Assembly (NCBI GenBank): GCA_039189765.1
Contig: JBCCYL010000007.1
Coordinates: forward strand, 1 to 64,000
DNA length: 64,000 nt
Direction of reading: 5' to 3'
Source of the DNA: Cyanobacteria bacterium P01_F01_bin.150
GTDB lineage: Bacteria; Cyanobacteriota; Cyanobacteriia; CAKZMO01
Part shown: positions 1-64,000 of the stretch, one piece after another
Numbering within the stretch: position 1 is the stretch's first letter
Layout: the number at the start of each line of letters is the position of its first letter
The notes under the pieces: generated by a model
What the model saw: only the letters and a program-made list of their open reading frames with translations
What the model was told of the DNA's origin: nothing
Database searches by the model: none
Translations under genes and position numbers: made by a program

Positions 1-68
1 CGCTGTCCAGCACTGCGGCGAGGATCAGGGAGATCCTTAAACGCTTCCATAATAGCGACTTGAGACAT
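1..68 (-). CDS. ISAs1-family transposase, N-terminal fragment (partial)
   Basis: Manual translation MSQVAIMEAFKDLPDPRRSAGQR matches the 'F..LPDPRR..G.RH' N-terminus of ISAs1/H-repeat transposases. Not in the ORF track. Confidence 0.8.
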   Translation of the reverse strand, partial: MSQVAIMEAFKDLPDPRRSAGQ

Positions 69-140
69 TTGAACGGTAGACTCACACGATAAAGGACCGC
101 TCTACCATATCCTGTCCTCAATTAGAATGAAATAGCCCTG
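1..140 (-). mobile_element. Left end of an ISAs1-family insertion sequence (continues beyond window start)
   Basis: The minus strand begins CAGGGCTATTTCATTCTAATT at 140, an ISAs1-like CAGGG terminus, and is followed by the transposase start at 68. The element abuts and truncates the gene at 141. Confidence 0.75.
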
Positions 141-698
141 CTATTTGATTAGTGGCCAAGGATACCCTGCAATTTTGTACGATCCATTAGACAATGCAAT
201 CGACAAAATAAAGGAAGTAAATAAATATGATTATTTAGTCATTTGCATCGATGCAGATGAGGAAAATATACTGGAGAGACAAGGCTATGTGCAACAAGTG
301 ATAGCAGATAGATGTGTAGATTTAGGCAGCACTAAGCTAAAGGTAATTGTTCAAAATCGTTGTATAGAAACTTGGTTGCTGGGAAATAGAAAAATTTTTA
401 ACTCGAAGCAACCATTAGAATACCCGCTGTCGGAGTATTTGAATATTATGATGTTTCGGAAGAAAATCCTGAAAGCATGGGAAGCAATAGCTTTAGGAAT
501 CATGCAGATTTTCATCATGAGTACCTGAGAGAAATTTTCCGAGCTAAAAATATTTCTTACTCTAAAAAATCTCCGAGAGCGGCAAAAGAAGAATACTATT
601 TTAATGAATTGAGAAGACAAGTTCAGGATTGTCCAAATCATCTAGCTACTTTTCAGGATTTCTTGGCATTCTGTGACTTGATTAGGAGTCAAATGTAG
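141..698 (+). pseudogene. Disrupted AT-rich hypothetical gene (RloB/DUF4276-like TOPRIM-type motifs), 5' end cut by the IS and frameshifted near 438-441
   Basis: ORFs 145..528 and 477..698 join into one reading (..PLSEY|EYYDVSEENPESMGSNSFRNHADFH..) if one base is restored at TATTTGAA. The motifs 'ICIDAD' and 'NRCIETWLLG' are present. There is no native start because the IS end is at 140. Confidence 0.7.
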
Positions 699-831
699 TT
701 TCAGATATTCAAATCTTATTTAAACTGAGTCTATAAAGCCCATTTTTTCGGTATGGGTTTGAGGATACAGACAAGCAATCAAAATTTGCCGCATCTATTT
801 AAATCAAATGCGGCATGTGTTGGGTGAAAGC

Positions 832-1473
832 TCAATAGCAAGCTAGAGTCTCACGAGTTTCTCGGCCAGTCACAGGGTTAACGCCATCGGCCACTTCACA
901 CAGCAGTTCATACATTTCGTTGTCAAGAAGCACATCTGTAAAATCGGCTCCTTCCACATTGGTTCCTTCAAAATTGGTGCGGAAGGCAAACGCTCCCTCT
1001 AAAACGGCATTTTTGAGATTGGCACTTTGTAGTTGGGCACTATCCAGAGTGGCATATCGCAAATCAGCCCCTTCCAAATTGGCCCGCTTCATATTTGCTC
1101 CAAACATGCTAATGCCTGTCAAATTAGCGTTACTAAGATCGGCATCCCGCAAATTAGCTTGAACAAAGCTGCTGTCGCTTAAATCTTGGTTTGAAAAATC
1201 TTCTCCCATCAGATTCACTTTGTCATATTGATAAGAAGCAAATGCCGGAGATATAGAGCCAACAGTCAGAAAAACCGTTAGTAGCCCAGTTAAGCAAATG
1301 CTCAGAGCAATATCACGCCCCCAAAGACCAGCTAATTTAGAAGAACGATGAGTACGGGAAATGGCTGCACCACTACCAACTTTGTTTCGAGCTAAAGAGT
1401 AGTCTCGACCCAGATTACTAAGTAGGCGGGATAGCAGTGATTGAGTGAATAGAGCAAAGAGTGATTGAAGCAT
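832..1473 (-). CDS. Pentapeptide repeat protein with N-terminal signal/TM segment
   Basis: A(D/N)LxxA repeats and the C-terminal 'NPVTGRETRETLAC' typical of cyanobacterial lumenal pentapeptide proteins. Start moved to ATG 1473 because the ORF extension to 1599 runs through a repeat element. Confidence 0.88.
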   Translation of the reverse strand: MLQSLFALFTQSLLSRLLSNLGRDYSLARNKVGSGAAISRTHRSSKLAGLWGRDIALSICLTGLLTVFLTVGSISPAFASYQYDKVNLMGEDFSNQDLSDSSFVQANLRDADLSNANLTGISMFGANMKRANLEGADLRYATLDSAQLQSANLKNAVLEGAFAFRTNFEGTNVEGADFTDVLLDNEMYELLCEVADGVNPVTGRETRETLACY

Positions 1474-1542
1474 GGTCAGCGATCGCAAACAGTTGAAGGT
1501 CATAAATACTTGATGAACTAGCTCTATCCTACCGAGGAATGG

Positions 1543-1618
1543 GAGGGTTCGTTTTAAGCCGAAACAGAATTGACGGTTGTGTGAGGGCATCGTGCCCACA
1601 TGACCCGCCTAAAGTAGA
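1543..1618 (-). repeat. Copy of the ~84-bp hairpin repeat family (reverse orientation)
   Basis: Reverse complement of the 15516-15599 element: GGGTTCGTTTTAAG...GGTTGTGTG-GGGC-ATC-GTGCC-CACATGACC-CGCCTAAAGT. Confidence 0.8.
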
Positions 1619-1756
1619 GAATGAGATTTAAAGCAAAGGCTAGCCGTTACGTTATGCTGGAAACACAACCACAAGAACAAATGTTACGAACTTAGAAGTA
1701 ATTGTACCTGACCGACTGGTTGATGATATTGGTTAGGCTTAGTGTAGTGATGTGAT

Positions 1757-4534
1757 ATGGCCAACGTAGATACCGTTCCGAGTTTAGAAGGCACCCAAGT
1801 AGCGGAAGCCCAAGGGTTGAACTTGCAAAAGCTTTTTCCATTTGAATTGGATGATTTTCAGAAACAAGCGATCGCTGCTCTAGATAATGATCGCTCGGTG
1901 GTGGTCTGTGCCCCCACCGGTTCAGGGAAAACGCTAATTGGGGAATATGCGATTTATCGTGCCTTGGCCCACGGCAAGCGCGTATTCTACACCACGCCAT
2001 TAAAAGCTCTATCCAATCAAAAACTCAGGGACTTTCGCGAAAAATTTGGCCACGATAAAGTTGGGCTGTTAACCGGCGATACCTCAGTCAATCGGGAATC
2101 GCCAATCTTGGTGATGACCACGGAAATCTTCCGTAATATGCTCTACGGGACGTCGATCGGTGAAGTGGGCACGTCGGTTCAGGATGTGGAATCAGTGATT
2201 CTGGACGAGTGCCACTATATGAACGATCGGCAGCGAGGTACTGTATGGGAAGAGGCCATTATTTATGCGCCGGGAACGATTCAGCTAGTGGCCCTATCCG
2301 CCACGGTGCGGAACAGCGATCAGTTAACGGACTGGATTGAACAGGTTCATGGTCCGACCTCCCTGATTTACTCGGACTATCGCCCCGTTCCCCTGCGATT
2401 TCACTTTTGCAATCCCAAAGGATTTTTCCGACTGCTAAATGAAAAAGAGTCAGCGATTAATCCCCGCCTCAAGTCAAGGGGTAGACAGCATCGGGGTAAG
2501 CAAAAAGTCCCATCGATCTCTTTAGTGGTCAGCCATCTCAACAAGCGGGATTTACTTCCGGCTATTTACTTTATTTTTAGCCGTAAAGGTTGTGATCGAG
2601 CAGTCAATGAAATAGGGCCGCTGTCTCTGGTTACCCCTGAGGAAGCGATCGCCCTTAAAACCCAAATTGATGCATTTCTCGAAAGAACCCCTGAAGGGGC
2701 ACGAGATGGTCAGGTTGAACCCCTATATCGAGGCATCGCTGCTCACCATGCGGGAATCTTACCGGCCTGGAAAAGCCTAGTGGAAGAGCTGTTTCAGCAG
2801 GGCCTTATCAAAGTAGTCTTTGCCACGGAAACCCTAGCCGCAGGCATCAATATGCCTGCCCGTACCACCGTTATCAGCAGTCTTTCCAAACGAACCGATC
2901 GAGGCCATCGACTGCTGACGGGCTCGGAATTTTTGCAGATGGCTGGACGGGCCGGACGTCGAGGCATGGATGAACAGGGCCATGTCACCACAGTCCAGAC
3001 GCGCTTTGAAGGAGCGTCCGATGCGGCCTATCTGGCCACTTCGGGAGCCGATCCGCTGATCAGTCAATTTGCGCCCAGCTACGGCATGGTATTGAATCTA
3101 CTGCAAACCCATTCCCTGGAAGAGGCCCAAACGCTAATTGAGCGAAGCTTTGGTCAGTATTTGGCCACCCTGCATCTGGCACCCCAGTACCAGGCGATCG
3201 CCGACCTAGAAGCCGAAGCTGAACATCAACAGATGCAGCTTGTTCATGTTGAAGATTTTGAGGTGCTGGCGGATTACGAAAAGCAATCGGGACGGCTTAA
3301 GGAAGAACGTCGACTGCTAAAAATGTTCCAGCGTCAGGCCCAAGAGGTAAAGGTTAACGATGTGGCCATGGCGATCAACTTTGCCATCAGCGGCACCATC
3401 ATTACCCTACAGGGACGGCATATTGATTACCCCAAACCCCTGCCAGCTATTTTGGTCACCAAAGCCTCTAGTTCTGGTCAATCCCCCTATCTGGTAACCC
3501 TGGGACAAGACAACTGCTGGTATGTGGTCTCAAATAAAGAGGTCGTCGATTTATACCCCGAAATCCCCCGTATTGCTGAGGTGGATAATTGGGAGTTGCC
3601 CACCGCGCTAACGATTCGCATGGGTCAACGGCTAGATGGGGATGAGACAACTGCGGCGATCGCCCACCGTATCCCCCCCATCCCTGAAAGCTCCCCCCTC
3701 GCTCCAGAAGTAGAAGAGCAGCTCCAGCGTACCAGAGAGGTGGAGGAACTCCTAGCGAATCATCCCGCCCAGGCATGGGGAAACCCAGGGCAGATGCTGA
3801 AGCGGATCCGCCGCATCCAAAAGATTGAATCGCAAATTAGCGATCGCCGCTCCAAGCTTAAACAGCGAACTAAGCACTACTGGCGACAGTTTCTGGATTT
3901 GATGTCAGTGCTACGCTATTTTGACTGTCTGGACAATGTAACCCCCACGCCTCTGGGGCAGATGGCGGCTGCCGTACGAGGGGATAATGAGCTGTGGCTG
4001 GGATTGGCGATCGCCTCTGGGGCACTGGACCACCTGGACCCCCACCATATTGCAGCGGTGTCTGCGGGCCTGGTCACTGAGGTCTCCCGGCCTGACCTGT
4101 GGGTGGACTATGAACCGTCCGAAGAGATTGCCGTTGCCATGAAGGAGCTGCGGGGGCTACGTCGGCAAATCTTCCAACAGCAGCGTCGCTACCGCATTGA
4201 CGCCCCCGTATGGCTTGAGTATGAGTTTACGGGGTTGATTGAACAGTGGGCGTTGGGAACGGAGTGGTCGGAGCTGTGCAAGAATACCAGCCTGGATGAG
4301 GGCGATATTGTTCGGATTCTTCGGCGTACCCTAGATTTCCTCTGCCAGATTCCCCATGTCCCCCATCTTCCCAGTGAATTTCGCCAAAATGCCCGTCGTG
4401 CGGCCTATTTAATCGATCGCTTCCCCGTTAACGAGGTTAAATCTGGTTCAACAGAGGCCACAGAGCCGGAGGATGCAGATAGTGAACCTACTGATGGTGA
4501 AATTGCCAATACAGAAACAGATCTGATTAACTAA
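1757..4534 (+). CDS. Ski2/HelY-like DEAD/DEAH-box RNA helicase with DSHCT C-terminal domain
   Basis: APTGSGKT, DECH, SAT and QMAGRAGRRG motifs; C-terminal 'DEGDIVRILRR'. Confidence 0.93.
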   Translation: MANVDTVPSLEGTQVAEAQGLNLQKLFPFELDDFQKQAIAALDNDRSVVVCAPTGSGKTLIGEYAIYRALAHGKRVFYTTPLKALSNQKLRDFREKFGHDKVGLLTGDTSVNRESPILVMTTEIFRNMLYGTSIGEVGTSVQDVESVILDECHYMNDRQRGTVWEEAIIYAPGTIQLVALSATVRNSDQLTDWIEQVHGPTSLIYSDYRPVPLRFHFCNPKGFFRLLNEKESAINPRLKSRGRQHRGKQKVPSISLVVSHLNKRDLLPAIYFIFSRKGCDRAVNEIGPLSLVTPEEAIALKTQIDAFLERTPEGARDGQVEPLYRGIAAHHAGILPAWKSLVEELFQQGLIKVVFATETLAAGINMPARTTVISSLSKRTDRGHRLLTGSEFLQMAGRAGRRGMDEQGHVTTVQTRFEGASDAAYLATSGADPLISQFAPSYGMVLNLLQTHSLEEAQTLIERSFGQYLATLHLAPQYQAIADLEAEAEHQQMQLVHVEDFEVLADYEKQSGRLKEERRLLKMFQRQAQEVKVNDVAMAINFAISGTIITLQGRHIDYPKPLPAILVTKASSSGQSPYLVTLGQDNCWYVVSNKEVVDLYPEIPRIAEVDNWELPTALTIRMGQRLDGDETTAAIAHRIPPIPESSPLAPEVEEQLQRTREVEELLANHPAQAWGNPGQMLKRIRRIQKIESQISDRRSKLKQRTKHYWRQFLDLMSVLRYFDCLDNVTPTPLGQMAAAVRGDNELWLGLAIASGALDHLDPHHIAAVSAGLVTEVSRPDLWVDYEPSEEIAVAMKELRGLRRQIFQQQRRYRIDAPVWLEYEFTGLIEQWALGTEWSELCKNTSLDEGDIVRILRRTLDFLCQIPHVPHLPSEFRQNARRAAYLIDRFPVNEVKSGSTEATEPEDADSEPTDGEIANTETDLIN

Positions 4535-4579
4535 ATAAGGACCTTTAGGGAACTGCCAGAATATCACATACCAACCTTG

Positions 4580-4614
4580 CGTAGGGGGCGTGTAAGCGAC
4601 AGCCGTAACGCACC
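4580..4614 (+). repeat. REP-like palindromic element (GTAG-type)
   Basis: GTAGGGGGCGTGTAAGCGACAGCCGTAACGCACC has a GTAG foot plus an imperfect palindrome and lies just downstream of the helicase. Confidence 0.5.
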
Positions 4615-4912
4615 GATAATTTGTTTTCGAGCAGATAAAATGTCACCCCACCACCTTTGCTACCTCCTCAACGAACAGTGATGATCCAACCCCCAGGAAC
4701 TTTTGTTCGCCATGCATCGAGTCCTCCTGTTGGCTGGTTCTTACAAATCAGCTTTTCCCGATAAAATGCTGTCATGGCTAAAGTGAGATGATCCTTGTCG
4801 CTAATTTTGCTAGCCAATTCTAACTGTAACCGAGCGATCGCTGAGTATTAGTGTCTCGACATTTTGCCACCACTTGAAATTGGCCTAAGTATAGAAATAA
4901 TATATTAATCCT

Positions 4913-4948
4913 AAAAAGCAGCGAGGCAAATAACTTTTACCTCACTGC
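4913..4948 (-). terminator. Intrinsic terminator of the fbp-tal-zwf-opcA operon
   Basis: Minus strand GCAGTGAGGTAAA-AGTTA-TTTGCCTCGCTGC-TTTTT: a 13-bp stem with G-U pairs plus a U-tract, about 22 nt after the opcA stop. Confidence 0.8.
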
Positions 4949-4970
4949 CCATTAAAACAATGCCAGAACA

Positions 4971-6287
4971 TTAGCGTAGCTTAAGGATCTTTGCTGTCAC
5001 GTCTAGGCTTTCTTCATAGAGCGCATCGCGGCCCCAGCGCTGAAGCTGGCTCGCCATAAGTTCCTCCGCCCGCTGATCAGACAATGCGCTGACCTGCTCT
5101 GTGCGACAGGCCTGGGCGCTACCACCGGCCTCCATCCGCATACATCCTGTGGTTTCAGAGCAAAGGATCGAGCAGAATTTATCGGATGATAGTCGTAGTC
5201 CAACTAAATCGCCTAGGATTTCGCCCCAGTCTGCTGTGGGAATTGCCGCCAACTCAGCATCCACCGTACGACCATCGGCTGTCTTAAAAATGATTTGACG
5301 AAGTTCATAGATTCCCCCCGTCGAATTGTATTCCGTGGGTTCCCAATCCAGCCGACTAGCAACCCAGCCCAAGAACATCAGTGCCTGAGCCGCATTTCCC
5401 TTCTCATAATCGATGGAAATATGGTCAATACTGGTTAGCTCCTCGCGGCGCTCAGGGGGATCAAAATCAGCGGCGGTTAGCTCTTGCCAAGGAGATACCC
5501 GGTGCCAGTTGAGATCGGCGACAGAAGGCCCAGTGCCCTTTAAATCATGAAGCTTTAGCAGCTCAGCCTCAGCATCGCTAAAGTAGCTGGAATCTACGAT
5601 AATGCAATTGCACTGGCAGGATAACTTCCTAAAGATTTCCTGTTCTGGATTAGGGGTTGCTTTCCACCAGACAAACTTGGGCAAATCAGGTGCCATCAAC
5701 GAAATCACCAGGTCACCCACCCGATCAAGCGCCTGCTTGGTCCCCCGCAAGGTAATGTATTCGCAACACAGCAGGTTGCCTCCAGCACTCTTTTGGACTG
5801 GACAGTAGGCTGAAACCTGGGCCGTAACCCCTGTATCTTCTCCCAGCGTGGGGCAAAGGGTAACAATTCGACGGGGACTCTGTTCTGCCACCGCATCACT
5901 GATACTAAAGCCCCGACCGTCCTTATTGTTTACCAGCTTGCTGACATCGGGAGGCTGTTGGGACACTTCATGGCGTAATCGAGTCAGGGTTTCAGGGTCA
6001 ATCCGACCCGTAACCCGCAGCCCATATTTAGCCTGGGCAACCTGTACTGCACTGCGGGTCCGAGGTCCATGAATCCCATCAATGGGACCATCATAAAATC
6101 CCAATGTGGCTAAAAGTTGCTGAAATTCTTCCGGCTCATAGACCACCATGCAAAAGGTGTCAGCCTGCATAACGGATGACGTAACATTGCCCCCTTTATA
6201 CTGGGACCAAATTTTCTGTAGTTCCGCTTCAATCTCATCCAGCGAAACGTCTTTGGGTTTTTGCAGCGTGACCAATGGTGTTGTCAT
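4971..6287 (-). CDS. opcA: Glucose-6-phosphate dehydrogenase assembly/activator protein OpcA
   Basis: Immediately downstream of zwf. N-terminus 'LQKPKDVSLDEIEAEL', 'AYCPVQK', 'CCEYITL', 'ADLNW', plus an inserted peptidoglycan-binding-like segment. Confidence 0.95.
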   Translation of the reverse strand: MTTPLVTLQKPKDVSLDEIEAELQKIWSQYKGGNVTSSVMQADTFCMVVYEPEEFQQLLATLGFYDGPIDGIHGPRTRSAVQVAQAKYGLRVTGRIDPETLTRLRHEVSQQPPDVSKLVNNKDGRGFSISDAVAEQSPRRIVTLCPTLGEDTGVTAQVSAYCPVQKSAGGNLLCCEYITLRGTKQALDRVGDLVISLMAPDLPKFVWWKATPNPEQEIFRKLSCQCNCIIVDSSYFSDAEAELLKLHDLKGTGPSVADLNWHRVSPWQELTAADFDPPERREELTSIDHISIDYEKGNAAQALMFLGWVASRLDWEPTEYNSTGGIYELRQIIFKTADGRTVDAELAAIPTADWGEILGDLVGLRLSSDKFCSILCSETTGCMRMEAGGSAQACRTEQVSALSDQRAEELMASQLQRWGRDALYEESLDVTAKILKLR

Positions 6288-6344
6288 GTTCTGTCTATTC
6301 CTTGATGGCAGTTCTTGATGATTGATTGTCGATAAGCGCAGATA

Positions 6345-7880
6345 TTAAGACGAAAGGCGACGCCAGCGTCGATTATCACGGTTTAGCAATAATTCTGCTT
6401 CCACAGGCCCCCAACTTCCAGCTTCGTAGAGGGGAATTGCCTCAGGAGCCGCCGGAGCGTCCCAAACCTGAAGAATAGGGGTGAGGATACGCCAGGATTC
6501 TTCTACTTCATCCCCACGGGTAAAGCGAGTTTGATCACCTAACATGGAGTCTACCAAGAGACGACTGTAAGCTTCTGTACTGGGCTGACCGAATGCCGAA
6601 TCGTAACGAAAATCCATATCTACTTTGCGGGTGCGTAGCGAACTCCCTGGGGTCTTAACATCGAAGCGCAGGGAAATGCCTTCATTGGGCTGGATTCGCA
6701 TGGCCAAGATATTCTGATTCGTCTGCTTAGTCGCGGACTGGAACATCATGTAGGGCACATCTTTGAAATGAATCGAAATTTCCGTGACCTTTTTAGGCAT
6801 CCGCTTGCCCGTGCGTAAATAAAACGGCACACCTTTCCAACGCCAGTTATCAACAGAAAGCTTTAAGGCCGCATAGGTGGGCGTTACCGTTCCGGGTGCA
6901 GCGCCTTCTTCTGCCCGATAGCTGGGCACCTGTTCGCCCTTCATCCAGCCTTCTTTATATTGACCCCGGATTGCGGATTTACTTAAATCTTCTAAATCCG
7001 CCAGGTGAGTCGCCTGCAAGACTTTTACCTTTTCGTCCCGAATCGCATCCGCATCCAGGGAATTTGGAGGTTCCATTGCCACCAGACAGAATAGCTGCAT
7101 CAGGTGATTTTGCACCATATCCCGCAGGGCACCAGCGGTCTCATAATAGCCCGCTCGATTTTCCAAACCGACGGTTTCGGCCACGGTAATTTGGACGTGG
7201 TCTACGAACTGGCGATTCCAAAGCGGTTCAAAAATGGCATTGGCAAATCGGAAGACCAAGAGGTTCTGAACCGTTTCTTTTCCGAGGTAATGATCAATGC
7301 GATAGACCTGCTGTTCTGGACAGACCTGACGGACAACCCGGTTTAAAACTTGGGCCGATGTTAGATCCTTGCCAAACGGTTTCTCAATCACCAATCGTTG
7401 CTTACTGGGGATCGTAAGCATTCCTGCTGCACCCAACTGCTGAGTGGCTTCTGCAAAAAATCGAGGAGCAACGGACAGATAAAAAACGCGATTGCCCAGG
7501 GTACCTCGCTGTTCATCCAGCTCACTTAGAAATGCTTTGAGCTTCTGATAGCTTTCTGGATGATCAATATTGCCAGAGCAATAGAAGAGTCCCTTGGCAA
7601 ATTCGTCCCACAGCGCTTTATCTCCGACTCCGCCGCCAAATTCCTCCACGCCTTCCAGCATATGCTGGCGGAAAAAGTCATGGCTCCAGTCACGACGGGC
7701 CACACCGACGATGGTAATTTCGCGGGGAAGCCGTCGCTCCTGGTACATCTTATAAAGGGATGGAACAAGCTTTCGCTGGGTGAGATCGCCGGATGCCCCA
7801 AAAATTATCAGAATCTGAGGGGCAGGGATGCGATCTTGCTGGAGTCCAACGCGGAGGGGATTTTCAAGCAGATTGACCAT
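6345..7880 (-). CDS. zwf: Glucose-6-phosphate 1-dehydrogenase
   Basis: GASGDL, EKPFG and [13 protein letters not shown] motifs. Confidence 0.98.
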
Positions 7881-7896
7881 AGTTTTTTCTTAAAGA

Positions 7897-7945
7897 GTTG
7901 AGTTGGGGAGTTGGGGAATTGGGGGATTTTGGATTTTGGATTTTC
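7897..7945 (+). repeat. Short tandem G/T-rich repeats (STRR-like)
   Basis: GTTGGGGA x2, ATTGGGGG, GATTTTG x2 between tal and zwf. Confidence 0.55.
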
Positions 7946-8052
7946 CTGGTGCCCAGACTCTGGCTGGGTACCCTTTCAGGAGACTCTGGCTGCGCTGCAT
8001 TGTCTGAGCCAGAGTCTCAGGTGGGCGTTCCCAGCGGGACACTGGGAACGAG
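7946..8052. repeat. Nested inverted-repeat (REP/MITE-like) element
   Basis: CCCAGACTCTGGCTGGG...GAGACTCTGGCT..AGCCAGAGTCTC...TTCCCAGCGGGACACTGGGAACGAG: three hairpins resembling a common cyanobacterial intergenic repeat. Confidence 0.7.
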
Positions 8053-8076
8053 GTCAGAGTCAGTCGAACTCTATGA

Positions 8077-9216
8077 TTAGGCCGGAGTGAGTTTCTGTAC
8101 CTTGAGGACTAGGGAGTTCATTAAGGATTCAAAGGGCTTGATAAATTTGTCAATGCCTTCGGCAAGCAGCTCATCCATAACTTGGTCTAGATCGATGCCA
8201 TGGGTCGCTAAGCTATCAATAATCTGATGAGCTTCGTCGATGTTAAGTTCGATGCGATCGCCCCCCACATCACAATGGTCCGCACAGGCTTCAATCGTAT
8301 TAGGAGGCAATGTATTAACGGTGTCCTTGCCAATTAGCTCATCCACGTACATTACGTCGCTGTAGTTGGGATCTTTAGTCCCAGTGCTAGCCCAGAGCAG
8401 ACGCTGAACGTTTGCGCCTTTCGATTCTAGAGCTTTCCAGCGATCGCTTTGGATCATTTCCTTATAGTTCTCGTAGGCGATCTTAGCGTTGGCGATTGCC
8501 ACTTTCCCCCGCAGGCGACGAAGCTCATCCTTGGTGGTATTATCGCTGGCAGCATCGATTAGAGCGTCAATTTGCTTGTCTACTTTTACATCAATCCGGC
8601 TCAGGAAGAAGCTAGCCACTGAAGCAAGCTTGCTGATATCTTCGCCAGCCTCCACCCGCTTCTCTAGCCCGCGTACATAGGCCCAGAAGGTGTCTACATA
8701 ACTTTGAACGGAGAATAGAAGAGTGACGTTTACGTTAATTCCTGCCGCAATGGTCGCTTCCACCGCTGGTAGCCCCTCGGGAGTCCCAGGGATCTTGATC
8801 ATGACGTTTTCTCGACCAATGGCTTCGTAGTAGCGCTTGGCTTCTCGAATCGTCGCTTCCGTGTCGCGGGCAATATTGGGCGGCACTTCGATACTGACGT
8901 AACCGTCCAACCCTTTGGAGGCGATGTATACAGAACGAAATGCATCACAGGCGTTACGAATATCATCAAAAGTCAGGGATTCGTAAATTTCCTCAACGGG
9001 TTTTCCGTCACGGATGCCAGCTTCAATATCCGCGTCGTAGATGACATTACCGGCGATCGCCTTTTCAAAAATAGCTGGATTAGAAGTGATCCCCCGAATG
9101 GCCCGGCTTTCAATTAAGCCTTCCAACTCATTGGACGTGATCAGGTCTCGGCTAAGGTTATCCATCCAAATGCTCTGACCATACTTTTCAATTTCGAGAA
9201 TATGATTATCAGTCAT
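8077..9216 (-). CDS. tal: Transaldolase
   Basis: GITSNPAIF, YVSIEV, MIKIPGT (Schiff-base Lys), NVTLLFS and WASTGTK motifs; in the OPP operon. Confidence 0.97.
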   Translation of the reverse strand: MTDNHILEIEKYGQSIWMDNLSRDLITSNELEGLIESRAIRGITSNPAIFEKAIAGNVIYDADIEAGIRDGKPVEEIYESLTFDDIRNACDAFRSVYIASKGLDGYVSIEVPPNIARDTEATIREAKRYYEAIGRENVMIKIPGTPEGLPAVEATIAAGINVNVTLLFSVQSYVDTFWAYVRGLEKRVEAGEDISKLASVASFFLSRIDVKVDKQIDALIDAASDNTTKDELRRLRGKVAIANAKIAYENYKEMIQSDRWKALESKGANVQRLLWASTGTKDPNYSDVMYVDELIGKDTVNTLPPNTIEACADHCDVGGDRIELNIDEAHQIIDSLATHGIDLDQVMDELLAEGIDKFIKPFESLMNSLVLKVQKLTPA

Positions 9217-9555
9217 GATTCAGTTAGCTCCTATTGATTGTTGTTGCGACATAAAGGCAAGGCCTTCAGAGAGAAAATAGGGTAGGCACTACCCACCAAC
9301 AGAGAATGAATGCTGAATGCCAATGCAATGATGCTTGTTCCAAGAATTCGACTTTTGGAAAAACAACTCACTCCATAACCTCTTGATTTGATGCAGAGAA
9401 GGATAAGAGGCCAATAGATAAAACTTATCTTCGAAATTTTCCTGCCGCATCTCCCAAAAGGGTGAGTTACTAGCGACAAATTGGTTACAGAAAAACAAGC
9501 CGCCAAGTTGGTCAGTTTTCCTAAGAATTCGCTAAAGTGTCGCTAAAGTAATTTT

Positions 9556-10668
9556 TTAATGAGAGGCCATGGCAATTGCGTCCTGATCCAAGCGTTCTCG
9601 TTCCTGGATAAAGGATTCTACAAGTTCCACATTTTCCTTGCTGCCAATCACAAAAGGAACGCGCTGATGAAGCCTGTTAGGAACCACACTCATAATAGGC
9701 TGGACTCCAGTGCTGCCCATACCACCCGCTTGCTCGGCCAAAAAGGCAAGAGGTGCAGCTTCATATAGCAGTCTGAGCTTACCTTCTGGCTTTTTGACAG
9801 TACCGGGATAAAGGAAGACACCTCCTTGAAATAGGATGCGATGAAAATCACCTACAAGTGCCCCACTGTAACGAGCCGAATAGCCGTCATGGCGATGCAT
9901 ATAGCGGATATAGTCGCGGATAGATTCATCCCACTGCCAGAAGTTACCTTCATTGACACTATAAACCGGGCCATGCTGAGGAATTTGAATGTTTTCGGAA
10001 GATAAAATAAATTCTCCAAGACTCGGGTCCAAGGTAAACGCATGAACGCCTTTACCAATAGAATAGACCAACATGGTACTGGGACCATAGAGAATATAGC
10101 CCGCAGCAATTTGGCGACTACCATCTTGTAGCAAGTCCGAGGCAGAACCGTCTAAGTCTTCTCCTTCTTGACGCCGAATGGCAAAAATCGATCCCACATT
10201 TAGATTGATATCCACATTAGAAGATCCATCAATGGGATCGTAAACCAAGGTATAGCGTCCAAGGGGGCAATTTTCGGGAATATAGTATGGCTTTTCCATC
10301 TCTTCTGAGGCCAGACGACAGACTAAGCCACTTTGTTTGAAGACTGAGATAAACACCTGATTAGCAAACAGATCCATGCGTTTGACGGCTTCTCCCTGCA
10401 CATTAGTCCGTCCAGTGAACCCTAGTGCATCTTCCATCAATCCTGCACTGGTTAATCGCTTGGCGACCATCTTACCAGCTAGGGCAATGCGGCCCATTAA
10501 TGCGCTTAGGTCCTGAGCTTCAGGAGAAAAACTCTGGAGCTGTTGTAGAACGTGACGAGAGAGCGTAACCGTATCTCGGTCCATTGCGTGATCGTAATCC
10601 AAATCTGGCGATCGCCCATCGGACACATCATGCTGAGCCATAGGCTCAGCGGTCATATTTTCAGCCAT
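9556..10668 (-). CDS. fbp: Fructose-1,6-bisphosphatase class 1
   Basis: [17 protein letters not shown] and [11 protein letters not shown] motifs. Confidence 0.97.
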
Positions 10669-10978
10669 AGGTTCCCCCCTCCTGTGTTTAAAATGGGGAC
10701 GACTTGTCGGTTAGACCATTTTGAACGCATCAGGTAAGAACGTAATACTCAAAGTCGCTAATCTGTAACAACAATCAAGTCAAGACTTCGCTAAAGGTAT
10801 ATACGTCTGAACTCTGCAAACAATCGATCTACCGCGCTTAACTTCTCATGGTAGGAAGGGTTTCTGGAAATCCCCTAAGAACTTTAGGTGAACTAAAGAA
10901 ATGAGTAATGCAAAGTCATATTGCAAAGACTTCTTGACCAAAAAGCAACGGCCTAAAACTTAAGCCAGGAAGGATTTA

Positions 10979-11015
10979 ACGAGAAGCTGGAGCGCAGAGC
11001 GCTTCGGCTTCTCGT
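10979..11015. repeat. Long inverted repeat (REP-like, possibly terminator for the epimerase)
   Basis: ACGAGAAGCTGGAGCGC-AGA-GCGCTTCGGCTTCTCGT, a 17-bp stem with G-U pairs. Confidence 0.6.
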
Positions 11016-11037
11016 CTTAAAATACAAGCCAACGTAA

Positions 11038-12030
11038 CTAGCTAAAGTAGTCTTTATACCAGCGAACAAATTGCTCAATGCCGGTTTCAATTGATGTGTT
11101 TGGAGAAAATCCAACATCAGCCATTAAATCCGCAACATCGGCATAGGTGGCCGGAACATCTCCAGGTTGCATTGGCTTCATAATCTTTTGGGCCTGCTTT
11201 CCCATTGCGGCTTCAATCACCTCAATGAACGTTAGAAGCTCTACTGGTTGGTGGTTGCCAATGTTATAGATTTTATAGGGTGCCTGGCTGTTGCCAGCGT
11301 TATCTGCTGTTACCCCAGCCTTGGGAGGATTGGATAAAACCCGAATCACGCCTTCCACAACGTCATCAATATAGGTAAAATCCCGCTTCATTTTGCCGTG
11401 ATTGTAGACGTCAATGGGGCGATCGTTGGCGATCGCATCGACAAACTTAAAATAGGCCATATCAGGTCGACCCCAAGGACCATAAACCGTAAAGAATCGT
11501 AAACCGGTTATGGGAATGCTGTAAAGATGACTATAGGAATGGGCCATTAGCTCATTGGCTTTTTTGGTGGCCGCATAAAGTGAGACGGGGTGATCAACAT
11601 TGTCAGAAACCGAAAAAGGAACCTTTCGATTCGCACCATAAACTGAACTGGAGGAAGCAAAAACAAGATGCTTGACTTTTTGATATCGGCACCCTTCCAA
11701 TATGTTTAGGAAACCAGATAAGTTGCTGTCAGAATAGGCAAACGGATTTTCTAGGGAATATCGTACCCCCGCCTGAGCCGCCAAGTGAATAACCGACTCA
11801 AACTCTTGGTGGGTAAACAGACGCTGCATAGCATCACGGTCAAAGATATCTATGGCCTCAAATTTAAAGTTTGCATCATCTTTAATCCGATGCAGACGAT
11901 CATATTTGAGCTGCACATCATAGTAGTCATTAAGGTTGTCAATGCCGTATACACTAACGCCGCTATTAAGTAAGCGCTTGGCGACAAAAGAACCAATAAA
12001 ACCAGCGGTCCCGGTCACTAATACAGTCAC
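11038..12030 (-). CDS. NAD-dependent epimerase (UDP-glucuronate 4-epimerase-like)
   Basis: TGTAGFIG, LAAQAGVRYS, YAATKKANE and RFFTVYGPWGRPDMA motifs; GTG start. Confidence 0.93.
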   Translation of the reverse strand: MTVLVTGTAGFIGSFVAKRLLNSGVSVYGIDNLNDYYDVQLKYDRLHRIKDDANFKFEAIDIFDRDAMQRLFTHQEFESVIHLAAQAGVRYSLENPFAYSDSNLSGFLNILEGCRYQKVKHLVFASSSSVYGANRKVPFSVSDNVDHPVSLYAATKKANELMAHSYSHLYSIPITGLRFFTVYGPWGRPDMAYFKFVDAIANDRPIDVYNHGKMKRDFTYIDDVVEGVIRVLSNPPKAGVTADNAGNSQAPYKIYNIGNHQPVELLTFIEVIEAAMGKQAQKIMKPMQPGDVPATYADVADLMADVGFSPNTSIETGIEQFVRWYKDYFS

Positions 12031-12189
12031 AGCTCACTCTCCCAACTCAGGTATAACGTCTGGAATATTAATCCCAAACGCTATATTTAACTAACGTTTT
12101 AGGATATTTGCTCCAGAATAGAAAGTCTTAGTTTGGCTATTCAACAATGTTGTGGAACATCGTGCAATGTCACTAATATCGGCGAATCT

Positions 12190-12222
12190 AGATGCCAGGG
12201 GTCTTTAAGAACTCTGGCATCT
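12190..12222. terminator. Hairpin downstream of the aminopeptidase gene (possible terminator)
   Basis: AGATGCCAGGG...CTCTGGCATCT inverted repeat with no strong U-tract. Confidence 0.4.
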
Positions 12223-12333
12223 GGGCCACCCGATTTGTTTAAGTCAGTGCCATTGGGACATAGCGTGTTTCACAATACTATTGAATAGGGACAAAGCAAT
12301 CAGATTAGATTTGACCTTGGCTAATTCTACTAC

Positions 12334-15105
12334 CTATGACTTAGAACCCTTTGATTTAGACGCCTTTGATTTAGATTCTTTTGATTTTCCCTTTTTAGCT
12401 TTAGCTTCCAAGGTCTCTAGTCGGCTGCGGAGGTCTTGATTGTCTTTTTTAAGCTGATCAAATTCGGACTGGAGTTTTTTCACTGATTGATTAGAGCCTA
12501 CAGTCTGCCGAACTTTTTGAATGGCTTCTTCTGCTCGTCGGCGCACCCGCCCATCAGGAGTCTGGTCTGCCAAAGATTGCAAAATTCCAATTGCTTTCAT
12601 CGTCTCCATCCGTCCCAAAGCCATCACGGTCGCTACCTGGGTTAAAAAGAAAGTTTCTGCTGACAGCTCCTCTAAGCGATTCAAAATACGGTCTAAATTA
12701 ACCGCAGATTGGCCCGATGCGATCGCCCCCAATGCCCGGATCGAAGACAATCTCAGAGCTTGAGGTGTTCCAATTGCCGTATACTGGAGGACTAAATCTA
12801 GGGCAGCATCCGACGTTTTAAGTTTGCTAAGACCCATAATTGCACCGCTGCGGACCACCTCATTCCAGCCTTGCCGATCTTCTAGCACTGATTTCAGGAG
12901 CTTGATGATTTTTTGCTCATTCTCATCGGATTCGTGAATAATAGTAGCGGCGATCGCGGCTAGGTTTTGAATCGCAGCGGACTCAACCAGATAGCTGGCA
13001 TCACCCTTTTCCGCAATGGGCTTAAGCGCCTTATAGCTCTCTTTTGTTTTCATTAGCCCCAAAGCATTTACCACTGCTCGCCGCACCCGAGCATCTGAAT
13101 CTTTGAGACCCGGTAGCAAGGCTGCAAATGCCTGATCTAACTTCATGGTCCCTAATTTTCTGGCCACCTCAAAACGCACTGCCCAGAACCCGTCAGTCGT
13201 TAGCGATTCACCAAGGGCTTTAACAGCTTCTAGCCCTCCTTTTTTCGCAATGGCGGCGATCGCATAAATCCGAGCAAGGGGATCTGGATCATGCTTTAGC
13301 TGGGCTTTGAGTTCGATCAGCGGATACTCTAACGATACGGTCTTGAGATAGTGATTGCCTACATCAAAACTAATAAAGCTGGGCTTTTTCTCCAATGGGA
13401 AATATAGGGTTTGTTGTCGTTGGTGAATCTGCACGGTAAACGTTTGGATGTCAACATTCGTCTGCTTAGACTTACCCTTTGATTCGCTAACAAAGCCAAA
13501 CCCGATCGGAATTTTCAAATCAAACAGATCACTATTGGCAGACTCATCATCTTTCCTTGCCTGGGTTTGGGTAATCGTCACTTTGGCTAGGTTGCTGTCT
13601 CCATCCCACGCATAGGCCACTTTATAATCGGGATAGCCGCCCCTTAAAACGTACTGGTCGAATAAAAATTGCAGATTGCGGCCCGTTGCTTTGTCAATCG
13701 CCCGCAATAAATCAATCGTTTCTACGGTTTGATGGGCATTGTCTTGTACAAACGTATGCATTGCCTTCTCAAACAGTTCGTCACCCAGTGCTGCTCGGAT
13801 CATGTGATATACACAGGCCCCTTTTTCATAGATGTGGCGATCGTAAAGTTCAATGGCCTCCCGATAGATATGGGTAACCATAGGCCGACGATAGCGGGAC
13901 TGATCTTCGTTGATATAGCTGCGGGCCTCATTGAGACGATAGTAGGCTGCATCATCTGGACCATATTCCTGTTCTGTCCACATGACTTCTGAATACGATG
14001 CCATCCCCTCTTTGACCCAGGCATGCGACCAGTGCTTAATCACCACCAAATCGCCAAACCATTGATGGGCTAATTCATGTACTACTAGACTTTCAGAACT
14101 ACGGTTATCTAGCGTAGCCCGTTCATCAAGCAAACACCGATCCGTCAATAAAGTCACAGAGGTATTTTCCATCCCCCCAAAAATAAAGTCATCTACGCAT
14201 ACCTGAGCGTATTTGGGAAATGGATAGGGGTAGCCATAGGCAGCGCTGAGAAATTCTATCATTCGCGGAGTCTTACCCATGGTGCGCTGAGCATCATCCT
14301 TACGGCGTTTCTCGACGTAATAGGTTACGGGTTTGCCACACCACTCATCACGGATTTCAGTAAAATCTCCTACGGCCAAAGCCATCAAATAAGAAGGGTG
14401 AACCTCCTTTTGGTGCCAGTGATAAATTTTGGTATCACCTTCTTCTTTAACGTTTACTAGTTCTCCATTAGAAATAGCCATTAGATCTTTGGGAACTCGC
14501 ACCTTTACTTCGGAAGACGCGAGCTGACCGGGGTAGTCAAAACATGGAAACCAGTAGCGAGAATCTTCATCCTCTCCCTGAGTCCATACTTGAACTGGCT
14601 TGTCAGGATAGTCCTTATCAGGGCTAATAAAGTAAATGCCCCGTTGGGGATGGTCTACATGGTAAGCGATCGCCACAGTTATGGCTTTTCCCACTACTGT
14701 TGGTTTACTGAGATGGATTTGAAGCTGCTCTCCATCATAGTCAAAGCCCTGCTTAGAGCGACCAATCTTGACGCTATCAATCGCCAAATCCACTGCATCC
14801 AGTGTCAGCGATTTGATGTCACTACGGACTGGAGTGATGGTAATACTACAGGTACCGCCGTAGCATTGATTAGAAATATCTAAATCGAGGTCCAAGAGAA
14901 TATGGTTCACTTGGCCGGGCCGATCGGGATTGTAATGGGGGCGTGCTCCTGGCAGTTCAAATGCGCGTCGATCACTTTTACCAGTATCGCTACTCAAATA
15001 GCTGTGATGACCGCCATGATAATAACGGGCAATTCTTTCAAAGCCGCTATCGCTTTCATGCTCTAAGAAACTGCACGTAAACTCATTAAATTCATGTTGC
15101 AACAT
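12334..15105 (-). CDS. pepN: M1-family zinc aminopeptidase with C-terminal HEAT/PBS-lyase repeats
   Basis: GGMEN and HELAHQWFG-x-E zinc motif, HEAT repeats, coiled-coil and Lys/Ser tail. Start uncertain (ATG 15105 chosen; the ORF extends to 15171). Confidence 0.9.
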   Translation of the reverse strand: MLQHEFNEFTCSFLEHESDSGFERIARYYHGGHHSYLSSDTGKSDRRAFELPGARPHYNPDRPGQVNHILLDLDLDISNQCYGGTCSITITPVRSDIKSLTLDAVDLAIDSVKIGRSKQGFDYDGEQLQIHLSKPTVVGKAITVAIAYHVDHPQRGIYFISPDKDYPDKPVQVWTQGEDEDSRYWFPCFDYPGQLASSEVKVRVPKDLMAISNGELVNVKEEGDTKIYHWHQKEVHPSYLMALAVGDFTEIRDEWCGKPVTYYVEKRRKDDAQRTMGKTPRMIEFLSAAYGYPYPFPKYAQVCVDDFIFGGMENTSVTLLTDRCLLDERATLDNRSSESLVVHELAHQWFGDLVVIKHWSHAWVKEGMASYSEVMWTEQEYGPDDAAYYRLNEARSYINEDQSRYRRPMVTHIYREAIELYDRHIYEKGACVYHMIRAALGDELFEKAMHTFVQDNAHQTVETIDLLRAIDKATGRNLQFLFDQYVLRGGYPDYKVAYAWDGDSNLAKVTITQTQARKDDESANSDLFDLKIPIGFGFVSESKGKSKQTNVDIQTFTVQIHQRQQTLYFPLEKKPSFISFDVGNHYLKTVSLEYPLIELKAQLKHDPDPLARIYAIAAIAKKGGLEAVKALGESLTTDGFWAVRFEVARKLGTMKLDQAFAALLPGLKDSDARVRRAVVNALGLMKTKESYKALKPIAEKGDASYLVESAAIQNLAAIAATIIHESDENEQKIIKLLKSVLEDRQGWNEVVRSGAIMGLSKLKTSDAALDLVLQYTAIGTPQALRLSSIRALGAIASGQSAVNLDRILNRLEELSAETFFLTQVATVMALGRMETMKAIGILQSLADQTPDGRVRRRAEEAIQKVRQTVGSNQSVKKLQSEFDQLKKDNQDLRSRLETLEAKAKKGKSKESKSKASKSKGSKS

Positions 15106-15515
15106 GGAATCCCATATCCTAATCAGAAACACAGATGAATGGCAAAATTCTAATCTTTGAGGGGACAGCACGGACTAGAGCACTGGACAATTGAACTCTC
15201 TATACGTTGTCTGGATTACACACAATCAAACGAGCGCCCCAGCTCAACCAAATGGCTTTGAAGATTTCTAATTTGGCCATAACCATAGCATACGAAATAT
15301 TAGCGCAATCACCACCTGTAGCAAATAGAGAATTATTCCACATGGGATATTTTTGATAGATTGGGGAACTCTATGGAATATCTTACGCCTGTAGATTGAG
15401 CCTAACTGCCACCTTGTATCCATCCTCGCCATTAATTAACTTTTAGGATGAAAAAATTTGTGTGCAGTTTATTCATGGCCCAACAATTATTATTCTTTCT
15501 ACTCTGAAGAATAGA

Positions 15516-15599
15516 AATGGGTATCAACTTTAGGCGGATGGTGTGAGTGCTTCGCGCCCACACCATCGTTAATCCCGTTTCGTCTTAAAACGAAACCCC
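15516..15599 (+). repeat. ~84-bp hairpin repeat element, copy upstream of the diguanylate cyclase
   Basis: AATGGGTATCAACTTTAGG-CG-GATGGTGTG...CACACCATC-GTT...CTTAAAACGAAACCCC; direct repeat of 16717-16800. Confidence 0.85.
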
Positions 15600-15670
15600 A
15601 GAAATGAGGGTTTTGATTGAAAATCGACAAGAGTTGGATGAGACGCCCCAAACTTTTAAGGTGAGCTGCA

Positions 15671-16693
15671 ATGACTTTGGAAATAGTAAGCCATTCAAAT
15701 GCTAACAATAAACCTTTTATCCTCATCGCTGATGACGATGTCACGATGTCGCTGATACTATCAAAGTTCTGGCAGAAAGAGGGATGTCGTTCTATCTCTG
15801 TTCATGATGGCAAGGATGTTTTAGAGGCATGTGAAAAGGAATTACCAGACATTATTTTGATGGATGCCATCATGCCAGAAATGGATGGCTTTTCTTGCTG
15901 TGAAATGCTCCAAGAAAAATATACGATTCATTGTCCGCCTATTTTGATAACGACGGGCCTGAACGATAGTGAATCCGTTGATCATGCCTTTGAGGTAGGA
16001 GCAACAGATTATGTCACTAAACCGTTTCATTGGGCAGTCCTCAGGCAACGCGTACTTCGAATGTTTCAAGCCCATCAGGATCACCGGCAACTTCAGCAAG
16101 CCTTGGCCAAGGAACGGACCCTTTATCAAGAACTCAAGTTGGCCAATAAAGAACTTGAACGTCTTGCAACTTTTGATGGTCTGACGGATCTGGCTAATCG
16201 TCGGATCTTTGATGAACGTTTGGAGACTGAATGGAAACGATTGCGAAGAGAACAAGCTAAGTTAAGCCTTGTACTGGTGGATATTGACTACTTCAAAGTC
16301 TATAACGACACCTATGGGCACTTGGCGGGCGATCAGTGTCTGTATGAAGTTGCTCAAATTATTAGAAACTTAATTCGTCGGCCCGCAGATTTAGCGGCAC
16401 GTTATGGTGGCGAGGAATTTGCTCTGATTTTACCCAATACCCATGAAATCGGAGCCATATTTCTGGCAGAGCGGTTACGCCAGATCCTACAGGAAAAAGC
16501 ATTGGTACATATTGCCTCAACAGTCAAGCCTTGGGTTACTGTCAGTGTTGGTGTGTCGACCATGATTCCTACCCATGAGCCTCCCAGCACTATTATTCAC
16601 AGAGCAGACAGTGCGCTGTATCTTGCTAAGGCTCAAGGGCGTGATTGCGTTGTTGCAGATAACCAGCAACATAGCTTAGTATCTTCGCACTGA
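15671..16693 (+). CDS. PleD-family response regulator / diguanylate cyclase (REC-GGDEF)
   Basis: REC domain (ADDD, DIILMD, KP), coiled-coil linker, GGEEF active site and RPAD I-site. Confidence 0.93.
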   Translation: MTLEIVSHSNANNKPFILIADDDVTMSLILSKFWQKEGCRSISVHDGKDVLEACEKELPDIILMDAIMPEMDGFSCCEMLQEKYTIHCPPILITTGLNDSESVDHAFEVGATDYVTKPFHWAVLRQRVLRMFQAHQDHRQLQQALAKERTLYQELKLANKELERLATFDGLTDLANRRIFDERLETEWKRLRREQAKLSLVLVDIDYFKVYNDTYGHLAGDQCLYEVAQIIRNLIRRPADLAARYGGEEFALILPNTHEIGAIFLAERLRQILQEKALVHIASTVKPWVTVSVGVSTMIPTHEPPSTIIHRADSALYLAKAQGRDCVVADNQQHSLVSSH

Positions 16694-16716
16694 TTCCTAC
16701 TTTAATGTAGACGGTC

Positions 16717-16800
16717 AATGGATATCAACTTTAGGTGGGTGGTGTGGGCGCGTCGCGTGCACACCACCGTTCATTTGGTTTTGCCTTAAAACGAAACCCC
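16717..16800 (+). repeat. ~84-bp hairpin repeat element, copy downstream of the diguanylate cyclase
   Basis: AATGGATATCAACTTTAGG-TG-GGTGGTGTG...CACACCACC-GTT...CTTAAAACGAAACCCC. Confidence 0.85.
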
Positions 16801-16892
16801 GGTCAACGACCAAAAAAGCCTAATATTAAAGTATAGAATTTTCTGATTGTCTCCCAAACTTTTTTCTATACTGAACTACTTGCGCATAAATA

Positions 16893-17720
16893 ATGGAATT
16901 GGCACTCGACCAGCTATCTTTTATACTTTTCTCCTCTCTGGGCATCACCACAGGCATCATTGCAGGTTTACTAGGCATTGGTGGTGGTATGATTATCGTC
17001 CCTGGGCTGTTTTATATTTTCATTCATCTCCACCTCCCCGATGAAACCTTAATGCATATGGCAGCGGGAACATCCATGTGCATCATGATTGCAACCTCTC
17101 TCTCGTCCACCCTGGCCCATCAATCTAGGGGAAACATTAAATGGTCTGTATTTCGCAGCGTTATTGCAGGCATAGGAATTGGCGTATTTTCGGGTAATCT
17201 TCTGGCTAATCGATTGGATTCTAATGTTTTAGAGCTTTTGTTTAGTCTGCTGTTGCTGAGTGTGTCCCTCAAAATTCTGGCGGGCTGGAAGCCAGATAAG
17301 GGAGAAGAGAAAGAGCCTAATGCTTTGATGACCAATAGCGTAGGGTTAGCTATTGGGTTCAAATCAGGAGTGTTTGGTGTAGGTGGTGGAGCGTTAAGCG
17401 TACCGTTCTTGATCTATTGCGGTCTCCCAATGAATAAAGTCAGTGGAACCTCAGCTTCCTTTACTCTACCTATTGCTATTATGGGAACTGCTGCGTTCTT
17501 ATTTCTTGCGCCTCATTACGACAGCATTCCCTGGTCTACTGGATATGTTTACTGGCCTGCTTTTCTGCTAGTGGCTCCATTCACTATGATTGGTGCCCCA
17601 GTTGGCGCAAAATTGTCTACTATTATGCCCAAAGAAGTCTTAAGGATGATTTTCGCTATTTTGCTGCTCTTTTTGAGCGTAAAAATGTTTAGCAGCACAG
17701 AATTTTGGCCATTTGCTTAG
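16893..17720 (+). CDS. Sulfite exporter TauE/SafE family membrane protein
   Basis: Duplicated 'GLLGIGGG..VP' / 'GVFGVGGG..VP' motifs and about 8 TM segments. Confidence 0.9.
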   Translation: MELALDQLSFILFSSLGITTGIIAGLLGIGGGMIIVPGLFYIFIHLHLPDETLMHMAAGTSMCIMIATSLSSTLAHQSRGNIKWSVFRSVIAGIGIGVFSGNLLANRLDSNVLELLFSLLLLSVSLKILAGWKPDKGEEKEPNALMTNSVGLAIGFKSGVFGVGGGALSVPFLIYCGLPMNKVSGTSASFTLPIAIMGTAAFLFLAPHYDSIPWSTGYVYWPAFLLVAPFTMIGAPVGAKLSTIMPKEVLRMIFAILLLFLSVKMFSSTEFWPFA

Positions 17721-17813
17721 GGGCTTAATAGAAAAGTGTAATCGGTAGCTTTAGGACCCTATTTCTCCAATACTTGCTTAAAATCCATATCTACATGACT
17801 TGGCAAAGTTCAT

Positions 17814-17859
17814 AAGTGAATGTTTGGGGCGCACAACGCGCGTTCCAAACATTTACTTT
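17814..17859. repeat. Long inverted repeat (REP-like/terminator)
   Basis: AAGTGAATGTTTGGGGCGC-ACAAC-GCGCGTTCCAAACATTTACTT. Confidence 0.6.
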
Positions 17860-18223
17860 TAGGCAACTAACTTGAGAAGTCTGCGAAGGCGTGTACCTCA
17901 AAACTTAAACTTACAGCGTTTTGAATTGTGGGTTACGGTGTTTATCTGCATCAACTACTGTTTAAATTTAATGTATAAAAAAAATATTTTATTTTATCTA
18001 TTAAGTATTGTTGTCTATTTCCGGAAAAGAGAAACAAGAGGATCTAATTTTTTTCTTAAATAGAAATGGTGCTTAAATCCTGGATAAATAGAGGTTTTTA
18101 CATGTAATCTCTGATTTTTAAGCAGGCTAAATCCAGCTTTTAGTTTTTTTGGACATAAACACTCAAGTGGCTTGAATGTGATAAATGGCACATTTAATCT
18201 GTGAACTTACTTAAAAAGCAGTT

Positions 18224-19063
18224 ATGCCACTTGATCGTGCTGGAAATACTTTTAGCCAAGCCCGCAGTCTAGGGATCTCATCTGGGAAAAAAGTCTTTCG
18301 AGACCGAATTGATCAGGGCGATCGCAAGGACTTTTATACCTTTACCCTCACTAAAAGCAGCAATGTCAGACTCCGGTTAAATAAACTTAAGGGCAATCTG
18401 GACTTAAACCTGTTTGATGCTCAAGGTAACCTCATTGCTAAGTCACGCAAGAAAAAAAATAAGGCTGAAAAAATAAAGCAAAAACTAGAGGTCGGAACCT
18501 ATTACATTCAGGTCAAGCGTAAAGGCGGCAACTCTGCCTACAAGCTCAAGACTGTGTTGCGTGAAGCGTCCGCAGGAGGATCTCTTGACCCAATAATTCC
18601 GACAGTCGATCCAAAAGACACTGACGAAGAGTCAGAAGAAACAAAGGCACAGCGAACAGCCTTTATCAATGAAGTCCTAGAGTTGACAAATGTGGAACGC
18701 CGTAACAAAGGGCTGTCTGGGTTGACTCTCAATCAGCGCTTGAATAGTGCCGCCCAAACCCAAAGTAAGGGTTTAGCCGAAGGCGATGTCTTTTCCCATA
18801 CTTCTGGTCCTACAGGGACATTGGCGGAGCGTCTTCAAGATAAAGGCTACGACTATGCAGCTGCGGGGGAAAATATTGCTGCGGGGCAGTCATCTGCCAA
18901 ACAGGTAGTGCGTGAATGGATGGAGAGTCCTAGTCACCGTAAAAATATTCTCGATCCTGACTTTACTGAGTTAGGGGTCGGCTATTTTTTCCTCGAAAAT
19001 GATACCGGAAACATTAATTACAATCATTACTGGACTCAAAACTTTGGTACGCCAATGGATTAG
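18224..19063 (+). CDS. PPC (pre-peptidase C-terminal) + CAP/SCP domain protein
   Basis: N-terminal 'DRAGNT...D..DFYTFTL...GTYYIQV' PPC domain; C-terminal CAP domain 'VLELTNVER...GENIAAG...WMESPSHRKNIL...YWTQNFG'. Confidence 0.88.
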   Translation: MPLDRAGNTFSQARSLGISSGKKVFRDRIDQGDRKDFYTFTLTKSSNVRLRLNKLKGNLDLNLFDAQGNLIAKSRKKKNKAEKIKQKLEVGTYYIQVKRKGGNSAYKLKTVLREASAGGSLDPIIPTVDPKDTDEESEETKAQRTAFINEVLELTNVERRNKGLSGLTLNQRLNSAAQTQSKGLAEGDVFSHTSGPTGTLAERLQDKGYDYAAAGENIAAGQSSAKQVVREWMESPSHRKNILDPDFTELGVGYFFLENDTGNINYNHYWTQNFGTPMD

Positions 19064-19112
19064 TGGTTAAGAACTGGATCGTTTTGGCCCATTGTTTACA
19101 TGCTATTACAGC

Positions 19113-20498
19113 TTACCGAACGGAAAATGCATCGCTAAAGCGTCGTGTGATAGGCTCAGTCAAAAATGTTAGGACTGTTTTTTGGCGGGTCACAATATCT
19201 CCGGTGGCTGCCATTCCTGGAACTAGCTGGACTTCCTCACCTTTAAGGGGCATCGTCGCGCGTGTTAGCTGAATCCGAGCAGAAAAAACGGGACCCAGTT
19301 GCTCATCCACTGTGGCATTAGGACTAATTTGTACAACTTCACCATCAATGGTGCCAAATTCCTGGAAAGGAAACGTAGCGATTTTTACTTTAGCTTGCAT
19401 TCCCGTTTGAATAAATCCAATGTCGCGGTTGAGAATTTTTACTTCCAGTAGCAAATCCCCATCATTGGGCAAGATAGACAAAAGTTCTTCCCCTGGCTCA
19501 ATGGTGCGTTCGCCCAACGTTGCCTGGAGATTGTAAATCCGGCCAGAAATAGGTGCCGTAATCGTTTGCCCTTCCGCTCGCACATTGGCCTGCTTTAATT
19601 GCCCTTGTACGTTTACTAATTCTTCTTGACGTTGATTGAGCTGGGTCAGAATTTCGGTACGGCGGGATGAGGCAAGGCGATCGCCCTCCTGTTGCGCTGC
19701 ATCATAGGCGCGCTCGGCTTGACGAACGCTTTGTTGTTGTACGTCTATTTCCTGTTCTAGAGACGCAACTCGGTCTTGGGCTTCGGTAAGCTGGTCTTGG
19801 GCCGTGAGATAGTCCAATTGGGGAATGGCCCCATCCAGGAGCGATCGCAGTCGCTCTTCCCGTTCTTGAGCAGTGCCCAGAAGCTGGCGAGCGTTGGCTA
19901 AATTCGCTTTAGTTCGAGCCAGCCGTGCTTGCGATTCTTCAATCGCTGCGCCTAAGCGCTCTACTTCCGCAGTCGCTGATGCTTGGCGGGTATCAAACTC
20001 TTGAAGACGGGCACTAATCAGTTGATCTTGCAACCCGATCCCTGTGCTACCGCTGCCATTGAGTTCTGTCGTCAGGCGATCGATGTCTTGTTGAATCAGA
20101 TCGGATGCCTCTTGTAGCCGTTCTACTTCGGCATTTGATAATGCAGGATCCTGAATAATCAGAATTTCCCCTTGCTGTACGTCTTGACCCTCTTCTACCA
20201 ATATTTGGCTAATAACCCCACCTTCTAACGCGCGGACTGGCCGAACTTGTGTAGAAGGAATCAGCTCTCCAGACGTGACCGCTACCTCATCAATTTTGCT
20301 GAAGTAAGCCCAAGCCACTGCTCCGAAAACTAAAAAACTAAGACTCACTGCTAGTAGTCGAGTGTAGAGCGGTGGCAACTGACGCACAGCTTTAGCTAGT
20401 TCATAGGAGAGGTAGTCTTCAGGGTTAACAAATTGCTGGCGGGTTTGCCGGACTTGGGCTGGGGCTGTATTAGAAGCGGAATCTGGAGAAGACGTCAT
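19113..20498 (-). CDS. HlyD-family type I secretion periplasmic adaptor
   Basis: N-terminal TM, 'V.EGQ.V..GE.L' lipoyl half-motif, long coiled coil, 'ITAPISG', 'FPFQEFGTIDGEV' and 'PGMAATGDI'. Confidence 0.92.
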   Translation of the reverse strand: MTSSPDSASNTAPAQVRQTRQQFVNPEDYLSYELAKAVRQLPPLYTRLLAVSLSFLVFGAVAWAYFSKIDEVAVTSGELIPSTQVRPVRALEGGVISQILVEEGQDVQQGEILIIQDPALSNAEVERLQEASDLIQQDIDRLTTELNGSGSTGIGLQDQLISARLQEFDTRQASATAEVERLGAAIEESQARLARTKANLANARQLLGTAQEREERLRSLLDGAIPQLDYLTAQDQLTEAQDRVASLEQEIDVQQQSVRQAERAYDAAQQEGDRLASSRRTEILTQLNQRQEELVNVQGQLKQANVRAEGQTITAPISGRIYNLQATLGERTIEPGEELLSILPNDGDLLLEVKILNRDIGFIQTGMQAKVKIATFPFQEFGTIDGEVVQISPNATVDEQLGPVFSARIQLTRATMPLKGEEVQLVPGMAATGDIVTRQKTVLTFLTEPITRRFSDAFSVR

Positions 20499-20659
20499 AA
20501 TCGTAGGTGGGCATCCAAGAGTGCATTCTTCATAATGCCCAGATTACTGGGGAAAGCATGGCTTTGTTGATAAAGTTTGGGATCGGTCTTAGGGTACGCA
20601 GCCGCCAAATGAGTGACCAATGCGCACAAAAGGTGAAGGCGATCGCATCGCATATCCCC

Positions 20660-21853
20660 TTATGCTCCCCAACCATCTTGAGTTAAAAAAGTGCTATTCA
20701 TGGGAATGGATGCAACGGGATTTGTCAATAAAAATGTTCTGGCTTCAATTTTTTCCTTTAGCTCCACGGCTACCTGGCGCGACAGAGAAATACTAGCTAA
20801 CGGAGCCGTACGAATTCGCCTCCCATTAATAGTAATGGCCCCAGACTTTAGCTGAGCATAACTGACCAAGCCAAAGGTGGGCCTAACTCGCCGAGGAATA
20901 GACAAGTCGATTACCGGAGCTACAATATCTACATCCTTGACCGCACAACGCTGTAGCACTTGCTCATTGAGCACTGGGATTGGAATTCCAACTCCCACCA
21001 TTAATGAAGGACCATATCCCTTAAAATAGCATCCTCTGACCCATTCTGATTGCATTTGCTTTGCATCCCCAATTAAAGCCAGGGTTGCGGCTGGACCAAT
21101 GGGAGTTTGGTTTGACAATCGCTTTTGTAGAGGAAAATGCTGGGTTCCTTCCCAGGCAATATAGCCGACTCCACCTCCCAAAAAAATCCGACTACCAATG
21201 CCTACGATCTGTAGTGCTGGATCGTTCCACAATGGTGATATTGCTCCGGGATTAGAATAAACTGCATTGCCTAAATGGGGCTGGAGGGGACCAAAATATG
21301 TCCATAGGGTGCGATCGCCTCCGTTTACCCCCACCACAAAATTTTGATAAAGATTGCGGGGATTAAACAGATAAAACTGGTTAATGGTGTGTTTGCTAAT
21401 TGTAGATTCAAAGGATGAGCGAGTGTAGCAATCGGACAAATTTCCCAAGGCTCGAAACGACACTCCCTTTCCGGCAATTAAGTCGGCAATGACATGACCG
21501 CCTCCCCTTTCCTTTAGGTCATCGATATCAATCGTTTCTCCCAGGCCAACATAGTCTGCGGGTTGGGTTGCCCCTAAATAGATATCAACAGCTCCAAAGC
21601 CAGCGTAAGCTAGCACTCCATCAAGCCAGCAGCGACGAATATTGAGCGGTGGGTCAGTATGCCCCAAATTAATGATTGCTCCGGAGGACTCCATCGGCTC
21701 AAACGTGCCAGTGGTAATGATGTCTACCTGTTGGGCGATCGCCTCCACACCCAGCTCATCAACCCTAGCTTTTAACTCTTCAGCCGTCCAAACAACTGCC
21801 CTACCCTCAGTGATCTTAGTATTAATCTCATCAACGGTTCGAGTCGTTCCCAT
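20660..21853 (-). CDS. Homocysteine biosynthesis protein (DUF39, aspartate-semialdehyde sulfurtransferase-like)
   Basis: 'RTVDEINTKI..G.AVVWTAEE', 'VDIITTGTFEPMESSGA', 'LFNPRNLYQN' and 'GVGIPIPVL'. Confidence 0.85.
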   Translation of the reverse strand: MGTTRTVDEINTKITEGRAVVWTAEELKARVDELGVEAIAQQVDIITTGTFEPMESSGAIINLGHTDPPLNIRRCWLDGVLAYAGFGAVDIYLGATQPADYVGLGETIDIDDLKERGGGHVIADLIAGKGVSFRALGNLSDCYTRSSFESTISKHTINQFYLFNPRNLYQNFVVGVNGGDRTLWTYFGPLQPHLGNAVYSNPGAISPLWNDPALQIVGIGSRIFLGGGVGYIAWEGTQHFPLQKRLSNQTPIGPAATLALIGDAKQMQSEWVRGCYFKGYGPSLMVGVGIPIPVLNEQVLQRCAVKDVDIVAPVIDLSIPRRVRPTFGLVSYAQLKSGAITINGRRIRTAPLASISLSRQVAVELKEKIEARTFLLTNPVASIPMNSTFLTQDGWGA

Positions 21854-22034
21854 TGGTTTGCAATGCCCGCCAACCCAGTAACCCCATCATAATAATGCAC
21901 GGTAACAGCACCAGCGTAATAGCAACACCTGATGTAGCTGGAATCGTAGTTAGTGGACCTACATATTTAATTAATAGAGAAATACCCAGGGATAGCAACA
22001 ACACCTTTGCTAAGAGCCCGATTGATTCTGCCAC
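21831..22034 (-). CDS. Small hypothetical membrane protein (2 TM)
   Basis: GTG start, two hydrophobic segments, 'SLLIKYVGP' typical of a small cyanobacterial family; overlaps the downstream gene start. Confidence 0.65.
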   Translation of the reverse strand: MAESIGLLAKVLLLSLGISLLIKYVGPLTTIPATSGVAITLVLLPCIIMMGLLGWRALQTNGNDSNR

Positions 22035-22240
22035 TTATCTGACCTCTGTCATATATGTAATGAGCTACAGCTATACTAGACGTAAGTGTGGATGATGAGT
22101 AAACCGGCGATTTAAATTATAGGATTCTGAGCAGCCTGTTAATCTTAATTAAGAGGCATGCTTATTTTATGGATTATTCAGAAATCTAAAGGCTCCTATT
22201 AACTAAAATCGCCGATTCAGTAACCAAGGTGTGAAACGGA

Positions 22241-23944
22241 GTGACCCAATATCAAGAAGAATATTTGGCTGAGCCGACTTTAAAGGGTAACAATTCGACC
22301 CAGCTATCATCGACCAGTGATGATTTCGACAATCATAGTGGCAAGGCTGATAGTTGTAATGGTAATAAAGATATTTCTGTAGATTCTCTCCCTGGGAAGG
22401 AATACTACCAAAACTATTCTGAAGCTTCATTATCAGTTACTAACAAAGTATCCGACGATAAATATTCAGATGAAGTATTATTGTCCTCTGAATCAACTCT
22501 TGCTCCATCCAGACGGTTTGGTATGTTGAAGGGGTTGTTTTTGGGAACCGCGTTTACGGGAACTGCTATCGTCTCTGGGTTGTTGGGGGTTGTTGTGTCG
22601 TTTACGGTTCCCCTGGCTGAGGCGATCGCCCCTACCGAAGATACGTCAACTTCTGTCGCAGATCTATGGCGCAAGGGTATTCGCCACCAAGTAGTTCGGC
22701 CCGTCAATATTTTGGTTATGGGAATTGACAAGGTCTCTGTCGTTGAACCACCCGAACAACAGCAAACCCTGTCTTCTTCTCCGACCGCAGAACCTCATTT
22801 GACGGACGATAATACTAGTCAAAGCACTGAACTAGCGGGCAATGCCGCAGGTATAGACAAATTCTCGGGGCGCAGTGACACTATGTTGCTTGTACAAGTT
22901 AATCCCGAACAAAATACGGTCAATGTGCTGTCTATCCCCCGTGATACTCAAGTCGAATTTCCTGGCCGTTCTGGGGTCACGAAGATCAATCATGCTAATT
23001 TAATTGGCGGACCTCGATTAGCGGCTGATGTGGTGAGCCATAATCTAAACGGCGTATCAATTGATCGTTACGTGAGAGTCAATACCGCCGCATTTCGAGA
23101 GTTGGTAGATGCTTTGGGAGGGGTAGAAATTTTGGTACCCCAACCGATGAAATATACGGACAAAACCCAAGGTTTATATATTGACCTAGAAGAGGGGCGT
23201 CAGTTCCTGACCGGAGAAGAAGCCGAACAATTTGCCCGGTTTCGGAGCGACGGCAATGGGGATATTGGTCGAGTTCAACGACAGCAGCAACTTATTAGGG
23301 CATTGCGCGATCGTGTTATGACTCCGACTATTGTGCCCAGCCTTCCTAGTATTCTACAGGTGTTACGAGAACATATTGACACTAACCTCACTACTGAAGA
23401 GCTATTGTCTCTCCTGAATTTCGCGTTAGATTTGGAAAGTGATCAGTTTCGCATGGTAATGTTGCCAGGGCAATTTAGTCGAGTCAATGAGTATATTGCG
23501 AGCTATTGGTTGATGGATAAGGCTGCCATTGATCGGGTCATGGCAGATTATTTCCAGGTCCGACCTAAAAAGTTAGCCGCCCAACTAGGCATTGGCCGTC
23601 AGGAATCAAAGGAAGATGCCTTCAAGTCTCTCCGTATCGTAATTCAAAATGCTTCAGGGGATCCGGCAGCTACTCAGCAACTAACGAGAATACTGCTGAA
23701 TGCGGGATTTACCCGAGTATATCGGTCTTTAGCATGGTCTCCAAAGCAAGTAGAGAATCCTCAACCCACTACCAAAATTATTGTTCAAGGAGGAGACCTT
23801 GAAAGTGCAGAACGGCTACAGAAAATGCTGAGTACTAGCATTATCGTTCCTGCGTCTATTGGTGACCTTCACTCTGATTTAACTCTTCGGATTGGTGAAG
23901 ACTGGGTCAACTTTTACGAACAGATTTCTGAATCTCAGGAATGA
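22241..23944 (+). CDS. LCP (LytR-CpsA-Psr) family protein with LytR C-terminal domain
   Basis: NILVMGID, GRSDTMLLV, SIPRDT, KINHAN, ARFR..GDIGRVQRQQ and C-terminal 'IVIQNAS...DLTLRIGED'. Confidence 0.93.
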   Translation: MTQYQEEYLAEPTLKGNNSTQLSSTSDDFDNHSGKADSCNGNKDISVDSLPGKEYYQNYSEASLSVTNKVSDDKYSDEVLLSSESTLAPSRRFGMLKGLFLGTAFTGTAIVSGLLGVVVSFTVPLAEAIAPTEDTSTSVADLWRKGIRHQVVRPVNILVMGIDKVSVVEPPEQQQTLSSSPTAEPHLTDDNTSQSTELAGNAAGIDKFSGRSDTMLLVQVNPEQNTVNVLSIPRDTQVEFPGRSGVTKINHANLIGGPRLAADVVSHNLNGVSIDRYVRVNTAAFRELVDALGGVEILVPQPMKYTDKTQGLYIDLEEGRQFLTGEEAEQFARFRSDGNGDIGRVQRQQQLIRALRDRVMTPTIVPSLPSILQVLREHIDTNLTTEELLSLLNFALDLESDQFRMVMLPGQFSRVNEYIASYWLMDKAAIDRVMADYFQVRPKKLAAQLGIGRQESKEDAFKSLRIVIQNASGDPAATQQLTRILLNAGFTRVYRSLAWSPKQVENPQPTTKIIVQGGDLESAERLQKMLSTSIIVPASIGDLHSDLTLRIGEDWVNFYEQISESQE

Positions 23945-24052
23945 CAAGGTATAGCTGAGGTCACTTTAGCCAGGATAGGGACGTTTTGGAACCCTGTCCT
24001 GGGAGGATAAAACCGTCCTAACCAGACTAGCGAGAGCCATAATAGAAGAAGA

Positions 24053-24667
24053 TTAAGGAATAGTTGTTGGGGTTCCATTTACTTCAAAACTGGGCCGTTC
24101 ATATGCATCTGTTTCTGGGTTAAGATTGGGTGTTGTTTCAAAGTTAGCTGATAAGATGTTCGAGGTTCCATTGGGGGGCGATAAAGTCTTTGCCGGAGAG
24201 CTTGGCAATACGTCGGAAGCCTGCTGTAGGTGTTCTAATACCTGAATAAAATCGCTAACTCCTGTAAATTGTCGATACACTGAAGCAAATCTTACATATG
24301 CTACTTCGTTGAGCTTACTAAGATGCTGCAATACTAATTCCCCAATCTCAGAACTACTCACTTCTCGGAGCGATCGCTGCTGTAGTTCCGCTTCTATCTC
24401 ATCCACAAAGTTTTCTTGGGCTAAAGCTGAAACCCCAGTTTTTTCACAGGCACAAGCAAGCCCCTTAAGGAGCTTTGAACGGTCAAAAGATTCGCGATCG
24501 CCATTGCGCTTGATGACAATAATTGGCACAAATTCAATGCGCTCATAGGTCGTGAACCGTCTTTCACAATCCAAACATTCCCGCCGCCGCCGGACACTTT
24601 GACCCGATTCAGCCGAACGAGATTCGAGAACGCGGTTATTAGGACATTGACAAAACGGACAGCGCAT
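24053..24667 (-). CDS. nrdR: Transcriptional repressor NrdR
   Basis: MRCPFC...[15 protein letters not shown] zinc ribbon, ATP-cone and [10 protein letters not shown]. Confidence 0.97.
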
Positions 24668-24982
24668 AAGGAAACCTTTATGTAATCAGGGACCTGCAAA
24701 TTTATATAACCCTTTATCAATTCAGCTATAGAATCAACTTCTTTCTCTATCCTAATTCCATCTATCTATAAAATGTCAAATTCTTAGCTCAAAATTCAAT
24801 CCAGGATGAGCTTTGAGCTGTTATGGTGTGCACTAACTTAAAAGGATGGGCTAGATTTATTGCAAATTAAAGTGAATCAGAGTGCTCTTCCAATTGCCTT
24901 TCCCATATATGTTAAAAGGTCCCAGACGAAACGCCTAGAACCTGAACATCATATGAAGATTATGAGCGCCTAGCTACAAAAT

Positions 24983-25084
24983 CTATTCATCATCCTCGAT
25001 TTTAGGGGGTTCACGAAACGCGATTGCGAAGAACAAGGTTCCAAGAGCACCAGCTAAAACAAGAATGTAAGCAACACTTTCCAT
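24983..25084 (-). CDS. psbT: Photosystem II reaction centre protein T
   Basis: Manual translation [33 protein letters not shown]; canonical position downstream of psbB. Missing from the ORF track (33 aa). Confidence 0.96.
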
Positions 25085-25280
25085 CTGCCCTAATCCTAAA
25101 TTATCACTACCACAAGATCCTCAATTCAAGCGTACACTTGTTCAATCATATACTAGACCAGTAAAGAACAAAGTAAACATTGAACGATTATTTTATGTTT
25201 AAAGCAAATTCATCAAGCCTTAAAACACGTCTGCAAAACAGTGTATCACTGATTCAACATCAAAATTACTGCTTCTAAAT

Positions 25281-25307
25281 AAAAGCAGGGAGCAAAGTGC
25301 TCCCTGC
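25281..25307 (-). terminator. Hairpin/terminator between psbB and psbT
   Basis: GCAGGGAGCA-(3 nt)-TGCTCCCTGC perfect 10-bp stem followed by TTTT on the minus strand. Confidence 0.75.
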
Positions 25308-25358
25308 CTTCATATGTAAGCCTAGTTAACGCTAAGGGTCACAAATCTCCTAGGAAAA

Positions 25359-26894
25359 CTACACTTTGTTGGCACGAGTTGACTTGTCTCCAACCTTCTG
25401 GAAAAAGCCCCACTCCACCTGCGTAGGAGACAAATCGGGGTCAATACCCGCGAATACGTCTCGATACAGAGTACGAGCACCATGCCAAATGTGTCCAAAG
25501 AAGAACAGTAAAGCAAATACTGCATGACCAAAAGTAAACCAGCCACGAGTGCTAGTACGGAATACACCATCCGAACCTAAAGTCTCTCTATCGAACTCAA
25601 ATGGCTCACCTAGCTGGGCCTTGCGAGCAATCTCCTTAACTTCAGAAGACTCCGTAAACGTTTGACCATCTAGATTTCCACCATAGAAGGTTGCTGTTAC
25701 ACCAGTCTCCTCAAAGCTGTATCGAGACTCAGCACGACGGAAAGGAATATCAGCACGCACAATACCGTCTTGATCAGTTAAGACAACGGGAAAGTTCTCA
25801 AAGAAGTTTGGCAAGCGACGGACACTCAACACGCGACCCTCAGAATCCTTGAATTCAGGATGTCCCAACCAGCTCTCGGCAATACCATCCCCTTGTACCA
25901 TCGGACCAACACGGAACAAACCGCCCTTTGCTGGACTATTGCCAACGTAATCAAAAAAAGCAAGCTTCTCAGGAATCGTCTGCCAGGCTTCGGCCTCAGT
26001 TGATCCAGAAGCAACTTCCGCTTGAACCCTACGCTCAATCTCCTGCTGGAAATAACCACTATCCCACTGATAACGGGTTGGCCCAAACAGCTCAATGGGA
26101 GTAGCCGCACTGCCGTACCACATTGTTCCAGCAACAATAAATGCAGCAAAGAAGACAGCAGCAATACTACTGGAGAGCACAGTCTCAATGTTACCCATCC
26201 TCAGCGCGCGATATAGGCGTTCAGGAGGACGTACAGACAGATGGAATAGACCAGCGATGATACCAATAATGCCTGCTGCAATGTGGTGAGCCACAATACC
26301 ACCAGGGTTGTATGGATCGAACCCTTCTGGCCCCCAAGCAGGTGAAACAGGCTGAACAGCACCTGTTAAACCATATGGATCAGAAACCCACATTCCTGGC
26401 CCCCAAAGACCTGTGAGATGGAAGGCACCGAAACCAAAACAAAGTAGACCGGACAAAAACAAATGAATTCCAAACATCTTGGGCAAATCAAGTGCCGGTT
26501 CCCCTGTACGGGGGTCTCTGAACAACTCGAGATCCCAAAATACCCAGTGCCAAACGGCAGCCAGGAATAACATACCAGACAAAATAATGTGAGCAGCTGC
26601 TACCCCTTCAAAGGACCAGAAGCCAGGATTAACTGCAGCTCCAGTAGCACCTGTTACACTCCATCCCCCCCAAGAGTCAGTCACTCCCAAGCGGGCCATA
26701 AAGGGTAGTACAAACATGCCTTGACGCCACATTGGGTCTAAGACAGAGTCACTCGGATCAAAAATAGCTAGCTCATATAAAGCCATTGAGCCAGCCCATC
26801 CAGCAACCAGAGCAGTGTGCATGAGGTGTACAGAAATCAGTCGCCCTGGATCATTCAGGACCACTGTATGTACCCGATACCAAGGTAGTCCCAT
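25359..26894 (-). CDS. psbB: Photosystem II CP47 chlorophyll-binding protein
   Basis: [27 protein letters not shown]...[28 protein letters not shown] upstream. Confidence 0.99.
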
Positions 26895-27106
26895 CGACTA
26901 CGCTCCTCCTACTAAATGTTCCAACGCTTCTTTGACGATCTTGTTAAGAGACAACCGAACCCGAACCCAACTAATTCACAAATGCGAATTTGGACCTAAG
27001 TTCAAACATCACCACTTGTCATTACCGCCTTCAACACTTTACTCCCTTAAAGCACAAGGGGTATACCATCTCAAACAGTCTGACAACTAGCTCGTAAAAA
27101 TGAAAG

Positions 27107-27124
27107 TGTATAAATAAATGTAAC
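27107..27124 (-). promoter_or_regulatory. Possible HLR1 (RpaB-binding) motif upstream of psbB
   Basis: Minus strand GTTACATT-TA-TTTATACA resembles the (G/T)TTACA(T/A)(T/A)-N2 direct repeat; the second half is imperfect. Confidence 0.35.
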
Positions 27125-27440
27125 CAGTGTTAGACCCTATTGCAAGGGATGCAATATTTCCCGGTGAGTAATTTTGGCCCATTTTTAGTATTCGATGTAG
27201 AAATCTTGGCATTTAGGGAGCAAAGATTAACAATCGACTAAATCTTTTGCATCTAATTTACCGAAAAATTATTGGAGGTCAACAACCCATATAAAATCAT
27301 GGAAGGGTATGGGCAAGTGGTCTTCGCCTCCAGTGCTTCCTTGGGTGATATTATATGCTCTGGGCATTTGCAGTTTAGATAGCCCAGTGTGTTTTTTATA
27401 GTTTTCTTAAGTTGTTCGAAGAATTTGGAGGCTGGGTTCA

Positions 27441-27551
27441 GTGGAGGTTCAAAATCTCGGTTTTGTTGCAACCATTTTGTTCGTGTTTGTACCAGTGGTA
27501 TTCTTGTTGATTCTCTATATTCAGACCAACAAGCCAGGTGGTGACACCTAG
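27441..27551 (+). CDS. psbM: Photosystem II reaction centre protein M
   Basis: Manual translation (GTG start) MEVQNLGFVATILFVFVPVVFLLILYIQTNKPGGDT; GGAGG RBS at 27427. Missing from the ORF track. Confidence 0.94.
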   Translation: MEVQNLGFVATILFVFVPVVFLLILYIQTNKPGGDT

Positions 27552-27591
27552 GATCTGATATCCCTGAGCATGCAGATATAAGGAAGACACT

Positions 27592-27633
27592 GCACTATGG
27601 CTGTTGTAGAAACAGCACAGGTGCGGTTTTTTT
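27592..27633 (+). terminator. Likely intrinsic terminator after psbM
   Basis: GCAC-TATG-GCTGTT-GTAGA-AACAGC-ACAG-GTGC followed by a T7 tract. Confidence 0.55.
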
Positions 27634-27961
27634 GTGGAAAAATGCTCTATGGATTACTAATAACTCGAGATGCAGATTCTTTGAAGAAGAGTGAAGAAGC
27701 AATATATTTAGACTTGTCCATAGGGGTTCTTGAGAAGTTAGCTTTTTCCTCAACTCAAGTTTTTAAGAGGTTAGCAATAAAGCCAACATATAGCAGGGCT
27801 TGATACGATGGATTAGAACGATAACTTACTCGTGATACTTTGCTTTAAGGTGGACACTGATGGGTGTATGTAAGCTGAATGCAAGTCAAATGATCTGGCT
27901 AGATAGTAAAATATATTGCCATTTATTAAGTTTTGGGCGAATGCTCAAGTCCAAGGCCAGA

Positions 27962-28402
27962 ATGAGAAGGACCAAGTTAAACTGCTATTTGATAATAACC
28001 TTTTGTACAGCGCTTCTTACGGCAGGTTGCACTATTACAAGCGTTTCGGACTCTCCAAATCTGCCGCTTGACGGTTCAGCCACAGAAGCAGATACATCAA
28101 CAGAACTTCTTAACCAAACAGAAACTGAACTGCCTTCTTCGGATTCTGAGATGCTGTCAACGGACGTTGAAAAACGTATGTTGGATGCCATTGCTATGGA
28201 CTTATCCGTAAATAAAGAATCTCTAAGAATAGATTCAATAGCCGCACAAACATGGGCCGATGGCTGCCTTGGCTTAGGAACGAATGATGAGCTTTGCACA
28301 ATGGCTCTAGTCGAAGGCTGGTATGTTCAAGTAAGTAGTGAAGACGGCACTAAAATTTATCGCAGCAATAAAGAAGGTACTGTTATTCGCAGAGCTGGCT
28401 AA
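27962..28402 (+). CDS. Hypothetical lipoprotein
   Basis: Signal peptide with lipobox LTAG-C; conserved 'TWADGCLGL...CTMALVEGW' motif. Start moved from 27860 to ATG 27962. Confidence 0.75.
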   Translation: MRRTKLNCYLIITFCTALLTAGCTITSVSDSPNLPLDGSATEADTSTELLNQTETELPSSDSEMLSTDVEKRMLDAIAMDLSVNKESLRIDSIAAQTWADGCLGLGTNDELCTMALVEGWYVQVSSEDGTKIYRSNKEGTVIRRAG

Positions 28403-28448
28403 ACTTCAATCAGGAAACATGGCTAAACTCTCGTATATGTAACCTTAC

Positions 28449-29243
28449 TCAGCCACTACTCGGAAAATGCTCAATCTGGGCATAACCACTAAAAACAAGC
28501 GTTTTACCTTGAGTTTCTAAGCGATTAATCCTCATCACAATTCCATCAAGGTTGAATCGATCAAGATCAACCATACTATTTAAGACTGTGATGAACCCGT
28601 TGCTCAGGATGCCTGAGATACCTTGAAGCTCTTGTGGAACCTTCTCTTCATTAAATATTGCATCGTTGAAAACAACTCTTCTACGCCTTTCTACCGCCAG
28701 AGTAGCAAGGATTTCCACGGGGACCCTTTGACGATTCGGGAGGTCAGTTAGAGCGGATATACTAACTTGGTTGCTGCTACTCAACTCCACCTGAACGTCA
28801 CGAAATGATATGGGTTCGCCACCAGATAAATTTGTCAATGCTTCAGCATCTACTCCTTGCAAATGCTGCTGAACAAGGTCAGCCTCAAACGCCTTGTTAA
28901 TAGCTTCTTCAGTCAATATGACTTGAGCAACAGCTTGGGTTGGCTGCTTAATCTGCAACCTACCAGACAGCAGAGCCGACGTATCTACAGACACTGCGTC
29001 AGTCTCAAACGACATCTCTTTGACTGCGAAAGCTCGACGAATCAACAATTCGCGTCCTTTCATTTTGAAGCTGTCGATGGTCCCCTGAAGCAGTTTGCTA
29101 GGAGGGTTACATTGAATATCCACATCAATGAACTCACTTGACGTAAAAAGATGCCGAATGGACTGGCTGGCCACCGTGTTAAGCATGCGTTGACCCAGAT
29201 CACTACTAGATTTGCCTTTGAGGTCAATTAGACTACCAATCAT
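28449..29243 (-). CDS. DUF2993 / LmeA-like lipid-binding protein
   Basis: 'SIRHLFT.SE..DV.I.C.PPSKLLQGTIDSF.M.G' and 'LTEE.INKAF' cyanobacterial DUF2993 pattern. Confidence 0.8.
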   Translation of the reverse strand: MIGSLIDLKGKSSSDLGQRMLNTVASQSIRHLFTSSEFIDVDIQCNPPSKLLQGTIDSFKMKGRELLIRRAFAVKEMSFETDAVSVDTSALLSGRLQIKQPTQAVAQVILTEEAINKAFEADLVQQHLQGVDAEALTNLSGGEPISFRDVQVELSSSNQVSISALTDLPNRQRVPVEILATLAVERRRRVVFNDAIFNEEKVPQELQGISGILSNGFITVLNSMVDLDRFNLDGIVMRINRLETQGKTLVFSGYAQIEHFPSSG

Positions 29244-29490
29244 GCGCTATGTGGCCTCGGAAAAACCTTCTCTTTAACTTGTAACAAATTATTAAGTCAG
29301 TCTGCAATATGGAAATCTTGGGGATTGGATAGATTTCTCCAATAGTTGAAGTGTCATTATCCAGTTTAAACGTTTAAGCTATGCATCTGGGTCTTGCTGC
29401 ACTCCCACTAATTTTAAGTTACGCATCATAAAGATTTTGTAGATTGCCTTATCCGCCACAAAAGATATTAAGATAATTTGGCAATTTTGA

Positions 29491-30270
<780 letters not shown>

Positions 30271-30387
30271 GCTAACTTTTGTAGATGGGGAAAGCTCTAT
30301 GGCTCCCAGCTTTTTGGGAAACACTATGAGGCATTACTGCTGTAAGTTTGAGGCTAATATTGCAAGATGTCGGTTCATATGGTTTTG

Positions 30388-32163
30388 TTATGGAGAACGT
30401 AGTGGCAGGCTAAAATTCTGTGAGATTGCCCTGTCTCGGCCTTTTTCTTTTGCCTCGTACAGACCCTGATCTGCATTGGCAATGATGGCTTCAGCATTCC
30501 ATTCAGAGCGTTGAAGAAGCACCTCGTTGATTAGAACAGTTGTTACTCCGCAACTTAACGTAACATTCTCTGCGGTTTTAGAACTGGAGTGAGGGATTTG
30601 TAAAGACCTTACCTGTTCTACAACTCTTTCGGCTATCCTGAATGCGGACTTTTGATCAGTGGCTGGGAGCATAATGACGAACTCTTCACCGCCATATCGA
30701 GCGACTGAATCACTCCGGCGGACAGCTGATTTGATAGCATTAGCAACCTTCTGTAAACAAACATCTCCGGCAAGATGGCCATAGGTATCGTTATACAGTT
30801 TGAAATGGTCAACATCGCAAAGGATTATTGAAAGATAGCCCTGGAATTGAATGCGCTGGGTCAAAATTTGGTCGAAGTAGCGTCGATTTGCAACACGAGT
30901 CAGACCATCTCTATATGCCAGTTGATGAAGGCGTTGACCATAGATACCAATCATAGCCAATCCAGAAAAGATAGTACTGGCGGCAGTAGGGATAACAGGA
31001 ATCCAAAGGCTGTTGAGGAATGCCAGGTAGCTACAGCCAACAGTGCAAACAATCATGACGCTGATCATGAGCATTAAGCCACCGTAAGAAACTAAAACGC
31101 CGAAAAATCGACCATGTTTTAGAAGATGTCCACTCAAGAACACACTAACTAATGACCAACCTAATGCCCAGAGCCACTCCTGAGTTTCTGGAATAGTTCT
31201 TAAAAACGGTCGCCCATCTACCGCTCCACTTACAATCTGGCTGGCCAAATTGGCATGAATGAAGACTCCAGGCATGCGAGTCTTATCAAAAAAGTCTGTC
31301 CTGCTGTAAGGCGTAGAGAAGAAATCATATACGCTACGTGCTGTGATCCCAACGAAAACGATTCGATCTCGAAAAAAATTCTCTGTTATTTCCCCTGAAA
31401 GAACATGACGTAAAGAAACAGTTTGAAAATTCTCTTCTTGTCCTCGATAGTTAAGGAGAATTTGATATCCATCTGTATCAGCCTTTACATACCCTCCGTC
31501 GTTGGAATTTAAAGGGCTGAATGTTGCTTTCCCAAGTCGTATTTCATGTTCATTCTCGCCTCTTTCCAAGAAAATCCCTTTCTCTTCAAGATATTCAAGG
31601 GCAACACGAGGGCCTAATGTCAAATGGATATGATCATCATGCTTGACTGAGATTAGTCCCCGTCGCACCTTTAAGTCAGTGTCTTCAACGATATCAACTG
31701 TTGCGACTTGATTCTTCTCTTGAAGTATTGCTGGTGCTTGAACAACCCAGGAACCAGAAATCTTGCGAATGCCGATTACATTGGACATTGATTGAAAAAC
31801 CTCTGTGAGCTTTTCCTGCCCTGAACCAACAGCGAGATCCCGATACATATCCAAACCAATAACGGTTGCTTGCTCTTGTTGCAGACGGAGTAGAAGTGTT
31901 GCTAAAAGCTCATCTGAAATGGATGCCCGTTTAACTGACGCTAGATCATCATCATCAATCGTGACAACGACAATTCTAGAATCTTTTTGTTCTAGTGGGC
32001 GTAGCTTAAAAAATGCATCATAAACAGACCACTCAAATGCCTGAAAAAGCCCCATTGCATTTAACGCGGCAGCTATAGCTACGACGCTGGGTGCAATGAG
32101 AAATAATGCACAATCTTGAATCCACCAACGCTTCACAGTCAACTTTGGGATATATTGTTTCAT
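30388..32163 (-). CDS. CHASE2 sensor diguanylate cyclase
   Basis: CHASE2 (IGLDMYRD, MPGVFIHAN), 3 TM segments, GGEEF with RRSD I-site. Confidence 0.92.
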   Translation of the reverse strand: MKQYIPKLTVKRWWIQDCALFLIAPSVVAIAAALNAMGLFQAFEWSVYDAFFKLRPLEQKDSRIVVVTIDDDDLASVKRASISDELLATLLLRLQQEQATVIGLDMYRDLAVGSGQEKLTEVFQSMSNVIGIRKISGSWVVQAPAILQEKNQVATVDIVEDTDLKVRRGLISVKHDDHIHLTLGPRVALEYLEEKGIFLERGENEHEIRLGKATFSPLNSNDGGYVKADTDGYQILLNYRGQEENFQTVSLRHVLSGEITENFFRDRIVFVGITARSVYDFFSTPYSRTDFFDKTRMPGVFIHANLASQIVSGAVDGRPFLRTIPETQEWLWALGWSLVSVFLSGHLLKHGRFFGVLVSYGGLMLMISVMIVCTVGCSYLAFLNSLWIPVIPTAASTIFSGLAMIGIYGQRLHQLAYRDGLTRVANRRYFDQILTQRIQFQGYLSIILCDVDHFKLYNDTYGHLAGDVCLQKVANAIKSAVRRSDSVARYGGEEFVIMLPATDQKSAFRIAERVVEQVRSLQIPHSSSKTAENVTLSCGVTTVLINEVLLQRSEWNAEAIIANADQGLYEAKEKGRDRAISQNFSLPLRSP

Positions 32164-32566
32164 TCATGTTATGCGCTTGGGACTGTATACAAGACCTACA
32201 GGAAAAAACTTTAGATTTCCATGACATTAGTGTATGCCTCAAGCAGGAAACCTCCCTTTAAAGTCCTGAGATAATTCATGTTCCAGAGCCTTAACCTACA
32301 GGCCATAAAGTAGCATATGTTATGCACAGCTAAAAACAGACTTTTTGGCTTAGTATTTTCCCTACAAAGGAGTAGCGACTAAATAGGAACTCTGTCAATT
32401 AGTTGTTAGCAGCATATCCTCTATAGACCCTGTATAAATATGCTCAAAATACTGAGAATTGATAATTTCTAACAAAAAATTAAACATTGAGCCATGAGTT
32501 AGTTACTTACAATGAAGTAAACGTATGAAAAATAGTAAGTATCTTCACTTTCGGAAAGCTAAAGAA

Positions 32567-33361
32567 CTAAGGACTAACTTCCCCTAAGTTAACGGATTGA
32601 AGAACATTTTGCCAATTGCTGCTGACACTAGAATTCTCCGGTGCACTTTCCTTTAAATATGCGAGAAGGGCGAGCATATCATACCAAATTCCGGCTTGGC
32701 CATATTGACTTGCTTCTTCTAAAGATGAATTTAGTTCATTTGGTGAATATTCTATAGAGTCATCTGCGATGCGTTGAACCCACCCACTGACAAAAGGACT
32801 ATCGGGTCGCAATCGAGCAGAGCAGGGAACTGCAATTCCCCATTCATAGTTTTTTCCCACCTCCAATGAGGGAGCATCCTTGGGCATCTCAATCGTTATA
32901 ACCCCACCAATATCTTGCACGGGTAAAAATGTTTCATAAACACTTTGGCCCTGTTCATCTCTAAGATTGAAAAAAACGGATCCTGTGGGAACGCTGGGCA
33001 TATACACTACAAAAGTAGGGTGGGATTGAGTTGTTAGTCCGTAGTTTGATTGAGGTACTAAGGCTGTTAAAGAGGATTGTGTTTCCTCTGTCTGTAAGCA
33101 AGAACTATCCCGGGCTGCACCTCCACGAGTTTCACGGGGAGCATCTCCATTTGGAGGAACAAACGTAACTTGAACTGTTCCATCTCCAATTCTGGCTGTT
33201 GTTGCATGTCCAGGTACAGGTATAGGAGATGCGGCAGCAGCGGAACCCAACAAGCTGCTGATCATAAGGCAACCTAGTAGTAAGGAGGAAGACATCGAAG
33301 TGCTTTTTGCAGCCTGTGAGCTATTTAGTCTAGAAGATAATTGATGTTTCATAACTTGCAT
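32567..33361 (-). CDS. DUF928 domain protein
   Basis: Signal peptide, 'F.PP..DAP..TRGGAAR', 'GLT..SHPTF..Y.P', 'GWVQR' and 'AGIWYD.L..L'. Confidence 0.9.
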   Translation of the reverse strand: MQVMKHQLSSRLNSSQAAKSTSMSSSLLLGCLMISSLLGSAAAASPIPVPGHATTARIGDGTVQVTFVPPNGDAPRETRGGAARDSSCLQTEETQSSLTALVPQSNYGLTTQSHPTFVVYMPSVPTGSVFFNLRDEQGQSVYETFLPVQDIGGVITIEMPKDAPSLEVGKNYEWGIAVPCSARLRPDSPFVSGWVQRIADDSIEYSPNELNSSLEEASQYGQAGIWYDMLALLAYLKESAPENSSVSSNWQNVLQSVNLGEVSP

Positions 33362-33461
33362 GTAGTACCTTCTCTAGGGAATTAATTGCATCATCTATCA
33401 TCCACCTATCTACAGTGAGGGTTTATGTGCTATCCCTCCTTAGGAGCTAAGACAATGCTGA

Positions 33462-33503
33462 TGTAAACTTAGTTACAATAATATCTGGGTCAATACGTAA
33501 ATT
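33462..33503 (+). promoter_or_regulatory. Putative NtcA-binding site with downstream -10 box
   Basis: TGTA-AACTTAGT-TACA is a perfect GTA-N8-TAC (33463-33476), followed 21 nt later by TAAATT (TAN3T). Confidence 0.55.
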
Positions 33504-33745
33504 CAAGCGAAATGATCCCTAAATATATTTATTTTGAATAATTCTGTGGTTTATAAAGAATAGAAAAAGCATATTTATCTGTAATATTTATGTGTATATA
33601 AGTATTTTTACGAGGAAGCTTTAGCTGTAAAAGAGTTGCTACATGAATTATGTTTATTAATCCGTAAGTATGGCAATTGACAAAATATTAATCGGTTGAT
33701 ATTTACTTTGACTTCGTTTAGGGAACTCTAGGGTATCAGCGATAC

Positions 33746-36328
33746 TTGCTGATGATTCATATTGTTCTAACTAGCTGTTGTGATGCCCTTGTGATTTCCC
33801 TCAAAACGATTTATCAATCAACGTGTCTGCCCCATGGCTATCTATCCGTTCGTAAATATTTATTAAAGTATCCTTTCTTGCTAGCCAGTATTTCGGTCAT
33901 GGGATTACTGCTAATTTTTCGGCAAATAGGAGGTTTAGATACATGGGAAATGGTGATATATGACTATTTAACTCGCCGACAATCCCACACTAGTCAAGAA
34001 TCACGAATTTTAGTTGTTGAAATTACAGAGCAAGATATTCGAACTCAGCAAAGGGCTATTATGTCCGATCAGGTCATTGCTGAAACCCTTGCAAGCTTAC
34101 AGATGCATAATCCTGCTGTAGTAGGTTTAGATATTTTCCGAGATATTCCTCAGCCTCCTGGAAATACTGAGTTAAGAGAGCAGCTTAAATTTTCAAATGT
34201 TGTTGTGATTAATGAATTAGGTGATTTAGCAGAGGGAATGGTGCCGGCTCCCGACTATGTGCTCTCTGAACGTGTAGGTTTTAATGATTTTGTCTTAGAC
34301 CCTGACGATATTTTACGTCGTCATTTGATGTATGCATTTGATGAAGAAGAAACCTTCTACTCATTTTCATTGCGCTTGAGCTTGAAGTATTTAGAAAAAC
34401 AAAAAAAAAATCTAAAAGTAACGCCGAGCTTCTTACAGATTGGGGAAACTGTATTTCCTCGTCTTAGGCCGGGTGCTGGAGGATATCAATCTATTGATAC
34501 GGCTGGTTATCAAGTTTTACTTCGCTATCGGTCACCCGATCAAATTGCCCATAGAGTTTCATTAACAGAGGTTCTTAATGGCCAGTTTGATCCAGCGAGT
34601 GTTGAAAATAAGATTGTTCTAATTGGTACAACCGCTAGAACATCTAAAGATTATTTCTCGACACCTTATAGTGCTAGCGTTGAGGGGAATCGCGCAGAAC
34701 ACAAGTTAGCGGGAGTTCTGGTTCATGCTCAACTGACAAGTCAAATTCTGAGTACGGTTTTGGATCAATCCCAACTAATTTGGTTTTGGCCTGAATGGAT
34801 GGAAATTGCTTGGATGATGAGCTGGGCTTTAATCGGGGGCACGATTGCATGGTGGTTAAAGCACCCTATGGAGTTAGGTAGTGCAGTCGGTATTGCTTTA
34901 ACAAGCTTGTTTGGGGTCTGCTGGATGCTGTTTGTGTTAGCAGGTTGGGTTCCATTCGTAGCTCCAGCCCTTAGTCTAGTCATCACGGCTGGATGTGTCA
35001 TGACCTATCGAGCGTTTCATGTTACTCACTATGACGCTTTAACTGGATTGCCGAATCGGTCATTGTTTCTACAACAGGCACAACGTACTATTACTACAAT
35101 CCCCAAAAAAACTCCTGCTTTATCAGCAGCCATACTATTTCTCGATTTAAATCGTTTCAAGGTCATTAATGAAAGTTTTGGGCATCAAGCTGGGGATCAG
35201 TTGCTGATTAAAGTGGCTAGGCGAATTAAGGCCTGTGTGCCTCCAAATAATCCATTAGCAAGGGTTGGGGGGAATGAATTTGTAGTATTGCTTTCTCGCA
35301 TCAAAGATGCAGAGACTGTTGCGGCGATCGCCGATGAAATGCAAGCCGCATTAAATGAACCGATCTGTCTAAATAATCAAGAGATTTTCATGACTACCAG
35401 TGTAGGAATTGCCATGAGTGCAATTGAGGGTAGAGAAATTCAGGCCGACACGTTGCTAAGAGATGCTCATACTGCGATGTATCGAGCCAAAGCTTTGGGG
35501 AAATCTCGACAACTTTTTGCCAACAGTATGCATACGGTTGCGGTGTCTCGATTGCAGCTAGAGTCGGAGCTTCGTCAGGCTATTAAGCATCGTGAATTTG
35601 TTCTAAATTATCAGCCGATTGTTTCTCTCAAAACAGGGAGAATTAAAGGCTTTGAAGCTCTTGTTCGTTGGCAACACCCGAAGCGTGGTTTTGTGTCACC
35701 GGGACAATTTATTCCAGTAGCTGAGGAAACGGGACTAATCATTCCCATGGGCCGTTGGATTTTAGAGGAAGCCTGTCGACAAATGCATGGTTGGCATCAA
35801 AAGTTTTCCCAGTCTCAGCCTTTGGTGATTGGAGTGAACTTATCCAGCCGTCAGTTTACTCATCCAAAGCTCATTGATGAAATTGAGCAAATTTTGGTAG
35901 AAACTCAACTTGATCATCGCACCCTGAAACTGGAAATTACCGAAAGCATGGCAATGAGTGATGTGGAATCTGCGATTGATATGTTGTTGCGATTGAAGAA
36001 GATGAACCTGACGCTAAGTATTGATGATTTTGGTACGGGTTATTCATCCCTGAGCTATCTCCATCGCTTTCCAACGGATATTTTGAAAGTGGATCGCTCT
36101 TTCGTCAGTCGTATGGAAAATGGAGATGAAGACGCCGAAATCGTGAAAACAATTATTTCTCTTGGCCATAATCTGGGCATGGGAATCGTTGCGGAAGGTG
36201 TGGAAACAGAGTCCCAGCTTGAGACATTGCGGTTGTTGGGTTGTGAGTATGGGCAAGGATATTTCTTTGCTAAACCAATGGCTGCAAAGGATGCAGAGCA
36301 AATGTTAGAGCGATCGCCTACTTGGTGA
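33746..36328 (+). CDS. CHASE2-GGDEF(degenerate)-EAL c-di-GMP phosphodiesterase
   Basis: CHASE2, 3 TM segments, GGNEF variant, intact EAL domain (FEALVRW, EITES, DDFGTGYSSLSYL, AEGVET). Exact start uncertain. Confidence 0.92.
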   Translation: MLMIHIVLTSCCDALVISLKTIYQSTCLPHGYLSVRKYLLKYPFLLASISVMGLLLIFRQIGGLDTWEMVIYDYLTRRQSHTSQESRILVVEITEQDIRTQQRAIMSDQVIAETLASLQMHNPAVVGLDIFRDIPQPPGNTELREQLKFSNVVVINELGDLAEGMVPAPDYVLSERVGFNDFVLDPDDILRRHLMYAFDEEETFYSFSLRLSLKYLEKQKKNLKVTPSFLQIGETVFPRLRPGAGGYQSIDTAGYQVLLRYRSPDQIAHRVSLTEVLNGQFDPASVENKIVLIGTTARTSKDYFSTPYSASVEGNRAEHKLAGVLVHAQLTSQILSTVLDQSQLIWFWPEWMEIAWMMSWALIGGTIAWWLKHPMELGSAVGIALTSLFGVCWMLFVLAGWVPFVAPALSLVITAGCVMTYRAFHVTHYDALTGLPNRSLFLQQAQRTITTIPKKTPALSAAILFLDLNRFKVINESFGHQAGDQLLIKVARRIKACVPPNNPLARVGGNEFVVLLSRIKDAETVAAIADEMQAALNEPICLNNQEIFMTTSVGIAMSAIEGREIQADTLLRDAHTAMYRAKALGKSRQLFANSMHTVAVSRLQLESELRQAIKHREFVLNYQPIVSLKTGRIKGFEALVRWQHPKRGFVSPGQFIPVAEETGLIIPMGRWILEEACRQMHGWHQKFSQSQPLVIGVNLSSRQFTHPKLIDEIEQILVETQLDHRTLKLEITESMAMSDVESAIDMLLRLKKMNLTLSIDDFGTGYSSLSYLHRFPTDILKVDRSFVSRMENGDEDAEIVKTIISLGHNLGMGIVAEGVETESQLETLRLLGCEYGQGYFFAKPMAAKDAEQMLERSPTW

Positions 36329-36431
36329 CCTTAGCACATTCTTTCTATTTGACAGTCTTTGATAGAAAGCGATCGCGTCAATACAAAATTATTATTTTAT
36401 TTGGGTGTCAATTTTTGGGAATCTTATTTTA

Positions 36432-39095
36432 ATGGTTCGTCTACTCTCCCGATGCCAGGTTGTCATTATAGGCTTATTCATTAGTACGATTAATCTTTAC
36501 CCACTACCAAGCTTGGCTCAAATTAGTCCTGATCAAACTTTAGGGGACGAAGCTTCAGTGCTTCACCCTGACACCGACCTTGATGGGGTATTGGTGGACT
36601 TGATTAACGGTGGCGCAACAAGAGAGACAAATCTCTTCCACAGTTTTGAGCATTTTAATGTCAGCGAATCACAGCAGGTTTATTTCGATAGTCCCAGCGG
36701 TATTGATACGATTCTGACTCGGGTTACAGGCAATCGTGCCTCCAACATTATGGGGACATTGGGTGTAAACGGTGGTGCCGACCTGTTTTTGCTTAACCCC
36801 AATGGCATCGTTTTTAGTACTAATGCTCAATTAGATGTGGGTGGTTCGTTTATTGCTACAACAGCAGATGCGTTTCAATTCGAAAGCATGGGCACTTTTA
36901 GTGGGCGTGAGCCAGATCTTCCCTCTTCCCTATTGACTATTGCTCCATCGGCCTTCTTATTTGGTCAAGAGGCGGCGGGATCGATTGTGAATCAATCAAC
37001 GATTGCAGCCACGTATGATGATTTGCCTGATGCTGTTATGGGGTTACGGGTTCCTAACGGTGAGACGTTGGGATTGCTAGGGGGTGATGTGCTAATAGAT
37101 GGCGGATGGCTGAGTGCTTTAGGTGGACGTATTGAAATTGGCTCAGTGGTGGGAGACGGAACCATTAGCCTTAGTGAAAATAGTCGCTTCCAGTTTTTAG
37201 ATACCGTACATCGCGGTGAGGTTCGATTTCAGAACGATGCGGTTGCTGATGCAGCTCTGCGAGGCGGTGGCAATATTCGAGTGATGGCAGCAACTATTGA
37301 TATTATGTCGAGCCTGTTACAAACGGGTATCCGAGCTGGAGAAGAGACATCTGGACGACAGGCCGGAAAGATTTTACTGGATGCAACCGAGCGCATCAGA
37401 CTTAGAGGAGGGACGGATCGCAGTGAAACTGATAATCTGCAAAGTTTTGGTATTTCGAATAATGTGGAGCAGGATAGCATTGGTGATGCAGGACTTATTA
37501 AAGTTATATCTCCTATCCTAACGATTCGCAATGGAGCACAAATTAATGCTTCTGTATTTGGAGGAGGAAATGCAGGCAGAGTGATTATTGAAGCAAGCGA
37601 TCGCGTCACTGCTGCTGGCACTTCAGCCCTAGAAAGCTCCCTTAGCGGCATCTTTAGTTCGGTAGAACAGGGTGGTGTAGGCCATGCAGGGAGAATTCAG
37701 ATCACAACGCCAATCCTCAGAGTAAGAGATGGGGCCAGGATTAGCTCTTCCGTTAATGGTAGCGGGGATGGTGGCAATATCAAGATCAATGTGAGCGACC
37801 AGATAACATTGGATGGAGCATCTACCACTGGCTCCAATGCGAGTGGTGTCTTTAGTACTCTGGATATGGGAGGCGTTGGCAGTGCAGGTCGCATTAAAAT
37901 TACTACGCCTATCTTGAATGTGCAGAACGGGGCACGGATTAACTCGTCTACACTCGGTCAAGGCGATGGCGGCAGCGTCATTATTAGCGCCACTCAATAC
38001 ATTAGTATTGAGGGCAGAACTGACGATGATGATGAAAACTCTTTTTCACGCATTGCTAGTGAAGCATTTTATTTTGGCGATAGTAATAATGAATCGAATG
38101 AAGAAGAAAATACCGACAGTAATGCATTATTTCCCCAGTCTAATGGCATTGTGCTCGGTAATGCAGGTCGGATTGCGATCGCCACACCTGTTCTAAATTT
38201 GACAGATGGGGCACAGATAACCTCCGCCAGTTTCAGTGCTGGGGATGGAGGCAATATCATTATTGATGCAGCAAATCAGATTCATTTGGATGATGGCCTG
38301 ATCAAAGCGAGTAGTCTACAGGATTCTTTTGGCCAAGCAGGAGATATCACGATCACTACGGAGCTGGCTACCGTAGAAAATGATTCCCAACTATTGTCCA
38401 CAACTGGAGATACGACTGGGGGCAATATCTCTTTAGATTTAGATAATTTATTTTTGCTAAGCGGGAGTCGTATTGCTGCGGCTTCAGGGGCAGAAGGGTC
38501 GGGAGGAGACGGGGGCAATATCGTAATTGGTGCCGACTTTATCGTGACGTTGGCCAATCAGGACAGCGATATTGATGCCAATGCCTACAGTGGAAATGGT
38601 GGCAATATTACGATTGAGGCCGAAAACCTATTTAATATCGAATTTCAAGAGCAGCAGTTAACGCCTCGAAATGATATTACTGTCAGCTCAGCGTTTGGGT
38701 TAGATGGTGAGGTCACTATTGAGTCACCCAATATTGATCCAAGTCGCGGAACCACTACGTTACCGACTAATTTGATCGCTAGTCTTCCCCTTGATGCTGT
38801 TTGTCACTCTCAAAATGGTAACCATAGTCAGTTTGTGATGGCTGGCCGAGGAGGATTACCGTCGGCTCCGACAGGGATGCTCAATGGAGTGACGGTTTTG
38901 ACTCCGTGGGTGGTGCGCGATCGCTCCACTTCATTTCTCCCTTCAACACCTACAAGCAACCAGCTTGCTTACTCCTCAGGATTTATTGAGGCTGAGCATT
39001 GGGAAACAGACAAAAATGGGAAGGTCGTTCTTGTCACGTCTTCCCATGTAACTTCCCAGGAACGATGGCCAACCCACAACCTGTGCGCTTCATAA
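36432..39095 (+). CDS. Filamentous haemagglutinin N-terminal (TPS) domain exoprotein, TpsA-like
   Basis: Signal peptide, 'NLFHSF', 'LFLLNPNGIVF', Gly-rich beta-helix repeats (GxAGxIxIxTPxLxxxxGAxI) and cyanobacterial C-terminus 'F...GRGGLP'. Confidence 0.9.
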   Translation: MVRLLSRCQVVIIGLFISTINLYPLPSLAQISPDQTLGDEASVLHPDTDLDGVLVDLINGGATRETNLFHSFEHFNVSESQQVYFDSPSGIDTILTRVTGNRASNIMGTLGVNGGADLFLLNPNGIVFSTNAQLDVGGSFIATTADAFQFESMGTFSGREPDLPSSLLTIAPSAFLFGQEAAGSIVNQSTIAATYDDLPDAVMGLRVPNGETLGLLGGDVLIDGGWLSALGGRIEIGSVVGDGTISLSENSRFQFLDTVHRGEVRFQNDAVADAALRGGGNIRVMAATIDIMSSLLQTGIRAGEETSGRQAGKILLDATERIRLRGGTDRSETDNLQSFGISNNVEQDSIGDAGLIKVISPILTIRNGAQINASVFGGGNAGRVIIEASDRVTAAGTSALESSLSGIFSSVEQGGVGHAGRIQITTPILRVRDGARISSSVNGSGDGGNIKINVSDQITLDGASTTGSNASGVFSTLDMGGVGSAGRIKITTPILNVQNGARINSSTLGQGDGGSVIISATQYISIEGRTDDDDENSFSRIASEAFYFGDSNNESNEEENTDSNALFPQSNGIVLGNAGRIAIATPVLNLTDGAQITSASFSAGDGGNIIIDAANQIHLDDGLIKASSLQDSFGQAGDITITTELATVENDSQLLSTTGDTTGGNISLDLDNLFLLSGSRIAAASGAEGSGGDGGNIVIGADFIVTLANQDSDIDANAYSGNGGNITIEAENLFNIEFQEQQLTPRNDITVSSAFGLDGEVTIESPNIDPSRGTTTLPTNLIASLPLDAVCHSQNGNHSQFVMAGRGGLPSAPTGMLNGVTVLTPWVVRDRSTSFLPSTPTSNQLAYSSGFIEAEHWETDKNGKVVLVTSSHVTSQERWPTHNLCAS

Positions 39096-39249
39096 GGTCG
39101 TTGGTACCTAGCGGTTGGATCGGCTCGAAAAAAATACCAGTACGTTACGGCTGTTGTTTACCATCTCCTATGCATATGCAAACCTTGACTTTGTTGATCT
39201 ATGTTCGCCTAGTCGGAACGATGCCTACCTTACAGCAGTGCTTTTGAAG

Positions 39250-39320
39250 GATGGGCAAAACGAACGTGTGCTCGTCTGGAAGAACGGTTGGTGGGCACGT
39301 CATTGCGTTTTGCCCACCCC
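39250..39320. repeat. REP-like inverted repeat between convergent genes
   Basis: TGGGCAAAACG...CGTTTTGCCCA flanking an inner GTGGGCA..TGCCCAC motif. Confidence 0.5.
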
Positions 39321-39350
39321 ACGCCAGCCCTTGATTGTCTAGCAGATATC

Positions 39351-40898
39351 CTAACTCAACTTTGTCAGAATACTCAGGAACTTTTTGGTTCTGGGCGTTA
39401 GCAATGTACGGCGATACAGATCTGCAGCCTTTTTAATTGCCTCGGCTTGAGTGGGATAGGGATGAATCACACTAGACATTTTGCTTAGGCCAATCTTGTG
39501 GACAATGGCGGTGGTAACCTCGCTAATCATTTCCCCAGCGTGGCTGGCCACAATAGTTGCGCCGAGGATCTCATCTGACCCTTTTTTATGGAGAATTTTA
39601 ACGAAGCCTTCTTCTTCCCCTTCGGCGATCGCTCGATCTACATCATCAAACGGAATTTTGATGATGTTGGCATCAATACCTCTAGCATGGGCATCCTGCT
39701 CGTACATTCCCACATGGGCAATTTCGGGATCAGTATAGGTTACCCAGGGCATCACTAAATCACTAAGCTTGTATCGCCCAAAACCAAAGGGAGAAAATAG
39801 AGTATTCTTTAGAACAATACGGGCAGCCGCATCCGCTGCATGGGTAAATTTCCAGTTCATGCAGATGTCCCCAGCTGCATAAATATTGGGATTGGAGGTC
39901 TGGAGATAGTCATTTACTTTGACCCCCTTGCGAGGATCATATTCGACGCCAACCGCCTCCAAATTCAGGGTGTCCACATTTGGTGCGCGACCAGCCCCGA
40001 CAAGAATCTCATCTACTACAACAGATCCTACCTGATCCCCAGAATTGTAATGCAAGACCTTCCCTTCAGCGGTCTTTTCAACCCGATGCAGCTTGGCATT
40101 TAGCACAAGCTTCACCCCTGATTTGATAAATGACTGCTGAACAATTTCAGCTGCATCCGCATCTTCCCGAATCAAAACATGATTAGCGCGCTCAAATAGT
40201 ACCACCTGCGTTCCCAATCGTTGGAACGTTTGAGCTAGCTCACAACCAATGGGGCCACCACCAATTACAGCTAAACGTTTAGGCTGTTGCGTCAAATTAA
40301 AGACCGTTTCGTTTGTCAGAAATCCGGCCTCTTCTATCCCCTCAAGATTAGGGCGAAAGGCTCGTGCCCCAGCAGTAATGACCGCCTTCTTAAAGTTTAA
40401 TGTTTGACCATTTACCTCGACCGTATTGGGACCAGTAAATCGTCCTGCTCCCAAAAACATATCTGCCCCTGCCTTTTGAGCACCAATCGCAGAGTCAACC
40501 GGGCTAATCTTGGCTCGAACATGACGCATCCGCTGCATCACAGCAGCAAAGTCAACTTCAATATTCCCCGTTGCCCGTACTCCGTAGGCGCTTGCATTGA
40601 GAATATCTGCAACGGCACGGGAGGAACGAATTACGGCTTTAGAAGGGACACAGCCAACATTAAGACAGTCTCCACCAATCAGGTGTTTTTCAATCAGAGC
40701 TACGTTTAATCCTACATCCAGGCCAGCCGCTCCCTTTGCCGTGACCAAGCCAGCTGTGCCTGCACCAATAACAACCAAGTCATAAATGGTCTTGGGTTTA
40801 GGGTTTTTCCAGTCCAGCGGATGCACATTATCAACCAATGCTTGATTATACTCATCCCTTGGATAAAGATTTAGCTCTTGAAACGTAGAGTGTGTCAT
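39351..40898 (-). CDS. Pyridine nucleotide-disulfide oxidoreductase (mercuric-reductase-like, lacks the C-terminal Cys pair)
   Basis: GAGTAG, GGDCLNVGCVPSK redox disulfide, GGGPIG and HPYPT. No NmerA domain or C-terminal CC. Confidence 0.9.
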   Translation of the reverse strand: MTHSTFQELNLYPRDEYNQALVDNVHPLDWKNPKPKTIYDLVVIGAGTAGLVTAKGAAGLDVGLNVALIEKHLIGGDCLNVGCVPSKAVIRSSRAVADILNASAYGVRATGNIEVDFAAVMQRMRHVRAKISPVDSAIGAQKAGADMFLGAGRFTGPNTVEVNGQTLNFKKAVITAGARAFRPNLEGIEEAGFLTNETVFNLTQQPKRLAVIGGGPIGCELAQTFQRLGTQVVLFERANHVLIREDADAAEIVQQSFIKSGVKLVLNAKLHRVEKTAEGKVLHYNSGDQVGSVVVDEILVGAGRAPNVDTLNLEAVGVEYDPRKGVKVNDYLQTSNPNIYAAGDICMNWKFTHAADAAARIVLKNTLFSPFGFGRYKLSDLVMPWVTYTDPEIAHVGMYEQDAHARGIDANIIKIPFDDVDRAIAEGEEEGFVKILHKKGSDEILGATIVASHAGEMISEVTTAIVHKIGLSKMSSVIHPYPTQAEAIKKAADLYRRTLLTPRTKKFLSILTKLS

Positions 40899-40948
40899 TA
40901 GTTTTGAATTCTGATGGTAAGTATCAACTGTAGGTTACTTATGAACTG

Positions 40949-41749
40949 CTATGCGTCCTGAGGAGTTTGCTCAGCTTGCTCAGTAAGCTTTTCATCCAAG
41001 GCTTTGCGAGCAATACGGGTAATAATGACGGTCACTATAAAGGTCGCGACTATCCCAACGCCGAATAGTAACCATTCAGCCAAAGACTTGTCTCCTCCTC
41101 CCCCAGCAAAAACTTGTGCTAAATTTCCGGCTGCGGCCCCCAGATAGGTGTAGAGAAAGGTTCCAGGGATCATGCCAATAAACCCTAAAACATAGTCCCT
41201 GAGGGAAACACTTGTGATCCCAAATGCGTAATTGAGCAAAACAAAGGGGAAAACAGGAGAAAGACGAGTCAACGAAACAATCTTCAAGCCCTCGTCGCCT
41301 ACAGCACTATCAATGGCGCTAAATGTCGCATTTCCTTCAATTTTTTTCGCAACCCATCCTCGTGCCAGATAACGGCCTACGAGAAATGCAGCCGTTGCAC
41401 CCAAGGAGGCACCAATAAAAGCACATATTGCTCCTTTCCAAAGGCCAAAGAGTGCTCCAGCACCGAGGGTTAACAATCCACCAGAGATAAAAGCAACAGT
41501 GGCAACAACATAAACTGCTATTAGGGCGATCGGTCCCCACGGACCAAGACTGTCAATTTGGGTCAGAGTGTTTTGAATTAACCCTTGAATGCTAAACCCA
41601 CCTCCACTGGCATCTTGGGCTAGAGCTGGGGTCGAAAAGAGGAAAACACCCAAGCAAACGAAGCCGAAGATTTTCAATGGCTTTTTCAATAACGTTGACT
41701 GTTTTAGCAAGGGGTTAAGGCGTAATCGAGAAAAGAAATTGAGATCCAT
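40949..41749 (-). CDS. TVP38/TMEM64 (DedA/SNARE-associated) membrane protein
   Basis: 'LTLGAGALFG', 'AFLVGRYLAR', 'LTRLSPVFPFVLLNYAFG' and 'GMIPGT..Y.YLG'. Confidence 0.92.
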   Translation of the reverse strand: MDLNFFSRLRLNPLLKQSTLLKKPLKIFGFVCLGVFLFSTPALAQDASGGGFSIQGLIQNTLTQIDSLGPWGPIALIAVYVVATVAFISGGLLTLGAGALFGLWKGAICAFIGASLGATAAFLVGRYLARGWVAKKIEGNATFSAIDSAVGDEGLKIVSLTRLSPVFPFVLLNYAFGITSVSLRDYVLGFIGMIPGTFLYTYLGAAAGNLAQVFAGGGGDKSLAEWLLFGVGIVATFIVTVIITRIARKALDEKLTEQAEQTPQDA

Positions 41750-42042
41750 GGTTCGTTTGTCTGCAGCCTTATGTAGAGGTTGATTATTTTAGATATGGAT
41801 TGAGATAAGAAGAGCAACGTGAAGCAATCACAAATATAGACCAGTTAGAGGCACTTTGCTCTCAACTCTAACGTTCCCTCTTTGAGAGTAATAGTAAAAT
41901 CCTGGGCCAGGCTCAAAATGAGTTTGGGATGAGAGAAAAATAATGGTTTGCTGGCAATCGAGTCGTTTTCTCTTCTAAATTGCCAGGTATAATCAACAGG
42001 CTGTAATTTGCGTCCATCTGCGATATTTGCGGACAAATTCCT

Positions 42043-43983
42043 ATGAGCATTTTCACCTGGCGATCGGTCAAAAAAGACTTTGGCATTAAAGAGATTCTTC
42101 GGGACGCCAGTTTCAGTATTGATGAATCTGATAAGGTGGGAGTCATTGGCACCAATGGTTCTGGTAAGTCCACCGTGCTCAAAATGTTAGCAGGTATTGA
42201 ATCCATTGACAGTGGAGACTTTCAGGTCAACCCGAACGTCCGCATAGTGTATCTTCCACAGCAGCCTGATATGGCGGACAATAATACGGTCCTCGAACAG
42301 GTCTTTGCGGATACCGGAGAACAGATGGCCTTGGTGAAAGAATATGAGGACCTGTCCCAGCGTATGGCTCAGGCGGAAGGGGCCGAGATGGAAAAATTGA
42401 TGACCCGACTCTCTGGGGTGACGGAAAAAATGGATGCCACCGGGGCTTGGGAGCTGGAAACTAAGGCGAAGATCGTCCTGAGTAAATTGGGCATTGAAAA
42501 TTTTGGCGATCGCGTTGGCACCCTCTCCGGCGGCTACCGCAAACGCATTGCCCTAGCCACCGCTCTCCTGTCCGATCCAGATATTCTGCTGATGGATGAG
42601 CCAACGAACCACCTAGATGCCGAGTCGGTGGAATGGCTCCAAGATTACCTTAAGCAGTTTCGCGGGGCACTGTTACTAATCACCCACGATCGGTATTTCT
42701 TAGATAGGGTGACCAATCGCATTATCGAAATCGATCGGGGCGATCTTTACACCTACAGCGGCAACTACTCCTACTATTTGCAAAAGAAAGCGGAGCAAGA
42801 AGAGTCGGCCCTCAGCAGTCAGAAAAAGCATGCGGGCATTTTGCGGCGAGAGCTGGCGTGGTTACGCCAGGGGCCTAAGGCCCGGAGTACTAAGCAACGA
42901 GCACGGATCGATCGCATTGAGGACCTTAAGAATAAGGAATTTAAGGAGGCCCAGGGTAAAGTTGATATTACAACGCCTGGACGCCGCATTGGTAAAACCG
43001 TGATTGAGATGGAAGGGATTAGTAAAGGGTATGGCGATCGCAACCTAATTCAAGACTTTACCTACGAATTCTCCCCCGAAGACCGGGTCGGCATCATCGG
43101 CGGCAACGGTGTCGGCAAGTCCACCTTGATGGATATGATCACCGGACGCCTTGAGCCGGACACGGGGCGGGTCAATATTGGCAGTACCATCCACATCGGT
43201 TATTTTGATCAGCACTCTGACGATCTCCAAGCTGCTCTAAACGAAGATGAACGGGTGATCGACTATATCAAGGAAGAAGGCGAATTTGTCGAAACGGCAG
43301 ATGGCTCTAAAATTAGTGCTTCCCAGATGTTGGAGAGATTTCTATTTCCGGGCAATCAACAATATGCACCCATTCATAAACTGTCAGGGGGCGAAAAGCG
43401 GCGGCTGTTTTTGCTACGAGTATTAATGGGTGCGCCCAATGTGCTGATACTGGACGAGCCAACCAATGATTTGGACGTGCAAACCTTAGCCATTTTGGAA
43501 GAGTATCTGGAAAGCTTTAACGGCTGTGTGATTACCGTATCCCACGATCGCTATTTTCTAGACCGGGTTGTTCAACGGATTTTTGCCTTTGAAGCCCAGG
43601 GCCTGGTGAGACAGTATCCCGGTAACTATTCCATGTACTTGGACTTTAAAGCCCGTCAAGGGCCAGACTTTCAAGGCGACTCAGCAAGTATCGATTCAAA
43701 AGAAGAATCTTCCAAAGCAAAAGCGAAAGCAGCTAAACCCAAGCACTCGTCTGGACCTCGTAAACTCTCCTATAAAGAAAAACGAGAGTTGGAAACCCTA
43801 GAGACCCAAATTCCAGAGATGGAGGCTGAAAAAGAGACGATTGAACAGCAGCTTTATAGTAATCCGCCATTAGACTATACAGAGGTTGAAGCCCTGACAA
43901 AGCGGCTGGCTGAGTTGGATGAGACGATTGATCAGTCCACAGAACGCTGGATGGAGTTAGAAGAAATTGCCTCTCAGGAGTAG
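42043..43983 (+). CDS. ABC-F family ATPase (Uup-like)
   Basis: Two ABC domains (GTNGSGKST/LSGG/DEPTNHLD; GGNGVGKST/LSGGE/DEPTNDLD), no TM, C-terminal 'KLSYKEKRELE...ERWMEL' coiled coil. Confidence 0.94.
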   Translation: MSIFTWRSVKKDFGIKEILRDASFSIDESDKVGVIGTNGSGKSTVLKMLAGIESIDSGDFQVNPNVRIVYLPQQPDMADNNTVLEQVFADTGEQMALVKEYEDLSQRMAQAEGAEMEKLMTRLSGVTEKMDATGAWELETKAKIVLSKLGIENFGDRVGTLSGGYRKRIALATALLSDPDILLMDEPTNHLDAESVEWLQDYLKQFRGALLLITHDRYFLDRVTNRIIEIDRGDLYTYSGNYSYYLQKKAEQEESALSSQKKHAGILRRELAWLRQGPKARSTKQRARIDRIEDLKNKEFKEAQGKVDITTPGRRIGKTVIEMEGISKGYGDRNLIQDFTYEFSPEDRVGIIGGNGVGKSTLMDMITGRLEPDTGRVNIGSTIHIGYFDQHSDDLQAALNEDERVIDYIKEEGEFVETADGSKISASQMLERFLFPGNQQYAPIHKLSGGEKRRLFLLRVLMGAPNVLILDEPTNDLDVQTLAILEEYLESFNGCVITVSHDRYFLDRVVQRIFAFEAQGLVRQYPGNYSMYLDFKARQGPDFQGDSASIDSKEESSKAKAKAAKPKHSSGPRKLSYKEKRELETLETQIPEMEAEKETIEQQLYSNPPLDYTEVEALTKRLAELDETIDQSTERWMELEEIASQE

Positions 43984-44026
43984 AGGAAACGCAATACTTG
44001 CCGAAATTTCCTTAGTTGGTCCCCCA

Positions 44027-47000
44027 TTAATCCTCAATAAAAATAATGCCAGAAGCCAGTGGAGTCTGCTTAAAGCTTACGTTGTCTCGTTTTTCTTCAA
44101 TACTTTTGAGTTTGATGTCTAGTTCACGATTGACTTTTCTCAACTGTCCCTCTGTAGCGGGAATAATTTGAGTTTTCCCCTCCTGTCGGAATCTCTCTAA
44201 ACGAGTGCTCAGCTCTTTCTGTCTCCTTGCTGCAAATGCCCTGGCGCTATTTTCCTGAGTATTGCAGCGATTATCATTGTCAATATAAAAGTCATCTATG
44301 GCCTGACCATAGGTATCCTCAAGGTAGGCATCACACTGCTTTTGGCGCTCAATAAGGCGATCGCTATTACCAACAAAGTTATGGGCATTGGGCTTTAAAC
44401 GTCCATATTTCATTAACGTTGCTAAGACTGATTCTGATTGCTGGTCGGACAGAAATTGTTTATCGTTAACGTTGATAATTTTATAGGCTAGCTGACTCTC
44501 GGTTTTGAGCCCCTGAAACGTCCAGACATGTACAGAGTAAGCATACAGTCCTGGCACCAGCTTTACGGTATTGGGAGAGGCTTGAATTGCCGAAACGGGG
44601 TGTAGGGACTGGGCCGCAGTGGCGTAGCGATCGCGTATCCAAAGAATCAGTGGATGGGTCGGATCAAGCAACTCATTACTTTGGCCCATATGGTCTGACT
44701 GCTTGGGGTTAAAAAAGCAGCCAATTGGAGACCCAGAAGTATGTAAACGAGTCGGGGTCACGCAACGGTTCTGGCTAACAAAAAAGCCTAAGTCAACTTT
44801 AGCTTTTTCCGATAGGCTAATGTGAAATAGACCTGGAGAGCTGGCCAAGGGCTTAATTATGGTGCCGGGATAGTAACGGGCAAAACAATCTTCTACAAAC
44901 GACTGCATTTCTTCTGGCTGTAGCCATCGTCCTTGTTCTCGGCTGTTATTAATTGAATCTAAAATATGGTCTGAAAAGGCCATCATATTGACGGCTTCAT
45001 TTTCCAGTTCTGTTTGTAGCAGCTTATTTTTTTTCAGGGCATCGCCTGTTTCAATCGCTCGCTTTTCCTTTTCTGCTGGAGATAAGTTGGGATTAAATAA
45101 TTCCGCGATCAGCTCCTCGGTCATATCGCCCAGAATATTTTCTAAGTCGCCAATACTTTCCTTAAAAATATCAATCCGCTCGTACAGCTTTTCTAGAATT
45201 CTTTCTTCGACAGTATTGACTAAGCTGAAATTTATAATGGAAATTCGTTCTGCTTTTTGCCCCAATCGATCCAAACGGCCAATGCGCTGTTCCACTCGCA
45301 TCGGGTTCCAGGGTAAATCATAGTTGACTAAAAAATGGCAGTGCTGGAGGTCGATGCCTTCGCTGCCAACTTCAGAGGAGAGCAAAACGGAGGGACCATC
45401 GTCTTGGCGGAAGTGCTCGACTACATCCCATTTGCGATCGCCCATATCCCCCATAATTAAGCAGGTAGAAATCCTATCTGCCTTTAGCCGCCGTTCTAAG
45501 TAGGTCAATGTTCCTCGAAAGTAGGCAAAAATTACAAACTTCTCGGCGGGATTTGCATCGAGAGTGTCTTTTAGAAACTCGACTAACTGAGCGTATTTAC
45601 TATCCTGAGCTTCTAGCTTTTCAATCCACATGGATGGGGACACGTTGGGAGAAAAGAGAGGCCTTGAGCGATCGCGTTGATTCGACGATGCAAAGTATGG
45701 ATCGCCTGGTTCTCGGAGCTGAGGAGAAACGCCAAAGTCTTCCCAAAGGGATTCATTTACCAAATCGTCAAGAATACCGTCTGACTGCCAGGTTTCCAGA
45801 GCGGCTACCATGCAGCTAGCCATTTGTCGTTGCCGAGCCACCAGGCTCAGTAACGATGTGCCCTTTTGTCCTTGGGCCTGTTGGCGAATTTCTTCCGTAA
45901 CCGTTTCATAAATTTGGCGTTCGGGTTCAGAAAAGTGGACCGTCAACGTTTGGGGATCGCGTTTGACTCGATTTGGCAAAACATCACGTTTACGACTGCG
46001 GGTCAGGTATTGGCTTAGTAGGGAGACTTTTTCCAGTTTGTAGCCAAGGTCAACTCGCTGATCGTCGGTGAGGCGATCGCTCCCCTCCAGGGTCTGAGCA
46101 ATTTGCTTTATCAGCGCATTTTCTACAAAGTAGCTGGACTTAGACGCTTGCTGTACTGATTCTTTAGCCTTAGGAGCGTTGGCAGGTTTAGTCCATAAAT
46201 AACGCAGGGCATGGACCACAGGCTGATTGGCCTCCAGCATCTGATCAAACACATCCTCATTAAAAAAATCTTCTGGACTCAGCAACCGCAGAAGCTGATA
46301 TAGATTTGTACTATCGGTTTGAATCGGCGTTGCCGTTAGCAACAGCAGATGATGGGATGCGTCTCTTGCTAGCTGACCAATTCGATGATTGGCGGTGGTG
46401 GCATTTCGCAGATAGTGAGCCTCATCAATAATCACCAGATTAAACAGACTAAACTCATTGCTGGCAGGATTATCGTCCAAAAGTCGAGCCAGTTCAGCCC
46501 TCGCACTGGTTGCCCTTGGCTCTTCCCATCCGCTGGGCGGACGTAAGCCTTCCAAACTGGCAATACAAACAAACGAGGGCTGTTTACGCTGGTTTTCCAG
46601 ACAGAGCCTAGAACGATTTAGCAGCTCCTTAGCATCCACAATATCAGCAAAAATATTAAACCGCTGGAGTAAATCATCCTGCCACTTCTGCCGCAGCATG
46701 GCGGGGCAAATAATTAACAAGCGCCGAGCATCTTCACGGCTCTGGAGTTCTTTCCAGATGTACATTGCCTCAACGGTTTTACCCAACCCCACCTCATCCG
46801 CAATCAAAATTCTCCCCACAGGAGAATTCAAAAATTTAAGCACAGGCTTAAACTGGTGGGCATAGAATGTGGTCTGGCTTGATTCCATGCTGTAAAACAC
46901 ATTTGTAAGCTGTCCCTTCAGTTTTTCAAAGGTCAGAATTCGCCGCAGATCGTCCGGCCCCCCATACCTCCCCTGCCGCATTAAGCCAGCAATACTATCA

Positions 47001-47185
47001 TCATCTCCACACAGCTCCAGAAGATTTTGGGGTTTGTACGTTTTTTCTGCTGGTCCAAACTGTACTTCAACCAAGAGCCTTGTTCCAGCTTGACGAACTT
47101 TTCCTGTCGTTTTGCCGCGTCGCCCTGGATTGGATTTCAATCGAACGTCTTGATCCGCAATTTCTGGATTCCATGTTTGAGCCAT
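44027..47185 (-). CDS. SNF2-family (RapA/DrmD-like) helicase
   Basis: ADEVGLGKT, DEAH, LLTATP, SEVGSEGIDLQ and NYDLPWNPMRVEQRIGRLDRLGQ motifs; long C-terminal extension. Confidence 0.93.
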   Translation of the reverse strand: MAQTWNPEIADQDVRLKSNPGRRGKTTGKVRQAGTRLLVEVQFGPAEKTYKPQNLLELCGDDDSIAGLMRQGRYGGPDDLRRILTFEKLKGQLTNVFYSMESSQTTFYAHQFKPVLKFLNSPVGRILIADEVGLGKTVEAMYIWKELQSREDARRLLIICPAMLRQKWQDDLLQRFNIFADIVDAKELLNRSRLCLENQRKQPSFVCIASLEGLRPPSGWEEPRATSARAELARLLDDNPASNEFSLFNLVIIDEAHYLRNATTANHRIGQLARDASHHLLLLTATPIQTDSTNLYQLLRLLSPEDFFNEDVFDQMLEANQPVVHALRYLWTKPANAPKAKESVQQASKSSYFVENALIKQIAQTLEGSDRLTDDQRVDLGYKLEKVSLLSQYLTRSRKRDVLPNRVKRDPQTLTVHFSEPERQIYETVTEEIRQQAQGQKGTSLLSLVARQRQMASCMVAALETWQSDGILDDLVNESLWEDFGVSPQLREPGDPYFASSNQRDRSRPLFSPNVSPSMWIEKLEAQDSKYAQLVEFLKDTLDANPAEKFVIFAYFRGTLTYLERRLKADRISTCLIMGDMGDRKWDVVEHFRQDDGPSVLLSSEVGSEGIDLQHCHFLVNYDLPWNPMRVEQRIGRLDRLGQKAERISIINFSLVNTVEERILEKLYERIDIFKESIGDLENILGDMTEELIAELFNPNLSPAEKEKRAIETGDALKKNKLLQTELENEAVNMMAFSDHILDSINNSREQGRWLQPEEMQSFVEDCFARYYPGTIIKPLASSPGLFHISLSEKAKVDLGFFVSQNRCVTPTRLHTSGSPIGCFFNPKQSDHMGQSNELLDPTHPLILWIRDRYATAAQSLHPVSAIQASPNTVKLVPGLYAYSVHVWTFQGLKTESQLAYKIINVNDKQFLSDQQSESVLATLMKYGRLKPNAHNFVGNSDRLIERQKQCDAYLEDTYGQAIDDFYIDNDNRCNTQENSARAFAARRQKELSTRLERFRQEGKTQIIPATEGQLRKVNRELDIKLKSIEEKRDNVSFKQTPLASGIIFIED

Positions 47186-47197
47186 CGCGATCGCCTC

Positions 47198-49609
47198 CTA
47201 GGTCATATCTTTGGTATCGCCATAGTGCATTGGCCCGTCAAAAGCCTCATAGGACGATGAATCATCTGATTCGACTTGACTGGGAAGACGGATAGCTGGC
47301 CCTTCCCAATTTGGAATACACAATCCATAAGCCACAGCAAAGCGATTAAAGTTAACGGGATCAATGCCATTAATCGCTAAATTTTTAGGCGGCGGGATGT
47401 CTTTAATTTCATAGGGGGGAATGCTCGCAGAGCCTTGGTTAAACTCTGCGTGAGTCGATTGAATGGTTGTTCGGAAAAAGGGCGTATTTCCTCCACCACC
47501 GCCGACAAAGACGTTTAAGGTTGCATCCAAATCATTTTTATACATGCCACCACGGGCGTCCTGATGCTTCTCGTTGCCATCCATCACTACCGACGCCACA
47601 AGTCTCTGCACATTAAGGCGGGTGGTACTATCCTGTAGCTTGTCATGGAGGGTTTGATCATAGAGTTCAGGATCTGGATTGAGTGAAGAGAGCTGTTGTT
47701 CGGATGCTCTGTTGCCATTTGAGGCTAACATCATGCGAATTTGATGGGACGTACTGCCTAATTCTTTAGCGGCTTGCTGGGCAAAGGCCGTTACCCCTAA
47801 AGGCTGTACCTCCCCTTTGTAGAAATCAACATACTTCCCTCCATCCTGTCGCCAGAACCGAAACGCGGCCCCATCTAACGTACCGTCGCCAATATCAAAG
47901 AATGTATAGAAGCCTTCCTGAGCTTCCCGTGAATCTAAAAATGACCAAACCGCTGCGGCAATTTCCGGTGTCGTCGCACAATCGAGTTCTTGAACTGCGT
48001 TATCAACCATCCATTTTTCTAAATGATCGAGCAATTGTGTTAATGAGGACAATGTCACATTGGGTGTGTTAAGGTCGGTCTGACTTAGGACCCAAGCTAG
48101 AGATAAGACCTTTTGAAATCTGGCTAAAGCAGGAGAATCACAGTATTCTACGGGCACTCCGACATTGATACTCCACCGAACGGTTTGATTGGTCAATAAG
48201 TCAGCATGGTGGCTTTTAATCCATTTTTGGGCACGTTGGATAACCTGACTGAGATAGTAAGCGCTCAAGCGTTCTACTATTATTGGATCATCAAGCTCTG
48301 GCAATTTCTCCAAACGCCATAAAGACTCTGAAGAGGACTCTGACGGTAAATCAAGGTCCGCTAACCGCATTTTAATAAAGTCGATAGTCTGTTCAATACA
48401 GTAGTCTCCTTCTTCCCATTCCGCTAAGGTTAAACCGGTTAGAAGCGTTCCGTCTTCAAGAATAGCGAGTTTAGTGGGAATTAAGGTTTGTTCTAACGGT
48501 AGCGGATGCTCTAACGTATTGATATCGACAAAGGTGACAATTTCAGCCTGATCTCGACTCAAGTCACGAAAACAAACCTTGGTAAATCCTGTCCCAAAGT
48601 CAATTCCAATGTTGAGATCAATATCGTAGTCTTTGCCCGCTGTGGGAAGCTGAGGCACTATATTGTGCCACTGATCCCTGATTAGAGATTCTGAGGATGG
48701 GAGCTGATCTGGATCTGGAGGAATTTCTCTGGCAGAAGACTCAGACGGCGGCTCGGATGGCGCTGGAATAGATCGAAATTCAATCCGCAGGCTGTTAATC
48801 TCTTGCTGAAGCTGAGTCAACAATTCTGAGAGTTGAGTGACATCGGTATCCAATCTGCGGGTCTGTTGATCAACCTCAGTTCTCTGATCCGCAAATGCTT
48901 GCTGCTGAGTTGCAAATGCCTGCTGTTGAGTTTGAGTAAACTGCTGGAGTTGAGATTGCTGGGATGCAAAGGTTTGTTGCTGAGTCTGGGTAAGCTGCTG
49001 AAATCGATCGTCAATTTTCTGGTCGATTTGGTCAAGCTGATCGATTTTGTTGGCGATCGCATCCACCGACGGCAAAAGCTGTTCTAGCTGGGTTGTCCAG
49101 GTATCGACACTCGACACCCGGGCAAATGTGGCCATTTGCTGGTCATGCTGGTTGAGGCGATCGCGCAACTCTCCAACCACATCAGTAAAAGCTTGAACCT
49201 GCTGACTAAGCTCTTGACGCAGGGTTTGTTCTAGAGCCTGAAGTTGAGCTAAGTTATGATTGGTCTGGGGGTCGGGCTGTTCCTGCCGCTGTTCCTGCTG
49301 TTGTTCAAATCGCTGGGCCAAGGCATTCAGCTCTTGCTGGAGCTTCTGTGTATGCTTGGAAAATCCATCGACCCGTCGTTCAAGTTGCTGGACAGAGGTG
49401 TTGGCTTGGGCCAGATGCTGGTCGATATGCTTTGATATTTGCTGTTCTTGCTGACGACGGCTGGCAAGATTAAGAGCAACAGTCACGGAAAGGGGAATAA
49501 CGGAGTAGGCAATTTGCTGGGTGGCGATCGCAATAATGGAGCCGATCCCTGATGCAGAGGCAGATGCATACTCCGCAATATTGAGCAACGAGCGATGATG
49601 AGACGACAT
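47198..49609 (-). CDS. Membrane-anchored coiled-coil protein with C-terminal Hsp70/actin-like ATPase domain
   Basis: N-terminal hydrophobic hairpin and a Gln-rich coiled coil, then IGIDFGTGFTK (phosphate-1), VGVP, PEIAAA (connect-1), FDIGDGTLD (phosphate-2), VFVGGGG (adenosine) and AVAYGL (connect-2). Confidence 0.8.
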   Translation of the reverse strand: MSSHHRSLLNIAEYASASASGIGSIIAIATQQIAYSVIPLSVTVALNLASRRQQEQQISKHIDQHLAQANTSVQQLERRVDGFSKHTQKLQQELNALAQRFEQQQEQRQEQPDPQTNHNLAQLQALEQTLRQELSQQVQAFTDVVGELRDRLNQHDQQMATFARVSSVDTWTTQLEQLLPSVDAIANKIDQLDQIDQKIDDRFQQLTQTQQQTFASQQSQLQQFTQTQQQAFATQQQAFADQRTEVDQQTRRLDTDVTQLSELLTQLQQEINSLRIEFRSIPAPSEPPSESSAREIPPDPDQLPSSESLIRDQWHNIVPQLPTAGKDYDIDLNIGIDFGTGFTKVCFRDLSRDQAEIVTFVDINTLEHPLPLEQTLIPTKLAILEDGTLLTGLTLAEWEEGDYCIEQTIDFIKMRLADLDLPSESSSESLWRLEKLPELDDPIIVERLSAYYLSQVIQRAQKWIKSHHADLLTNQTVRWSINVGVPVEYCDSPALARFQKVLSLAWVLSQTDLNTPNVTLSSLTQLLDHLEKWMVDNAVQELDCATTPEIAAAVWSFLDSREAQEGFYTFFDIGDGTLDGAAFRFWRQDGGKYVDFYKGEVQPLGVTAFAQQAAKELGSTSHQIRMMLASNGNRASEQQLSSLNPDPELYDQTLHDKLQDSTTRLNVQRLVASVVMDGNEKHQDARGGMYKNDLDATLNVFVGGGGGNTPFFRTTIQSTHAEFNQGSASIPPYEIKDIPPPKNLAINGIDPVNFNRFAVAYGLCIPNWEGPAIRLPSQVESDDSSSYEAFDGPMHYGDTKDMT

Positions 49610-49886
49610 GAGGCTACAGAAATTATCCTAAAAGAGTGGACCTACTGGGCATAATTCCCAAGAATAGACGTTCATTATTCATGCAATGGCAACCTCGATG
49701 ATTTTCTTAAAGTTTTCACCGCCTAAGAAACACGACGTGTTTTTTTAATTTTGGATGTGTTATGTCGGTGGAGCCTACACATTAAAGGCTCAGTTCTTAA
49801 ATCCGATGGTATTCAACTTCATGCAGCCAAGTGGCTGTTCTAGAATAAAAGTACTTCACCAAATCTTTTAGGACTTCTTGGGTAGC

Positions 49887-50528
49887 ATGGCGACAACAGA
49901 TTCTCTATCAGGCAAAACTAATAAGAAAAATTTCTCTAGCTTTTCTAAAAAAGAAGCATTTAAAGCTCTGGATCTGAAGGATCTAACTCAGTGGAATATT
50001 GAAGCACCTCCTCTTGCTCCCAGTCCGTTTCTAAAGGAAAGACTGGCGCGGCTACAGCGTCACTTTGACTTAGACAGTGGGGAAGAAGCGAAAAAGTTAC
50101 TGATCGACGCTCTATGTGATGAAGCCCTGGAATCGTGCGATCGCCTCAAAATCTGGAAATCAGCCAGCCTAGAAGGAGAACACACAAATGGGGTTGCCGA
50201 TTACCTGGTGGCTGAACGAAAACGGTATTTAGAAGCCCCTTTTCTGTGTATTGTTGAAGCCAAAAAAGATGACTTTGAACAGGGTTTAGCCCAATGTTTA
50301 GTGGAAATGAATGCCTGTGCCTGGACTAATCAGCAAGTCGGACAATCCCTCGATATTATTGGCATTGTGACCAATGGAGAGGGATGGAAGTTTTATAAAT
50401 ATGCCCGTGATGGCTCCATTTACGAAACGCTACTGTTTTCCATCAGCAACCTCGGTGATGTACTAGGGGTCTTGCATTTCCTATTCCATCAATGTGAGTC
50501 CCAACTGGTTGCGGCTGAAAATGAATAA
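49887..50528 (+). CDS. PD-(D/E)XK restriction-endonuclease-like protein (HsdR N-terminal-like)
   Basis: 'GVADYLV...CIVEAKKDDFEQGLAQCLVEM...GIVTNGEGWKF' pattern. Start moved to ATG 49887. Confidence 0.75.
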   Translation: MATTDSLSGKTNKKNFSSFSKKEAFKALDLKDLTQWNIEAPPLAPSPFLKERLARLQRHFDLDSGEEAKKLLIDALCDEALESCDRLKIWKSASLEGEHTNGVADYLVAERKRYLEAPFLCIVEAKKDDFEQGLAQCLVEMNACAWTNQQVGQSLDIIGIVTNGEGWKFYKYARDGSIYETLLFSISNLGDVLGVLHFLFHQCESQLVAAENE

Positions 50529-50530
50529 GC

Positions 50531-53500
50531 TTAGGGAGCTGTGGGACTTAGCTCAAAGGTTAGGACAGTCTCATCAACTCCTTTGAGTGCAAGGGGTTCA
50601 AACTTGTTGATTTCCTGATCGTCCAAATAGTCTGCAACAGTCGCCGATACCAGAATGCTGCCAGGATTTGCAACAGTCTGAATACGGGACGCAATATTTA
50701 CGCTGGGACCGATGGCCGTATAGTCTGAGCGTTCTTCACCCCCAAACATACCCACCACAGCAGTGCCTTGATGAATACCGCATCTAAATTGAATCGGGGG
50801 AATCCCCTGTGCTTGCCATTTGGCATTAAGCGCTTCCAGGGACACCAGCATCTGGCGGGCAGATGCGATCGCCTGTCGTACCTGCTCATTTGGGCTGATT
50901 TCCTCAGGCGCACCAAAAATTGCTAGGACCGCATCCCCCATAAACTTATCGACAGTGCCACCATTTTCAAACACTGCACGGGTCATCCCTGCCAGGTATT
51001 CGTTTAAGAGGGATGCCACCCGACGCGATCGCAGCGTGTTAGAAATTTGCGTAAATCCAACAATATCGCTAAATAATACCGTCACCAAGCGAGGCTCAGG
51101 CCGTAGATCCAAACTGAGTTCCCCCTGAGCAGCTTTTTGTACCAACGTAGGGGGGAGAAATCGCCTGAGGACAGACTCTGTTAAGTAGGCATTAAGTTTT
51201 GCCACCCTTTTCTCACTCGCTTTTAGCGCCAGTAAGTTTCGTACTTCTGCCAATAGCTCACGGTGATTAAATGGCTTTGAGAGATAGGCATCCGCCCCTT
51301 TTTCTGCCCCCTCAATCCGCGTGTCCTCGTCTGCTTTAGCGGTTACCAAAACAATCGGTGTCCCCTTTACCTGATCCATTTGGCGAATGTGCTGAATCAT
51401 TTCTAGGCCAGACATCTGAGGCATCATCAAGTCAGTCAGAATTAGATTAGGCATCTGATCCTGCACTATCCGCAGCCCCTCTGCCCCGTTACGGGCAGTG
51501 GAGATTTTGTAGCCAGCTCTTTGCAAAATGGAACCAACATATCCTCTCAAATCGGGATTGTCATCTACGATTAAGATATGAGACTCTGAAGGTACTTCAG
51601 TAATGTCCATTGCACTGGGTGCTGTTCCAATAGCTCCAATTGCCGTGCCCTGGGGAGCGGATGTGTATTGACTATCAGAATTTTGGTCTAGACTTGGCAG
51701 TTGTGATGGATAAATGGTCGGCGTTGGCAATGTTGGTAATGCGGCATCAGGTGCAAGCATATCCGATGCGTCGGCATTAATATCCGCTAATTCTACAAAC
51801 GACTGAGTCCGCTCAATGGTTGCCGATACTTCAGATACCTGGTCTGATGGTAAGTGGTCTGAGCCATGGGGCAAGATGATAGTAAACGCCGTTCCTTGAC
51901 CATATACGGATGACACACTAATTTGGCCTCCGTGTAGTTCCACCAGCTCTTTCACCAATGCCAGTCCTAATCCGCTACCTTCATAATTACGATTGGCAGA
52001 TCCATCTGCCTGACGGAATCGATCAAACAGATAGGGAATTTGATCCGCCCGGATGCCAATCCCAGTATCCTGAACCTTTAATGTACAGTGCTCACCTTCC
52101 GATACCAATGTAATATGAATAGAGCCGCCAGATGGCGTAAACTTCATGGCATTGGATAGTAGGTTGTACAAAACCTTGTCAAATTTTTCTACATCCAAAT
52201 ACAAGGGTGGGACATCTGCTAAAGCTGTCATTAAGGTGATGCCCTTCTTCTCACAATAAGATTGGAAGGATTCCACAACTTGCTGAACAAAGTGCTTTAC
52301 TAGACAAGGCGTGAAGGTTGGTTGCATTCGCCCTGCATCTAATCGCTGCAAGTCTAGAAGTTGATTCACCAAACGCAGTAGGCGACGGGAATTTCGGAGA
52401 GCGATTATGGCTTGGTCGTAACTCAAGCCTTCTTTATGTTCAACACAAGCTTCTAAAGGCCCAATATTAAGAGTCAGGGGTGTTCGGAATTCATGGGAAA
52501 TATTCTGGAAAAATTCGGTCTTTTGTCGATCCAACTCTAGGAGTTTTTCAGACTGCTGCAGGGTTGTCTGGAATAAGTTGGATTGCTGCACTGCGATCGC
52601 TGCCTGGGCTGCTACGACTTGAGCCAGATCAATCGCGTCGGCTTCCCAGTGGCGTGGCTCTTTGACCTGACGCAACGAAATACTGCCAATAATAGCTCCA
52701 TCGGACAGCAATGGAACCACCAATAAAGATCGTGCAGGCAGTCGTAAAGGCAAATCTAAGATATTTAATTCAGGGCGACTAGCTAAGTCATCCACAATCA
52801 CAGGAGATTGGGTTTCAAGCAGTTCTTTAAGGACTGGATTTCCCTCAATGGGGACCAATGACTTTGGTAAGGGCGATCGCTCTTTATTATCAGAATAATT
52901 AATCTCCGAACCATTTACATTTACGCTGCTCTCAGACGACTTTTCGGATGCTGTCACAGATGATTCATACAGGCCAACACATTCCACATAAATATCGTCT
53001 TTAGTCCACAGTGACAACGCACAGCCATCTACCTGTAAAGCCTCTCCCAACTGATGGGTGATAGCAGCAAAAATATCCTCCGGGTCTAAACTGGAACGAA
53101 TAGCTGTCGTAATCGTATTGACTAGCGCTTCGCGCTTTGCTAAAGCCCTAACCTGCTCATAGGTCTGAGCTTGGGAAAATGCCAAGGCTGCCTGATTGGC
53201 CACCATCGCAATTAGCTTAATATCATCGTCTTCCCATGTTTGCTCTTGCCCAATATGGTGGAGTGCAAGAACAGCCAATAATTCAGCTTGATAAACAAAG
53301 GGTACAAGGAGACTGGACCGGATATTTAGTGATTGGTAGCCATCTTGCACATGAATTGGAATATCGGCATACGCTAAGCTCTGATCCCTGCCGTTTAATA
53401 AGCGAATACTGCGAACTTCACGGGTAGGCCAAACCATTTGGGACAAGGTTTCGATAAAAGGCGGAGCCTGATCTTTTGTTAAGCAGTCACTCAGCTCAGG

Positions 53501-54112
53501 AGAGAGATAGGTAAACACAGTTTTAGCTAACTGGTCAGCCTGTATTGGTCGCAAAACACAGCAATCCACCTCAAAAATATTACCTACCGTATCCACGATG
53601 GTCTGTAGAATTTCCCCAGAATTCGGTGCCCCTTGAATTGCGCTGTTTACAGTGTTGACCAATGTCTCCTGGCGCAGGTTACTGCGAAGCTCACGAGTTC
53701 TAGCTCGCAATACTAAATGGGTATCTAGGGCTTGTTGCACAACTCCTTTGAGTTCTTCATCATCCCAGGGTTTGGTCACATATTTGAAAACTTGGCCTGC
53801 ATTAATAGCTTCTACCAAGTCTTCAACATCCGTATATCCCGTCAAAATAATCCGAATGATGTCAGGATACTGAGTTGCGGTCAAACTCAAAAACTCCGTC
53901 CCACTCATGGACGGCATTCGTTGATCCGAGATAATGACAGCAATATCATCCTGTTCTTCAAGCAGCGCCAAGGCTTCTGGCCCGCTTTCTGCCTTCAAAA
54001 CCTTGAATTCCCTTCGAAACGTACGATAGAGTAAATCGAGATTGTCTGGTTCATCATCGACAACCAGAATCTTCGGTTTAGGAGGTGTAAGGGTATTTCG
54101 TGAGGATGTCAT
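50531..54112 (-). CDS. cyaC: Adenylate cyclase CyaC (REC-GAF-GAF-HisKA-HATPase-REC-class III cyclase)
   Basis: Domain order matches cyanobacterial CyaC: SHEFRTPL, NLLSNAMKF, DTGIGI, second REC, FSDIVGFT, DKFMGDA, YTAIGPSVNIASR. AGGAG RBS before ATG 54112. Confidence 0.9.
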   Translation of the reverse strand: MTSSRNTLTPPKPKILVVDDEPDNLDLLYRTFRREFKVLKAESGPEALALLEEQDDIAVIISDQRMPSMSGTEFLSLTATQYPDIIRIILTGYTDVEDLVEAINAGQVFKYVTKPWDDEELKGVVQQALDTHLVLRARTRELRSNLRQETLVNTVNSAIQGAPNSGEILQTIVDTVGNIFEVDCCVLRPIQADQLAKTVFTYLSPELSDCLTKDQAPPFIETLSQMVWPTREVRSIRLLNGRDQSLAYADIPIHVQDGYQSLNIRSSLLVPFVYQAELLAVLALHHIGQEQTWEDDDIKLIAMVANQAALAFSQAQTYEQVRALAKREALVNTITTAIRSSLDPEDIFAAITHQLGEALQVDGCALSLWTKDDIYVECVGLYESSVTASEKSSESSVNVNGSEINYSDNKERSPLPKSLVPIEGNPVLKELLETQSPVIVDDLASRPELNILDLPLRLPARSLLVVPLLSDGAIIGSISLRQVKEPRHWEADAIDLAQVVAAQAAIAVQQSNLFQTTLQQSEKLLELDRQKTEFFQNISHEFRTPLTLNIGPLEACVEHKEGLSYDQAIIALRNSRRLLRLVNQLLDLQRLDAGRMQPTFTPCLVKHFVQQVVESFQSYCEKKGITLMTALADVPPLYLDVEKFDKVLYNLLSNAMKFTPSGGSIHITLVSEGEHCTLKVQDTGIGIRADQIPYLFDRFRQADGSANRNYEGSGLGLALVKELVELHGGQISVSSVYGQGTAFTIILPHGSDHLPSDQVSEVSATIERTQSFVELADINADASDMLAPDAALPTLPTPTIYPSQLPSLDQNSDSQYTSAPQGTAIGAIGTAPSAMDITEVPSESHILIVDDNPDLRGYVGSILQRAGYKISTARNGAEGLRIVQDQMPNLILTDLMMPQMSGLEMIQHIRQMDQVKGTPIVLVTAKADEDTRIEGAEKGADAYLSKPFNHRELLAEVRNLLALKASEKRVAKLNAYLTESVLRRFLPPTLVQKAAQGELSLDLRPEPRLVTVLFSDIVGFTQISNTLRSRRVASLLNEYLAGMTRAVFENGGTVDKFMGDAVLAIFGAPEEISPNEQVRQAIASARQMLVSLEALNAKWQAQGIPPIQFRCGIHQGTAVVGMFGGEERSDYTAIGPSVNIASRIQTVANPGSILVSATVADYLDDQEINKFEPLALKGVDETVLTFELSPTAP

Positions 54113-54911
54113 GCACCGCTCTCCTAATGCGGGGGCTATCATAATACTAAACAGTCCAAGCGAGTTGGACTGATAGATGGGTCAACGTATAAAAAATCAA
54201 AAAAGCGGACCAGATCCAACATAGACGCTGCAATCACTATTTATTACTAATTGACATCTGTGGTGAGCTTAACCGGATAGATTTTATAAATACTTGTATG
54301 ATGACGCTTAATCTCCAGAATGCTTCTAAATAAATTTGGGCCTTAGTTCATAGGATGCACTGATGGGAGTAAAAATAGATCACTACTGGAAAGATAATAG
54401 GCCAGGATGGAAAAATTATCTCTTACATGAAAAAACTCAGGCAACCTCAAACGTTGAGTATGGCTTAATTTCAGAAAAGTATTCCAATGTTTTGCAACCA
54501 CGATTCCTTAAGAAAATTGGTTGAACCCGCAAGTCCCTCCATCATAACGAATCATTTTTGGTTGATGCCTTCTCTTTAAGATAATCAGCGTATAACAAGC
54601 AGACAGATGAACCTCATGACTCTTAACAATGTAACTCGTTAACACATACCCATGATTAATGGCTTAGTTGTAAATGCTCTCATCCTTTGCCTGTCAGCCA
54701 GGATAACCACTAGTTAATGCCCCAGGCTTATCTGGCATGAGGGAAAAACTATGGCATTTTTTCCTCATTTGTTTCTTGCTCGAGTACTAGTGGATATCTA
54801 AGGATGGTGGGATACATTTTCTAGCATTACCATGTCTATGTATAGAGTGCCCCAAGTCAAGACTGAATTAACCTTTAGTGGAATCACAGTTAAAGCCACT
54901 GTCCAAATTAT

Positions 54912-55484
54912 ATGGTGTCTAAGCTATCATCCTCAGAACTATCACCCATCGCTATTCGCAATGCTCAGCCAAGCGATATTAATGACTTGTCTGTTCTTCT
55001 GCTCCATAGTTTTAATCATGGTCTAGGAGAAAGCAATAATAGATGGATGCAAATGTTGATACAGCTGAGTATCCAGGCTGATTTAAATCATCGTATAAAT
55101 ACGCCGTCTCGTTATCAATCTACGCAGCATCGATGTCTTGTCGCGGTTAATCCATCTGACGAGAACACAATCTTAGGGACGGTTGAAGTATCAATTCAAC
55201 GCCATTATCTTTGGTCGTCATCTAGATATGTTTACCTATCTAATCTTGCTGTGCAAACCAATTATCGTCGTCAAGGAATTGCCTATGAGCTGCTACAGCG
55301 CTGTGAATTAGTAGGAAAATCATGGGGACTTGGCGATATGTATCTTCACGTGCGAGAAGACAATCGGGCTGCTCGTCAGTTATACGAAAGATGCGGATAT
55401 CAGATTCAACGTATCGACTTCAACCTCGGCTCTTTGCTCTTAAGGCAGGCACAACCATTATTTCTTCATAAAAAATTGCAATAA
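54912..55484 (+). CDS. GNAT-family N-acetyltransferase
   Basis: YLSNLAV..YRRQGIA and LHVREDNRAARQLYERCGY. Confidence 0.9.
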   Translation: MVSKLSSSELSPIAIRNAQPSDINDLSVLLLHSFNHGLGESNNRWMQMLIQLSIQADLNHRINTPSRYQSTQHRCLVAVNPSDENTILGTVEVSIQRHYLWSSSRYVYLSNLAVQTNYRRQGIAYELLQRCELVGKSWGLGDMYLHVREDNRAARQLYERCGYQIQRIDFNLGSLLLRQAQPLFLHKKLQ

Positions 55485-55603
55485 GCTTTATCTAGCAACT
55501 CAATCTCACGATTCGCTCATATATTAACCTGAAAAAATTAAGATATCCTGGGATACTGCTTGCTTCATCGCATTGCCTCCAAGTACAAGCCCAACAATTA
55601 CAA

Positions 55604-58390
55604 ATGAAGGACTCACTACATAGCTTGAACAATCGTTCCCCAGATACTCCCCATGAACCTGATATTGAGACGTTTGTTAATCTGCCGTCCAATAAATTGT
55701 TGTCTCCCGATCCCAAATTACTTGAACCTTGTTGTGAAACTCGGGAAGATGCTCAGAGTATGAATCAACAGGTAGCTATGAACTCTAGTCTGTTACCGCA
55801 AGATGTGACAGTGGAGCCTACAGTCCCATATCCTTTCGAATCAGCTGCTCAGAGACATACTGAGCCAACGGTTAAAATTCCAGATAGTGCATCGAATACC
55901 GAAACTAAAAGCCTTGAAGAAACTGGAACTGCTGGGCGATCGCCTTTTCGTTCCACCTATCTTAGCAATCTAAACCTAAGCGGCTTAAGACTGACAAACC
56001 TCAGTCGTTTGCTACTTGACCATAGTCAACTCTTACGGGATGACGGTAAAGGATTAAGTTTGCTGGGGGTTGGCCATGGCATTGTCGCAGGGATTGCTGT
56101 TGTAGCTTCGGGCTTGACGATACTGAATCCTCCCTGGATTCAATCTTTGGAATATGAAGTTCAAGCCTTCTTCTTCCAACATCGGGGAACGATCAGCCCT
56201 CCTCAAGATATTGTGATTTTGGAAATTGATGAAACATCACTAGCTCAAGGAGAATTTTATAGCAGCGATCCTGATAAATATTCTGATCTTGAACTAATTC
56301 AACAGTGGCCTTGGCAGCGGCAAGTCTATGCGATCGCCATTGAGCGAGTGATGGAAGCAGGCGCTAAAGCAGTTGCTTTAGACCTAATTTTGGATCGACC
56401 AAGTGTTTGGGGAGATAAAGATGATGGTTTTCTCCAATATGCTTTAGAGCGCTATCCCGAAAGAATTGTCTTAGCGTCGAGTTTTGACGATAGTGCAAAT
56501 GATACTGGTTCCACCCTTCAGCTTGCACCTCCTCTCGTTCGCTTTTTGGATGCAGGTGGTAGACCAGGGGTTATTAATTATCCGTTTGCTCCCAATGATC
56601 GTATCCATAAGTTCTCTCAAGTCTGGTTACAGGATCAAGCGGATTCTGATATCGCGATGCAAACATACTTAAATGGATTACCGGACTCATTAACTCAAAC
56701 CTTTGTTGAACAGACGGTATTGGCTGCTCAGAACCGTAATATGGTCGAGACGGTCGAGGCTGATCTATCACTAAGGGGAGAACAAATATTTTTCTATGGT
56801 CCAGCAGGCACCTTTGAGCATGAAGCATTTTGGACTATTTTGGATCCGCAAAATTGGGAGGTGCATCAATTCCAAAATACCTTTCGAGACAAAATTGTCT
56901 TGATTGGCCCCACTGCCAAACTCTTTCAAGACTCGCATCGTACGCCCTTTGGGTTCATGTCAGGGATTGAAATTCATGCCAATGCTATTGCCACCTACCT
57001 CAATAATCGATCGATTACAGAGGCGTTGCCTAATCCTTATCTCAAGGCAGGATTGGTTTTAGGGCTAACTATATTGACTGGATTAGGGGCTAGTTATCCT
57101 CGCCGCACATCGTATCGTATGTTGATTACTCTTGCCGGAGTGAGTGCTTGGACTGTCTTCAGTTATGTTTCTTGGGTTGCAGGACGCTTGGCCTTACCAA
57201 CCGCTGTACCTTTGGGTGCCATTACCCTTGGGGGGGCTGGGTATGTTACGACTGGGTTACTCCAAGAAAAACTGCGCAAACTGAAATTACGTAGTGCATT
57301 GAAACAATATGTCAGCTCCCCTATTGTTCAAGACATCATTAACCAGCAGGATGATCTCCATGATTTAATTTCTGAGGAAGAGAAAGAGACCATCGGCAAG
57401 ATTTTAGATGGGCGATACAAAATTATAGAGATCTTGGCCTCGGGAGGTTTTGGCCAAACGTTTATTGCCCAAGATTTAAGACGTCCGGGTCAACCACGCT
57501 GCGTTGTTAAGCAACTCCGGCCAGTTAGTAATGATCCCCGAGTTTTTCATCTCTCAAGACGGTTGTTTAATAAAGAAGCTGAAACCCTTGAGCGACTCAA
57601 TCATAATCAGATACCTCAGCTTTTGGCTTATTTTGAAGAGGCCCAAGGCTTTTACTTAGTGCAAGAACTGGTTGAAGGGCACCCGCTACGCTACGAACTA
57701 TTGCCTAAGCCAAGTTCAGAATTAAATGTCATCCTTATTTTGAAAGAACTTCTAGAAATTCTTGTCTTTATCCATGATATGAGAGTGATTCATCGTGACA
57801 TTAAACCTAGCAACATTATCCGTCGTCACTCCGATCAGCGGTTAGTCCTCATTGATTTCGGAGCCGTTAAAGAAATTCAGGCAACCGCACCAGGTGAAGA
57901 AGGAGAACCAGACAAAACAGTTTCTATTGGTACTCGTGGTTATATCTCGAATGAACAGTTAGCAGGGAATCCACGATTTAACAGTGATATTTACGCGGTT
58001 GGTGTAATTGGGATACAGGCTAGTACAGGATTATCGCCTGATAAGTTGGTCGATGATGCGGAAACTGGAGAACTCGTCTGGCAGCCATTTTCTGACCATA
58101 GTGAGGCGCTCAAAGAAATTATTGATAAGATGGTCCGATATGATTTCAGTAAACGATATCAGTCAGCTCAAGATGTTCTAGAGGACTTGCAGCCGTTGTT
58201 AGATATGCACATTACAGATGATGAAGGAGCAGTCTCAGCATCTCTGCCAGCATACACAATATTAAAGTCTCACCACAGAACTGAGTTTGGTGATGAGACC
58301 ATTGAACTTACAGATGGCGATTTAGATGCTACAGTTCCTTGGCCGACGGGAGTGAAAGAAGATCTGATTGATGACGCCACAAACTCCTAA
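55604..58390 (+). CDS. CHASE2 sensor Ser/Thr protein kinase
   Basis: CHASE2 (WPWQR, ALDLIL, MSGIEIHAN), 3 TM segments, Hanks kinase (GGFGQT, VVK, HRDIKPSN, DFG, SDIYAVG). Confidence 0.92.
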   Translation: MKDSLHSLNNRSPDTPHEPDIETFVNLPSNKLLSPDPKLLEPCCETREDAQSMNQQVAMNSSLLPQDVTVEPTVPYPFESAAQRHTEPTVKIPDSASNTETKSLEETGTAGRSPFRSTYLSNLNLSGLRLTNLSRLLLDHSQLLRDDGKGLSLLGVGHGIVAGIAVVASGLTILNPPWIQSLEYEVQAFFFQHRGTISPPQDIVILEIDETSLAQGEFYSSDPDKYSDLELIQQWPWQRQVYAIAIERVMEAGAKAVALDLILDRPSVWGDKDDGFLQYALERYPERIVLASSFDDSANDTGSTLQLAPPLVRFLDAGGRPGVINYPFAPNDRIHKFSQVWLQDQADSDIAMQTYLNGLPDSLTQTFVEQTVLAAQNRNMVETVEADLSLRGEQIFFYGPAGTFEHEAFWTILDPQNWEVHQFQNTFRDKIVLIGPTAKLFQDSHRTPFGFMSGIEIHANAIATYLNNRSITEALPNPYLKAGLVLGLTILTGLGASYPRRTSYRMLITLAGVSAWTVFSYVSWVAGRLALPTAVPLGAITLGGAGYVTTGLLQEKLRKLKLRSALKQYVSSPIVQDIINQQDDLHDLISEEEKETIGKILDGRYKIIEILASGGFGQTFIAQDLRRPGQPRCVVKQLRPVSNDPRVFHLSRRLFNKEAETLERLNHNQIPQLLAYFEEAQGFYLVQELVEGHPLRYELLPKPSSELNVILILKELLEILVFIHDMRVIHRDIKPSNIIRRHSDQRLVLIDFGAVKEIQATAPGEEGEPDKTVSIGTRGYISNEQLAGNPRFNSDIYAVGVIGIQASTGLSPDKLVDDAETGELVWQPFSDHSEALKEIIDKMVRYDFSKRYQSAQDVLEDLQPLLDMHITDDEGAVSASLPAYTILKSHHRTEFGDETIELTDGDLDATVPWPTGVKEDLIDDATNS

Positions 58391-58863
58391 AGAAGGTGTA
58401 CATCTTGGATAAAGTTCAAGAGGATAGCTTGGTGAGGAGTTCCAATGGGGCAGATTTTCTGGGCCAGCTTTGAATAGGCTTCTCCGTTGCGAATATCGCT
58501 ATAACTCAAAAAATCCATATCCCATCCTTCATTGAGGATTAACGTGGACAGATCAGCCTTTAGCGGCGCATGATAAACATGACGAATTACAGGAGAGTCA
58601 GTAGTTGCAATGGTGTCGGTGTATGAGCGATACAACTTTAAGTTAGGAGGAACAAAATTAATTTCTTCTAAGAGTTCACGGCTGATGCCATCATCAGGTG
58701 TTTCCCCCGGCTCCAAATGGCCGCCGAAAAAAGCCCAATGGCCAGGATAACGAATTGTTGGAATGTCATCTCGAAGCTGCATAAGGAAACGCCCAGGTTG
58801 GTGGAGAATGGCGATCGCCACCTCAATTTTAGAATGCGCTCCAAAAAAGGGCTGTATCTGCAT
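58387..58863 (-). CDS. NUDIX hydrolase
   Basis: 'LMQLRDDIPTIRYPGHWAFFGGHLEPGETPDDGISRELLEEI' Nudix box. Start uncertain (ATG 58863; the ORF extends to 58908). Confidence 0.92.
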   Translation of the reverse strand: MQIQPFFGAHSKIEVAIAILHQPGRFLMQLRDDIPTIRYPGHWAFFGGHLEPGETPDDGISRELLEEINFVPPNLKLYRSYTDTIATTDSPVIRHVYHAPLKADLSTLILNEGWDMDFLSYSDIRNGEAYSKLAQKICPIGTPHQAILLNFIQDVHLL

Positions 58864-59052
58864 CACAATGAGTCCACATGCTTGAGAATTACTTGAGACA
58901 GGACTCAAATCATAAAATAAATTGGTTCCAACGTGGAAATCGTAACGTCCTCCCAGTTTGGCTCAGGTAATTGTATCGACGGAAAATTCCCAAAATGTTC
59001 AGAAAAGTCGCCAGATAGTCCGGATTCTCAATCGTCTTCCTAGGAGATAGGA

Positions 59053-59104
59053 ATGGTAGATGCACCCTGATTCGACCCCGTTAGGATTTTCCTTTCGGGG
59101 TTTT
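59053..59104 (+). ncRNA. NsiR1-like small RNA, copy 1 (most divergent)
   Basis: Core 21-mer plus hairpin GACCCCG-TT-AGGA-TTT-TCCT-TT-CGGGGTT-TT; TCCGGA at 59019. Confidence 0.7.
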
Positions 59105-59211
59105 CTCTTAGATTTAAATATTCCGTTAGTTTAGAAATTGATAATAGCTGAGATTTATAAAAAAATATATATAAAAGTCCGGATCTTATTAATTTATGAA
59201 GGTAGACAGGA

Positions 59212-59262
59212 ATGGTAGATGCACCCTGATTCAACCCTGAAAGATTTATTCTTTTGGGGTTT
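59212..59262 (+). ncRNA. NsiR1-like small RNA, copy 2
   Basis: Core 21-mer plus hairpin AACCCTGAAAGA...TCTTTTGGGGTT; TCCGGA(59178)-N18-GTA. Confidence 0.75.
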
Positions 59263-59590
59263 CCTTATGCTTACTGCCGTAATCTATGAGTGAGCATTTA
59301 GATTTATTGACTGGGCAATTAGAAATTAATTTATTTTATGAAACTTATAGCTATGAATTATTCCAAAATGTGATTATGGAAATATATTTTATTTTTTGAA
59401 TATTTGTATTTTGCGTAAATTTGCTGATGCTCATTTATTTATTGATAATATATTGAAGCTTTTTTGTTGTTAGCTAGTGAACTCATTTGATTTTCGGATA
59501 TTTTTATCGAGCTTTAAAACTTTTTGATGGAAAGAACTATTGTTATATTCAAAATATCCGGATATTGAATTCCTCTATGAGTAACTAGGA

Positions 59591-59643
59591 ATGGTAGATG
59601 CACCCTGATTCAACCCTGAAGAAATTTATCCCTTCGGGGTTTT
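59591..59643 (+). ncRNA. NsiR1-like small RNA, copy 3
   Basis: Core 21-mer plus hairpin AACCCTGAAG...CTTCGGGGTT-TT; TCCGGA(59557)-N18-GTA. Confidence 0.75.
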
Positions 59644-59755
59644 CTTGTTTTTTATAATTTTATTAAGGTGATAATTTAAGTTCGTTATAAATATATAGGT
59701 CTTTATTTTTATAGCTAAACTATCCGGAGATCAATATTATTGTAGGTAAGTAGAT

Positions 59756-59808
59756 ATGGTAGATGCACCCTGATTCAACCCTGAAAGAATTTATTCCTTC
59801 GGGGTTTT
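59756..59808 (+). ncRNA. NsiR1-like small RNA, copy 4
   Basis: Core 21-mer plus hairpin AACCCTGAAAGAAT..ATTCCTTCGGGGTT-TT; TCCGGA(59723)-N17-GTA. Confidence 0.75.
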
Positions 59809-59918
59809 CTCATTTCTCTATTGATTTAGAGTTTCAAGTGCTTTAATCTATCTTTGAAAGGATTTTAAATTTACGAACAAACTGTCCGGAATATAGATGT
59901 ATTTATAGGTAACCAGAT

Positions 59919-59971
59919 ATGGTAGATGCACCCTGATTCAACCCTGAGAGGATTTATTCTTTCAGGGTTTT
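59919..59971 (+). ncRNA. NsiR1-like small RNA, copy 5
   Basis: Core 21-mer plus hairpin AACCCTGAGAGGAT..ATTCTTTCAGGGTT-TT; TCCGGA(59885)-N18-GTA. Confidence 0.75.
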
Positions 59972-60072
59972 CTTGACTTTATTCGTTAATTTATAAAATA
60001 TTTAAATACTTTTTTGTTTGATTTCTATGATTAAAATTTCCGGAGTTTAACTATTTCTGCGAGTAAGTAGAA

Positions 60073-60125
60073 ATGGTAGATGCACCCTGATTCAACCCTG
60101 AGAGGATTTATTCTTTCAGGGTTTT
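60073..60125 (+). ncRNA. NsiR1-like small RNA, copy 6 (RNA part identical to copy 5)
   Basis: Core 21-mer plus the same hairpin as copy 5; TCCGGA(60039)-N18-GTA. Confidence 0.75.
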
Positions 60126-60235
60126 CTTGTTCTTAGCCTGCCACTTAGTAAGATTGGAATACCTTCTAAATATCTGCTTATTTATCTTTTCAGCTAAACT
60201 ATCCGGACTTTGAATACTCTTATGAGTAAGTAAAA

Positions 60236-60287
60236 ATGGTAGATGCACCCTGATTCAACCTCGAAAGAATTTATTCTTTCGGGGTTT
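60236..60287 (+). ncRNA. NsiR1-like small RNA, copy 7
   Basis: Core 21-mer plus hairpin AACCTCGAAAGAAT..ATTCTTTCGGGGTT-T; TCCGGA(60202)-N18-GTA. Confidence 0.75.
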
Positions 60288-60332
60288 CCTGTTTCTACAG
60301 GAAAAATGACATAACTTACGTAACTCGAATGC

Positions 60333-60407
60333 CAATTTTAGGCTGGTAGTGTAGGGGCGTCGCCTTCGCTCTATCTGTGGTTTTGTGTCAGATTAAAGCG
60401 AAACCCC
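60333..60407 (+). repeat. Degenerate copy of the ~84-bp hairpin repeat family
   Basis: CAATTTTAGG-CT-GGTAGTGTAGGGGCGTCGCCTTCGCTCTATC...TTAAAGCGAAACCCC; same length (75 nt) and same ends as 16726-16800. Confidence 0.7.
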
Positions 60408-60632
60408 ACAACTTAGACTTATTAACGATGAGAACCCAAAGCATTTTGCTGTCGATAAAATCGGTCTTCAGCCTAAAGATATGTACAAAGATATCGCTTT
60501 GTACTAAATCCGTAACGGATAAGGGCAAAAGAATCCATTGACCAACAGGACACGATAAAATCCGGAAAGGATGAATTGGTGACGAATAATGCCATTCAAC
60601 CGAAACTCTTCAATTAATTCGGGGGAAAGCCT

Positions 60633-61091
60633 GTGACTGCTATTTTATCGAATGAAGCTGATGTAACAACTGAACATTATGTTGTCTTGGGCCTGGCGAA
60701 CTGCTTTATTAAAGAAGATGGTGAGGTTCATCCAGTCAAAGTGTTGGAACCCATTCCATCAGCGGCATTGGAAGCCTTGATAAAGGGTATCCCCACATCC
60801 TATAGTTTGGCTTATGCTACTCAAATTGGAGCCATCCTCTCTGACGAAGCCCCCACAATGCCCAGTGTTTTTCCGAAAGATGTGCAGCTATGTGATGATT
60901 TTGCAAGCCGAGCAATCGCTGCTGCACGCACTTACCACTCCCGTCCTGAGGCACAAACTCACATTCCGCTGAATACGACCTACGAAACTTTCAACACGTC
61001 TTTAGATCGGAAGCGCGTATTAAATTCAGAAAACATCGTTAGAACAGAAGATAACGTTAAACAGCACTCATATACACATCAAGTTCTTTAA
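60633..61091 (+). CDS. Conserved cyanobacterial hypothetical protein
   Basis: GTG start with a GGGGG RBS-like run. 'YVVLGLANCFIKEDGEVH..KVLEPIPSA.LEAL.KGIPTSY' and 'DNVKQH.YTH.VL' resemble a conserved cyanobacterial family. Confidence 0.8.
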   Translation: MTAILSNEADVTTEHYVVLGLANCFIKEDGEVHPVKVLEPIPSAALEALIKGIPTSYSLAYATQIGAILSDEAPTMPSVFPKDVQLCDDFASRAIAAARTYHSRPEAQTHIPLNTTYETFNTSLDRKRVLNSENIVRTEDNVKQHSYTHQVL

Positions 61092-61108
61092 TTAATTTGT
61101 CTAAATTT

Positions 61109-61666
61109 ATGACTCTCAAACTTTACGGTGGTACCCGTACTCGCGCCTCTATTATTAAGTGGTACCTCGAAGAAAAAAATATTCCCTACGATTTTGTTCT
61201 GCTGGACTTACGAGCTGGGGAACATCAAACATCGGAGTTTTTAGCGATTAACCCGATGGGGAAAGTCCCCGCCATTGTGGATGAGGATGTGACTTGTTGG
61301 GAGTCTGGTGCGATTTTACTTTATTTGGCAGACCATTATGCTCCGACTCCTCTAAGTGCCGCTCACCGTGCGGCTTTAGGGCAGTGGGTAATGTTTGCCA
61401 ATGCAACGCTGGGACCAGGCTTGTTTATTGAAAGTAACAGGGAGAGGGAAGGCGATCGCCTCCTTTCTTCTTTAAACAGCGTTCTGGAAAAATCTGAATA
61501 TTTGGTTGATGATGACCTAAGTGCGGCAGATATTGCCGTTGGGGCCTACTTAGCGTACGCCACTATGATGGTCAAACTCACCTATGAGAACTATGGGGCG
61601 ATCGCCACCTATGTGACTAATCTCACTCAGCGCCCTGCCTTCAAGTCCACCATCGGTGCTCGTTGA
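61109..61666 (+). CDS. Glutathione S-transferase family protein
   Basis: 'KLYGG.RTRASI..WYLEE', 'INPMGKVPAI', 'WESGAILLYLA' and 'SAADI'. Confidence 0.93.
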   Translation: MTLKLYGGTRTRASIIKWYLEEKNIPYDFVLLDLRAGEHQTSEFLAINPMGKVPAIVDEDVTCWESGAILLYLADHYAPTPLSAAHRAALGQWVMFANATLGPGLFIESNREREGDRLLSSLNSVLEKSEYLVDDDLSAADIAVGAYLAYATMMVKLTYENYGAIATYVTNLTQRPAFKSTIGAR

Positions 61667-61772
61667 ATTCTTGCATCGCTTTCGGATGTTAATTTTAGGC
61701 GAATAATGGGGCCTCGTACCTTCATTGACGTTGACTGGGGTTTGTCTGAGAGCAGAACCCCGTTTTTCTTAG

Positions 61773-64000
61773 CTAGAGGCAATTAGAAACAGGCGCTAAG
61801 CTCAAAGATCTGTTGGCGGTCAACTGGATTGAACCATCCGAAGCCACAGTAAATTCTGTAGCTTCTTGAGGATGGGCGTGGATTTTCATGGCAGAGTGAT
61901 TAGTGGGAGGGGCAGAAGAGACTGTTGCGCTCTCAATGGTCTCAGGAATAGTTCCAAAATCAGGAAAAATGTGATACCAGGAGCGATCGCTGTTTCCATC
62001 TGGCTCTGTAGATAACCCACCCTGTCCGATTATGACAAAGTAACTTCCTTGGGCTACGTTACAGGATGTCGAAATAGCTTGAGTCACATCAGTAATGGTG
62101 GTGGGCAGGATGACTGCCGCACTGCTTGGGTCAATGTCGGGAGTTGTAATCTGGACAGTCCCGCTAATTCCTGATTGTGAGCTAGCTGTAATATCGTTCC
62201 CATCTGTCAATCTATCTCTGACGGCTAAGTTAAATAATCCCTCTGTTGTAATTTGAATATTGCCTCCATCTCCATCAAAGGCATTGGCGACAATATCGCT
62301 ATTGCCAGTTGCAGCCAAAAACGGTGATGTAATTGTAATGTTGCCACCATTGCCACCATCTCCCTGCCCTGTACCTGCTTGGGTAGAAATGGCCCCTTCT
62401 CCTCCCCTGTCGGCTAAAATCAAACCCCGATCAATATCGAGAGTGATATTACCGCCACCGCTTTGTTCGCTAAGAGCCGTTATGGCTCCGTTATCTAAAA
62501 TTAGAGTACCGATATCCATTGTTACGTTGCCCGCTCTGGCTTCCTGAGGGAATGACGAGGCTGTAGAAACTGAAGGCGATCTGGATTGAGATCGCGATCG
62601 CCTATTGCTGAATAAACCATCAAAGTTGATTGTGTCTGCACTAGCGGAGACTTCTGCTCCATTTTGAATTAGGAGTAGAGGAGCTGTGACCATAATGTCG
62701 CCGCCTAACCCACTAGCCTCTATTTCAGTCTCTGACGAGAGTAATCGTTGTGCGCCTGCTGATAACCCACTAGCGAATAAACCATCCGAAGGAGAGCGAC
62801 CATCTAATAAAACTTGACCAGATGCTTGAACGGTCAGATTCCCCGCATTCCCCTCACCAAAGGTAGCGGATAAAAACTGCCCTCCGTCTCGAAAGCCTAG
62901 AGTGTTAGTCTCAATCTCGATGTTTCCGGCTGTACCCCTACCAAATGTTGATGTCGTCAATACGGAACCAATAACCTCAATATCTGTTGCTACAACATCA
63001 ATATTTCCCCCAGTACCATCTTTAAAAGCTGAGCTAGCGATAATCCCGCCATTCTGTAAGTGAAGCTGTTCAGAGGTGATTTGAATTTGTCCCGCTTGCC
63101 CTTCTTCTAAGGCAAACGTGCCGATGCCTTGGGTGAAATTATCAGGGCTAAAGGTATTGGTAAACGCAGGCAAAATAGCATTTTGGCGTAAATCTTCACT
63201 GCCCGTACCCATAATATTGATGTCTATGGCTTGAATGTTAATATTGCCTCCATTCCCAGACGTTGTCGTAGAGGCGTTGATTAAGCCATTGTCTAAGATC
63301 AAGTTATGGGTATCAAGGTTAATATCGCCACCGCTGCCTGTGATGGTTGTGGCTGCAATTGTCCCCTGATTTACAAGCTCAGTTGTATTAGTTTCAATCT
63401 CCAGTTCTCCTGAGTCTCCAGAACCCTCCACAATCAAAGATATAGCCGCCTGATCTGAGATTTTTAAGTTGGGAGTTGTAATTGAAATATCGCCAGCATT
63501 CCCCTCCAGACTGTCGTCTAAGCCTAAAACTTGCCGACTCGTGTCATCAACAACAGTCACTTCAGAGCTAATCCGACTCCGAGTCAAGTCATCTGCAAAA
63601 GGGTTAGGAATAGCCCCTCTAACTAAGATTCGCTCTGATGCATGAATATCAAGACTACCCGCATTACCATCACTGATACTCGACGAGTCGATAATATTGC
63701 CATCCAGAATCTCTAATAATCGCGTGTTTATCTCAACAGTTCCGGCATTCCCAGACCCTAGAGTGGCCGAAGAGATTCCAGAGCCACTTAATTGATTGTT
63801 ATTGCCTGTAAGGCGAATGGAATCAGCCTGAATTGAAATATTTCCGCTATTCCCTTGCCCAATTAGGGTAGAAGAGGCAATCACTGCGCCATCTTTTACT
63901 ATCAAATTGCCTGTTTGAAGGTCGATATTTCCGGCATTTCCTCTTCCCCCAATGGCTGTCGCACGAATGGTGCTGACCTCTGTGCCAATTGGCGAGACTA
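61773..64000 (-). CDS. Filamentous-haemagglutinin/S-layer-family TpsA-like exoprotein (5' part beyond window)
   Basis: The frame stays open from 63905 to the window end. GNAG.I.I beta-helix repeats; C-terminal 'NDITASS..G.SG.V.I..PDIDPS' and 'F.I.GQGGL' shared with 36432-39095. Confidence 0.88.
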   Translation of the reverse strand, partial: VSPIGTEVSTIRATAIGGRGNAGNIDLQTGNLIVKDGAVIASSTLIGQGNSGNISIQADSIRLTGNNNQLSGSGISSATLGSGNAGTVEINTRLLEILDGNIIDSSSISDGNAGSLDIHASERILVRGAIPNPFADDLTRSRISSEVTVVDDTSRQVLGLDDSLEGNAGDISITTPNLKISDQAAISLIVEGSGDSGELEIETNTTELVNQGTIAATTITGSGGDINLDTHNLILDNGLINASTTTSGNGGNINIQAIDINIMGTGSEDLRQNAILPAFTNTFSPDNFTQGIGTFALEEGQAGQIQITSEQLHLQNGGIIASSAFKDGTGGNIDVVATDIEVIGSVLTTSTFGRGTAGNIEIETNTLGFRDGGQFLSATFGEGNAGNLTVQASGQVLLDGRSPSDGLFASGLSAGAQRLLSSETEIEASGLGGDIMVTAPLLLIQNGAEVSASADTINFDGLFSNRRSRSQSRSPSVSTASSFPQEARAGNVTMDIGTLILDNGAITALSEQSGGGNITLDIDRGLILADRGGEGAISTQAGTGQGDGGNGGNITITSPFLAATGNSDIVANAFDGDGGNIQITTEGLFNLAVRDRLTDGNDITASSQSGISGTVQITTPDIDPSSAAVILPTTITDVTQAISTSCNVAQGSYFVIIGQGGLSTEPDGNSDRSWYHIFPDFGTIPETIESATVSSAPPTNHSAMKIHAHPQEATEFTVASDGSIQLTANRSLSLAPVSNCL

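Follow-up and report, generated by a model that had tools for sequence, protein, structure and literature searches.

A conserved gene pair encoding an Hsp70-like ATPase and a RapA-like SNF2 protein, a candidate defence module in a cyanobacterium

Two neighbouring genes of Cyanobacteria bacterium P01_F01_bin.150 (assembly GCA_039189765.1, contig JBCCYL010000007.1) encode an Hsp70-like ATPase fused to a coiled coil and an SNF2 ATPase, which raises the question of whether the two act as one unit and whether that unit serves in defence. The window is the whole stretch of DNA analysed, the first 64,000 nucleotides of this contig. The features of the pair and its surroundings are as follows.

47198..49609, minus strand: gene 1, 803 aa by translation; hydrophobic hairpin, Gln-rich coiled coil and Hsp70/actin-fold (ASKHA) ATPase domain
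49454..49582, minus strand: N-terminal hydrophobic hairpin of gene 1, about aa 10-52, a probable membrane tether
48761..49453, minus strand: Gln-rich predicted coiled coil of gene 1, about aa 53-283, from profile and composition
47201..48637, minus strand: Hsp70-type nucleotide-binding domain of gene 1, aa 325-803, from AF2 model, fold comparison and Foldseek
47186..47199, minus strand: 12-nt intergenic spacer; AGGAGG at 47199-47194 overlaps the TAG of gene 1
44027..47185, minus strand: gene 2, 1052 aa; SNF2 ATPase with the RapA fold, from a distinct subfamily; beta-domain at the N terminus, then SF2 motor and RapA-like C-terminal domains
45206..46873, minus strand: SF2 motor core of gene 2, about aa 105-660, with GKT, DEAH, TATP and QRIGR motifs
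44030..44983, minus strand: RapA-like C-terminal region of gene 2, about aa 735-1052, from fold match and motor-less relatives
49878..50528, plus strand: PD-(D/E)xK-type protein, 216 aa (PADLOC PD_DExK, E 1.3e-39), context outside the module
42043..43983, plus strand: ABC-F ATPase, converging on gene 2, context outside the module

Organization of the locus

Direct translation places both ORFs on the minus strand, the only strand on which they are open. The '+' label of the SNF2 ORF in the program-made ORF list is wrong, the plus strand having 48 stops there; therefore, the co-orientation of the two genes holds. A sequence-only reading had described a gap of 12 nt and an SNF2 ribosome-binding site, AGGAGG, overlapping the upstream TAG, and both were confirmed, the AGGAGG ending 8 nt ahead of the gene 2 ATG. 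The spacer also bears one GCGATCGC (HIP1) site, and a promoter and terminator scan gave signals at chance level. The two genes share a reading frame in the window. Fusion by stop-codon readthrough was rejected, the genes being in frame at 6 of 26 ATPase-first and 5 of 34 SNF2-first loci, which is the chance level; fused ATPase-SNF2 proteins were found neither among five long homologues (920-2625 aa) nor among 261 stored proteins, which is weak evidence.

The pair had also been placed between two housekeeping-type genes, ABC-F and cyaC. The ABC-F gene does adjoin it, but the PD-(D/E)xK gene, which had gone unmentioned, intervenes before cyaC; it is transcribed divergently from the pair and is one of many paralogues in the genome (16 contigs). 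The ABC-F gene does not adjoin the pair in relatives. The pair is native in composition (GC 46.9% versus 46.7%; nine HIP1 sites in 5.6 kb versus 1.07 per kb) and is therefore not a recent island. A recent insertion was rejected, as flanking repeats and a compositional step are both absent. No empty site was obtained from relatives because flanking synteny is not kept among them, and the position of the pair varies even inside the genus.

The two genes form a conserved pair

Among 351 genomes, the SNF2 gene and the ATPase gene were each found in 23. Either gene occurs in 24 genomes, of which 22 carry both, always adjacent on one strand, so that the proposed two-gene module proved to be conserved, and it recurs as a unit in many bacteria. 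A SNF2 homologue lies within 800 nt of the ATPase at 77 of 80 genome loci (65 of them full length) and near it at 67 of 80 metagenome loci; at five metagenome loci, all from one clade, the ATPase has no SNF2 neighbour. The two gene trees agree (patristic r = 0.968 over 61 pairs, a value that none of 2000 permutations reached; 39 of 58 splits in common), and adjacency survives a swap of gene order, with tight coupling in both orders. That the genes are chance neighbours with separate functions, as might be thought from one genome that carries the two intact genes on different contigs, is refuted by this co-occurrence, adjacency and tree agreement and retains next to no probability.

We thus regard the genes as almost certainly a conserved functional pair, and their products probably form a physical complex. 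A complex prediction with SNF2 aa 528-1052 and the ATPase domain (93 paired rows, no control folds) scored 0.26 against a mark of 0.32, and inter-protein covariation over 110 pairs (effective number 71) gave noise and no usable contacts. No third gene family is common to more than 9 of 80 loci. The pair is patchily distributed, reaching 6.6% of the class sample and 4 of 21 relatives, and is mostly chromosomal, with carriage in 4 of 72,556 plasmid records; 50,697 phage records gave no match, and IMG/VR gave one weak partial match. No description of the pair was found in the literature, the supplements of 10.1101/2024.01.29.577857 (S3-8, PDC definitions) and PMC12839542 lying outside the search.

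Gene 1 carries an Hsp70-type ATPase domain

The AF2 model of the ATPase domain (pLDDT 90.9) resembles the HSP110 nucleotide-binding domain (NBD; Z 24.0, rmsd 3.7, 324 aligned residues, for the predicted model), and Foldseek matched the domain to DnaK at E 8.5e-11. With this fold, all five ASKHA (actin/Hsp70) motifs are present (phosphate 1, connect 1, phosphate 2, adenosine and connect 2), and all 110 paired homologues keep their key residues unchanged. The invariant residues are D337, G339, T340, K344, K413, E549, D572, G574, G576, T577, G704 and R756, and the Lys and Glu align with catalytic positions of BiP. The features of a DnaK/Hsp70 chaperone are missing: the model stops about 30 residues past connect 2 and holds no substrate-binding domain, and none of 79 family members matches Pfam HSP70 at E<=0.01. 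The earlier description of a divergent ASKHA/Hsp70-like ATPase with five motifs and no DnaK substrate-binding domain is therefore upheld. Pfam, NCBIfam and PADLOC assigned gene 1 to no family beyond weak coiled-coil matches, and searching PDB sequences with the full-length alignment gave coiled-coil noise only.

The fusion of hydrophobic hairpin, Gln-rich coil of about 250 aa and ATPase was found as described (residues 50-285 are 25% Gln). The N-terminal extension ranges from 222 to 1031 aa across 89 homologues and therefore behaves as a spacer. The hairpin shows no more than moderate hydrophobicity. Its best 19-residue Kyte-Doolittle mean is 1.46, the median for the 89 homologues is 1.47, and 16 of these reach at least 1.6, so that its predicted service as a membrane anchor is plausible. 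The hairpin is present in just 21 of the best 150 family representatives and in none of 43 SNF2-first loci, and the same N-terminal module occurs on cyanobacterial WD40 and TPR proteins. The membrane-anchored sensor of the sequence-only reading thus does not define the family; hairpin and coil are a cyanobacterial add-on, found only in one clade with reversed gene order, and do not belong to the core of the system.

Gene 2 is a RapA-like SNF2 protein distinct from DrmD

Gene 2 encodes the 1052-aa SNF2 ATPase previously recognised, with SNF2/SF2 motifs I, II, III, V and VI intact and residues K136, D254, E255, Q633, R634 and R637 invariant in 110 of 110 homologues. No nuclease domain was recognised in it, and whole-protein fold searches list no C-terminal nuclease fold, though one may lie there unlisted. 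Its best structural match is RapA (HepA), which spans the motor and the C-terminal alpha+beta domains (Z 23.1, rmsd 11.1, 798 aligned, predicted structure of residues 64-1052; Foldseek E 1.5e-36). Identity to RapA is 18-20%, and the N-terminal 60 residues of gene 2 are unaligned. Gene 2 is the top match of its genome to the RapA profile, yet neither it (173.5 versus 576) nor any other protein of the genome reaches the equivalog cut-off.

DrmD of class 1 DISARM is likewise a RapA-like SNF2 protein of about 1050 aa, and the NCBIfam DrmD match covers aa 61-1035 of gene 2; the score is below the equivalog cut-off (NF038317, 446.1 versus 610). PADLOC profile PDLC02623, labelled DrmD, matches gene 2 at 1026 bits, but the profile on which true DrmD proteins score is PDLC02621, with 1111-1142 bits. 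Such proteins adjoin the pair at other loci, at one of which (L041) identity to the adjacent true DrmD is 24%. An identification of gene 2 as DrmD was rejected, being below cut-off, with the pair standing in complete DISARM loci beside true DrmD. Class 1 DISARM has drmA, drmB and drmC as its core, and its operon also includes drmD and drmMI (10.1101/2021.12.28.474362, in part); here an ASKHA ATPase takes the place of a methylase or DrmABC as partner of the SNF2 protein. No DISARM genes lie in the window, the DrmA and DrmB profiles find nothing across the genome (99.09% complete), and the DrmMI profile gives only weak partial matches on other contigs.

BrxHII (BREX type 3) has the same layout of beta-domain, helicase and two alpha+beta domains, as far as it is described in PMC12839542, and is grouped in this comparison with ArmA (ARMADA), IetH (IetHAS) and the BR-system helicases among the DrmD relatives. 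The ZorD profile scores 30.6 on gene 2 against a cut-off of 1500. Cognate partners of Zorya I (ZorABC), BREX type 3 (BrxC, PglZ, methylase), Hma (HmaBC) and ARMADA (YprA helicase, methylase) are absent from the window.

Predicted conflict systems are known to include Hsp70-like proteins, according to portions of PMC11090510 and PMC7159879. CnuD (CoCoNuT type III) and the HSP70 of GAP1-N2 and DO-GTPase conflict systems share the Hsp70 fold with gene 1; unlike them, gene 1 has no McrBC or GTPase partner, and its ATP-site residues are invariant, not degenerate. CoCoNuT type III joins an Hsp70-like NBD/SBD with a McrB-like GTPase and McrC in one operon, and no such neighbour stands by the pair at the loci examined. 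Profile PDC-M61B gives weak matches in 35 of 79 gene 1 family members (best E 6.8e-9); membership of gene 1 in PDC-M61 was rejected, as the profile misses the domain in the window and, across the genome, picks out only Hsp70-like genes at other loci.

Defence context

In relatives, the pair often lies in or beside defence systems. At two loci (L129 and L244) the order is drmD-[pair]-drmMI-drmA-drmB-drmC, inside a complete DISARM and beside true DrmD; at L190 the pair sits between DrmD and DrmMI, and one plasmid-borne pair adjoins a CRISPR I-D locus. Other neighbours are CBASS, HmaB/HmaC, SspH, AbiE, BrxL and restriction genes. Embedding in DISARM, BREX or RM predicts defence, as argued in sections of Payne et al. 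(10.1101/2024.01.29.577857). Clear defence neighbours occur at 4 of 18 loci versus none of 18 controls (p about 0.10, related genomes not being independent), and any PADLOC match at 7 of 18 versus 3 of 18 (p 0.26), so that neither difference is significant when loci are counted. In the matched comparison of proteins at E<=1e-30, 12 of 66 neighbour proteins match PADLOC versus 3 of 72 in controls (Fisher p 0.012, again with non-independent related genomes).

The long subtype, in contrast, has a clear defence system at 1 of 11 loci, and its neighbours are mostly housekeeping genes. The other 35 genes of the window hold no defence gene beyond generic kinase, helicase, cyclase and ABC matches and the PD-(D/E)xK paralogue. 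No effector domain can be recognised in either protein. The suggestion that the pair fits no nameable system and may be a new two-gene module accordingly stands in that no named system that could be tested was matched, but the long subtype shows little of the expected clustering with defence genes. We consider the pair a credible candidate for a new defence module, and judge a predicted defence role slightly more probable than its absence.

Possible function

At four loci the ATPase stands beside an intact ORF that lacks RecA2 and the Walker A motif and retains aa 1-93 and aa 735-930 of the SNF2 protein; no intact SNF2 of the subfamily was found elsewhere in these genomes. All 15 key residues are kept in three of the four ATPases. 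Since there are only four such loci, two with long ATPase branches and one (L076) with an ATPase that lacks the adenosine motif, they may reflect decay. A low-sensitivity word search for further motor-less relatives returned the query alone. Meanwhile, all 110 intact pairs keep the motor motifs without change, so that the motor matters in most lineages. Because the partner that stands beside the ATPase in these four relatives has lost its motor, sequence comparison suggests that the Hsp70-like protein is the output. As some lineages dropped the motor and not the Hsp70-like ATPase, the sensor and effector assignment may be the reverse of that implied earlier; given defence, an SNF2 sensor with an Hsp70-like output falls a little short of an even chance.

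On balance, the chances are even that the pair is a stand-alone anti-invader (anti-phage or anti-plasmid) module, the candidate products working as one complex. The SNF2 protein would act as sensor, engaging a protein-DNA complex as RapA does, by means of the N-terminal beta-domain and the RapA-like domains at its C terminus; the target would most likely be RNA polymerase or a replication or transcription intermediate, and the motor would scan or remodel DNA. The Hsp70-like domain may be an ATP-gated switch held by the non-motor SNF2 domains. Infection would release or activate this output, which would bind a host target or self-assemble, so that the cell or the invader stalls. In the cyanobacterial clade, the gained hairpin and long coiled coil probably keep the ATPase at a membrane. 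The full version is speculative and rather unlikely to hold in all its parts: a bacterial immune module of a new class whose Hsp70/actin-fold effector, acting by ATP-driven assembly or target capture, is restrained by an SNF2 protein of RapA type, which senses the state of RNA polymerase or DNA and can decay to a motor-less adaptor, the effector being membrane-bound on a long coiled-coil stalk in one clade.

Among the alternatives, a housekeeping or stress accessory is unlikely overall, though the best of them. The pair would then consist of a RapA-like factor for removing RNA polymerase or R-loops from DNA and an Hsp70-like protein dedicated to its regulation, and the long cyanobacterial form may be domesticated and membrane-tethered. 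The full-length RapA match of the modelled structure, the top rank of gene 2 on the RapA profile, the housekeeping neighbours of the long subtype and the native composition are consistent with it, RapA being an RNA polymerase recycling factor (part of 10.1101/2024.09.28.614012). Unlike RapA, gene 2 is patchy, mobile and paired with an ATPase; its rarity among genomes, unconserved position, embedding in DISARM, occurrence on plasmids and low RapA score argue against this role, as do motor-less partners unable to translocate.

It is improbable that the SNF2 motor is an effector that strips or remodels incoming DNA solely as an accessory to DISARM, Hma or restriction-modification in the same cell, licensed by the ATPase. 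Repeated placement in or at the edge of such operons, the PDLC02623 match and the recruitment of related helicases by other systems (IetH, PMC13069673; ArmA, PMC12458937; both in part) point that way, but neither DrmA nor DrmB was found in this genome, no third gene family reaches more than 9 of 80 loci, and motor-less forms exist. Equally improbable is a module of selfish addiction (toxin-antitoxin-like) or of actin-like filaments. Here the ASKHA protein would be toxic or polymerising, the SNF2-derived protein would neutralise or position it, and defence islands would be landing sites. Such a module would suit the tight coupling in both gene orders, a motor dispensable at four loci, and the scores of filament-forming actins close behind those of Hsp70s (BeeR Z 21.8, MreB 20.9 and ParM 19.0 versus 24.0 for HSP110), together with the DxGxxxxK and P-E motifs, which we take to be ParM/actin-like. 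Against it, an active motor of 1050 aa is a costly antitoxin, the genes are mostly chromosomal, and one clade has the ATPase without its partner.

To our knowledge, no mechanism is known for the RapA-like helicases of DISARM, BREX, ARMADA and Hma, and their function is most simply probed in a unit of two genes whose products both have clear catalytic residues; the natural variants (short soluble, long tethered, motor-less partner, solo ATPase) are ready dissections. The PADLOC profile labelled DrmD, giving over 1000 bits to a different subfamily, is an annotation trap. A bare Hsp70-type nucleotide-binding domain was not found in any tested anti-phage system in the literature. Eukaryotic SWI/SNF and INO80 remodellers carry actin/Arp modules, and the pair resembles them by analogy in tying a Snf2 ATPase to an actin-fold partner; if the immune reading is true, the module would have arisen independently in prokaryotes as a counterpart of the Snf2-actin/Arp partnership in chromatin remodellers. 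Gene 1 lies nearer in fold to Hsp70 than to actin/Arps (Z 24 versus 16-17).

Gene organization and conservation of the pair

Direct translation places the Hsp70-type ATPase gene (gene 1) and the SNF2 gene (gene 2) on the minus strand. They are co-oriented, as the sequence-only reading had described, with a spacer of 12 nt and an AGGAGG that overlaps the TAG of gene 1.

Features at the locus in the window
49609-47198, minus strand: gene 1 ORF, 803 aa (direct translation)
47185-44027, minus strand: gene 2 (SNF2) ORF, 1052 aa (direct translation)
49878-50528, plus strand: PD-(D/E)xK-type protein, 216 aa, divergent upstream of the pair, before cyaC

An ORF listing labelled 44027-47185 and 61773-63905 '+', and both are open on the minus strand only. 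The pair had been placed between ABC-F and cyaC; the ABC-F gene is indeed convergent with the SNF2 gene, but the PD-(D/E)xK-type gene intervenes before cyaC. Paralogues of this 216-aa protein occur on 16 contigs of the same genome, and its gene does not adjoin cyaC in the relatives examined. Gene content, including a CP47 gene, and the closest homologues identify the host as a cyanobacterium. The composition of the pair is native in GC content (46.9% vs 46.7%) and in the density of HIP1 (9 sites per 5.6 kb vs 1.07 per kb).

The two genes constitute a real, conserved two-gene module, as had been proposed. Among 351 genomes of the class, the SNF2 gene was found in 23 and the ATPase gene in 23, and 22 genomes carry both, adjacent on one strand; the two exceptions are an SNF2 gene on a 3002-bp contig and a partial ATPase match. 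In the best 80 of 203 genome loci, a full-length cognate SNF2 gene lies <800 nt from the ATPase gene in 65, while four loci are cut by a contig end, eight are short or split and three are without SNF2, one of which has an intact SNF2 gene on another contig. Across the best 80 of 366 metagenome loci, which partly overlap the genome set and include kin that are not independent, the SNF2 neighbour is strong in 58 and partial in 9; the other 13 comprise six with short flanks, two missed by the ORF caller and five with apparently the ATPase alone, the latter (L235, L238-L240 and L242; L-numbers denote homologous loci in other genomes or metagenomes) forming a single clade. Trees of the two genes, built from 61 intact pairs (19/80 loci dropped as partial or broken, the window added), share 39 of 58 splits and correlate at r = 0.968, an agreement to which co-transfer and shared descent both contribute. 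No third gene family is common to more than 9 of the best 80 genome loci. Hosts include cyanobacteria, alpha- and gammaproteobacteria, spirochaetes and Binatia. The pair had been said to fit no nameable system, and our literature search likewise found no description of it, which subscription papers or supplements may hold; the pair apparently lacks a name.

In the clade with the ATPase alone, key residues are all intact where checked (L238, L242), and a peptidoglycan-binding protein is encoded upstream in L238. At L017, L020, L035, L045, L034, L037, L056 and L070, one or both genes are split or truncated, either because of errors in the assemblies or because the module often decays, and one such copy adjoins an IS66 transposase.

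The Hsp70-type ATPase

Residues 325-803 of gene 1 matched no Pfam, NCBIfam or PADLOC family. The AlphaFold model of this region (pLDDT 90.9) is closest to Hsp70-type nucleotide-binding domains, with HSP110 (Z 24.0, rmsd 3.7, 324 aligned) tied with Ssb1, BiP and Sse1, and followed by BeeR (Z 21.8), MreB (20.9) and ParM (19.0), and Foldseek retrieved DnaK (E 8.5e-11). The substrate-binding domain is absent, and the model thus bears out the Hsp70-like ATPase without this domain read from the sequence. In a profile alignment, K413 and E549 align with the Lys and Glu of BiP, which have catalytic roles. Because twelve ATP-site residues are invariant in 110/110 paired homologues, the gene 1 product is probably an active ATPase. 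The family comprises 1611 representatives at 50% identity, and among the best 150 of these, on which its features were counted, 102 are 400-600 aa long, and the N-terminal hairpin is present in only 21.

The hairpin and coil described for gene 1 are present, but the membrane anchoring proposed for them is less secure: the hydrophobicity of the hairpin is borderline, and we infer a membrane location of the product. Hairpin-plus-coil N-termini also head two other types of cyanobacterial protein:

L115:3953-8461, minus strand: TPR protein with hairpin-plus-coiled-coil N-terminus, 1503 codons
L013:4272-5819, minus strand: WD40 protein with hairpin-plus-coiled-coil N-terminus, 516 aa

The hairpin-plus-coil resembles further cyanobacterial clusters and is apparently a module without a name that cyanobacteria reuse widely. 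Its length, as an N-terminal extension, ranges from 222 to 1031 aa across 89 homologues, and it may be a tether and spacer that gene 1 has borrowed.

Two other Hsp70-like genes of ~560 codons (genome and contig positions G000:C14:87034-87579 and C97:35617-36174) have weak PDC-M61B matches. In addition, a second, distantly related Hsp70-like gene occurs at L206:7571-9900 and L163:8001, within gene runs of 612-250-501-429 aa (L206) and 561-529-546-325 aa (L163), and is perhaps part of another Hsp70-like system.

The RapA-like SNF2 protein

The length of 1052 aa and the SNF2 assignment of gene 2 were confirmed, with little or no variation in any of the motor motifs across 110 pairs. In its model (pLDDT 81.2), residues 64 to 1052 align to RapA (Z 23.1, rmsd 11.1, 798 aligned), which Foldseek also retrieved (E 1.5e-36); however, the RapA score of 173.5 is under the curated cut-off of 576. 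The N-terminal beta-domain may be a Tudor domain, judging from the model and the description of BrxHII in PMC12839542.

Gene 2 scores 1026 bits on the PADLOC profile PDLC02623, labelled DrmD, but its DrmD score of 446 misses the curated cut-off of 610. True DrmD proteins score on another PADLOC profile and adjoin the pair, the one in L041 being 24% identical to the pair's SNF2 protein; gene 2 was therefore rejected as DrmD. No DrmA or DrmB was found in the window's genome. PDLC02623 thus describes the SNF2 subfamily that accompanies the ATPase and not canonical DrmD; the location of the pair inside DISARM loci is the probable cause.

Subtypes and motor-less partners

The widespread form, SNF2-first with a short ATPase, accounts for 43 of the best 80 genome loci, with the hairpin in 0/43, whereas the hairpin is found in 31/34 ATPase-first loci, the form of the window. 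Both trees group the ATPase-first loci in a single clade (27/27; support 0.999 and 0.992), nested among cyanobacterial SNF2-first loci, so a single rearrangement would have moved the ATPase in front and added a host N-terminal module. The window's pair is a derived variant, probably tethered to a membrane.

In L048, L052, L059 and L076, the gene immediately upstream of the ATPase is intact and encodes 457-739 aa. Its product is homologous to residues 1-93 and approximately 735-930 of SNF2 and retains a degenerate first lobe, but has neither the GKT motif nor the second RecA lobe; its C-terminal part matches SNF2 with an hhalign probability of 98%. No intact SNF2 subfamily member was found elsewhere in these four genomes. 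The ATPases of L048, L052 and L059 keep 15/15 checked residues, and that of L076 has lost the adenosine motif. L048 and L052 have one shared origin and their partners are 32% identical, hence the reduced state has lasted. These forms suggest that non-motor domains mediate the ATPase-SNF2 link and that the ATPase can persist without translocation, although they may instead be in slow decay.

Genomic context and possible function

The products of the two genes most likely act as a complex. The RapA-like SNF2 protein would be its sensor, responding to a state of protein on DNA in which RNA polymerase probably takes part, while the Hsp70-like domain would be an ATP switch delivering the output. 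Among the rival readings, a RapA-like housekeeping role appears unlikely, and an accessory motor for DISARM or RM systems and an addiction or filament module seem improbable to an equal degree. We lean slightly towards a role of the pair in defence. In favour of it, the pair is rare and patchy and its genomic position is not conserved within the genus. In L129/L244 it is embedded in the order drmD-[pair]-drmMI-drmA-drmB-drmC, with L190 similar. Plasmids carry it in four records, one copy adjoining a CRISPR I-D locus.

With regard to defence, the pair elsewhere adjoins CBASS, HmaB/HmaC, SspH, AbiE, BrxL, PDC-S68 and restriction genes, part of this evidence coming from a hand-picked set of 67. 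In the metagenome loci, 20/69 immediate neighbours (2/71 dropped as near-duplicates) match PADLOC at E<=1e-60, in 17/50 loci, with only 2/9 ATPase-first loci among them having such a neighbour. A matched test covered 18 genomes (3/22, on contigs without neighbours, omitted; the window treated apart). The expected defence-island enrichment was found for genes <=2 positions away (PADLOC E<=1e-30 in 12/66 vs 3/72 controls, p 0.012), but was weaker by locus (7/18 vs 3/18 controls, p 0.26; clear defence systems, in the author's judgement, 4/18 vs 0/18 controls, p 0.10). Against a role in defence, only 1/11 loci of the long subtype has a clear defence system, and none was found in the window.

Hsp70-like proteins appear in the literature as CnuD with McrBC (PMC11090510) and as HSP70 with GTPases (PMC7159879); related work includes PMC12458937, PMC10853773, PMC13069673, 10.1101/2021.12.28.474362, 10.1101/2024.04.30.591980, 10.1101/2024.01.29.577857 and 10.1101/2024.09.28.614012.

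Outside cyanobacteria, a RecD-like helicase (1250 aa at L051:11416-15180; identified as PDC-S68 in the copies scanned) is a repeated neighbour of the pair on either side, also at L066, L067, L069, L073, L075, L077, L198, L217, L218 and L237, and is possibly a recurring co-location or a third component.

What the first reader, a model, noticed from the sequence alone, without database searches (positions are those of the whole stretch)
59019..60287. Seven-unit NsiR1-like small-RNA array with DIF1-type promoters, not next to hetF
Seen: a 1.3-kb AT-rich region with no real ORF holds 7 units. Each is TCCGGA, then GTA 17-18 nt later (6 of 7; copy 1 has GGA), then the invariant 21-mer ATGGTAGATGCACCCTGATTC starting 33-34 nt after TCCGGA, then a hairpin and T-tract, giving a ~52-nt RNA. 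The linkers diverge freely while promoter spacing and the core are fixed, so each unit looks like a separate promoter-RNA-terminator cassette. Established: in Nostocales, NsiR1 is a ~60-nt heterocyst-specific sRNA made from a tandem array upstream of hetF, each repeat having its own promoter and terminator, and TCCGGA is the DIF1 motif at about -35 of HetR-dependent promoters. From memory the NsiR1 5' core also reads GGTAGATGCACC, which needs confirming. Inference: this array lies between a NUDIX gene and a hypothetical/GST pair, with no hetF or heterocyst genes in the window. If the host is non-heterocystous, this would be an undescribed HetR/DIF1-driven, dosage-amplified sRNA system outside or older than heterocyst differentiation.
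Basis: partly seen in the sequence, partly recalled or inferred. Interest (0 to 1): 0.92.

Follow-up and report, generated by a model that had tools for sequence, protein, structure and literature searches.

The report
Seven NsiR1 small-RNA genes, non-heterocystous host
Seven head-to-tail copies of a known cyanobacterial regulatory small RNA, each with its own promoter and terminator, sit in a cyanobacterium that most likely neither makes heterocysts nor fixes nitrogen; the RNA family is known, but its job outside heterocysts is open, and a cell-division protease gene is a testable candidate target.

Summary
The array is real. All 7 units pass Rfam NsiR1 (44.8-49.9 bits, cut-off 39) and carry TCCGGA-N16/17-(A/G)G(T/G)A, which approximates the promoter read by the sigma factor HetZ. 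The genome holds 3 more solo copies, plus hetZ-patU, hetF, two hetR and a patX-like gene. It has no nifH, nifD, HetP or HepA over cut-off, and its HetF lies outside the Nostocales clade.

This is not peculiar to this host. NsiR1 occurs in 32 of 41 genomes searched, exactly those with HetZ and HetF; 16 of the 32 lack nifD and 2 of 5 rechecked lack HetR. An NsiR1-like RNA in a non-heterocystous non-fixer (Limnospira) is already in print, and this scan reported the same on other genomes.

New here is a candidate target. In 17 of 17 family genomes the hetF ribosome-binding site carries a 7-base complement of the RNA core, although most have no copy beside hetF. This suggests trans-repression of hetF as feedback on HetZ. 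The seed did not hold up class-wide (held-out test negative), so it is a roughly 30% lead. No expression data were found.

The parts
59019..59108 (+). Unit 1: TCCGGA 59019-59024, -10 AGGA 59042-59045, NsiR1 59054-59108 (most diverged hairpin)
   Evidence: Rfam RF02399 44.8 bits; anatomy
59178..59268 (+). Unit 2: TCCGGA 59178-59183, -10 GGTA 59201-59204, NsiR1 59213-59268
   Evidence: 48.4 bits
59557..59648 (+). Unit 3: TCCGGA 59557-59562, -10 AGTA 59580-59583, NsiR1 59592-59648
   Evidence: 45.7 bits
59723..59813 (+). Unit 4: TCCGGA 59723-59728, -10 GGTA 59745-59748 (16-nt spacer), NsiR1 59757-59813
   Evidence: 48.0 bits
59885..59976 (+). Unit 5: TCCGGA 59885-59890, -10 GGTA 59908-59911, NsiR1 59920-59976
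   Evidence: 47.3 bits
60039..60130 (+). Unit 6: TCCGGA 60039-60044, -10 AGTA 60062-60065, NsiR1 60074-60130 (RNA identical to unit 5 but for the last base)
   Evidence: 49.9 bits
60202..60292 (+). Unit 7: TCCGGA 60202-60207, -10 AGTA 60225-60228, NsiR1 60237-60292
   Evidence: 47.3 bits
58387..58908 (-). Left flank: NUDIX hydrolase gene, divergent from the array; not part of the system
   Evidence: PF00293 E 5.6e-13; not beside the 152-aa gene in the loci of 5 kin
60633..61666 (+). Right flank: 152-aa conserved hypothetical gene (60633-61091) and glutathione S-transferase gene (61097-61666); not part of the system
   Evidence: no Pfam or NCBIfam hit for the first, GST_N/GST_C for the second; the pair is kept in 5 of 5 kin without any NsiR1 core in the fetched loci

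Best explanation
A locally amplified set of seven genuine NsiR1 genes. SHOWN: family membership, cassette anatomy, and a host with the HetZ-PatU-HetF-HetR-PatX module but no detected nitrogenase, HetP or HepA. INFERRED from Anabaena work: sigma-HetZ reads each TCCGGA/-10 promoter and makes a 55-57-nt RNA with an almost single-stranded invariant 5' core and a terminator hairpin. Ten promoters in the genome raise the dose quickly when free sigma-HetZ rises. INFERRED: the core acts by base pairing on mRNA, as NsiR1 does on hetF and alr3234 in Nostoc, and the RNA is a standing output of the HetZ-PatU-HetF module, older and wider than heterocysts. The most likely target here is hetF, whose ribosome-binding site pairs with core nt 9-15. 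That would close a negative loop: sigma-HetZ makes NsiR1, NsiR1 lowers HetF protease, PatU accumulates, and sigma-HetZ (and division) is damped. The target step alone I put at about 0.3.
For: 7 of 7 over Rfam gathering. Promoter geometry 34-35 nt in 329 of 343 homologous cassettes and close to the published sigma-HetZ consensus TCCGGA-N16-17-TGNA, where A and partly G are tolerated at the first -10 base (PMC13342950). A sigma-HetZ ChIP peak covers nsiR1(1-12) in Anabaena, 8.4-fold, reduced in the mutant (supplement rows). NsiR1 and HetZ are present in the same 32 of 41 genomes, HetF in the same 31 of 40; NsiR1 and HetZ also agree in 5 of 5 genomes rechecked because core and HetF disagreed. 16 of the 32 have no nifD match and 25 of 32 no HetP. 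A copy lies divergent upstream of hetF in 9 of 9 hetF-bearing named non-Nostocales loci examined (these loci were found through the RNA, so biased) and in 16 of 28 held-out genomes. hetF leader: GAGGGTG(C/T) in 17 of 17 family genomes over 5 genera with variable flanks; AGGGTG(C/T) lies in that zone in 10 of 7188 own genes. HetF cleaves PatU3 (PMC9457339 abstract); PatU is the proposed anti-sigma of HetZ.
Against: No transcript or start-site data for this host. The same supplement lists nsiR1(1-12) as 'up', not down, in hetZ-mutant RNA-seq. No unit has the consensus T at the first -10 position. By whole-window duplex energy hetF ranks only 1097 of 7188 own genes, 188th among 7234 by best helix. 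The seed overlaps the Shine-Dalgarno, and a control gene (glpX) also keeps 6 invariant leader bases in 14 of 14 kin. Outside the family the signal was weak in the first set (shuffled cores as good in 8 of 200) and absent in held-out sets (28 of 100; 38 of 200). Kin are not independent, so co-occurrence overstates. Same-genus G001 and G002 have nif matches, so nif loss here may be recent or an assembly gap (99.09% complete, 350 contigs). A PfaA/HglE-like synthase passes cut-off in this genome. G058 has NsiR1 and HetZ but no HetF match with this query.
Confidence: 0.7

Rival explanations
1. Same genes and promoters, but the conserved function is a different, still unknown mRNA target or protein partner (for example titration of an RNA-binding protein such as PatR); the hetF match is a coincidence of an anti-Shine-Dalgarno-like core.
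For: The 18-nt core is unchanged in 265 of 343 cassettes across the class, far more than a 7-nt family-specific seed needs. The held-out hetF tests were negative. NsiR1 is enriched in PatR CLIP-seq in Nostoc (PMC11797042, passages).
Against: The best-pairing own candidate tested (C44:12001-13353, 11-bp helix) was not found in 0 of 40 genomes' worth of matches (0 of 40). hetF was the a-priori target and carries a match found in 0.14% of genes. No genome-wide comparative target search could be run.
Confidence: 0.5
2. The extra copies are a neutral by-product: short cassettes that duplicate and move easily, with only one or two copies needed.
For: Arrays sit at different sites in same-genus and same-family kin (G003 five copies, G006 five copies, other neighbours), and this site has no core in the loci of 5 of 5 kin. 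Copy number runs from 1 to 10 in the class sample.
Against: Linkers have diverged while 7 of 7 units keep the -35 box, spacing, core and hairpin; no decayed unit was found in the 287-nt gap. That pattern points to selection on each copy.
Confidence: 0.15
3. The host is a heterocyst former (or a Nostocales derivative) with a relocated nsiR1 array and unassembled nif genes.
For: 350 contigs; a PfaA/HglE-like synthase over cut-off; nif matches in 2 of 3 same-genus genomes.
Against: HetF groups with a same-family genome and record L084 (100/99), outside the 12-row Nostocales clade (100/100) (one gene, 27 rows, 3 short rows dropped). HetP not found (rings in 5 of 5 Nostocales controls). HepA best 510 bits against a cut-off of 725, passed by 2 of 2 Nostoc controls.
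Confidence: 0.03
4. The invariant core encodes a five-residue peptide (it reads as a start codon, four codons and a stop in all seven units).
For: The reading is open in 7 of 7 units.
Against: The first base of the supposed start codon lies before Rfam position 1 and is T, A, G or C in homologues (130, 120, 74, 19 of 343). Common variants break the start codon, while third positions stay almost fixed.
Confidence: 0.02

Closest known systems
NsiR1 of Nostoc/Anabaena sp. PCC 7120 (Rfam RF02399; PMC9045159, parts 1-3 of 6 read; PMC4030482, passages; Ionescu et al. 2010 and Brenes-Alvarez et al. 2020 not held, known only as cited)
   Same: Core sequence, length, terminator hairpin, one DIF1 promoter per copy, tandem array with near-identical central copies.
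   Different: Not beside hetF and no antisense copy there; host has no HetP-family gene (so no alr3234-type target), no nifH/nifD and lies outside Nostocales; -10 box is mostly (A/G)GTA, whereas AGAA is the commonest form among 343 homologues; hairpin 5' arm repeats 7 bases of the core in 5 of 7 units; three more solo copies elsewhere.
RNA162 of Limnospira indica PCC 8005 (PMC8400943, passages read)
   Same: NsiR1-like 57-nt RNA in a filamentous cyanobacterium that neither forms heterocysts nor fixes N2; reported as expressed.
   Different: One gene mentioned in passing in a radiation transcriptome; the passages read give no promoter, array, distribution or target analysis.
Sigma-HetZ (DIF1) regulon with PatU and HetF (PMC13342950: first part, Discussion, passages and supplement rows read; PMC9457339 abstract; PMC11298460 passages)
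   Same: Promoter type; host has hetZ-patU (C7:103038-105450), a second HetZ-like gene, hetF, hetR and a patX-like gene behind TCCTGA-N17-AGTA.
   Different: [quoted passage not shown]

Membership tests
NsiR1 (Rfam RF02399) | Covariance-model score over the gathering cut-off, full model length | tested here: met
   7 of 7, 44.8-49.9 bits against 39, positions 1-60
NsiR1 (Rfam RF02399) | About 60 nt with conserved 5' core and intrinsic terminator | tested here: met
   55-57 nt. Covariation within 7 copies not significant
NsiR1 (Rfam RF02399) | Own DIF1 (TCCGGA) promoter at about -35 of each copy | tested here: met
   7 of 7 at 34-35 nt from the first Rfam base; chance mean 0.26
NsiR1 (Rfam RF02399) | Transcription as a small RNA from that promoter | not testable with these tools
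   no RNA holder listed
Nostoc-type nsiR1 locus | Array upstream of hetF with a copy antisense to its leader | tested here: not met
   hetF at C30:61268-64087; no copy on C30
Nostoc-type nsiR1 locus | Heterocyst-forming, nitrogen-fixing host | tested here: not met
   no nifH or nifD over cut-off, no HetP, HepA under cut-off, HetF outside Nostocales; morphology itself not testable
Nostoc-type nsiR1 locus | HetP-family trans target (alr3234) | tested here: not met
   NF037966: no match in G000, matches in 13 of 51 genomes including 5 of 5 Nostocales controls
Sigma-HetZ regulon | TCCGGA-N16-17-TGNA promoter and hetZ in the genome | tested here: inconclusive
   hetZ 647.7 bits against 550; -35 and spacing exact; -10 is AGTA/GGTA/AGGA, tolerated substitutions but not the consensus T; activity untested
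sRNA repressing hetF in trans at the ribosome-binding site | Conserved seed pairing over the hetF Shine-Dalgarno | tested here: inconclusive
   17 of 17 in the family; not supported in held-out genomes outside it; control gene glpX also has a conserved leader block

The most novel reading that the evidence does not exclude
NsiR1 is the feedback arm of an ancient sigma-HetZ / PatU / HetF switch that couples a cell-state change to cell division in filamentous cyanobacteria without heterocysts or nitrogenase. In this family the RNA has been released from its place beside hetF because the hetF ribosome-binding site itself became a seed match, and ten copies restore the dose: a shift from cis-antisense to dosage-amplified trans control of the same target.
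Probability: 0.3. Interest if true: 0.7.

Novelty: new member of a known kind. Interest (0 to 1): 0.4.

Why it matters
The papers read describe NsiR1 as a heterocyst RNA, yet it follows the sigma factor HetZ and the protease HetF across cyanobacteria whether or not they have nitrogenase, HetP or even HetR. What this module does in filaments without heterocysts is an open question. A 70-nt promoter of this type is a ready reporter for whether such filaments have patterned cell states, and the hetF seed gives one concrete, cheap test of the RNA's ancestral job. The array itself is ordinary for the lineage and only somewhat larger than usual.

Tried and rejected
Sequencing runs: no RNA holder listed for window 58400-61100; none was listed, which is no evidence either way; read laying was not used.
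Class-wide hetF seed: the motif GG(A/G)?GTG(C/T), defined after seeing the first set (6 of 15), gave 2 of 9, 0 of 11 (Nostocales) and 3 of 28 in other sets; at least two of those three are close kin of genomes already counted, and energies were not better than shuffled cores. Rejected as a class-wide feature.
Other targets: the ranking of own-genome start regions used my own rough gene caller (7234 genes). One top candidate (C44) was tested and not found in any of 40 genomes (no positive control in that call); the other top candidates were not tested. hetR, the second hetR and patU leaders pair poorly (ranks 7099, 5929, 6436 of 7188); the hetZ rank of 344 rests on an uncertain start.
The pattern GAGGGTGY-N5-9-RTG is common in all 16 kin (34-111 hits each) and was uninformative.
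One search counted hairpin pairs one column out of register; one search is the valid count.
The PF00142 hit at C131 is ChlL beside chlN by its sequence and its score under the nifH cut-off (gene names from my own knowledge).
One search used too strict a threshold and missed HetR in G001-G003, which one search found; G037 was not rechecked.
No NtcA-type GTA-N8-TAC site in 58901-60640; sigma-70-type sites are not above shuffles (5 against 7.3).
Micro-peptide reading rejected. CRISPR or MITE readings were not pursued once Rfam matched and no inverted ends were seen.
Literature: searches listed no paper devoted to NsiR1 outside heterocyst formers; only listings were seen for most, and Ionescu 2010, Brenes-Alvarez 2020 and Elhai and Khudyakov 2018 were not held or not read.

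Full report
Observation. The region 59019-60292 holds seven direct repeats on the + strand, spaced 154-165 nt apart with one gap of 379. Each has TCCGGA, a -10 box after 16-17 nt, an invariant 21-mer and a hairpin with a U tail. The seven TCCGGA are the only ones in the region; 1000 dinucleotide shuffles give a mean of 0.26 and at most 3. All seven fold to the same shape. The stem pairs in 95.7% of cells, but seven close copies give no significant covariation (73 of 500 shuffles). Flanks are a NUDIX gene and a hypothetical plus GST pair.

Identity. All seven pass the Rfam NsiR1 gathering score over the full model (44.8-49.9 bits against 39), and these are the only Rfam hits in the window. The genome has three more copies over cut-off, on C98, C104 and C124, each with TCCGGA at the same distance. 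Two weaker hits under cut-off were not studied.

Host. The window is the start of contig C7 of a 10.64-Mb, 350-contig genome, 99.09% complete and 4.72% contaminated. It has hetZ on the same contig (647.7 bits, cut-off 550), followed by a gene I take as patU from its position (no family hit), a second HetZ-like gene, two hetR genes, hetF on C30 (NF045509, 697 bits, under the whole-length cut-off of 1200, but the best match of Nostoc hetF) and a 65-aa patX-like ORF ending near RGSGR behind TCCTGA-N17-AGTA. It has no nifH over cut-off (best 221.7 against 394), no nifD match, no HetP and no HepA over cut-off (510 against 725; 2 of 2 Nostoc controls pass). Against this: a PfaA/HglE-like synthase passes cut-off, and 2 of 3 same-genus genomes have nif matches. 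In a tree of the first 400 residues of HetF (27 rows; L165, L075, L029 dropped as too short) the host groups with a same-family genome and record L084 (100/99), outside the Nostocales clade (100/100). A non-heterocystous host is therefore very likely; lack of nitrogen fixation is likely.

Distribution. Of 41 genomes (host, 16 kin, 24 other families), 32 have NsiR1. The same 32 have HetZ and the same 31 of 40 have HetF. Only 16 of the 32 have a nifD-family match, while 3 of the 9 without NsiR1 do; 7 of the 32 have HetP. G023 and G026 have NsiR1, HetZ and HetF but no HetR match (2 of 5 rechecked). In 121 genomes drawn across the class, 63 have the exact core and the host has the most copies, 10; that sample holds few Nostocales, whose arrays reach 12 (PMC9045159). 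Among 53 further genomes HetF and the exact core disagreed in five; on recheck three had variant NsiR1 plus HetZ, one had neither, and one had both without a HetF match. Kin are not independent, so I give no statistic. The HetZ link was a lead from an earlier scan note (e1-5235552) that I tested again here.

The array is local. Same-genus G003 and same-family G006 each have five-copy arrays between other genes, and the hypothetical-GST pair has no core in the fetched loci of 5 of 5 kin, one of them with short upstream sequence. The cassettes move and re-amplify, while every unit here keeps promoter, core and hairpin over diverged linkers.

Promoter. PMC13342950 (first part, Discussion, passages, supplement rows) shows that HetZ is a sigma factor reading TCCGGA-N16-17-TGNA, with A and partly G allowed at the first -10 base. 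Its ChIP data put a HetZ peak over nsiR1(1-12), 8.4-fold and lower in the mutant, but the same table lists nsiR1 RNA as up in the mutant. The units match the -35 box and spacing exactly and use tolerated -10 variants. Across 343 cassettes with promoter and U tract the spacing is 34-35 nt in 329. So 'HetR-driven' should read 'sigma-HetZ-driven', by inference.

Target. In Nostoc the RNA represses hetF from an antisense copy and alr3234, a HetP-like gene, in trans over its start codon (PMC9045159). Here there is no HetP and no copy on the hetF contig. A copy divergent upstream of hetF is, however, common outside Nostocales: 5 of 15 one-per-family genomes and 16 of 28 held-out genomes, one of which has a Nostocales-like array. 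In the host's family only 3 of 16 kin show it, four of the others with under 900 nt of upstream sequence. All 17 family genomes carry GAGGGTG(C/T) 9-16 nt before the hetF start, a 7-bp match to core nt 9-15, with variable flanks; the host's one change keeps pairing as G-U. AGGGTG(C/T) occurs in that zone in 10 of 7188 own genes, and hetF is the only one with GGAGGGTG(C/T). HetF cleaves PatU3 (PMC9457339, abstract), the proposed anti-sigma of HetZ, so repression of hetF would make a negative loop. The case is incomplete. hetF ranks 1097 of 7188 by duplex energy and 188th by best helix. The match overlaps the Shine-Dalgarno. Of control leaders in the same kin, hetR, leuB-like and one unnamed gene keep nothing, rpsI keeps GGAG and glpX keeps GGGAGG in 14 of 14, so hetF's block is longer than the controls but not by much. 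Outside the family the first set looked positive (shuffled cores as good in 8 of 200) and the held-out sets did not (28 of 100; 38 of 200). I rate family-level trans control of hetF at about 0.3.

What is known. Reviews and primary papers describe NsiR1 from heterocyst formers (PMC6596454 and PMC4030482, passages). PMC8400943 already notes an expressed NsiR1-like 57-nt RNA in Limnospira, a non-heterocystous non-fixer (passages). hetR, patX, hetZ-patU and a predicted DIF1 promoter are known in a non-heterocystous, nif-less Leptolyngbya, with unknown function (PMC11298460, passages). My searches listed no paper devoted to the RNA's wider spread, but key subscription papers are not in the library. 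This scan has reported NsiR1 in non-heterocystous hosts on several other genomes; a look-up for a hetF seed returned nothing.

Verdict. Real and correctly seen; a new member of a known family, in a context that is common in its lineage, noted once in print and seen before in this scan. Interest 0.4, carried by the HetZ/HetF co-occurrence without nif or HetR and by the testable hetF seed.

Noticed in passing
window 59024-58998, minus strand: The palindromic TCCGGA of unit 1 also reads as a perfect TCCGGA-N17-TGAA promoter on the minus strand, pointing at the NUDIX gene about 100 nt away; it could drive both directions.
   Followed up: no
window 60561-60586: An eighth TCCGGA with CGAA after 16 nt, 72 nt before the 152-aa gene and with no RNA core; not present in 5 of 5 kin.
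   Followed up: partly
window about 60505-60560; L202-L206 upstream of the 152-aa gene: A two-part non-coding motif (CGTAACGG, then a CGATA-containing block about 35 nt on) is kept upstream of the 152-aa gene in the host and 5 of 5 kin; possibly a regulator site or promoter.
   Followed up: no
window 59054-60292, hairpin 5' arms: In 5 of 7 units the hairpin's 5' arm repeats the 7 core bases ACCCTGA, so the core could swap in for that arm; similar arms occur in same-genus copies.
   Followed up: no
G000:C19:22348-23253 (L010): A second, diverged hetR (423.5 bits, under the 489 cut-off) with two short reading frames ending in RGSGR just upstream, at C19:21989 and 22099: a possible second patX/patS-hetR pair.
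   Followed up: no
G023, G026: Genomes with NsiR1, HetZ and HetF but no HetR match (93% and 99% complete).
   Followed up: partly
G000:C277:1345-4608: PfaA/HglE-like synthase over the TIGR02813 cut-off in a host without detected nif genes; the genome is rich in polyketide synthases.
   Followed up: no
window 44027-49609: SNF2-type helicase gene followed by an 803-aa coiled-coil protein with an actin/Hsp70-like C-terminal part, judged by eye from the translations; may be a defence locus.
   Followed up: no
G000:C96:19545-20258 (L188): Conserved gene with no Pfam or NCBIfam hit whose upstream region pairs well with the core (-21.8 kcal/mol, rank 8) and whose homologue lies beside an NsiR1 copy in L089; untested target candidate.
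   Followed up: partly

Follow-up and report, generated by a model that had tools for sequence, protein, structure and literature searches.

Why would a cyanobacterium that does not appear to form heterocysts carry seven copies of an RNA known from heterocysts, and carry them away from hetF? NsiR1 serves as the standard marker for the early phase of heterocyst differentiation, and the papers examined call it heterocyst-specific and tied to hetF, with one passing exception. The locus described here lies in a 64-kb window, by which we mean the whole stretch of DNA that was analyzed (64,000 nt). What makes the locus interesting is the identity of its host and the lack of a link to hetF.

The nsiR1 array extends from 59019 to 60292 on the forward strand and consists of seven promoter-sRNA-terminator cassettes:

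59019..59108, + strand: cassette 1; TCCGGA 59019-59024 (-35), -10 region AGGA, RNA 59054-59108; RF02399 44.8 bits; fold -18.8 kcal/mol
59178..59268, + strand: cassette 2; TCCGGA 59178 (-35), RNA 59213-59268; RF02399 48.4 bits; folds
59557..59648, + strand: cassette 3; TCCGGA 59557 (-35), RNA 59592-59648; RF02399 45.7 bits; preceded by a 288-nt linker
59723..59813, + strand: cassette 4; TCCGGA 59723, RNA 59757-59813; RF02399 48.0 bits; the sole -34 spacing
59885..59976, + strand: cassette 5; TCCGGA 59885, RNA 59920-59976; RF02399 47.3 bits; folds
60039..60130, + strand: cassette 6; TCCGGA 60039, RNA 60074-60130; RF02399 49.9 bits; terminator-like site 60094-60123
60202..60292, + strand: cassette 7; TCCGGA 60202, RNA 60237-60292; RF02399 47.3 bits; terminator-like site 60257-60286

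A first-pass annotation had described seven NsiR1-like units built around an invariant 21-mer, in an AT-rich region without a real open reading frame, and each part of this description was confirmed. All seven units match the Rfam covariance model of NsiR1 (RF02399) along its entire length (positions 1-60 of 60), with scores of 44.8-49.9 bits that exceed the gathering cut-off of 39 bits, and there are no further Rfam matches in the window. The 21-mer ATGGTAGATGCACCCTGATTC is present in exactly seven copies, all on the forward strand (starts at 59053, 59212, 59591, 59756, 59919, 60073 and 60236); in 100 shuffles the count never rose to seven and averaged 0.01. When the search was extended to both strands of the 64-kb window with up to three mismatches, the same seven copies were recovered and no antisense site was found. 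The GC content of the array is 0.316, compared to 0.453 for the whole window and 0.44-0.48 for the flanks, and a scan of 58909-60632 revealed no open reading frame longer than 64 aa. The array is NsiR1 family proper and not a new sRNA family; the locus is genuine and adds a new member to an RNA family that was already known.

The period between successive units is 159, 379, 165, 163, 154 and 163 nt. In the long second interval we considered a decayed eighth unit (TTCGGA at 59493, with ATGG 34 nt further on). This candidate was rejected, since the segment 59485-59556 resembled the units no better than shuffled sequence does (z -0.3, 189/300 shuffles), and our own model, R1, did not find an eighth unit at E<=0.01.

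The predicted fold of each unit begins with a 5' hairpin of 3 bp, after which come a linker of 7 nt, a hairpin of about 13 bp and a U-rich tail, with minimum free energies of -14.9 to -18.9 kcal/mol and z-scores of -1.6 to -3.3 across the seven units. The pairs of the 5' hairpin (2-13, 3-12 and 4-11) are present in every unit, and the consensus terminator stem comprises 13 pairs. A strict terminator scan flagged three of the seven units; in units 2 and 7 the tails are interrupted and U-poor (UUUCCU). The hairpin and T-tract of the original reading were thereby borne out, whereas its length of about 52 nt was not, as the Rfam matches span 55-57 nt. The conserved 5' part UGGUAGAUGCACCCUGAU is identical to the upper-case consensus of RF02399 in all seven units, which confirms the 5' core given for NsiR1 in the first-pass annotation. 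RNA nucleotides 1-20 are the same in the seven copies and, over 18 nt, the same as in Nostoc. An alignment showed that the RNAs of cassettes 5 and 6 differ in their final 2 nt only.

A rival reading is that the array is an inert relic of ancestral repeats, neither transcribed nor used in this lineage. The array is AT-rich, includes one long degenerate gap, and has no recognizable target in the window, all of which would suit a relic. Against it stands the mean pairwise identity between units: the -35 hexamer and RNA nucleotides 1-20 both reach 100% and the terminator part 81%, but the promoter spacer is at 61% and the linkers are at 45%, which is the pattern of drifting linkers around a fixed core that had been noted at first sight. 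Identical hexamers and cores next to such linkers, together with stems that still pair, argue for continuing selection on promoter and transcript, and we consider a relic very unlikely. Model R1 gave 119 matches, among the matches listed, when the window was taken together with 61 loci whose names are not those of Nostocales. In an alignment of these 119 matches, which was itself fitted to model R1, compensatory changes were found at 8/8 terminator pairs (184 cells versus 44 +/- 13 in shuffled alignments, 0/500).

The promoters suggest a probable regulator. TCCGGA lies 35 nt upstream of the first U of the RNA (the T of TGGTAG) in six units and 34 nt upstream in the unit starting at 59757; this equals the 33-34 nt before ATGG given in the first-pass annotation and places the motif at -35/-34 in 7/7 units, as expected of the DIF1-type promoters proposed there. 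The distance from TCCGGA to GTA is 18 nt in five units and 17 nt in one, and unit 1 carries GGA, again as first read. The promoter of nsiR1 is counted among the DIF+ promoters, with the -35 and the extended -10 element both required. According to PMC13342950, DIF1 promoters are now assigned to the sigma factor HetZ, with a consensus of TCCGGA-N16-17-TGNA-N7-9-T(start) and the -35 element at -35 to -30; HetZ is switched on by HetR, and hetZ is under direct HetR regulation. The word nsiR1 has no occurrence in the main text of that paper. A relaxed pattern, TCCGGA-N16-17-NGNA-N7-9-T ending on the first U of the RNA, describes all seven window units and 58 of 86 units of named Nostocales among the matches listed. 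The strict TGNA element is found in 0/7 window promoters and, among the matches listed, in 1/86 nsiR1 promoters of Nostocales. In the window, the spacing and the G and A of the -10 consensus are kept in every promoter (7/7), and the leading T is kept in none (0/7), its place being taken by A or G. Judged by sequence, the window promoters agree with the published sigma-HetZ/DIF1 layout apart from the opening base of the -10 element. The earlier label "HetR/DIF1-driven" is right as to the DIF1 motif and is better worded, following the same source (PMC13342950), as sigma-HetZ-driven and HetR-dependent.

The array does not stand where nsiR1 arrays of Nostocales stand. Its neighbors are:

58387..58908, - strand: NUDIX hydrolase gene (Pfam PF00293, 5.6e-13), divergent from the array, at the place where Nostocales have hetF
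60561..60632, + strand: putative further DIF1-type promoter, the eighth, with the 5' leader of the ORF that follows (TCCGGA-N16-NGNA-N8-T; GTG start at 60633)
60633-61091, + strand: 152-aa ORF of no known family (Pfam, NCBIfam), same strand as the array
61097-61666, + strand: glutathione S-transferase (Pfam, NCBIfam), same strand as the array

This is the setting between a NUDIX gene and a hypothetical/GST pair that had been reported initially. For the 152-aa ORF, searches of Pfam, NCBIfam and the ESM Atlas returned no family (best Atlas score 0.86, Atlas model pLDDT 0.33). The claims that the window holds neither hetF nor heterocyst genes were upheld as well: the NCBIfam HetF model NF045509 did not match the 710-aa ORF, an HMM built from 20 HetF proteins of fetched loci hit no ORF of at least 100 aa at E<=1e-3, tblastn found no HetF in the window, and NCBIfam revealed no heterocyst gene among the 37 window ORFs. 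Since hetR, hetZ, patU, patX and hetF are all absent from the 64-kb window, it is on the strength of relatives and of the literature that we assume the host to have the circuit. The canonical layout, with the array divergent from hetF and its proximal copy antisense to the hetF leader, is not found in the window. A comparison of the window flanks with 125 fetched loci (blastn and tblastn; a set that did not include the genome of the window itself) gave no shared neighborhood. Between 58300 and 60700, matches to sigma-70-like promoters are about as frequent as expected (7 seen versus 7.6) and hence do not indicate a long NUDIX leader across unit 1, which a cis-antisense role on the NUDIX gene would use.

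TCCGGA occurs 10 times in the 64-kb window (12.6 expected from base composition), seven times in the array and once at 60561, 72 nt before the downstream ORF; this last site is the only one of the three outside the array to fit the relaxed pattern. The segment 60561-60632 shows a weak similarity to the units in their 3' half (z 2.2, 6/300 shuffles), and model R1 did not match it as NsiR1 at E<=0.01. It might be an eighth DIF1-type promoter that drives the downstream ORF, a weak inference. Such a promoter, the clustering of eight of the ten TCCGGA motifs within 1.55 kb and the U-poor tails of units 2 and 7 would also suit an array that works mainly at the DNA level, as a decoy whose clustered strong binding sites titrate sigma-HetZ or by read-through into the 152-aa and GST genes, with the RNA as a by-product. 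However, a decoy has no need of a transcribed stretch of 20 invariant nucleotides, or of a hairpin that compensatory changes have preserved. Moreover, among the matches listed, the RNA is single-copy in 42 of 62 sources with matches, and the downstream genes are not conserved neighbors, since HetF and an S8 peptidase alone recur in more than seven loci. We regard a DNA-level function as highly improbable.

Host identity was approached with best-match lists of two proteins, OpcA and ABC-F, and not with a tree. The nearest named OpcA proteins show 72% identity (Elainellaceae, Synechococcales, Leptolyngbyaceae) and the nearest named ABC-F proteins 82% (the 'Cyanothece sp. SIO2G6' MAG and a separate Leptolyngbyaceae MAG). 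Among the organism-named matches in the best 120, Nostocales account for 0/31 with OpcA and 0/34 with ABC-F. As far as these two markers reach, they bear out the non-heterocystous host that the first-pass annotation had made a condition of novelty: the host seems to lie outside Nostocales and, by all appearances, forms no heterocysts. Could it still be an ordinary heterocyst former with a second or relocated nsiR1 array, as in some Nostoc genomes? The window spans 64 kb only, and Nostoc sp. FACHB-280 has a three-unit array that likewise lacks HetF within 8 kb upstream. This explanation nevertheless appears extremely unlikely, given the distance of the nearest named relatives, the lack of Nostocales among them and of heterocyst genes among the 37 window ORFs, and an RNA linker and -10 variant that resemble those of the 'Cyanothece sp. 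SIO2G6' locus and not the uniform Nostocales type.

The window is not alone. A genome scan that demanded the exact 18-mer NsiR1 core, and whose sample is incomplete and biased, found this core in many non-heterocystous genera among the matches listed. Short loci of named non-Nostocales genomes had at least one RF02399 match in 20 of 20 cases (27 matches, 41.1-67.5 bits, among the matches listed). At positions -36 to -34, the 119 matches of model R1 carry an exact TCCGGA in 78 cases, a variant with one mismatch in 39 and with two mismatches in 2, among the matches listed. Linkage to hetF differs by group: among the matches listed, HetF is adjacent in 10 of 11 informative loci of named Nostocales, and 25 of 29 informative loci of named non-heterocystous genomes are not beside hetF. 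Divergent hetF-proximal copies do occur outside Nostocales, namely in Crinalium, a Coleofasciculaceae genome (L040), Symploca (L044), Phormidesmis and J06627_8, and FACHB-502 has both a hetF-proximal and a dispersed copy (L073 and L089). The largest arrays among the matches listed are those of Microcoleus vaginatus GB1-A2 (11 copies) and Microcoleus sp. D2_18a_B4 (10 copies); Symploca sp. SIO2C1 has eight copies and Microseira wollei NIES-4236 five. HetF is absent within at least 7 kb upstream of the two Microcoleus arrays and the Symploca array. The Microcoleus, Symploca and Microseira arrays are unannotated. One locus with the exact 18-mer, from a 'Clostridia' MAG, was set aside as a chance match inside a gene, with no TCCGGA and one HIP1 site in 16 kb; model R1 still scores it at 36.8 bits. 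The window is one of many nsiR1 loci in non-heterocystous cyanobacteria, and the interest lies in the general pattern and not in this single locus.

What might the RNA act on? In Nostoc, base pairing of NsiR1 with the hetF and alr3234 mRNAs has been demonstrated, and it is by differences between NsiR1.1 and NsiR1.4 that the trans target alr3234 was set apart. In PCC 7120, nsiR1 copies that do not overlap hetF also partly regulate hetF. These targets cannot simply be carried over to the window RNA. Within the window, a search of 41 translation-start regions with the 25-nt 5' part of the RNA revealed no target: the best duplex (-22.0 kcal/mol) compares with an average best of -21.7 kcal/mol for shuffled sRNAs, and 78 of 200 shuffled sRNAs were equally good. 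The sRNA could also act via a protein instead of by base pairing, its invariant 5' hairpin serving as the docking site of a PatR-like RNA-binding protein that the RNA sequesters or that guides it. In line with this, NsiR1 is enriched in Nostoc PatR CLIP-seq (log2 fold change 5.6), 18 nt identical across orders exceed what a seed typically needs, and the linker after the core varies freely. The demonstrated pairing of Nostoc NsiR1 with its mRNAs speaks against a purely protein-mediated mode, which we judge unlikely, although pairing and PatR-like binding may both occur.

Taken together, we are fairly confident that this is a genuine seven-copy nsiR1 locus outside Nostocales, with NsiR1 as an output of an older HetR/HetZ circuit and not a heterocyst invention. 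This is the best reading of NsiR1 because many filamentous strains that make no heterocysts are reported to have hetR, hetZ and patU; what these genes and patX do there is stated in the literature to be unknown. Seven hetF-unlinked copies in an apparent non-heterocyst former suggest that NsiR1 serves an older developmental circuit. The start site, size and inducing signal given for the window RNA are predictions. RNA polymerase with the HetZ sigma factor would transcribe each cassette separately, HetZ, once switched on by HetR, reading TCCGGA as the -35 element, and the seven copies would raise the dose of one sRNA once the circuit fires. RNA nucleotides 1-20 would form the functional surface and would most likely act by base pairing, with PatR-like protein binding as an alternative or additional mode. 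The likeliest target would be a hetF leader elsewhere in the genome with an antisense nsiR1 copy, as for the hetF-proximal copies in relatives, and there may be further mRNA targets.

A wider proposal, which we put forward tentatively and as possible rather than probable, is that NsiR1 is an ancestral output of the HetR, sigma-HetZ and PatX patterning circuit, that dose-amplified arrays set cell fate without heterocysts, and that the present array lost its tie to hetF in this lineage and became coupled to a DIF1-driven 152-aa/GST operon. The arrays would then fire in a subset of cells and, for example, repress the divisome protease HetF in trans. If true, this would provide the first testable readout of "heterocyst" regulators in organisms that make no heterocysts. 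The window and related loci show the complete cassette (sigma-HetZ-type promoter, invariant core and terminator) in many non-heterocystous lineages, mostly without hetF linkage, which would place the origin of the sRNA before heterocysts. The promoter of about 50 nt would make a compact reporter, alongside a putatively abundant RNA, to ask about patterned, cell-specific programs in undifferentiated filaments. For annotation, it follows that nsiR1 matches outside Nostocales are not to be dismissed as false positives.

Compared with the known system of PCC 7120, which has 12 copies upstream of hetF, the window RNA belongs to the same family by covariance model and shares the first 18 nt. In both arrays the copies stand in tandem, every copy has a terminator and a TCCGGA -35 promoter to itself, and the promoter geometry is the same. 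They differ in context, since the PCC 7120 array is divergent from hetF, with copy 1 antisense to the hetF leader, whereas a NUDIX gene takes this place in the window. They also differ in detail: the window has a 7-nt linker (CUGAUUC) and a (A/G)GTA -10 region, Nostocales have AGAACA and a longer linker. PCC 7120 is a heterocyst former, and the window host, by the two markers OpcA and ABC-F, is apparently not. The promoters of hetR, patS/patX, sigC and hep, as given in PMC13342950 and PMC7377430, make up the sigma-HetZ (DIF1) class and resemble the window promoters in TCCGGA, spacer, -10 G and A and start distance, but not in the first T of TGNA. Activity of this class is on record for Anabaena and for a test system in E. 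coli only, and not for hosts without heterocysts.

A further known case is RNA162 of Limnospira indica PCC 8005, a filamentous cyanobacterium that lacks heterocysts; this NsiR1-like RNA of 57 nt was annotated there and seen in RNA-seq data (PMC8400943). In that paper it is mentioned in passing as a single gene, with no analysis of promoter, copy number or context, whereas the window has seven copies with DIF1-type promoters. The Microcoleus, Symploca and Microseira arrays are, like the window, multi-copy and non-Nostocales, with TCCGGA or one-mismatch variants as -35 hexamers. The Symploca array is similar to the window in its period (169-170 nt) and long internal gaps, and the units of Microcoleus, which mostly use TCCTGA, repeat at a shorter period of about 139 nt. 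Microcoleus arrays keep an S8-peptidase/DUF5942 neighbor, as do Nostocales arrays, whereas the window has neither conserved neighbor. Beyond cyanobacteria, multicopy "sibling" sRNAs are described for E. coli, P. aeruginosa, B. subtilis and S. meliloti in PMC9045159. These too are near-identical genes, and they act additively or on partly different targets. Siblings usually come in two to five copies and are often dispersed, whereas the window carries seven copies head to tail, each with a predicted alternative-sigma promoter.

Searched with Rfam 15 at gathering thresholds, the whole window gave seven matches, all to the cyanobacterial small RNA NsiR1 (RF02399), which scored 44.8-49.9 bits (cut-off 39) and spanned model positions 1-60. 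The first-pass annotation had given the same sequence for the NsiR1 5' core and called for a covariance-model check; this core is indeed the invariant upper-case part of the RF02399 model, and seven of seven units lie above the cut-off. Each unit takes the fold of the NsiR1 family, in which a 3-bp hairpin (6-nt loop) is joined by a short linker to a ~13-bp hairpin and a U-rich tail follows. The seven units are genuine nsiR1 genes, and the array adds a new member to a known RNA family. It lies in the following neighborhood:

Left of the NUDIX gene: CHASE2 Ser/Thr kinase, GNAT acetyltransferase and large hybrid kinase/cyclase
58387-58908, minus strand: NUDIX hydrolase gene, upstream of the array and divergent
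59019-60292, plus strand: nsiR1 array of seven direct repeats (21-mer copies, TCCGGA, Rfam matches)
60561-60632, plus strand: eighth TCCGGA, candidate promoter/leader of the 152-aa ORF, fitting TCCGGA-N16-NGNA-N8-T
Downstream, same strand as the array: 152-aa ORF of no known family, then glutathione S-transferase (GST)
61773-63998, minus strand: ORF of more than 710 aa without family, convergent, beyond the GST gene and continuing past the window end

The GC content of the array is 0.316 compared to 0.453 for the whole window, and no ORF longer than 64 aa is present in the array region. The invariant 21-mer core occurs exactly seven times in the window, a number approached in 0 of 100 shuffles, and the units follow each other at distances of 159, 379, 165, 163, 154 and 163 nt. 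From the start of TCCGGA to the T of TGGTAGATG there are 35 nt in all units except the unit at 59757 (34 nt); seven of the ten TCCGGA hexamers in the 64-kb window fall within the array. Identity between units is 100% in the hexamer and in RNA nucleotides 1-20, 81% in the hairpin part, 61% in the promoter spacer and 45% in the linkers. All seven cassettes are intact, and selection acts on their promoter hexamer and on RNA nucleotides 1-20. The array had been described correctly from sequence in all details checked (copy count, TCCGGA spacing, lack of a real ORF, diverged linkers), but the proposed RNA length of ~52 nt has to be revised to the 55-57 nt given by the Rfam matches. One linker (59269-59556) measures 288 nt and contains no detectable remnant unit, while the remaining linkers have 62-74 nt. 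Comparable single long gaps were seen in Symploca (L020; 396 and 498 nt), Microseira (L048; 426 nt) and one further locus (L028; 385 nt).

The sigma-HetZ study (PMC13342950) gives the promoter layout as TCCGGA, 16-17 nt, TGNA, 7-9 nt and the start, and describes T-35, G-32 and A-30 of the hexamer as replaceable. All seven window promoters read TCCGGA-N17 (N16 in one unit)-(A/G)G(T/G)A-N8-U, with U being position 1 of the Rfam RNA, and differ from this consensus solely by the missing first T of TGNA. Among the matches listed, this T is absent in 85 of 86 nsiR1 promoters of named Nostocales too, where AGAACA is found. According to work on Nostoc punctiforme (PMC6133370), heterocyst-specific expression needs the DIF1 hexamer (TCCGGA) together with the extended -10 region, and the 17-bp spacer used there came from an nsiR1 promoter. 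Exact TCCGGA at the correct distance was found, among the matches listed, in 58/86 units of named Nostocales, 45/84 of named non-Nostocales and 32/43 of unnamed cyanobacteria. Most remaining units are one base off (TCCTGA, TCCGGT, CCCGGA), and these variants hit exactly the three replaceable positions. The eighth TCCGGA lies 269 nt past the last unit and 72 nt ahead of the GTG of the 152-aa ORF, with a GGGGGAAAG stretch immediately ahead of this start codon. The segment has a weak similarity to the 3' half of nsiR1 units (ATTCAAC..CGAAA..TTCGGGG) and no U-tract; judged by sequence, it may be a former unit taken over as promoter and leader for the 152-aa ORF and GST genes.

In PCC 7120, twelve nsiR1 copies lie upstream of hetF with transcription pointing away from it, copy 1 being antisense to the hetF leader. 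By this layout hetF would be expected at the position of the NUDIX gene. NCBIfam NF045509 (1469.9 bits) identified HetF in the Nostoc loci retrieved, and 20 such proteins served to build an HMM. Window ORFs of at least 100 aa gave no match to this HMM at E<=1e-3, nor was HetF found by tblastn, in agreement with the earlier reading that the window lacks hetF. The same reading, that heterocyst genes are missing, held for the annotated genes of the 64-kb window: the other 50 kb carry cyanobacterial housekeeping genes (fbp-tal-zwf-opcA, psbB, nrdR, fabG), c-di-GMP enzymes and a DISARM-type helicase, and no heterocyst genes were found among them. The helicase, a 1052-aa SNF2 protein whose DISARM DrmD score of 446 bits stays under the model's 610-bit cut-off, is followed by an 803-aa ORF without NCBIfam family, and this region (44027-49609, minus strand) may be a defence island. 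The ORFs at 36405-39095 (plus strand) and 61773-63998 (minus strand) both align by tblastn to the same stretch of another nsiR1 locus (L029, ~14.0-15.6 kb), with 30-32% identity. A filamentous-haemagglutinin N-terminal domain is present in one of them; the other, truncated by the window end, belongs to no family. They may have a repeat-rich domain in common.

The loci retrieved do not include the genome to which the window belongs, and the host was placed by the best-match lists of two proteins, OpcA and an unlinked ABC-F protein. Metagenomic proteins head the OpcA list at 93, 84 and 81% identity; the highest-ranking matches with an organism name are Elainellaceae, Synechococcales and Leptolyngbyaceae at 72%, then 'Cyanobacteria bacterium J06627_8' at 71%, and none of the 31 organism-named proteins among the best 120 is from Nostocales. 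For ABC-F, the best named matches are the 'Cyanothece sp. SIO2G6' MAG and a Leptolyngbyaceae MAG (82%), followed by Leptolyngbyaceae and Elainellaceae at 78% and 75%, with Nostocales again absent (0/34 named matches). Since Nostocales are densely sequenced, a host from this order would have matched close named relatives. HIP1 sites, at 0.89 per kb in the window, are consistent with a cyanobacterium. These sequence comparisons lead us to infer a cyanobacterial host that belongs outside the heterocyst-forming order and whose lineage has no close named relative. The non-heterocystous host on which the first-pass annotation had made its argument depend is thus backed by two marker match lists, which are similarity lists and not a tree. 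The nearest named relative by ABC-F, the SIO2G6 MAG, has a single nsiR1 copy (L092, 444-526), with a tRNA gene (RF00005, 58.8 bits) ~90 nt past it.

Scanning species-representative genomes for the exact 18-nt core yielded at least 125 stretches. After removal of four duplicates, loci were grouped by organism name, eight names being checked in NCBI taxonomy. The matches listed comprise 24 loci of named Nostocales, 62 of non-Nostocales assigned to a named genus or family and 33 of unnamed cyanobacteria, with one Plectonema and one 'Clostridia' MAG locus set apart. The non-Nostocales carriers among them are MAGs as well as cultured strains (Microcoleus vaginatus GB1-A2, Microseira wollei NIES-4236, Phormidesmis priestleyi ULC007 and BC1401, Leptolyngbya sp. 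PCC 6406, Geitlerinema sp. P-1104, Spirulina sp. CS-785/01 and Oscillatoria sp. CS-180). As an independent check, all 20 short named non-Nostocales loci had at least one Rfam NsiR1 match above cut-off (27 matches). A covariance model built from 60 units (R1, E<=1e-7) and run on the window and 61 loci not named Nostocales found 119 copies, with the -35 being exact TCCGGA in 78, one mismatch off in 39 and two in 2. In the alignment fitted to R1, compensatory changes occur in 8/8 pairs of the terminator stem (184 cells versus 44 +/- 13 in shuffles). Among the matches listed, Microcoleus vaginatus has 11 copies, Microcoleus sp. D2_18a_B4 has 10, Symploca sp. SIO2C1 has 8 and Microseira wollei has 5, compared to the 7 of the window; 42 loci have a single copy. 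The 'Clostridia bacterium' MAG locus (L014, 8001-8077) is probably not nsiR1: it lacks an upstream TCCGGA, and its 16 kb contain a single HIP1 site. It scores 36.8 bits with R1 despite its non-cyanobacterial contig, and with about 17 chance 18-mer matches expected in 596 Gb, its 18-mer is probably such a match. Two MAGs named Chamaesiphon, a unicellular genus, carry single copies with a one-mismatch -35, TCCCGA (L015, 8001-8064; L031, 8001-8059). Going by the name of these MAGs, NsiR1 may not be confined to filamentous forms.

Among the matches listed, HetF is adjacent and divergent in 10/11 informative loci of named Nostocales. In named non-Nostocales it is adjacent in 4/29 informative loci, all four single-copy, and no HetF was found within at least 3 kb in the other 25; 32 of the 62 loci had too little flank to be judged and one carried copies on both strands. 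An array away from hetF is therefore usual outside Nostocales. Unnamed loci among those listed have HetF adjacent in 6/17, or 7 with an R1-found hetF-proximal copy (L047). The window is thus no oddity, as a non-heterocystous host and missing hetF linkage are both common in public genomes. The sole other recurrent neighbor among the matches listed, absent from the window, is an S8 peptidase with DUF5942, found at 17 loci (15 without duplicates: L005, L008, L013, L032, L033, L036, L041, L045, L050, L055, L057, L058, L068, L069 and L079). This subtilase, with DUF5942 at its C-terminus, lies downstream of and convergent with nsiR1 inside and outside Nostocales; in Microcoleus it has stayed next to the array, unlike hetF. 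The pattern hints at hetF / nsiR1 / S8-DUF5942 as the ancestral order. Several non-Nostocales genomes among those listed have the core at two separate contig positions (L073+L089 in FACHB-502, L030+L056, L011+L022, L038+L087, L017+L094, L107+L125), and in the first two pairs hetF adjoins just one of the two copies.

PMC13342950 describes hetZ as activated directly by HetR. Each window cassette would be transcribed by RNA polymerase with sigma-HetZ, and when the circuit fires the seven genes together would produce a pulse of a single sRNA. The genes hetR, hetZ and patU are reported to be core genes of filamentous cyanobacteria, heterocystous or not; what they do in strains without heterocysts is described in the literature as unknown. 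In the non-heterocystous Leptolyngbya sp. BL0902, patX-hetR has a predicted DIF1 promoter upstream. In Nostoc, NsiR1.1 is an antisense RNA that blocks hetF translation; the remaining copies contribute in part to hetF regulation, and alr3234 is a target repressed by NsiR1.4. By analogy, we favor that the window RNA acts by base pairing. A role through protein binding is possible, given that PatR binds NsiR1 in Nostoc. If base pairing applies, the window copies could plausibly act in trans and amplify a hetF-linked site at another place in the genome, because some non-Nostocales genomes keep a hetF-side copy, some of them with copies elsewhere. No convincing sRNA target was found in the 64-kb window.

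According to PMC4030482, all heterocystous genomes carry tandem NsiR1 copies near hetF. A 57-nt NsiR1-like RNA of Limnospira indica, which has no heterocysts, receives passing mention in PMC8400943; otherwise the accessible portions of the literature naming NsiR1 contained no such RNA from non-heterocystous species, and the primary 2010/2020 papers may say more. Rfam-based annotation has evidently already flagged such nsiR1 genes. Compared to the textbook arrangement, the window locus departs in its host, which by its marker proteins is likely not a heterocyst former, and in being unlinked to hetF. Since both departures are common in public genomes, the locus itself is of moderate interest and is outweighed by the general point that NsiR1, together with its sigma-HetZ-type promoter, is older than heterocyst differentiation or at any rate reaches well beyond it.
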